Positions 1-25,502 of a stretch of DNA of 25,502 nucleotides are shown here, one piece after another. How positions within the stretch are numbered: the first letter of the stretch is position 1; the number at the start of each line of letters is the position of its first letter. The stretch comes from Lentisphaeria bacterium (GTDB taxonomy: Bacteria > Verrucomicrobiota > Lentisphaeria > JABSQK01 > JAWLHB01): NCBI GenBank assembly GCA_041690595.1, contig JAWLHB010000035.1:62001-87502 (forward strand). Direction: 5' to 3'. Under the pieces are notes generated by a model that saw nothing but the letters and a program-made list of their open reading frames with translations, ran no database searches and was not told the origin of the DNA. A program made the position numbers and the translations under genes.

Positions 1-1
1 G

Positions 2-277
2 AAAATCCGCGGGCAGTGCGTACAGGTCAAACATGGTTGTGAAACGAACATCGGGCGACTTGCGCTCGAGCATCCAGTTACCAATGTCGCGCCTTACGGT
101 TGTGTAGGCGTTCGACAGGCGGAATCCGCCCCGGAACTGGCGAGCAAGCCTGTTCTTCTTGCTGGTCAGGACAGATCGAGGCTCTGCCCACACGCCGAAC
201 TGGCTAAGGTGAGGAGCCAGAACTCTCTTGACAAAGCGTTCTTCCGTCAAGCCTTCCGTCGTTACGCAAACGTTCAT
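2..277 (-). CDS. DUF4276-family (TOPRIM-like) protein, N-terminal part; runs off the window edge
   Basis: Not in the ORF track. Manual translation from the ATG at 277 (ATGA overlap with the ATPase stop) gives MNVCVTTEGLTEERFVKRVLAPHLSQFGV...RGG...VRRDI...RFTTMFDLYALPADF. The EGxTE...F...LxPxL and TTMxDxYxLPxDF motifs are typical of DUF4276. The frame is open to the window start. Confidence 0.85.
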   Translation of the reverse strand, partial: MNVCVTTEGLTEERFVKRVLAPHLSQFGVWAEPRSVLTSKKNRLARQFRGGFRLSNAYTTVRRDIGNWMLERKSPDVRFTTMFDLYALPADF

Positions 278-1398
278 GGTTTTCCCCCCAGAACGTTCTT
301 CTCCCATAACTCGCTCAACGTATACTCCTGCAACCATGAGCCGAGTCTCTCCGCATCGAGCCGCTTCAACACACTCTTTGATTTGGGGTCGCGCTCGATG
401 ATGACGATACTCTCCGGGTCGAATTCATCCACGAGTTGAGGCGATTGCGTCGACAAGATGACCTGCGAATGCTGGCAAGCTCGTTTCACCATAGCACAAA
501 GCGCATTGAGTGCGGAGGGATGAAGCCCCAGTTCGGGCTCATCCAGAATAATGACGGCGGGAAGATCGCTGGGAGGCTGCAGCAGCAACGTTGTCAGAGC
601 GATGAAACGCAGAGTACCGTCGGATAGCTGATGGGGGCCGAAGATGAGATCTGAGCCCATCTCGCGCCACTCAAGCATGATGTTGTTGTCCCGAAGTTTA
701 AGCGGGTGCAGGTCGAAGTCGCCGAAAAGAGGAAAGGCCAGGCGTACATGCCGGACAATGCGTTCGTAATAGCTTCTGGTTTCTTTGTTCTCCCCCATGG
801 CATGCAGGTAGGCCGCCAGATTTCCCGCATCGCTCCTCAAATACCTGTTGTCGTTGATGTAGCCACTTTGCCGAATCTTCGCCGAGGCGGATGTATCATG
901 GAACTGGTAGACTCGGCAGTTGCCGATAATGCCACGCATCACCTTGCAGGTGTGGCTATCGGAATCAGCCAGTTGGCTTTCTTCCTTTCCCACATCCAAA
1001 TGGTGTTCTGACGGCTGAGGATGGTCTTTTCTGGAATAGTTCACGACCTCGCGCGTGAAGATCAACCGGTCTCTTGCGGCGTATGCCAGCGTTATCCCAT
1101 AGCTGCTCGTCGTATCTGAAGTCTCGAAAACCAGATCGACTGCACAGTGATTGGTCGTCTTCACTCCATAGTGGAGGAGGGCATCCGGCCCTCCCGATCG
1201 CCCTACAAACTCCGCAAGCCCCTGATTTGTCAGAAAGTTCAGCAGTTGGAAGAGCGACACCAGATTGCTCTTGCCCGAGCCATTGGCCCCGAGCAGCACC
1301 GTAACGTCGCCAACCTCCAGAGTCTGGGGCTCGGAGCCAAAAGACTTGTATCCGGATACAGTCACGGATTTCAACTTCGCTGGTTTCGTTTTGGCCAT
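274..1398 (-). CDS. ABC-type (AAA_21/AAA_15-like) ATPase, 374 aa
   Basis: Walker A GANGSGKS, signature-like LSDGT, Walker B/D-loop IILDEPELGLHP, switch STQSP, C-terminal LSELWEKNVLGG. No membrane segments. Translationally coupled to the DUF4276 gene. Confidence 0.9.
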   Translation of the reverse strand: MAKTKPAKLKSVTVSGYKSFGSEPQTLEVGDVTVLLGANGSGKSNLVSLFQLLNFLTNQGLAEFVGRSGGPDALLHYGVKTTNHCAVDLVFETSDTTSSYGITLAYAARDRLIFTREVVNYSRKDHPQPSEHHLDVGKEESQLADSDSHTCKVMRGIIGNCRVYQFHDTSASAKIRQSGYINDNRYLRSDAGNLAAYLHAMGENKETRSYYERIVRHVRLAFPLFGDFDLHPLKLRDNNIMLEWREMGSDLIFGPHQLSDGTLRFIALTTLLLQPPSDLPAVIILDEPELGLHPSALNALCAMVKRACQHSQVILSTQSPQLVDEFDPESIVIIERDPKSKSVLKRLDAERLGSWLQEYTLSELWEKNVLGGKP

Positions 1399-1898
1399 CG
1401 TACCATCATCCTGTCTTGCGCCTTCTCACATGCGCTTGTGGAGTTCTCCTTACGAGGAGGGGGACCTTCCAAGTGTCGCCGTGGCGCTTGAGGTTGGTCT
1501 GCCGTCTGAGGTCATATGCAACTCCTGTTCCCCCGCTCAGTTGTGCGATGACGCTGCATTGATGTCTTACGGTAGCGCGACTTCACCACGGTACAAGACC
1601 GAGATGATCGCTGCTTTGATCGCCGCGGGGGGCGGTGTGGCGTCTGCGCCACTACCGCCACCTGTTCCTGGAAAGGGTGGCCACAAATGCGGGCATCTTC
1701 TGGCTATTCAGCGTGGCTCAATCCGGGGGCGCGGAGAGGGGCTGCAATCTGGCAGTTCAGCGGAGGGGGCAGGGAGCCTGGAATCCGCAGTGGGTGGGCT
1801 GGCGTTCGGCGTCTGCAATGCGGTGAGACAGCCTTGACTTTTGCGGGGGTGGGGGTATTGGTTCGGCTTGCCCAGAGCCCTATCACACAGGCGTCATC

Positions 1899-3146
1899 AT
1901 GACTCTACTTCCACCTACCCGATCACGACTTGTGCCCTGCATTGCCGCGTTGGCGGCGGTGCTGGTTTTCTCGCTGTCGGCCAATCTTCTGCCCGCGGCG
2001 ATCATTCGTCTGGCGGAGGAGTTTGGGGTCAGCGAGAATAGCCTGGCAAAGATCTACGCGGTGCAGTTCAGCGCCTTCTTCGTGACGACGCTGCTGGCGG
2101 GCATCGTCTGCGACAAGTTTGGGAAGCGAATGCCGCTGACGGCGGCGGCTCTGGTGACCGCGGTTGGGGCATGGATCTGGGGAACGGCGCCCGGCATTCC
2201 GCAGGCGTATCTGGGGGCGGCGTTGATGGGGATGGGCGGAGGTGTCATCGAGAGCATGAGTTCGGCGTTGCTGAGCGAGCTTTATCCGACGCGCCGGAAG
2301 CTGCTGCTCAACCTGTCGCAGATCGTCTATTGCACAGGGGCGATAGGTGGGCCGGCGCTGATGGGCTATTTTCTGCCGAGGGGGGTATCCTGGCGCATCT
2401 TTTTCATGACGCTGGCGGTGATAGCGGTTGCCCTGCTGGTGCTCTTTCTGCTGTCGCGCCTGCCGGCGCCGGACCATGAGGACCGGGTGGATCTTCGGAA
2501 GCTGAAAGTGGTGGCGGGGCGCCGCAGCTTCATCATACCCTGCCTGGCGCTCTTCGGCTACGTCTTTTCGGAGTCGGCGGTGGTTTCTTTCTGCAATCCG
2601 TACCTGCACGAGCGCCTGGGAGCACCGGAGAATTGGGCCATCTACTCCATCTCGATCGTCTGGGGCGCCATGGCGCTGGGACGCGGTATCTGTGCCATAC
2701 TGCCGGAATCGCTCTCTTTCGAAAAGGTGGCCGCGGGGCTGATGCTGATGGCGGGGGGGACACTGGTGGCGCAGGCCTGGATCCCGGTCTGGCAGGTGAG
2801 CATCGTCTTTTTCGGCCTGAGCGGTCTGGCCTTTGCGGGCACGTGGCCGCTGGTTGTGGGGCTGGCGGCCAACCGCAACCCCCGGCACACCAGTTCGGTA
2901 TTGGGCATTGTCATCGCTACGGGGGCGCTCGGCTGCGTTGTCGCGCCGCCGACCATGGCGCTGCTGCTCGAGACGTTGCCGGCTTCGTGGGCGTATCCCC
3001 TTTGTTCGATCCCCATCTGGCTCAGTGCGGGCGCGGTGCTCTGGCTGGCCCGTGAGCCTATCCACCTGGCTCACGCATCGGTCAAACACCGGGCACAGGC
3101 GGTTAAGGAGAGGCTGGCTGGCGCCCGACATGGCGAAGAGAGCTGA
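1899..3146 (+). CDS. Major facilitator superfamily transporter (FucP/TsgA-like), 415 aa
   Basis: About 12 hydrophobic segments; MFS motif A-like GIVCDKFGKR; GMGGG in TM4; central hydrophilic loop. Confidence 0.88.
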   Translation: MTLLPPTRSRLVPCIAALAAVLVFSLSANLLPAAIIRLAEEFGVSENSLAKIYAVQFSAFFVTTLLAGIVCDKFGKRMPLTAAALVTAVGAWIWGTAPGIPQAYLGAALMGMGGGVIESMSSALLSELYPTRRKLLLNLSQIVYCTGAIGGPALMGYFLPRGVSWRIFFMTLAVIAVALLVLFLLSRLPAPDHEDRVDLRKLKVVAGRRSFIIPCLALFGYVFSESAVVSFCNPYLHERLGAPENWAIYSISIVWGAMALGRGICAILPESLSFEKVAAGLMLMAGGTLVAQAWIPVWQVSIVFFGLSGLAFAGTWPLVVGLAANRNPRHTSSVLGIVIATGALGCVVAPPTMALLLETLPASWAYPLCSIPIWLSAGAVLWLAREPIHLAHASVKHRAQAVKERLAGARHGEES

Positions 3147-3152
3147 AGAGCC

Positions 3153-3181
3153 TTGACCGTCCGGCTGGCGGTGGGTATATT
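3153..3181 (+). promoter_or_regulatory. sigma70-type promoter for gatCAB
   Basis: TTGACC (3153-3158), 17-nt spacer, TATATT (3176-3181); GGAG RBS at about 3209-3212 before the gatC ATG. Confidence 0.65.
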
Positions 3182-3220
3182 GACCCTTTTCCCAGATGGA
3201 ACCTACAGGGAGTCTTGCTG

Positions 3221-3538
3221 ATGGCCACACCGGCCCACGACGTGGATATTGCCCATACCGCCCTCCTCGCCCGATTGGAGCTGACGGACGCCGAGAAGTC
3301 CGCCATGCAGCATGAGATCGAAGACATCGTCGGATACGTTCGCCTGCTGCAGGAGGTTGACGTGGATGGCGTGGAGCCGACGGCGCATGCGGCGCCGGTT
3401 CATAACGTTTTCCGCAAGGACGCGAGTGCTCCCTCCATGGCCCATGAGCGCATGATGGACAATGCGCCGGATACCATCGATGACGAGTTGATCAAGGTGC
3501 CGGTCGTTCTGGGCGGCGACGAACCGGGGAGTGCATGA
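3221..3538 (+). CDS. gatC: Asp-tRNA(Asn)/Glu-tRNA(Gln) amidotransferase subunit C
   Basis: [12 protein letters not shown]...[19 protein letters not shown]...NVFRKD...NAPD...KVPVVL. First gene of the gatC-A-B order. ATG at 3221 chosen from RBS spacing. Confidence 0.93.
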
Positions 3539-5016
3539 AGATGGCCAACTTTGTCGCCAAACCCGCTCCCGCGACGCTGCACGCGGCCGCTGATGCGCTG
3601 GCTGCCGGCACCACCAGCAGCCGCCAGCTCGCGCACGACCTGCTGGAACGATATCGGGTGGTCGATGGCACGATCCATGGCTTCCTGCGCGTCGATGAGG
3701 CCGCCATCCTGGCCCAGGCCGACGCGGCCGACGCACGCCGCGCCGCCGGCAAGGCGCTGGGGCGCTTCGATGGGGTGCCGATCGCGATCAAGGATAACAT
3801 CTCGATCGACGGTCAACCCTGCACCTGCGCCTCGAAGCTGCTCGAAGGCTATACTGCCGCCTATGACGCGACGGTCATCGCCAGGCTGCGCGAGGCAGGC
3901 TTTGTCTTCTTCGGCCAGACCAACATGGATGAGTTCGCGATGGGGTCGTCGACCGAGCACAGCGCCTGGTTTCCCACCTGCAATCCCTGGAATACCGACT
4001 GCGTACCGGGCGGCTCCAGCGGCGGTTCGGCCGCTGTGGTCGCCTCCGGACAAGCGCTGGGAGCGCTCGGCAGCGACACCGGTGGCTCCATTCGCCAGCC
4101 GGCCGGCTTCTGCGGCATCGTCGGCCTCAAGCCAACCTACGGACGCGTCTCGCGCTTTGGGCTCGTGGCCTTTGCCTCCTCCCTCGACCAGATCGGCCCG
4201 CTGACCCATGACGTACGGGATGCAGCCCTGCTCCTGGATCTCATCGGCGGCCATGATCCGAACGACTCGACGAGCCTCGATCTGCCCGCCACCGACTTCG
4301 AGGCGGCGCTGGGCAATGTCGACGTCAAGGGGCTGCGCATCGGTCTGCCGCGGGAGTACATGGAGGTCGAAGGGCTTTCGGACGAGGTTCGGCAAGCGGT
4401 GGAGCAGACGCGCGACGCTTTTGCCAAGGCCGGCGCGACCATTGTCGAGGTCAGCCTCCCTCGGACCAAATACGCGGTGGCGACCTACTACGTGATCGCG
4501 ACTGCCGAGGCGAGCAGCAATCTCGCCCGCTTCGATGGGATCCGCTATGGACGCCGGGCGAAGGATGCGACCAACCTTCTGGACACCTACTTCAAGAGCC
4601 GCGAACAGGGCTTCGGCGATGAAGTGAAGCGCCGCATCCTGCTGGGCACTTACGTGCTGAGCAGCGGCTACTACGATGCCTATTACCTGCGGGCGCAGAA
4701 GGTGCGGACCCTGATTCGCCAAGACTTCAGGGCGGCTTTCGAGCAATGCGACGCGATCCTCGGTCCGGTGGCGCCTACTACCGCCTTTCGTTCGGGCGAG
4801 TTCACGGATCCCCTGCAGATGTATCTGGCGGACATCTATACCATTCCGGTCAACCTCGCCGGCAACTGCGCCATCTCGGTTCCGGTCGGCGTCGCGTCCT
4901 CGGGATTGCCGCTGAGCGTGCAGCTGATCGGCGATGCGCTGGGGGAATCGACCATACTTCGGGCCGCCCAGTGGCTCACCACAACCGGTTCACCCATGCC
5001 CGCGGGCGATGCCTGA
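3535..5016 (+). CDS. gatA: Glu-tRNA(Gln) amidotransferase subunit A (amidase signature)
   Basis: [81 protein letters not shown] overlap with gatC. Confidence 0.97.
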
Positions 5017-5029
5017 GAGGAGTGCCACC

Positions 5030-6469
5030 ATGCAATACGACATCGTCATCGGCCTTGAAGTGCACGTGCAGATCCGCACGGACATGAAGATGTTCTGCCG
5101 TTGCGCCAACCGCTTCGGGGCGGCGCCCAACACCCTCGTCTGCCCGATCTGCCTGGGCTATCCGGGGGTGCTGCCGGTTCCCAACGAGCAGGCCATTCGC
5201 CGGACGCTGCTTGCCGGCATGATGTGCAACTGCGAGCTGGCGGCCTGGTCGAAGTTCGACCGCAAGAGCTATTTCTACCCGGACATGCCCAAGAACTACC
5301 AGCTTTCGCAGTACGATCTGCCCCTCTGTGGGCGGGGCCATCTGCGGATCGAAGGCAAGTCGTTGATCGGCGACGTGGGGCCCAAGGATGTCGGCATCAC
5401 CCGCATTCATCTGGAAGAGGATACCGGCAAGCTGACTCACTTCGCGCAATCCAGCGGGGTGGACTTCAATCGCGCCGGCATGCCGTTGATGGAGATCGTT
5501 TCCGAGCCCGACATCTCCTCGGCGGACGAAGCCTATGCGTACCTCGTCGCTCTGCGCCAAGTCATGCAGTATGCGGATATTTCCGACTGCGACATGGAGA
5601 AGGGGCAGATGCGGTGCGACGTCAACATTTCGCTCAAGCTGCCGGGCGCTACGGCGTTCAACAAGAAGACGGAGGTGAAGAACCTCAACTCGTTCAAGGC
5701 GGTGCACCGCGCCATCGAGTACGAGATCGAGCGGCAGGCCGAGATTCTGGAAGAGGGGGGGCAGTTCATCCAGGCGACCCGCGGCTGGAACGACGTTCTC
5801 GGCGAGACCTATGTCCAGCGGATAAAGGAAGATGCCGAGGATTACCGCTACTTCCCCTGCCCGGATCTGATGCCGATGCGTATCGATGACGAGCTGCTGG
5901 ACGAGCTGCGCTGCACCATGGCGGAGACCCCTGCCAGGCGGCGCGAACGCTTTGCCCGCGACCTGGAGTTGCCGGCTTACGACGCGCACGTGCTCACCTT
6001 GGAGAAGGCGACGGCTGACTATTTCGAGGCGTGCGTCGCGGCCGGAGCGCCGGCCAAGCAGGCTTCCAACTGGATCATGGGCGAGATCCTGCGCCATCTC
6101 TCCGAGACGGACACCCCGATGACCGGCTATCCGGTCCGGCCCGAGGAACTGGCCAAGCTGATCGGTCTGATCGAGAAGGGGACCATCAATCAGGGGCAGG
6201 GGCGCAAGATTCTGGCCCAGATGGTTGCCGAAGGGGGTGAGCCGGAAGCCATTGCCCGCGAGAAGGGTTGGGTGCAGGAGAGCAACGAAGGCGTTATCGC
6301 CGATTTCGTGCGTCAGGCCATAGCCGCCAATCCCGGTCCTGCCCAGGAGGTGCGTGAAGGAAACGCCAAGGCGCTCAACTTCCTGATGGGCCAGGTGATG
6401 CGGCTGAGCCGCGGCAAGGCCAATCCCCAGGTCGTCATGCAACTCCTCGAGAACGAACTCACCGGTTGA
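5030..6469 (+). CDS. gatB: Asp-tRNA(Asn)/Glu-tRNA(Gln) amidotransferase subunit B
   Basis: VIGLEVHVQ, FDRKSYFYPDMPKNYQLSQ, RIHLEEDTGK, DFNRAGMPLMEIVSEP, EVKNLNS, DYRYFP, C-terminal YqeY-like FLMGQVMRLSRGKANP. Start at ATG 5030 after GAGGAG. Confidence 0.97.
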   Translation: MQYDIVIGLEVHVQIRTDMKMFCRCANRFGAAPNTLVCPICLGYPGVLPVPNEQAIRRTLLAGMMCNCELAAWSKFDRKSYFYPDMPKNYQLSQYDLPLCGRGHLRIEGKSLIGDVGPKDVGITRIHLEEDTGKLTHFAQSSGVDFNRAGMPLMEIVSEPDISSADEAYAYLVALRQVMQYADISDCDMEKGQMRCDVNISLKLPGATAFNKKTEVKNLNSFKAVHRAIEYEIERQAEILEEGGQFIQATRGWNDVLGETYVQRIKEDAEDYRYFPCPDLMPMRIDDELLDELRCTMAETPARRRERFARDLELPAYDAHVLTLEKATADYFEACVAAGAPAKQASNWIMGEILRHLSETDTPMTGYPVRPEELAKLIGLIEKGTINQGQGRKILAQMVAEGGEPEAIAREKGWVQESNEGVIADFVRQAIAANPGPAQEVREGNAKALNFLMGQVMRLSRGKANPQVVMQLLENELTG

Positions 6470-6485
6470 GAACCTCCGGGCGGCG

Positions 6486-8009
6486 TCAGCCCTCGTCGCT
6501 CAGAATGGCATTGCATTCGGCCTGCAGGCGCTGATCGGCATCGGAGAGGCGCTGTCGGCGTTCGGCTTGCGCCGTGGAACAGAGCTGCAGCAGCTCCCGC
6601 CGCCTGGCAGCGAGGCGACGGGTTTCGTCAGGATGGGGATCGCCAAGCGCTTGGTGCTTCTCGAAGAAGTGCGCCAGGCCCATGTTCTCCTGGACCTGAT
6701 CATCGCTGAGCCGGGGCTCGGGCTCATGGGTGATCCGGGCGGCTTCATCGAGCAGCGCTCCGGTCATCTCCTGGGGCTTGAGCCGGCGTTCACGGGCCAG
6801 GCGGACGAAGTTGCAGCAGATGCGGTGTGCACGGCGACCGCCGTAACCCTTCTCGCGAATGAGCATGATGGCAAGGTCGGGTGCTCCCGAATACCCGTTC
6901 TGGACGATCTCGAGCATGCGCTCCCGATTGATCTGCAGCGTTGAGATCAGGCAGCGCAGGAGGCCGATCCCCTGCCTCGCCCAGGCCGTGGCGTGGAGCA
7001 CATGCCGGGGCGCCTTGTAGACCGGAAGGACATCCTGAATGGATTCGCCCTTGAAGGTGGTCACCGCTTTCATCATCTCCCCAAGCACCTCGTCGGCGGC
7101 AATTCGCACATTCTCGAACATGCCGCCGTGGGCCTTCTGCGGCATGAAGGAGCTGACGCCTTGCCATTCCGGGGCCGGGTGCACCATGTTGATCTCTTCC
7201 AGAGTCCAGATGCTGTGATCCATGCTGGTGCGACTCAGGGTAAGCGCCAGGCTCGACAGGGCGAACATGATTTGCGGTATCTCATCCTGGCTGCCCTCGC
7301 AGTCGTAGGCGACCTCGATGGTGCTGTCGAAGCCCAGCAGCGCGGTCACCAGCTCGCGGTCGACGGGCCAGCCGGTGCCGGAACAGGCTCCGCAGCCGCC
7401 GCTGTTCTGATTGGTGTGGCGATAGGCCAGGTCGAGCTGGTCGAGAGCGCGCACCAGCCCATCGTGAACCGCCAGCAGGTACGCGCCGTATGTCGTTGGC
7501 TGCGCATGGGAGAAATGGCTCTGTCCCGCCATCATGGCATCGGCATACGTCTCTGCCTGGTCGAGGAGCGCCTGGAGGAGCGGCAGAGCTTCGTCAACCA
7601 CCTCGAGAATGGCCTCCCGCATCATCATGCGATACATCGGCTCCTGCAGCGTACGCCCATAGTTGACGGCGCTGGCGGTATCTTCATCGCCGTCCAGTCT
7701 CTGCATGATCCATTCTTCACCGCCCCATCCCTTCTCGACCTGGCTTTGGGGGAGCACCCGCAGGAGCTTGACGGCAGTGTCGCGAGAGATGAGCCCCTGC
7801 CTGACCAGCATCACCGTCCAGGCCATGTCCATCTTGCCGCAGGCGGGCAGGCGATTGTGAAAGCGGCCCGCTTCCCGGCCGGGGAGCCCCATGTACCAGG
7901 AGTAGCCCTCGGGCAAGGGGGCGCCGGGGGTGTGTTGGCGGTGGTCGGTGCGAGACTGATAGGCGGCATAATCGAAGTCGGCGGGCAAGCCGGGTTCAGG
8001 CAGATGCAT
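6486..8009 (-). CDS. Argininosuccinate-lyase-like C-N lyase (fumarase/aspartase superfamily), divergent from true ArgH
   Basis: SHFSHAQPTT (C2 region), SSFMPQK (C3 signature), GACSGTGWPVDRE, RRAH helix. ATG at 8009 with GGAG RBS; overlaps the upstream gene by 14 nt. Confidence 0.85.
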   Translation of the reverse strand: MHLPEPGLPADFDYAAYQSRTDHRQHTPGAPLPEGYSWYMGLPGREAGRFHNRLPACGKMDMAWTVMLVRQGLISRDTAVKLLRVLPQSQVEKGWGGEEWIMQRLDGDEDTASAVNYGRTLQEPMYRMMMREAILEVVDEALPLLQALLDQAETYADAMMAGQSHFSHAQPTTYGAYLLAVHDGLVRALDQLDLAYRHTNQNSGGCGACSGTGWPVDRELVTALLGFDSTIEVAYDCEGSQDEIPQIMFALSSLALTLSRTSMDHSIWTLEEINMVHPAPEWQGVSSFMPQKAHGGMFENVRIAADEVLGEMMKAVTTFKGESIQDVLPVYKAPRHVLHATAWARQGIGLLRCLISTLQINRERMLEIVQNGYSGAPDLAIMLIREKGYGGRRAHRICCNFVRLARERRLKPQEMTGALLDEAARITHEPEPRLSDDQVQENMGLAHFFEKHQALGDPHPDETRRLAARRRELLQLCSTAQAERRQRLSDADQRLQAECNAILSDEG

Positions 8010-9339
8010 GGAGGTACTCCTTGGCAAAGTCAGTGATTGTGGGGAGGCTGTCGAGATTCAGGATAGCCACCGCCAGCTCCGCGCGGCCCGTGTTGTCGAC
8101 GAACTTCCGCATCAGCTCTTCGTCGCTGAAGGCTGTTGGATGCAGGACGTCGTCTCGCCGGCGGCTGGCCTCGAGCAGGCGACCATCGCGGGTGTGAAGG
8201 CGGAGGGTCGGCGCACCCGAGGGGTGCGCGACCTCGGAGACCGTGATGCGCTGCGCCAGCTCACTCACCTCTCGATCATTCCGGATCTGCTCCTCGGCGA
8301 TCTCGGCCGGCCCGAAGCGGCGGTACTTGATGGCGGCGGCGACCTCATAGGCAGCGCAGAACTGTGCCTGCTCCTGCGTCGGCTCGGCCGGATCCCATGG
8401 CAGGCCCACAAATGGGCCCGCAACGCCAAAAAGCTCTGCCGAGGTGATCTGATCCGGCCGCAGCTCGTGCTCGTTGACCAGCTCGATGGCGGCTGCAAGC
8501 AGCGGATGACTCCCTCCGCAGCAGGAGAAGCGCTTGAAGCTCAGTCGCTCGATCTGCCAACCCTCTTCCTGGCGGGCGATCACTTCCGGCCCAGGCGCCT
8601 GCTCCGCCTTCGACCCATAAAGCGCATAAAGCCCGGCACTCCCTTCCACGACCCGATGCGCGCCAGTCAGACCGCGTGCGGCAAAGCATGCCGACTCCAC
8701 GCCCGAGCGTGCCGCAATCGCCGGCTGCAGCCGTTTTGCCAGCGTCTGGTCGAAGAGTGCCTGCCGATTTCCACTGAGATGGGCGTACGCCAGACCGAAG
8801 GCATGAGCGGTGACTTCCGGCTTCAGTCCCATCAGTCGTGCCGCCGCTCCGGCCGCACCGAAGACGCCGAAGACCGTGGTGGGCAGAAAGCCGTGGCGGA
8901 AGGGGCCCGCCAGCGCGGGCATCCCCAGACGCGCCGCGACCTCAACACCCATGGCGACCGCCTCCAGAACGGCTTTTCCCGACGCTCCTTCCGACTCCCC
9001 CACCGCCAGGGCCACCGGCACGATCATGCTCGTCAGATGGGTGATGGACGGAATATGCACGTCATCGAGATCGAGTGCATGCACAGCGACGCTGTTGGCA
9101 AAAGCCGCCGCCGGTGCAGGCAGCCGCGCCCCCCGCCACCAGACGGTTGCCTCCGCCCTTCCACTCCAGTCGAGAAGTTGCGTGACCACTTTCTCGACCC
9201 CCGGCGCTCGCCGCCCCGCAAAAGCGCAGCCAACTGCGTCGAGCAGCGCCCGCCGGGAGGCATGCAGCGCGGCCTCCGGCAAATCCCGGGATTCGATCGT
9301 GAAGAATGCCAGAGCCTCGGTAACCGTCAACTCGCGCAT
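7996..9339 (-). CDS. MmgE/PrpD family protein, 447 aa
   Basis: LLDAVGCAFAG, AAFANSVAVHALDLDDVH...H, GVFGAAGAAARL, KRLQPAIAARSG...A.RGLTG, FKRFSCCGGSH. ATG at 9339 with AGGAG RBS. Confidence 0.92.
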   Translation of the reverse strand: MRELTVTEALAFFTIESRDLPEAALHASRRALLDAVGCAFAGRRAPGVEKVVTQLLDWSGRAEATVWWRGARLPAPAAAFANSVAVHALDLDDVHIPSITHLTSMIVPVALAVGESEGASGKAVLEAVAMGVEVAARLGMPALAGPFRHGFLPTTVFGVFGAAGAAARLMGLKPEVTAHAFGLAYAHLSGNRQALFDQTLAKRLQPAIAARSGVESACFAARGLTGAHRVVEGSAGLYALYGSKAEQAPGPEVIARQEEGWQIERLSFKRFSCCGGSHPLLAAAIELVNEHELRPDQITSAELFGVAGPFVGLPWDPAEPTQEQAQFCAAYEVAAAIKYRRFGPAEIAEEQIRNDREVSELAQRITVSEVAHPSGAPTLRLHTRDGRLLEASRRRDDVLHPTAFSDEELMRKFVDNTGRAELAVAILNLDSLPTITDFAKEYLHASA

Positions 9340-9353
9340 GAGCGGGCTCCTTA

Positions 9354-9369
9354 ATTTTGATATTAAAAT
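9354..9369. promoter_or_regulatory. AT-rich palindrome, candidate operator of the ROK regulator
   Basis: ATTTTGATATTAAAAT is a 16-bp palindrome with one mismatched pair. It lies in the divergent PrpD/ROK intergenic region next to the PrpD RBS. Confidence 0.55.
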
Positions 9370-9443
9370 ATAGTGCTGAAACTTCTTCTGCAAGCGCTGT
9401 GATTGCGGGTTCGACATCATTCACGGGTGGAGTATGGTTGAGG

Positions 9444-10610
9444 ATGATCACCGCCCATCAGACAGCCGAGACGGAAGCCATGCTCCTGCGCCAGGTTCGG
9501 CGCGCGGGGGCGATCTCTCGGGTGGAGTTGGCGCGTGCGATCGGCATCACCCCTTCGACGGTGGGCACCTATGTGCAGCGCCTGCTGGCGGGTGGCTATC
9601 TGCGGGAAGGAAGCCGCTTGCCCGGTGAACGCGGCCGTCCGGCCACGCAAGTGAAGCTGAACCCTGCCGCCGGCTTCATGATCGGCATGGATTTCACGCA
9701 TCATTATGTGCGCGTCGTCAGCCTGGACTTTACGGAGCGGGTGCTGGCCCAGGAACGTTCCTGGATTACTGATGCCATCCCCCTCGATGTGGTGCTCGAC
9801 ACGGCACTTCTTCTTGCAAGGACGTGTGCCCGACATGGGCGGGGGGAGCTGCTTGGCATTGGCATTTCCGTGCCGCATCCCGGGGAAAGAGCGCCGCGCT
9901 ATCTCTGCCAGTGGGATTCCGAACGTGTGGTCGCCGCGGTCGGAGAGGCCTTTACCAAGGAGCCGAGGCTGGCAAATAGCGCGCTGGCACTGGCGGCGGC
10001 GGAGCTGTGGTTTGGCGCCGGACGCAAGGTGCCAACTTTTGTCTCGCTGGAAGGACGAGCCTGCATCAGTGCCGGCATCGTCGCCGACGGGCGCCTGCTG
10101 GCGCTCGATCGACCGGGAACTGGCATGATCGGTCATTGGCTTTGCCCGGAAGAGATCCTCCCGGAGAGCTTGAGGCGCGCCGACATGCGCGTCCTCTCCC
10201 TCAATCGACTGGCCTCGATTCCCGGCCTGCTCGACGGATGCAGATTGGCGCTTCAGAATCAGATTCCCTCGCAACTGCGCGACGTGACCGGCGAGCTGCT
10301 CTTCACGCATCTCCGGGAGGCCTGGCTGGCAGGCGATACGCTGGCTGGCGATTGTGTGGATGCCGCCGCGCGGGCGCTTGGCTGGGCCGTGAGTCGACTG
10401 AGCGATCTCGTCGCACCCGAGTTGGTCATTGTCAGCTATCCGCTGGCCACATTGGGGCAGCGCTTCCTCGATCGAATCTCCCAAGCTGCCCACGAACAGG
10501 CCGCCGCGGCTTCGCCCATCGCCGCACCCCGCATTGTCGCCTCGATCCTTGCCGAACATGCGGGCGCGATCGGTGCCGCCGCGGTCGCTCTCCACCACTG
10601 GCGCCCCTGA
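9444..10610 (+). CDS. ROK-family transcriptional regulator (MarR-like wHTH + ROK domain)
   Basis: ISRVELARAIGITPSTVGTYVQRLLAGGYLRE...RGRP; IGMDF; GIGISVP; ISAGIVADGRL; AGAIGAA at the C-terminus. Start uncertain (9444 or 9480). Confidence 0.88.
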   Translation: MITAHQTAETEAMLLRQVRRAGAISRVELARAIGITPSTVGTYVQRLLAGGYLREGSRLPGERGRPATQVKLNPAAGFMIGMDFTHHYVRVVSLDFTERVLAQERSWITDAIPLDVVLDTALLLARTCARHGRGELLGIGISVPHPGERAPRYLCQWDSERVVAAVGEAFTKEPRLANSALALAAAELWFGAGRKVPTFVSLEGRACISAGIVADGRLLALDRPGTGMIGHWLCPEEILPESLRRADMRVLSLNRLASIPGLLDGCRLALQNQIPSQLRDVTGELLFTHLREAWLAGDTLAGDCVDAAARALGWAVSRLSDLVAPELVIVSYPLATLGQRFLDRISQAAHEQAAAASPIAAPRIVASILAEHAGAIGAAAVALHHWRP

Positions 10611-10619
10611 CCGACGTGC

Positions 10620-12125
10620 TCAGACCTTGTAGGGGATGTTGCGCAGGGGGTAGTCCATGAGGATGAGGCGGTCGAGGAGCAGGCGGCGGTGTTCGGCGAT
10701 GACATCCCCATGGTCCGGGTGGTGCCATAGGTTGCGCAGCTCATGGGGATCGTTGAGCAAGTCGTATAGCTCGCCATGGCTTGCGGCCGGATAGAAGGTG
10801 GCTCGCCAGCGCTCGGTGCGGATGGTACGTGCCCAGGTCAGCGGATTGGGCGTCGGATCTTCCGGCCCGCCATCGTAGCTTTCGACATAGGCATAGGCGC
10901 GTCCCGCGCTTTGGTCGTCTCCGGCAAGGAGAGGGAAGTAGCTCTTCCCATCCATGATAGGCGGGGATATCCGGCAGGCCTGCAGCAGGGTTGGCGCCAG
11001 GTCGAGCTGCTCCACGATGTCACCGAGGCGTGCTCCGGCTGGCAATTGCTCCCGCCAGCGGAAGATGAGGGGTGTGCGGATGGCGCTGTCGTAGTGATAG
11101 GCTGACTTGCCGCAAAGCCCGTGATCCCCCAGCAATTCGCCATGGTCGCTGGTGTAGACGATGATTGTTTCCCGCGGATCCAGGCGATTGTCGACAGCTT
11201 CCAGCAGGCGGCCGATCTGGTCGTCCATGAAGGTGATGCCGCCATAGTAGAGCGCCCGCTGATGACGCCAGTCGTCGTCGGTGAATCTTGCCAGGGCCGA
11301 TGCCAGGGCGCGAGTATGGGGCGGCAAGTGGCGAAGCTCCTCATCGTCGCGAACTGGGGAACCGACGTCGGCCGGGTCATACATCTCGGCGTACCGTCGC
11401 GGTGGATCGAAGGGATTGTGCGGATCGACGTAACCCACCCACATGAAGAGCGGGGTGTCGGTGTCATGAAGGTCCAGATACTCGATGGCGCGATCGGTGA
11501 TCCAATGGCTCTTGTGCGCGGCTTCTGGCATGGGCGAACGATGGGCATAGCCCCAGTTGCAGGTCGGGCTGATCTCGTGGGGCGCGACGGCCTGCCTGCG
11601 ACAGCGCTCGACCTCGTCCCGCACGTCATGGCGCCCTTTCCAGAAGTCCGGATTTACCGGCAGGTTGAAGAGGCAGCCGGTCAGATAATCCCGATGTTCT
11701 GGAAATTCCCGCGTCACATAGTCGTAATAAGCGCCGATGGAATTGTCTTCGACGCTTTCGAGATACTGAAAGCCATAGTGCGGAGCCTCGGGCACCCCCC
11801 ACTGATGGGGAACGAAGTGGGTCTTGCCAAAGGCGGCGGTGGCGTAACCTTCATCCGCCAGAAGTGTCGCGAGGGTAGGTACCTCATCGGAGAGGAAGCA
11901 GCCATTGCGGGGGACGCCATTGCGGCGGGTGCCGCAGCCGGTCATCAATCCCGCTCTCGCTGGCGCGCAGACGGGGTTCTGCGAATAGCATCGTTCCATG
12001 ACAACGCCTTCGGCCGCCAAGCGGTCGAGGGTCGGCGTCTGGCAGTGCTCACTGCCGTAGCATCCCATGGCATCCGCGCGATGCTGATCGGAACAGATCA
12101 CAATGACATTTGGCTTTCTCATCAT
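10620..12125 (-). CDS. Formylglycine-dependent sulfatase (choline-sulfatase-like), no signal peptide
   Basis: KPNVIVICSDQHRAD, catalytic CAPAR (CxPxR), GKTH, DPHNPF, YTSDHGELLGDHG, ELYDLLNDPHELRNL. Start at 12125 or 12122. Confidence 0.93.
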   Translation of the reverse strand: MMRKPNVIVICSDQHRADAMGCYGSEHCQTPTLDRLAAEGVVMERCYSQNPVCAPARAGLMTGCGTRRNGVPRNGCFLSDEVPTLATLLADEGYATAAFGKTHFVPHQWGVPEAPHYGFQYLESVEDNSIGAYYDYVTREFPEHRDYLTGCLFNLPVNPDFWKGRHDVRDEVERCRRQAVAPHEISPTCNWGYAHRSPMPEAAHKSHWITDRAIEYLDLHDTDTPLFMWVGYVDPHNPFDPPRRYAEMYDPADVGSPVRDDEELRHLPPHTRALASALARFTDDDWRHQRALYYGGITFMDDQIGRLLEAVDNRLDPRETIIVYTSDHGELLGDHGLCGKSAYHYDSAIRTPLIFRWREQLPAGARLGDIVEQLDLAPTLLQACRISPPIMDGKSYFPLLAGDDQSAGRAYAYVESYDGGPEDPTPNPLTWARTIRTERWRATFYPAASHGELYDLLNDPHELRNLWHHPDHGDVIAEHRRLLLDRLILMDYPLRNIPYKV

Positions 12126-12152
12126 CTCCCGGGCGTTTTTTCTGAAGGTAGA

Positions 12153-12182
12153 CTGGTACATTTCGCAACATAATCTGGTACA
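12153..12182. promoter_or_regulatory. Direct repeat CTGGTACA x2 (22-bp period) upstream of the sulfatase, candidate operator
   Basis: CTGGTACA at 12153-12160 and 12175-12182. The copies flank the -10 of a possible minus-strand promoter GTGACA-N16-TATGTT. Confidence 0.5.
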
Positions 12183-12266
12183 AGAGAATGTCACGATGCA
12201 AGCTCGTCAACTGCCTGCACGCAGCCGTGAAGCGCGGCGTGAATGAAGCGCTTCGTCAAAACACTC

Positions 12267-12294
12267 TTGACTAATTGCAATCAATCGGCAATCT
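12267..12294 (+). promoter_or_regulatory. Putative sigma70 promoter of the first GntR gene, containing the palindrome ATTGCAAT
   Basis: TTGACT (12267-12272)-N16-CAATCT (12289-12294). The imperfect palindrome GACTAATTGCAATCAATC spans the spacer. Confidence 0.45.
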
Positions 12295-12300
12295 TTAAGC

Positions 12301-13338
12301 ATGCACTCACTCGCCAACCCAACCGAGACGATGGCGCTCGAAGCGGATTTGCGGAAGTTCTGCGCCACCACAATGCCCGATACGCCGCTGCTTCCGGAGC
12401 GGCGGCTGGCGGAGCGCTATGGAGTCACCCATGCCGCGGTGCGCAAGGTGCTCAAGCGGCTTCACGATGATGGGGCGATCTATCGCCAGCAGGGGCGGGG
12501 CACCTTTGTCGCGGCCGACCCGGCCACGGAGACAGGGATGCGGACCATTGTCTATGTGGATGTATGGCATCAACTGGCGCATCCGTATTATGTGAGCCGC
12601 CTGCGCGGAATCATGGGCGAGGGCAGGAAGCACCAGTTGAGAATTCAGATGTTCGACGGACCGCCGGTGGAGACGCAGGAGCTTTACGCGGAAGTGGCGC
12701 GCGACGAAGTGGCGGGGGTGATTCTGCCTTACGCGGACGCGAAGCTCGAGCACGAGTTGCGCAATGCCAACGCCCATCTGGCGATTCTATCCACCGGATA
12801 CGCCAGCGCATTGACCACGATCACGCATGTGGTCAGCGATCACCAGAGCCTGGGTGCCATGGCCGCTGCCTACCTCCTGCGGCAGGGGGCAACTCGCCCC
12901 TTCGCGATCTGCGCGCATCAGGAGAGTCAGCATGCTTTCGAGTCAGCATGCGCGGAAGCCGGCGTCAAGGGAGCCACGCTGCGCATGTCAGCGCTTTCCC
13001 CGCGGCCCGACGATGCCGTGCATGCCTGCCGACAGGCCCAGGCGGATGGCATCGCTTTCGACGACGAAGTTCTGGCAGCCGCGGTCCATTCGCGCTTGGA
13101 GGGATTTCACGGACCGCTGATCAGCCAGTTCACCGAAGGCGCGTCACCACCGATGGCCAAGGCGGCGTTGCTGGCCGTGGATGGCCTCAACATGGGACGG
13201 TTGATCTCGCGGACGCTGAACGGCATGATTCATCACGATCTCTATCATAATACCATCGTGCGGGTGCGCCCCCGCCTCATCGACCACACAGAAACCCGCC
13301 GCGGGGAGCCTTTCCCCGCCGAGGAGAGAGCCCCATGA
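12301..13338 (+). CDS. GntR wHTH + periplasmic-binding-fold (LacI-like) transcriptional regulator
   Basis: [41 protein letters not shown] followed by a degenerate LacI-type effector domain (HPYY..L.GI, VAGVIL, HVVSDH..LG..AA.YL, VRPRLI). Confidence 0.88.
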
Positions 13339-14180
13339 AAGCAAGATACCGACAAAGCGCCTTTACTCTGATTGAACTTCTGGTCGTCATTGCCATCATA
13401 GCCATTCTGGCCAGTCTGCTCTTGCCGGCATTGGCCTCGGCTCGTCAGCGGGCGATGATGACAAGCTGCATGGCGAACCTGTCGCAGGTCGGCATGGGAG
13501 CGGCGATCTACGAAGGGGAGTTCAATGTGGTGCCCATCGGCGGGCACACCAACATGCAGGCCTGGGCTCCCAAGCTCTACCTGAATCCGACGGGCCTGAT
13601 GGGGCCGGAGTTCATGATTTTTGCCAGGGAGTATCTGGGAGTGCCGAATCCCAACTGGCTGACCGCCAAACAGCCTCGCGACTTCGGCATCCTGACTTGT
13701 CCGGCCAAAGCCAGTACGCGGCTCATCAACTGGAGCAACGTGCGGAACATCTCCTATATCAATGGCGCGATTGTCAGCCGCTATCAGGCTCAGTATGGAA
13801 CCATCTTCTATCCCCGCGCCAATCCGGGCATGAAGGCCGAACTGGAACGCGTTTATGGTCCCAATGGTCATTACTACAACTTTGGACATCGCTCGCTGCA
13901 GGCGAACGACGCATCCGCGCTGCCATGGCTCTACGATGAAGCCGTCGCTTCCGGTACGGCGGCCTATTATGCGGCCACCAATCAGCCGGGGCAGCACATC
14001 AATCATGGCGGGAATGACGCTCCCCGTCTGAATGCCGCCTATATGGACGGATCCGTCGGCAGTCAGCGGGCCGATTGGAATTGGATGGGCGACTGCTATG
14101 GCATGCGACGATTCGACAGCACAACCTTCCCCGCCTGGTACATGCCCTATATCCGCCGGAGCCCCTTCCCCGCGTTCTGA
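13335..14180 (+). CDS. Prepilin-type N-terminal cleavage/methylation protein (DUF1559/H-X9-DG-like), 281 aa
   Basis: [32 protein letters not shown]...[10 protein letters not shown], internal CPA, C-terminal H...[14 protein letters not shown] overlap with the regulator stop. Confidence 0.9.
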
Positions 14181-14229
14181 GCCACCAGCTCCTCCCGGCA
14201 CCCGAGATCCGTCTGGTCCGTTCGCTACC

Positions 14230-14289
14230 AAGTTGTAGAATGTTTGCAATCTACACTTGCATGTCTGCAGGATAAGTTGTAGAATGTTT
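14230..14289. repeat. Perfect 16-bp direct repeat AAGTTGTAGAATGTTT x2 plus an inverted degenerate copy; candidate operators
   Basis: Copies at 14230-14245 and 14274-14289 (44-bp period). An inverted AAGTGTAGATTG lies at 14247-14258 on the minus strand. Confidence 0.8.
14257..14285 (+). promoter_or_regulatory. sigma70-type promoter of the second GntR-LacI/pilin operon
   Basis: TTGCAT (14257-14262)-N17-TAGAAT (14280-14285); GGGAG RBS before ATG 14313. The -10 lies inside the second direct repeat. Confidence 0.7.
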
Positions 14290-14312
14290 TAATTACAAAC
14301 GGGAGCTGCTGG

Positions 14313-15437
14313 ATGAAACGGTCGAAGCGTGACGAGGTATTGGAGCTGCTGCGGCGGGAGCTTGCTTCCGGCCGCTACCCTGCCGAGTCGTTGCTGCCGT
14401 CGGAGAACGAGTTGCGGGAGCAGTGGGGGATCAGCCGCAACACCATCCGCGAGGCGGTCTCGGTGCTTGTGCAGGAAGGGCTGGTGGAGCGACGGAGGGG
14501 TAGCGGCACACGGGTGGTTGCAACCGAGTCCACCCTGCGAAGCTGTCTGCTGATCGTCCGCACAACCGGTGACTTGTACGAGCGCCAGGCCCAGGACCTG
14601 CAGCGTTACCTTCAGGAGCGGGGCGTCATTCCGATGATCTTGCCGTTGCCGGACGATGGCGAAGCCGCGATCATTGACCTGCGCTCCGGGCTGCGGTATG
14701 CCTCCGCGCACAGGATGGACGGGTTGATTGTGCATGGGCTTCCGAACGAGGTGCGGGAGTTTCTGACGACGGCGCGGTCAACGCTCTCGACCGTGATCGT
14801 GAATGAGGGCGTCAGCGATTTGCCGCACGCCGTGAATCAGATTGTGGCCGACCACTTCCGCGGCGCTCGCCTCGCCACCCACCATCTCCGGAAGCTTGGC
14901 CATGAGCGCATCCTCGCCGTCATCCATCGCTACAACTTCCTTTCACCCGGTCGGGCCATCCATCAGGCGCGGGGGGTCTATGGCGATCTCATCCGGGGTT
15001 ACATCGAGGGGCTGGATGGTGAGTCGCCCCACTATCATTTCATCGATCGTGAATTTCTCGATTCGCAGGATGTCGAAGGACTGCGCCGGCAACTTCGTGG
15101 TCCCCGCCGACCGACAGCAATCTTTGCCGTCGGCGACTATCGGGCAAAGGCGGTGATCGATATTGCCGGTCAGCTCGGTCTGCGGGTCCCCGAGGAACTG
15201 GCGGTGGTTGGTTACGGCAACACCCCGTGGGCGACTCTGGGGCAGTTGCCGCTGACGACGATAGAACACCACTATGAGCGCATCGCCGAACTTGCCGTCG
15301 AGCAGCTTTTCCCATCGCAGGCGCCGGAGTTCTCGCCAACGACCCGCATCGTAGAACCGGAACTGGTGGTACGCACGTCGTGTGGCGCCAGGATTGTACC
15401 TTCATCCTTTTCTTCACGTCGCATTCGCCAAGCCTGA
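14313..15437 (+). CDS. GntR wHTH + LacI-type sugar-binding domain regulator (AraR-like architecture)
   Basis: LPSENELREQWGISRNTIREAVSVLVQEGLVERRRGSGTRV; DGLIV, ADHFRGARLATHHL.KLGHERI, PTAIFAVGD, GLRVPEELAVVGY, PLTTI, PELVVRTSC. Confidence 0.93.
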   Translation: MKRSKRDEVLELLRRELASGRYPAESLLPSENELREQWGISRNTIREAVSVLVQEGLVERRRGSGTRVVATESTLRSCLLIVRTTGDLYERQAQDLQRYLQERGVIPMILPLPDDGEAAIIDLRSGLRYASAHRMDGLIVHGLPNEVREFLTTARSTLSTVIVNEGVSDLPHAVNQIVADHFRGARLATHHLRKLGHERILAVIHRYNFLSPGRAIHQARGVYGDLIRGYIEGLDGESPHYHFIDREFLDSQDVEGLRRQLRGPRRPTAIFAVGDYRAKAVIDIAGQLGLRVPEELAVVGYGNTPWATLGQLPLTTIEHHYERIAELAVEQLFPSQAPEFSPTTRIVEPELVVRTSCGARIVPSSFSSRRIRQA

Positions 15438-15479
15438 AAGCAGGCTGCCCAAGATCCACCAACCACAGGGAGCCACGCC

Positions 15480-16316
15480 ATGAACCTCCGCCGCCGTCGA
15501 TTTACCTTAATCGAACTTCTCGTTTGTGTCGCCATCATCGCCATTCTGGCGTCAATGCTGCTGCCGGCCCTGAGTAAGGCCAAAGACAAGGCAAGATCCA
15601 GCACCTGCATCAACAATCAGAAAGGGCTCGGGATGGCCATGGCCATGTATACTGGCGATTGGGACGGCAACTATCCGTACGCCAATCCTGCCACGGGCTT
15701 CAGCAACTGGAGCAATCCATGGCCGTGGCGTATGGCCATTGCCGAGTATGCCGGCGGATACAGCTGGCTTCAAAAACCGAAGCAACTCTTCTGCCCATCC
15801 AACCCGTTTGCCCCGTGGATCTCTTCCGATAACCAGGGCAGGCCACCAAGCACCTACGCCATGAATTCGTCGGCATTTCCCGCCAACTGGCACGATCAGT
15901 CGGGCATCAATCCCCTGCTGCCAGGCAACACCCATCGCTACCTGCACCCGATGAAGGATAGCCGCCTGCTCGATTCCTCCGGCGTCCTGCTACTCGGGGA
16001 GGTGCCGCAGGGCGACGCCAGCCAGAACCCAGCCTTCAAATCCCTTCCCAATCATCGCAAGTACATCGCCTCCAACGACTTGAATGCTACCGTCTTCTGG
16101 ATATGGGCGTATCCCGAGTATTGGGTGACGGAGACCATCGCGGTGGGCTCCTGGGGGCCGCCAATGGCTCAGGTCCCACACAATCTGGGATGGAACTCCC
16201 TCCTTGCCGATGGCCACGTGCGGGCGGATTCCCGTAATAAGCTGATCGGGCTTTCGCGCCCCCTCTATGTTGGCCAGACCAAGCGCGAGGGCAACCTCTT
16301 CTGGCAGAATAGATGA
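15480..16316 (+). CDS. Prepilin-type N-terminal cleavage/methylation protein with H-X9-DG motif (DUF1559-like), 278 aa
   Basis: [59 protein letters not shown]; exact H-X9-DG in [15 protein letters not shown]. Confidence 0.93.
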
Positions 16317-19300
16317 CCTCGACGGCAGACAGGTTGAGAAACTCCGCCAGTCGCCATCGTCTTCGGCTGCTGATCCTGCTCATCTGTCTGGCAGCGGGCG
16401 CCCAGGAAACCGCCTGGCCGGGGGAGTTCCACTTGCCTGGCGTGCCTTTGCCGGGCCCAGGTTTTGCCGGCGATGCGGGCTTCATGGTGATGGACTGGAA
16501 CAGCGACGGGCTCCCCGATCTCTTCATCGATGACACGGGCTCCGTCGGCCGAGGCACCATCTACCTCAATGTGGGAACACGGACGGAGCCGCGCTTCGAC
16601 CACGGCATCCCGTATCCGTTCAACTGCACCGAGACGGTGCCGCAGACGGTGGAGCATCTGATCGCCAGAAGCTGGTGCGACCTCAATCACGATGGTCTCC
16701 CGGACCTGATCCTGTACGATGGGCAACTGCGCTATGCCCCCAATACGGGAGCGCCGCAACGCCCGTACCATTGGCAGCTTTGGCCCGAGAGACCCCACCA
16801 TTTCCCTGCGAGCGAAAGCATGATCCGGGAGAATGCACGCTTTGCCACCGGCCCGGAGAGCATGTTCTGGCAGAAAGGAATCTTTGCCCGGCAGGTGATC
16901 ACCTTTACCGCCGCCGATTGGGATGGGGATGGGCTGGAGGATCTCCTGATCTGCCGCTTTCGCGACGAGGCCCCCGGCGCCGAATCGCTCGGAATGCATG
17001 AGCAATGGACCCCATGGGGACGGCGCGCTTTGCGGCCTCCCGCCGAACCTGGGGTTGCCGAGCCCGACCAGCGCTACCTCGCCCCGCTGACCGAAGCCCC
17101 CGCTCGCGGACTGTACTTCTACCGCAACAGTGGTACGGCCGGAGCGCCGCACTTCGATGCGGCCGTGGAGATCCTCACCCCAGACGGTCAATCCGTTGCC
17201 GCTCCCAATCCCGTCGTGGCCGATCTCGATGGCGACGGCGTCCCGGACCTGCTGGCGACGGAAACCGCCTACACCTCGAACGCCTTTCGGGTGGATTGGC
17301 CGACCCGCCCGAATGCCGTATGGTTCCGCCGGCCGGGCGCCTCACCGGGGATCCTCGAAGAACCCCGAGATCTCGTCCAAGCTGACGGCACGGCCATCGC
17401 GGCGGGAACGATGCTGCGCGTCGCCGATCTTGGCGGCACGGGGGCCGGCGATCTCCTGGTAATGGACGCGATTCCCAAGGGTGGCATCCGCTGGTATCGC
17501 CGCGAAGCCGGAGACACACCGGCTTTCGCTCCACCGATCGAGCTGCGCGGACAGGATTTCCCGCGCTTCGATTTCAGCGTTCAGCCCTTGGTCGTCGACT
17601 GGTTTGGCCCCAACTCGCGCGACCTGCTCCTGCACGGAATCACCGATCATCACTGCAAATGGGGCCTGAACCGCACGGCCCTCTTCCGCAACACCAATCC
17701 TGCGCCGGGAGCGCCCCGGTATCGGTTCGAGGGGTACCTCACCTGGCGCGGTGATCCCAGCCTGGTTCCTGTTTCCGAACAGGAGCGGCAGTACGAGTGC
17801 TATGGCAGCGCCATCGCGGTCGCACCGGCCGCGGCCGATGGGCGACGATCCATCTTGGCGAGCATTGGCGGCAAGCATTTCTGGCTGAGCGATCTGGCGG
17901 AGGACGGGCTCACCTTCCAGCACCTCGAACGGCTGGATATCCCGAACACTTCGAACCGTCTTCGCGGCTGGCAGGAGATCGCCATCGAGGTGGACTTCCC
18001 GGTGCGCTATCTTCGGCTCGGCAACGACCGCAACGGCATGGGGAATCTGCGCGACAGCATGCTGCACCTGCTCCACCTGGAGATCTGGTCCGGCGATCGC
18101 AACCTGGCCACCCCCGAGCTGCTCAAGATCGAGAAGACCAATACCGAAACCGTCCGCTGGTACCAGATCCAACGACCCGCCAACTTCCTCGATCCGCAAA
18201 ACGCCAATACCGACCGGGAACTGCGGGCCACCTCGTGGGGGTACTTCATCGGCCCTGCCATCATCACCCTTGCCGAGGCTGCCCGCCTCGACCGCGTCCG
18301 CTTCCTGCTTTCCGAACGAGACAGTGGCTGGTACGAGTGGCTGGTACCCTTCTCGTGGCAGGGCAAGATCTTTCGGATGGGCTGCGAAATCGGTGAACCA
18401 TGGTACCAGTACGTGCTGGAGGTCTCACCGGACGGCGAAAACTGGACGCCCGTTGTCAACCGCATGACTACCGAGATGATGTACAGCCATCCGCGCCTGC
18501 TGGATTGGGATGGCGATGGCCGTGTCGACCTGCTTCTTGGCGTCACTTCCGCCAATGGCATCTATCCCAGTACCAAGAGCTACCGCCTCTACCGCAACGA
18601 CGGCACCAACGAGCGGCCCCGCTATCGCGACCATACGGTCGCCACCCTCGCCGATGGAAAAGAGCTGCGGATGCAGGCAGAGTGGCTGGCCACCACCGCC
18701 AACCAAGGTGGCATTGTCCCCTTCGATATCGATGGCGATGGTGCCCTCGACCTCGTTGTGGAAGCACACGCAGGTGGGGAACTGCGCTGGTTCCGCCAGG
18801 TGGGCGACTTCCAGTTCGAGCCTGGCGGCAGCCTCAACGCCGATGGCAAGACCATCCGCTACGCCAGCCGCAACCGCTTCTTCGACATCGCCGATGTCGA
18901 TGGTGACGGAAGTCTGGATCTGTTGAGCAGCAGCGACGGCAAACTCTCCTGGTTCAAGGGCGGGAGCGTGACCCCTGCCGGTGAAACAACCATGCCCGAA
19001 TCCCAAACGATGCTGCTTCCACAGACGGCCGAGACGTTGGGCGAGAGCGATCAGCGGGTTCTGACCGTTCGCGCCCAGAACACCAAGGGTGAAGATGCCC
19101 GCTACGTCCGCCTCTCCTTCCCACCACTACCGAAGGACGCGACCTTCGAGCGCGTCGAGCTGCGCCTCTGCGCCGACCACCGCACGCAAGTGGATCCGAA
19201 CCTCCTCGTGCCGCGGCTGACCGATGAGATCGCCTGCCTCGAACTGCCCAGCGCCGAGGCAGACGATCCGGCGACCGGCGGGCGCTTCCTGGCCTTCGCG

Positions 19301-19507
19301 CCCCCCGTCTTCACCATTGGCGCCGCTCTTTGGCGGAGTTGGGAGATCACGGAGGCGGTCCGCGCGGCACAACGCGATGGTCGCACCCTCCATCTGCTGC
19401 TCCGCTTCGAGTATACGGGGCCGTATGTGGCGGGCGCCCGGAATACCTTTGCTGGCCTCGCCTGGCCCGATGCCGAACGGCGGCCCCATCTGCTTCTCAC
19501 CCGCTAA
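16313..19507 (+). CDS. Secreted FG-GAP/VCBS-repeat beta-propeller protein with discoidin-like insert and C-terminal DNRLRE-like domain, 1064 aa
   Basis: Signal-like N-terminus ([17 protein letters not shown]); about 9 DxDxDGxxDL-type repeats ([70 protein letters not shown] and degenerate copies) with YxNxGT..PxF blades; ATGA overlap with the pilin gene. Confidence 0.85.
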
Positions 19508-19521
19508 CGGAGAGTTTATCC

Positions 19522-21669
19522 ATGAGCTGCGTCCGTCTCTGCCTGCTGCTCCTTCTCACGGCATTTGGCCTCAGCGCCGACGAACCGATTACCCGCCCCC
19601 GCTTCCTGGCCGAATTCGGTCCAGTAACCAACGCCACCGAGGCAGCGGCGACCTGCCGGCTCGCGCTGGAGCAGCTGACCCGCGATGGTGGGGGAATCCT
19701 GATCCTCCCGGTGGGAACGCCCCAAGGCTGGGAAGCGGAAAACATCAGCCAGGAGGCGTGGCGGGAGCCCGCGCCGCCGGCGCCCACAACGCGTTGGGGG
19801 GCCGGTGCAGGCGTCACCATCATCGACTATCGCCAAGGGCATCCCAAGGTGACAGTGCCTCAGCTCAGCGGCCTCCAGTTGGCCCGGATCTACTCCCTGC
19901 CGCCGGGGCAGAGTTCACCACACTGGGAGATGCACCCGCTACTCAATCTCAAGAACACCGTTCTGCGTGGCTCGACCAGCTATCGCGAGCCCCTTGTCGA
20001 TGCGGTGGAGCCCGGGGAGAACCAGCGCTTCTACGTGCGGACCCTGCGCGGACTCTTTCCGGGCATCTTCCTGAACACCGGCGATGCCGGGCGGATCAAT
20101 CGGCTCTATGTCAGGGAGCTTGGCTTCGATGCCGTGCGCGGTCTCCCCTACTTCACCGCCGATGTCACCATCCCCGTCAACGAGGGGAGCTATGTGCACA
20201 ACAAGACACATGTCAACGCCTTGCGCATCGAAACGAATGCCCACACCGAGGAACAAACCTTCGACGTGATGAACTGGCGGCGGCAATACTCGCAGGGCGA
20301 CAGCTACATGTACGACGCCCGCTTCATGTACATGAGTGACGTTCATTCCACGGGTGGCGATGAGAACGGCGTGCTCTACGCGGCCTTCGTCGTGGGCGAA
20401 AGCAACATTTTCCGCGGCAAGGTGCGAATCTATGATCCCGAGCGGCGCGAGCTGGTCTACGAGGCGGCGGCAAATGCTCACACGCTGGGCAGCGGCCGTC
20501 CGATCATCAATCTCAATCCCGCCAAAACCATCAGCGAGGGCAGCTGCTACATCCTCAGTCCCGGTGGCGCTCTGCTGGGCTGGGGCGGGCAGATCCGGTC
20601 GACCGATGCGCCATGGGGGCCGGAGTTGGTCGGGCGCTGGTTCGCCGTGGACGAGCCGACGGAGTATGTGCCCGGCGGCCGACAGGTGCGTCGCTGGTGG
20701 TACATCACTACCTTCGCCGAAAACGATGGCGTCAAATCCCTCTCCATCCAGCGCCACTGGTGGGGAGCCAAGGACAAGGGCTCCATCTCGCGGCTCTATC
20801 TGCCGGAGCACTTCAGCAGCGACGAGAAGGAACCGCGACTCCTGCGCTACATCATCGCGCCCGGCGCCAATCTCCTCGATGTTTCGCGCGGCGTGCGTCC
20901 CGGGCCAGAGCACAGCGGCGGTGCCGCCGAACGGCTCCTCGTCCTCAGCCCCGCTCCCCACGACGGAGGCGAGTTCGATTTCGCGCCCGGAGATCCCATC
21001 GAGCAGGCCATCGGTCCGGATCCCTTTCGCCCAATCCCCTTCCGCACCTGGCTCTTCGAGAACGTTCCGGGCGCCTTCCCCGCTCCAGTCTTCGACATCG
21101 CCAATATGGGCGCCATCGCCCGCGACACTGTCTTCTCCGTCCGCGGTGGGGCAGGCAGCCTGGTCGAATGCGAGACGCGCGCCGATCGTTCCCCTCCCTG
21201 GGGCGATATCCTGCGGATCGACAGCGCCGCCAGGCGCGGCCTGATCTTCAATGCCGACATACAGACCGCCATCCTCTTCACTCAGCCCAACGAGCGCACC
21301 CAGCCGATGCAGTGGCGGCACAGCGGCAATCAGCGGACCGAACTGACCGTCTCTCCGACCGATGGGGTCATGCGGATCAGCGGCTCGGGGCTCGAGGTCG
21401 CCGGTGGGATCCGCCAGGCAGGCGGCCTCAGCGGTGAGGCGACGCCAGCTCGCAATCTGCGCGGCAAGAACCTCCTGATACCGGCTGGCGCCGTGGAGTT
21501 CACCGTCACCTTTCCGCGTCCCGAAGCCGATGCCGACTATGCGCTCTTCCTGGAGCAAAGCTGGCTCGGCAACCGCGCCATCCGCGAACAGGCCGCCACT
21601 GGCTTCACGGTCATCTTCGACCAGCCCGCGCCCCCCAATGCCAGGCTCCACTGGATGCTCGTGCGCTGA
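19522..21669 (+). CDS. Secreted hypothetical protein, 715 aa, with pectate-lyase-3/tailspike-like N-terminal cap and tail-fibre/lectin-like C-terminal domain
   Basis: ATG at 19522 after GGAG; signal peptide MSCVRLCLLLLLTAFGLSA|DE; codon style matches neighbouring genes. Domain calls are by-eye resemblance only. Confidence 0.75.
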   Translation: MSCVRLCLLLLLTAFGLSADEPITRPRFLAEFGPVTNATEAAATCRLALEQLTRDGGGILILPVGTPQGWEAENISQEAWREPAPPAPTTRWGAGAGVTIIDYRQGHPKVTVPQLSGLQLARIYSLPPGQSSPHWEMHPLLNLKNTVLRGSTSYREPLVDAVEPGENQRFYVRTLRGLFPGIFLNTGDAGRINRLYVRELGFDAVRGLPYFTADVTIPVNEGSYVHNKTHVNALRIETNAHTEEQTFDVMNWRRQYSQGDSYMYDARFMYMSDVHSTGGDENGVLYAAFVVGESNIFRGKVRIYDPERRELVYEAAANAHTLGSGRPIINLNPAKTISEGSCYILSPGGALLGWGGQIRSTDAPWGPELVGRWFAVDEPTEYVPGGRQVRRWWYITTFAENDGVKSLSIQRHWWGAKDKGSISRLYLPEHFSSDEKEPRLLRYIIAPGANLLDVSRGVRPGPEHSGGAAERLLVLSPAPHDGGEFDFAPGDPIEQAIGPDPFRPIPFRTWLFENVPGAFPAPVFDIANMGAIARDTVFSVRGGAGSLVECETRADRSPPWGDILRIDSAARRGLIFNADIQTAILFTQPNERTQPMQWRHSGNQRTELTVSPTDGVMRISGSGLEVAGGIRQAGGLSGEATPARNLRGKNLLIPAGAVEFTVTFPRPEADADYALFLEQSWLGNRAIREQAATGFTVIFDQPAPPNARLHWMLVR

Positions 21670-21725
21670 ACGACGAGCGCCAGATTTTCGCATCGGGTAT
21701 CCTGAGCCTGAAGCGGGAGGGAACG

Positions 21726-21755
21726 TTGACCTGCACATGCGTCCCTGCCTATGTT
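21726..21755 (+). promoter_or_regulatory. Possible sigma70 promoter for the copper storage gene
   Basis: TTGACC (21726-21731)-N18-TATGTT (21750-21755); GGAGG RBS at about 21808-21812. Confidence 0.35.
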
Positions 21756-21818
21756 GGCTATTCAACGGTGACATCTCCGTCGCCGTTCATATAGACCCCA
21801 TCCACCCGGAGGTAGAAA

Positions 21819-22241
21819 GTGAAGTATCTTGAAACTATGATGCAGGAGCATCCCATGTCCGTCTCGGCTGAACTTCCAGCGTTGACAGCCTGCATCGAGG
21901 CCTGCTTCGACTGCGAGCAGAGCTGCAGTTCCTGTGCGGACGCCTGTCTGGCTGAAGAGATGGTCGAGGACCTGCGCACCTGTATCCGTACGGATCTGGA
22001 TTGCGCGGATATCTGTGGCACTACCGGCCGCATTCTCTCCCGGCAGACCAATCCCGACTGGAACGTGATGCGTGCGCAGGTTCAGGCCGCTGCCCTGACG
22101 GCGCAGAATTGCGCGGATGAATGTGAGAAGCACGCCAACATGCATGAACACTGCCGCATCTGCATGGAGGCATGTCGCCAGTGTGAGACGAGCTGCAACC
22201 GCCTGCTCGACGATCTGATGAGTCTGGCAACGGCTGCTTGA
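21819..22241 (+). CDS. Four-helix-bundle copper storage protein (Csp3/DUF326 type), cytoplasmic
   Basis: CIEACFDCEQSCSSCADACLAE...CIRTDLDCADIC...CADECEKHANMHEHCRICMEACRQCETSC: 16 Cys in CxxxC/CxxC spacing with HxxxHEHC. No signal peptide. GTG start after GGAGG. Confidence 0.93.
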   Translation: MKYLETMMQEHPMSVSAELPALTACIEACFDCEQSCSSCADACLAEEMVEDLRTCIRTDLDCADICGTTGRILSRQTNPDWNVMRAQVQAAALTAQNCADECEKHANMHEHCRICMEACRQCETSCNRLLDDLMSLATAA

Positions 22242-22262
22242 ACCGGAGCAAAGCATTAACCA

Positions 22263-22297
22263 GGCGGTGGACGGAGCCCCACGCCCCCTCCACCGCC
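22263..22297. terminator. GC-rich hairpin between convergent genes, possible terminator
   Basis: GGCGGTGGA (22263-22271) pairs with TCCACCGCC (22289-22297); no U-tract. Confidence 0.3.
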
Positions 22298-22402
22298 ATC
22301 CAGCCGTGCCCGTGGTCAGCTGCCCGCACCCAAGTTGAGGGAAATGTGACGGTCATGGCGCAGTCCGGAAATCCCATCAGGGCATTCCTGGGGGCGGGAG
22401 GT

Positions 22403-23995
22403 TCAGGCTGGGAGGGAGTAACGGGTGAGAACCTGGCGGAGATTGTCGCCGAGAATGAGGCGCTTTTGCGCTGGGGAAAGGCGGGCAAAGAGGATGGGGC
22501 CGAGTCCCCAGGCGATGGGGAGGTCCTGCAGATCGCTGCCGAACATGAAGCGGTCGGCGCCGATGGCATCGACTACGGCTTCGCATTCACCGGGAGCGAG
22601 GAGTGGACAGGAGCAGACGTAGAGGTTCTTGTGCCGTTGCATTACTTCCGCGTACGCCGTGGTGGTGTGGCCGGTAAAGAAGCAGGCCTGATGATAGGTG
22701 GAGATGAGGCGCTCCATCTGCTCGGGGCCGCCCCAGTAGTGATTGAGGATGAGCTGGCGATGCTCGTGTGCCCAGCGACAGGCCACATCGATGAGCGGCC
22801 CTTCCTCGGGATAGCCCTGATAGCTGGGGATGAGCTTGATGCCTCGGAGGCCGGCAGCCTGCGTGCGCTCCAATTCGCGGATCATCTCCCGCTCGCCGCG
22901 ATGGGGACTCAGCATGGTGAAGCCGACAAACTTGTCGGGATAGCGCTGTACAGCCTCGATTACCAGATCGTTGCCGGGCTGCTCATCGCTGAAGACGCCG
23001 GTAAAGCAGAAGACGCAGCCCTTCTCCACGCCCAGGCGATTCATGTCGGCGACGATTCCCTCGAGATCGCAGTTGGGCAGATGGTAGTGGCAGGACTTGC
23101 CGCCGATGTGGCCGTGGTTGTCGGCAAAGGTCATCTCCGCCGGACGCACGCCGCTCTGGCCGAAGGCGACGAAGGGGTCGGCGGGCTCGGGCAGCTCGAC
23201 GGCGGGATGCTCGGCTTCGCACCAGGCGATGAGACGGCGCATGGTGTCGCCGGCAATGAGGCGCTTGTCATCATCCGAAATATCGGCGGTGGTGAGGGTG
23301 GCGAGGGTGTGACCGCATCCCATCCTGGGCCAGTTGCTGCCGTAGACGAGGCGGCGGGCGCCCCAGTGCGAGGTAATGTACTCGATCCCTCGGTGCAGCC
23401 AGTAGCCGCTCAGTTCTACGTGCAGATTCTCGCAAGCATCGAAGGCGCGGTAGATCGTCCGGTTACCGCGGCGAATGCGGAATTCATTGACGATGATCGG
23501 CAGCTCGGGCCATCGCCTGCAGAGGGCGACGATGGCGCTCCAGTCGGCCTCATCGGTGCCGAAGCCGGCCCGCTGCACTTCGTTGAAGTTGAGGAAAATG
23601 GGGATGCGGACCTCGGCCAGTGGTTCGAGCAGCGAGTCGATGCACCAGTCATCGAGGGTGAAGCGATACTGGCGAGGGAAGAGGGCGAGGGCGCCGACCT
23701 TGTGTTGCCGCATCAGCGCGATCAGCTCGTCGGGCGGTGGCTGTTCATCGGCGGCGCCAGTCGGCAGCGCCGACCAGACGGGATGGAGGCGGGGGTGAGC
23801 ATCGGTGGTTGCCAGGATGCGGCAGTTACCTTCGGCCGGGTGATTTTCGCGGGCAAGGGAGTCGAAGACGAGGGCTTCACTGACCCCGAAATGATCCATG
23901 TCGGCCAGGAGGTGGTCCGCTGAATGCAGGCCGTCTTCCTGAAGTTTGAGATGGCGACCAAGCTGACAGAAGGCGTCGAGTATGTTGAAGCTCAT
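22403..23995 (-). CDS. Tandem two-domain amidohydrolase (Amidohydro_2-like TIM barrel x2)
   Basis: Two homologous halves: MDHFGVSEA...GN..IL / MNRLGVEKG...GND.VI; GARRLVYGSNWP / GADRFMFGSDL; DKRLIAGDTMRRL / QKRLILGDNLRQV. DxHxH is intact (DNHGH) only in the second half. Start at 23995 (ATG) or 24007 (GTG). Confidence 0.88.
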   Translation of the reverse strand: MSFNILDAFCQLGRHLKLQEDGLHSADHLLADMDHFGVSEALVFDSLARENHPAEGNCRILATTDAHPRLHPVWSALPTGAADEQPPPDELIALMRQHKVGALALFPRQYRFTLDDWCIDSLLEPLAEVRIPIFLNFNEVQRAGFGTDEADWSAIVALCRRWPELPIIVNEFRIRRGNRTIYRAFDACENLHVELSGYWLHRGIEYITSHWGARRLVYGSNWPRMGCGHTLATLTTADISDDDKRLIAGDTMRRLIAWCEAEHPAVELPEPADPFVAFGQSGVRPAEMTFADNHGHIGGKSCHYHLPNCDLEGIVADMNRLGVEKGCVFCFTGVFSDEQPGNDLVIEAVQRYPDKFVGFTMLSPHRGEREMIRELERTQAAGLRGIKLIPSYQGYPEEGPLIDVACRWAHEHRQLILNHYWGGPEQMERLISTYHQACFFTGHTTTAYAEVMQRHKNLYVCSCPLLAPGECEAVVDAIGADRFMFGSDLQDLPIAWGLGPILFARLSPAQKRLILGDNLRQVLTRYSLPA

Positions 23996-24021
23996 GCGAT
24001 TGCTCACTGCTGAACGGTTGA

Positions 24022-24054
24022 AGCGGAGACACGCGCCCGGCGTGTCTCCGCTAC
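24022..24054 (-). repeat. Perfect 13-bp stem hairpin beginning with GTAG; REP-like element
   Basis: AGCGGAGACACGC (24022-24034), loop GCCCG, GCGTGTCTCCGCT (24040-24052). The minus strand reads GTAGCGGAGACACGC... Confidence 0.6.
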
Positions 24055-24075
24055 TGTATCGCGAATCAGGAACGC

Positions 24076-25398
24076 TTACACCTCAACCTGCCGCAGCATT
24101 TCCAGATTGGCGGTCACTTTGCGGAAGGCGGCGCCAATCTGATCGATCGCTGGGCGCAAGTCGGCATACCAGGTGCCGCCGCCAAGACGCAAGTCGAGTT
24201 CAGCGCTGCGGCGTTCGGCTACGGGGCAGTCGCCCTTGCGGTAGACGATCTCGTTGCCGCGCGGATTCGCGGCCCAGGGATAGCCGTTGCCCAACCACCA
24301 GGTTTTCGTCTGGAAGACATGGCGCAGGTGGATCGGCGTGGCGACGTAGCTTGCGGCAAGCGGCACCCCTTCCGCGGCGAGTGCCTTGACGTACTGCGCA
24401 CGGCTGATGCCCGGCACCTGCTCCGGCACGAAGGTCCAGGGGACGATGTGCCAGGCTGGATCGCAGCCGGTGGGCAGCTGCTGGGGGCGGATGCCGGGGA
24501 TACCGGCCAGCACCTCGCGGAGAGCCGCGGCGTTCTGCCGGCGCCAGCCATTGAGTTCATCCAGACGCTCCATCTGCTTGAGAGCAATGGCGGCGGTGAA
24601 GGTGTTGATGCGGTAGGTGTAGATGAGGCTGTCCACCTGCTGCTTGAGTTCAGGAATCGCGATCTCCCGCCCGGTGCGTCCGGGATGCATGCCGGCCAGC
24701 AGGCACTTCTCGTAGAGTTCGCGGTCGTTGGTGACGAGCATGCCGCCATCGCCGGCGGCGATGTTCTTGCCGGAGCCGATGGAGAAGCAGCCGATGTGGC
24801 CGCGAGTGCCGACGTAGTGGCCGCCCTCACGCGACCCCTGCGCCTGGGCGCAATCTTCGATGACCGTCAGGTTGTGCTTGCGGGCGATGGCCATGATCCC
24901 CTCCATGTCCGCCGGAACGCCGTAGATATGAACGAGGACAATGGCTTTGGTGCGGGGCGTGATCAGCGGCTCGATGGTGGCGGGATCGAGCGTCAGGCGT
25001 TCGGGATCGATATCGCCGAATATCGGGATGCCGCCAGCCTGCAGAATGCAGCTCACCGTCTGGCCCCAGCTGTAGGGGGTGGTGATCACCTCATCGCCAA
25101 GCTGTACGCCTGCCGCCAGACAGGCAATGTGCAGGGCCGGACCGCCGCCGCAGGTGCCGACCCCATACTTCACGCCCAGCCATTGGGCAAAGCAGGCTTC
25201 CAGCCTCTCGGCGACCCCGCCGCCAACGGCCGAACACGCGTCGCGCCAGTCCTCGCGGCTGGCGATCATCGTCTGGCGTGCGGCCTCGATCTCTTCGTCG
25301 TTGAAGTTGGGCCAGGGGAGGCCAGTGGTCTCGGTGACACTCTTGGGGCCGCCAAAGACAGCCAGTTCGCTCATCTCGGTGCTGGTTTCGGTCGCCAT
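24076..25398 (-). CDS. DegT/DnrJ/EryC1/StrS-family PLP-dependent aminotransferase
   Basis: ELAVFGG, GDEVIT, PIFGDID, ITPRTKAIVLVHIYG, VIEDCAQAQG, FSIGSGKNIAAGDGGMLVTND (PLP lysine), CPVAE. Start at 25398 or 25374. Confidence 0.93.
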   Translation of the reverse strand: MATETSTEMSELAVFGGPKSVTETTGLPWPNFNDEEIEAARQTMIASREDWRDACSAVGGGVAERLEACFAQWLGVKYGVGTCGGGPALHIACLAAGVQLGDEVITTPYSWGQTVSCILQAGGIPIFGDIDPERLTLDPATIEPLITPRTKAIVLVHIYGVPADMEGIMAIARKHNLTVIEDCAQAQGSREGGHYVGTRGHIGCFSIGSGKNIAAGDGGMLVTNDRELYEKCLLAGMHPGRTGREIAIPELKQQVDSLIYTYRINTFTAAIALKQMERLDELNGWRRQNAAALREVLAGIPGIRPQQLPTGCDPAWHIVPWTFVPEQVPGISRAQYVKALAAEGVPLAASYVATPIHLRHVFQTKTWWLGNGYPWAANPRGNEIVYRKGDCPVAERRSAELDLRLGGGTWYADLRPAIDQIGAAFRKVTANLEMLRQVEV

Positions 25399-25452
25399 GA
25401 TGGCAGCGCTGACGAATCAGGATTCTTCGCGCCCTGATTGAGGCGAAGTTGT

Positions 25453-25482
25453 CCATTGCAAAGAATTATTTCTTCGCAATGG
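25453..25482. promoter_or_regulatory. 30-bp near-perfect palindrome upstream of the aminotransferase, candidate operator
   Basis: CCATTGCAAAGAATTATTTCTTCGCAATGG: 13 of 15 pairs complementary, in an AT-rich intergenic patch. Confidence 0.6.
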
Positions 25483-25502
25483 CCAGTTTTGGTTGCAAAT
25501 CT

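Follow-up and report, generated by a model that had tools for sequence, protein, structure and literature searches.

What do prepilin-like proteins do when their genes lie directly behind those of sugar-sensor-type regulators, ahead of genes for large exported proteins and away from assembly operons? The question is raised by positions 10620 to 21669 of a 25,502-nt stretch of Lentisphaeria DNA, hereafter called the window. An earlier note had read this region as one locus with tandem copies of a regulator and a prepilin. All the ORFs that it named are present as described, with their strands and both ATGA overlaps. They do not represent a duplication, since the pilins can be aligned only at residues 6 to 64 (53% identity) and the regulators only in the HTH (30% of 76 aa). 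The region instead holds two separate, unrelated cassettes of one design: a minimal form without a secreted partner gene (cassette 1), and a full form with a regulator, a pilin, and two exported proteins with putative lectin domains (cassette 2). Both sit amid unrelated catabolic genes. The recurrence of this design beside secreted glycan-processing proteins suggests that the pilins are components of a common pilus machine, each capturing a particular substrate. That such heads may each capture the substrate of their own locus is our main reading, drawn from sequences and models, to which we give a probability of about 45%.

Regulator 1 (12301 to 13338, + strand, 345 aa) combines a GntR winged helix (PF00392, E = 5.6e-11) with a divergent LacI-type effector domain that matches PF00532 only at E = 0.004, with 17 bits against a Pfam cut-off of 22.2. 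Regulator 2 (14313 to 15437, + strand, 374 aa), a GntR-LacI fusion of the AraR type, passes both GntR (PF00392, E = 8.6e-20) and Peripla_BP_3 (PF13377, E = 1.2e-21), and its effector part matches the arabinose repressor effector domain 3tb6 (E = 2.5e-13). The description of both as GntR-LacI fusions thus applies to regulator 2, with both domains above cut-off, but not fully to regulator 1, whose effector domain remains below it. In its two domains and effector-domain match, regulator 2 resembles the AraR-type repressors of Bacillus; what differs from that system is the subthreshold effector domain of regulator 1 and the presence of 90 GntR-LacI-type regulators in the source genome. A paralogue of regulator 1 in the same genome (g3018, 175 bits) is also followed directly by a pilin gene. 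Upstream of regulator 2, two identical 16-nt direct repeats on the + strand (14230 to 14245 and 14274 to 14289, spacing 44), each carrying a TAGAAT hexamer, are the only exact copies genome-wide and represent a candidate operator, so that cassette 2 probably has its own. A promoter scan of the repeat region (14230 to 14289) called none. By eye, a half-site resembling the repeat was seen upstream of a paralogous regulator on C10.

Both pilins carry the prepilin methylation motif (PF07963 and TIGR02532, above cut-off). Pilin 1 (13335 to 14180, + strand, 281 aa), which overlaps regulator 1 by ATGA, is DUF1559-like, with no PF07596 match at E ≤ 0.01; its Atlas neighbours (0.95 to 0.96) are hypothetical proteins of Lentisphaerota and Verrucomicrobiota, in one cluster of which 12% of the members carry PF07596. 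Pilin 2 (15480 to 16316, + strand, 278 aa) passes PF07596 (32.3 bits, cut-off 23.3), over residues 33 to 90 only. Neither matches TIGR04294 at E ≤ 0.1, a model just 22 positions long; genome-wide it matched 14 of the 150 proteins scored out of 327 candidates, all of them outside the window; the two are divergent DUF1559 members. An H-X9-DG motif had been ascribed to both. It is strict in pilin 2, whereas pilin 1 has H-X13-DG; among the paralogues of the genome, 73/170 have the strict form and 61 more a spacing of 8 to 14.

The AlphaFold2 model of pilin 2 (pLDDT 91.8, pTM 0.88) predicts a type IV pilin fold, in which a long N-terminal helix (residues 3 to 53) with Glu5 packs on a beta-sheet head with large Trp/Tyr-rich insertions, in agreement with the variable head that had been expected. 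In a VIA comparison the top 24 rows were all type IV pilins or pseudopilins, the best match being PilA4 (6xxd, Z 4.8, rmsd 3.5, 121 aligned); that every Z-score stayed below 5 counts against substrate capture. Foldseek returned no match to the model at E ≤ 0.001. Like PilA4, the DNA-binding minor pilin ComP (Z 4.2), and EpsG/PulG (EpsG, Z 4.0), pilin 2 has the long helix, and its pilin core extends across the chain. Its head differs from those of type IV pilins and T2SS pseudopilins in being about twice their size, with variable insertions, and its gene lies away from assembly operons. When head profiles were compared with those of GspG-like proteins from the genome, nothing was found (probability 0.7%), and the 184,742 cluster representatives that match pilin 2 at E ≤ 0.001 do so mostly via the shared helix. 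The H-X9-DG motif maps to a beta-hairpin in the conserved core of the model, which makes a structural role no less likely than a binding pocket. Trp and Tyr together make up 10.3% of the pilin heads; the corresponding share is 5.9% for large secreted proteins and 7.1% for 26 other prepilins. Aromatic-rich surfaces serve protein as well as sugar binding.

The design of the cassettes recurs across the genome. Among its 170 DUF1559-type pilins, 59 are directly preceded by a same-strand GntR/LacI-type regulator (null 1.2 ± 1.1, maximum 6 in 1,000), and 57 are followed by a large secreted or DUF4838-type protein (null 6.2 ± 2.4), so that the adjacency assumed from the window alone lies far above chance. 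Seen from the regulators, the first gene after them is a pilin in 59/130 cases. The 111 pilins with no regulator directly upstream count against the capture reading. By Pfam, 25 of 51 proteins downstream of pilins at 20 random loci were carbohydrate-related, 15 of them with families named for glycoside hydrolases or CBMs; 18 had no Pfam family, and none was a transporter. At 20 pilin-free control loci, only 1 to 3 of 41 downstream proteins were carbohydrate-related. Counted by locus, this gives 14/20 against 1 to 2/20 (Fisher p 4e-5 to 2e-4); the six sampled pilin loci with no carbohydrate family again count against substrate capture. Five relatives show a regulator directly upstream in 13/30 pilin loci.

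Could the pilin genes merely ride on mobile catabolic islands, or encode variable surface antigens that spread along with these, with no functional tie to their neighbours? The extreme diversity of the heads (128 clusters among 170 at 60 bits) would fit this, as would neighbours that vary between loci and the unrelated catabolic surroundings of the window cassettes. We nevertheless consider it very improbable. The pilin keeps a fixed slot as the first gene after the regulator, five times more often than a stricter null confined to regulator neighbourhoods allows (59/111 vs 11.8 ± 3.0, maximum 23 in 5,000); ATGA overlaps are frequent at regulator-pilin junctions (20/59, vs 552/3,701 close same-strand junctions genome-wide); and five other genomes, from four families, show the order again. 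In favour of substrate capture, head type tracks locus content: pilin pairs with heads alike at ≥100 bits have a homologous neighbour in 9/18 cases, compared with 386/14,221 unrelated pairs. One pilin-1-type paralogue keeps an unnamed enzyme family and an FAD oxidoreductase in two other genomes, with the gene order changed. Common neighbours of similar pilins may, however, stem from duplication of whole loci, a point against substrate capture.

We return to the main reading, under which each cassette would be a catabolic unit. A repressor of the GntR/LacI type would, judging by its family, sense the substrate or a breakdown product and control the adjoining operon, which frequently begins with a DUF1559-type pilin gene. 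Because the N-terminal helix is almost invariant, the single PilD could process any one of the 170 paralogues, which would then feed into a shared T2SS or type IV pilus machine. The head, a conserved scaffold with hypervariable Trp/Tyr/Asn/Gly-rich loops, would bind the substrate of its own locus. ComP-type minor pilins act in DNA uptake; by analogy, extension and retraction of the (pseudo)pilus would keep the substrate on the cell surface or pull it through a secretin to the periplasm, there to be worked on by the large exported proteins of the cassette. The substrate need not be sulfated, nor always a polysaccharide.

The exported proteins of cassette 2 had been described as secreted and glycan-binding. 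Both carry lectin- or CBM-like domains, the evidence for which is weak to moderate. The first (16313 to 19507, + strand, 1,064 aa) has a likely signal peptide, overlaps pilin 2 by ATGA, and matches PF13517 (E = 1e-26) with seven FG-GAP calcium-binding motifs, a part that probably forms a beta-propeller. An F5/8-like insertion and, at the C-terminus, a DNRLRE/CBM96-like domain were assigned via family members, of which 10/39 match F5_F8_type_C and 7/39 CBM96 at E ≤ 0.01, while the window member matches neither; one homologue carries the name DNRLRE-domain protein, and the C-terminal part gave a profile match to 7vbo (E = 0.0034). The second (19522 to 21669, + strand, 715 aa, 288 homologues) has a likely signal peptide, no Pfam family, and a phage-tailspike-like build. 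In its AlphaFold2 model (pLDDT 83.4), mature residues 613 to 696 appear as a six-stranded beta-sandwich of the H-type-lectin/tail-fibre-tip fold, at middling Z-scores of 6.4 to 8.8: Pam1 tailspike 7eea (Z 8.8, rmsd 2.1 over 70), discoidin I (Z 6.5), and Helix pomatia agglutinin (Z 6.4). A barrel at 133 to 211 resembles a phage tail tube protein (Z 9.1) and depolymerase insertion domains (Z 6 to 7.8). An H-type-like fold in phage fibres need not bind sugar.

Minor pilins display tip adhesins on pili. The ligand of the heads might accordingly be a protein, the head binding the adjoining large exoproteins and passing them to the T2SS or displaying them on a pilus. The genome has a complete T2SS operon, and by a crude signal-peptide rule 112/170 pilins have a predicted secreted protein in their same-strand run. 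Translation of pilin 2 is coupled to that of the 1,064-aa protein, its 49%-identical paralogue on C10 adjoins paralogues of regulator 2 and the 715-aa protein, and homologues of the latter directly follow a pilin in 9/18 regions from 15 other genomes. Yet the pairing is not cognate, since the nine pilins that precede other homologues of the 715-aa protein all fall outside the pilin-2 subfamily, and a third pilin-2 paralogue has neither partner. A pilin neighbours the FG-GAP protein in only one of four full-length metagenome loci, which counts against substrate capture, and is missing from both FG-GAP loci with full 10-kb flanks. Related pilins occur in 5/9 cases where the next genes are alike at ≥500 bits, but in only 1/17 pairs at 200 to 500 bits, and the secreted proteins have no common C-terminal tail. 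Under the same crude rule, 58/170 pilins, pilin 1 included, are without a secreted partner, which a substrate ligand fits better than a protein cargo. This delivery role is in our view unlikely.

A formylglycine-type sulfatase without a signal peptide (10620 to 12125/12194, − strand; PF00884, E = 3.6e-48; C-x-P-x-R motif present) is divergent from regulator 1. It had been counted into the design, but sulfatases are not enriched near pilins genome-wide (p 0.16 and 0.47). It is a neighbour of cassette 1, of putative membership only, and with this link falls the suggestion of a sulfated glycan. Apart from the sulfatase and the lectin/CBM-like domains, no glycoside hydrolase or lyase family was found in the window, which is therefore a poor example as regards the substrate, though a good structural one.

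The region had been described as devoid of TonB receptor, SusD, ABC permease, and pilus-assembly genes, and none was found among the ORFs scanned in 10620 to 21669. The shared machine postulated elsewhere is represented by genes outside the cassettes: a complete T2SS operon and type IV pilus genes, with 6 secretin matches, 8 strong PilB/GspE-type ATPases, GspF/PilC matches, and one PilD. A classical G|F prepilin cleavage site needs a small residue, and the position before the N-terminal Phe is Gly in only 14/170 pilins, Ala in pilin 1, and Arg in pilin 2, which counts against substrate capture. The 156 non-Gly paralogues, together with the lack of an assembly gene in or beside the cassettes, would fit an uncleaved helix that anchors a periplasmic substrate-binding or signalling protein in the inner membrane, beside generic transporters and with no filament. 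Proteins with a Sec-like N-terminus in this genome bear a related C-terminal domain (g4718), and two-domain proteins of Tuwongella fractionate unlike plain pilins, being mostly in the Triton- and SDS-soluble fractions (PMC8567305). However, the genome's own T2SS pseudopilins have Arg, Ala or Gln at this position and only 2/25 other prepilins have Gly, which points to a relaxed peptidase and softens the objection without removing it. Glu5 and the entire helix are nearly invariant across the paralogues, as expected under assembly constraint, and the leaders are short and basic, with Lys/Arg within the last six places in 160/170. We thus doubt that the pilins stay unassembled.

Ordinary importers of glycans are scarce in the source bacterium, where 130 regulated loci stand beside only 4 TonB receptors, 12 SBP_bac_1, 2 SSF, and 16 MFS genes; SusD (PF07980) had 0 matches in the 97% complete genome, with a positive Bacteroides control. 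No TonB receptor (0/4) lies within three genes of a pilin; 4/12 SBP, 4/16 MFS, and 1/2 SSF genes do, counting against substrate capture. The idea of a SusC/SusD analogue is upheld as to the missing SusD and few TonB receptors, and the pilin's capture role stays putative. A bolder and rather doubtful proposal is that PVC bacteria lacking Sus import glycans by a retractile type IV filament with more than 100 interchangeable, individually induced substrate-binding pilins that pulls substrate through a shared secretin, and that this is the DUF1559 function. If true, it would add a third general outer-membrane route of nutrient uptake beside TonB receptors and porins. In favour of substrate capture, pili-like fibres of planctomycetes bind gold-labelled dextran, and dextran accumulates in the periplasm (PMC5394234). 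Against it, cold, salt, and heat each elicit a response of DUF1559 genes in Rhodopirellula (PMC2754498), and Planctopirus has two that are essential (PMC10632474), which indicates that the family has other roles too.

The finding joins two questions, the role of the DUF1559/H-X9-DG family and the entry of polymers without SusC/D in Lentisphaeria, Verrucomicrobia, and Planctomycetes, and the fixed regulator-pilin-exoprotein cassette makes both testable locus by locus. In genomes of these groups it is also a marker for catabolic loci and new enzymes. A literature search returned no description of such a cassette. Two reports describe 91 N_methyl + SBP_bac_10/DUF1559 proteins in Tuwongella (PMC8567305) and 68 DUF1559 paralogues of unknown function in Planctopirus (PMC10632474). 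This PVC family (PF07963 + PF07596; TIGR04294) shares with the pilins described here the prepilin N-terminus, a conserved Cys pair, the C-terminal His/Asn/Asp-Gly motif, more than 100 copies, and often flanking signal-peptide genes; the fixed slot after sugar-sensor-type regulators and before glycan-processing exoproteins is absent from the consulted passages of these reports. The MUL2 mucin utilisation locus of Akkermansia, which belongs to the same phylum-level group as the source organism, links the attachment and uptake of glycans to a type IV-like pilus system (PMC13174399). MUL2 is a single locus of four genes, with a PilM protein and a pilin that resembles archaeal type IV pilins, and encodes machinery (PMC13174399), whereas the cassettes encode none, occur in dozens of copies, and have their own regulators; no PilM-like gene beside an archaeal-type pilin in a four-gene syntenic block was found among the window's scanned ORFs.

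Polysaccharide utilisation in Bacteroidota relies on many parallel loci (PULs), each with a sensor-regulator, a specificity protein, and exported glycan enzymes. The cassettes resemble these SusC/SusD loci in their parallel arrangement, with a sensor-regulator of their own and one hypervariable protein as the candidate for specificity, and the pilin would occupy the slot that SusD fills. Exported enzymes that process glycans are a further likeness at most sampled loci (14/20), less clearly so in this window. The cassettes differ in that the window contains no tandem susC/susD pair, SusD has no match in the genome, and no locus has a channel of its own, so that the shared secretin would have to serve. 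The cassette is not itself a PUL; at most, it works like one.

Genes were called in the 8.1-Mb genome (97% complete) with a purpose-built hexamer model, which yielded 5,651 genes (89% coding) and reproduced the genes of the window with some starts misplaced; signal peptides were assigned with a crude purpose-built rule. A profile of the prepilin N-terminus retrieved 208 ORFs, 170 of which code for long-head pilins of the window type. In unbiased family clustering, the strongest enrichment near pilins (best P = 7e-14) was that of GntR/LacI-type regulators, DUF4838-type proteins and secreted families of 1,100 to 1,300 aa, and seeds for the regulator set were taken afterwards from those top-enriched families and the window. 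A GntR/LacI-type regulator lies directly upstream of 59 of the 170 pilins on the same strand (null 1.2 ± 1.1), and 57 are followed directly by a large secreted or DUF4838-type protein (null 6.2 ± 2.4). Under a stricter null drawn only from genes within five genes of a regulator, the former count was 59/111 versus 11.8 ± 3.0. Some single regulators are followed directly by three or four different pilins and then by one large secreted protein (genes g321-g324 on contig C2 and g61-g63 on contig C1). The family most enriched near pilins (38/71) is the DUF4838-type family, 71 to 88 secreted proteins of ~800 aa that are candidate new glycoside hydrolases.

The same order was found in five other genomes of the class, picked because earlier searches had matched them and each with at least 150 matches to the pilin helix. 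Among their 30 best-scoring pilin loci (1.5-kb flanks, one ended by a contig end), 13, distributed over all five genomes, have a GntR/LacI-type regulator directly upstream; in one more locus a gap intervenes, and in two the regulator is divergent. This gene architecture is real, both genome-wide and class-wide, and is organized around a known family without assigned function. No regulator-pilin-exoprotein cassette is described in the full-text literature searched, outside which most subscription papers lie. PMC8567305 reports that the family is expanded, with 25 of 91 proteins seen by proteomics, and often flanked by signal-peptide genes; PMC10632474 counts 68 paralogues, two of them essential; and PMC2754498 describes a stress response of the family, labelled there as solute-binding.

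All the genes named in the earlier note and both ATGA overlaps are present in the window. Cassette 1 comprises regulator 1 (12301-13338, +) and pilin 1 (13335-14180, +), without a secreted partner, and cassette 2 comprises regulator 2 (14313-15437, +), pilin 2 (15480-16316, +), a 1064-aa protein (16313-19507, +) and a 715-aa protein (19522-21669, +). The two had been described as tandem copies; their likeness is confined to the pilin helix and the HTH, which rules out tandem duplication. Upstream of regulator 2, two identical 16-nt repeats lie 44 bases apart, with no other exact copy in the genome, and represent a candidate operator; read in this way, they imply that cassette 2 is probably its own transcription unit. 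A promoter scan returned two sites (1.1 ± 1.2 expected), none of them before regulator 2.

The remainder of the window contains an AAA_21 (AbiEii-type) ATPase gene with a small downstream gene running past the window start (274-1398, −), a possible defence pair, and an ordinary housekeeping block of an MFS transporter followed by gatC-gatA-gatB (1899-6469, +). The nine best matches of this GatB (54-57%) belong to Lentisphaeria and Victivallales; on this one marker, the organism is most likely a Lentisphaeria. An argininosuccinate-lyase-family lyase adjoins an MmgE/PrpD protein (6486-9339, −), with a divergent ROK regulator (9444-10610, +). The best PDB match of the lyase is 6g3d, which we take to be EDDS lyase, and that of the MmgE/PrpD protein is iminodisuccinate epimerase; by sequence, the block likely serves aminopolycarboxylate (IDS/EDDS-like) catabolism. 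Downstream of the cassettes lie a gene for a small Cys-rich DUF326 four-helix protein (21819-22241, +), presumably of the copper-storage type, and genes for a DegT-family aminotransferase and, after it, a two-domain amidohydrolase (22403-25398, −), paralogues of both of which are found near other pilin loci.

The functional content of pilin loci was assessed on 40 of 126 eligible loci drawn at random, the first 20 of which were scanned for families. Of their 51 downstream proteins, 25 belong to carbohydrate-related families, 15 of them to named glycoside hydrolase or CBM families (GH20, GH35, GH42, GH78, GH123, GH2_N and CBM9) and 10 to DUF4838, DUF4434, DUF4861, PA14, LamG, GlcNAc epimerase or sulfatase, a set that we class as carbohydrate-related. 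A further 18 have no family and 8 belong to others; no transporter is present among the 51. In 20 control loci away from pilins, 1 of 41 proteins is carbohydrate-related (3 if two doubtful ones are included), so that by locus the proportions are 14/20 versus 1-2/20.

A link to sulfated glycans had also been proposed, from the sulfatase gene (10620-12125, −) divergent from regulator 1. Sulfatases occur within three genes of 15 of the 170 pilins, versus 11.6 ± 3.1 expected (P = 0.16), and within regulator neighbourhoods the count is 11 versus 10.3 expected (P = 0.47). The absence of enrichment under both nulls leaves this reading unsupported. Seven regions of other genomes that carry a homologue of pilin 1 or regulator 1 were compared: three contain a sulfatase, and in none is the window's sulfatase its best in-genome match. 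By our crude rule only 3 of 76 sulfatases genome-wide carry a signal peptide, which is unusual for a polysaccharide degrader and suggests that desulfation may take place in the cytoplasm. A paralogue of the window's argininosuccinate-lyase-family lyase, with a PrpD fragment, lies among sulfatases on contig C1.

We then considered how pilins are paired with their partners. Matches to the 715-aa protein occur in 16 of 301 genomes, this one included; a pilin lies directly upstream of its homologues in 9 of 18 regions (15 other genomes, two sharing a genus), and none of these nine pilins belongs to the pilin-2 subfamily. The 38 close homologues of the 1064-aa protein include named ones from Planctomycetes and Armatimonadota. 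Of 80 metagenome loci, four hold full-length relatives: one with an adjacent pilin, two without a pilin in full 10-kb flanks and one with short flanks. A search of 300 other genomes of the class recovered neither the pilin-2 head nor the 1064-aa protein. These mixed neighbours rule out strict pilin-partner pairing and indicate that pilins pair with kinds of loci rather than with one fixed partner. A homologous neighbour is common to both members in 9 of 18 pairs of closely related pilins, versus 2.7% of unrelated pairs, and a pilin-1-type paralogue occurs with the same enzyme family and an FAD oxidoreductase in two other genomes. Head type thus follows locus content, and whole-locus duplication accounts for part of this. 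Mere co-inheritance of pilins with loci appears most improbable. A paralogue of the 715-aa protein is divergent from one of the four TonB-dependent receptor genes at C17:124206-128665, with no pilin nearby.

The model of pilin 2 (50 sequences, pLDDT 91.8) has a helix at residues 3-53, and type IV pilins and pseudopilins fill the first 24 places among its structural matches. Z scores are low (best 4.8), since large insertions interrupt the core. Foldseek against the PDB gave no match for pilin 2 at E ≤ 0.001, nor did the pilin head profile match GspG-like proteins. The H-X9-DG motif attributed to both pilins is literal in pilin 2 only, 13 residues separating His from Asp-Gly in pilin 1, and neither pilin matches TIGR04294. 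Across the 170 paralogues, Cys36, Cys98, Tyr50, His227, Asn232, Asp237 and Gly238 are conserved at 81 to 100%. In the model, Asp-Gly falls between strands 230-235 and 240-244, from which we infer a structural hairpin turn. The heads contain 10.3% Trp+Tyr, a share that in 91% of heads is above the 95th percentile for large secreted proteins; such a composition is typical of binding surfaces.

The 715-aa model (pLDDT 83) shows a C-terminal H-type-lectin/tail-fibre-tip domain and barrels that resemble ones in phage tail and depolymerase proteins, and the low-confidence stretches of the model would be compatible with segments that need a trimer to fold. Seven FG-GAP motifs occur in the 1064-aa protein, and some members of its family match F5/8 and CBM96. 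Its TcdB_toxin_midN Pfam match coincides with FG-GAP repeat 846-889, where no stretch passes by itself, and we read it as a cross-match rather than a toxin. PDB sequence searches gave no clear match for either protein, and no catalytic family was found in them. Glycan binding by both is plausible from sequence and models. Modelled as a complex, pilin 2 and the 715-aa protein scored 0.00, a value that, without folded controls, counts neither way. A common C-terminal secretion tail on the exoproteins was ruled out, as tails group by family only. A role of the pilin as cargo adaptor for exoproteins seems unlikely.

Candidate assembly machinery, named from Pfam positions and by eye, comprises a full T2SS operon (contig C53), a second pseudopilin set (C28), a pilB-pilB-pilT-pilC-like cluster (C9), secretin clusters (C2, C7 and C37) and a single prepilin peptidase, PilD (G000:C11:11189-12445). 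At C46:45981-49490, short pilin-like and GspF-like genes lie next to a pair of 580-aa paralogues whose N-terminus is Sec-like and whose C-terminus carries a DUF1559-like domain. Gly precedes Phe1 in only 14 of the 170 pilins and 2 of 25 other prepilins, arguing that the peptidase is relaxed or that many pilins are left uncleaved. In most prepilins of this genome, T2SS pseudopilins included, the cleavage site is preceded by Arg, Ser, Ala, Thr, His or Pro, and PilD has a long hydrophilic insertion ahead of its second catalytic motif; it is possibly a relaxed-specificity peptidase. Uncleaved pilins would suit an unassembled membrane-anchored binder, which we consider improbable. Importers are few versus the 130 sugar-sensor-type regulators: four TonB receptors, 12 SBP_bac_1 matches, two SSF and 16 MFS genes, and no SusD match in the genome (97% complete). 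A pilin occurs no more than three genes away from 4 of the 12 binding proteins and 4 of the 16 MFS genes but from none of the four TonB receptors, versus 15% of all other genes.

We favour, tentatively and at a probability of roughly 0.45, the reading that the pilin is the substrate-specific part: it would be induced together with its cassette, processed and assembled into a shared filament, and would bind substrate, then retain or import it. What the analysis shows directly is the gene order and its enrichment, the neighbouring genes, the machinery genes, the fold and the composition; regulation, processing, assembly, binding and uptake are inferred. The core of the earlier note came through each test that was run, apart from its sulfatase link. 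PMC11131199 describes planctomycete CAZyme clusters without functional characterisation, and PMC11685898 a fucoidan proteome of Planctomycetota in which one strain shows a higher T2SS level on fucoidan; its main text and five of its supplements contain no pilin or DUF1559 terms. PMC7251102 and PMC12037917 were not relevant; PMC4807772 and PMC5352709 are cited as further papers. Systems for comparison are SusC/SusD loci, of which the cassettes had been proposed to be an analogue, MUL2 (PMC13174399), considered with pili in bioRxiv 10.64898/2025.12.30.696933, and the pili-like fibres that, according to PMC5394234, bind dextran, with uptake into the periplasm.
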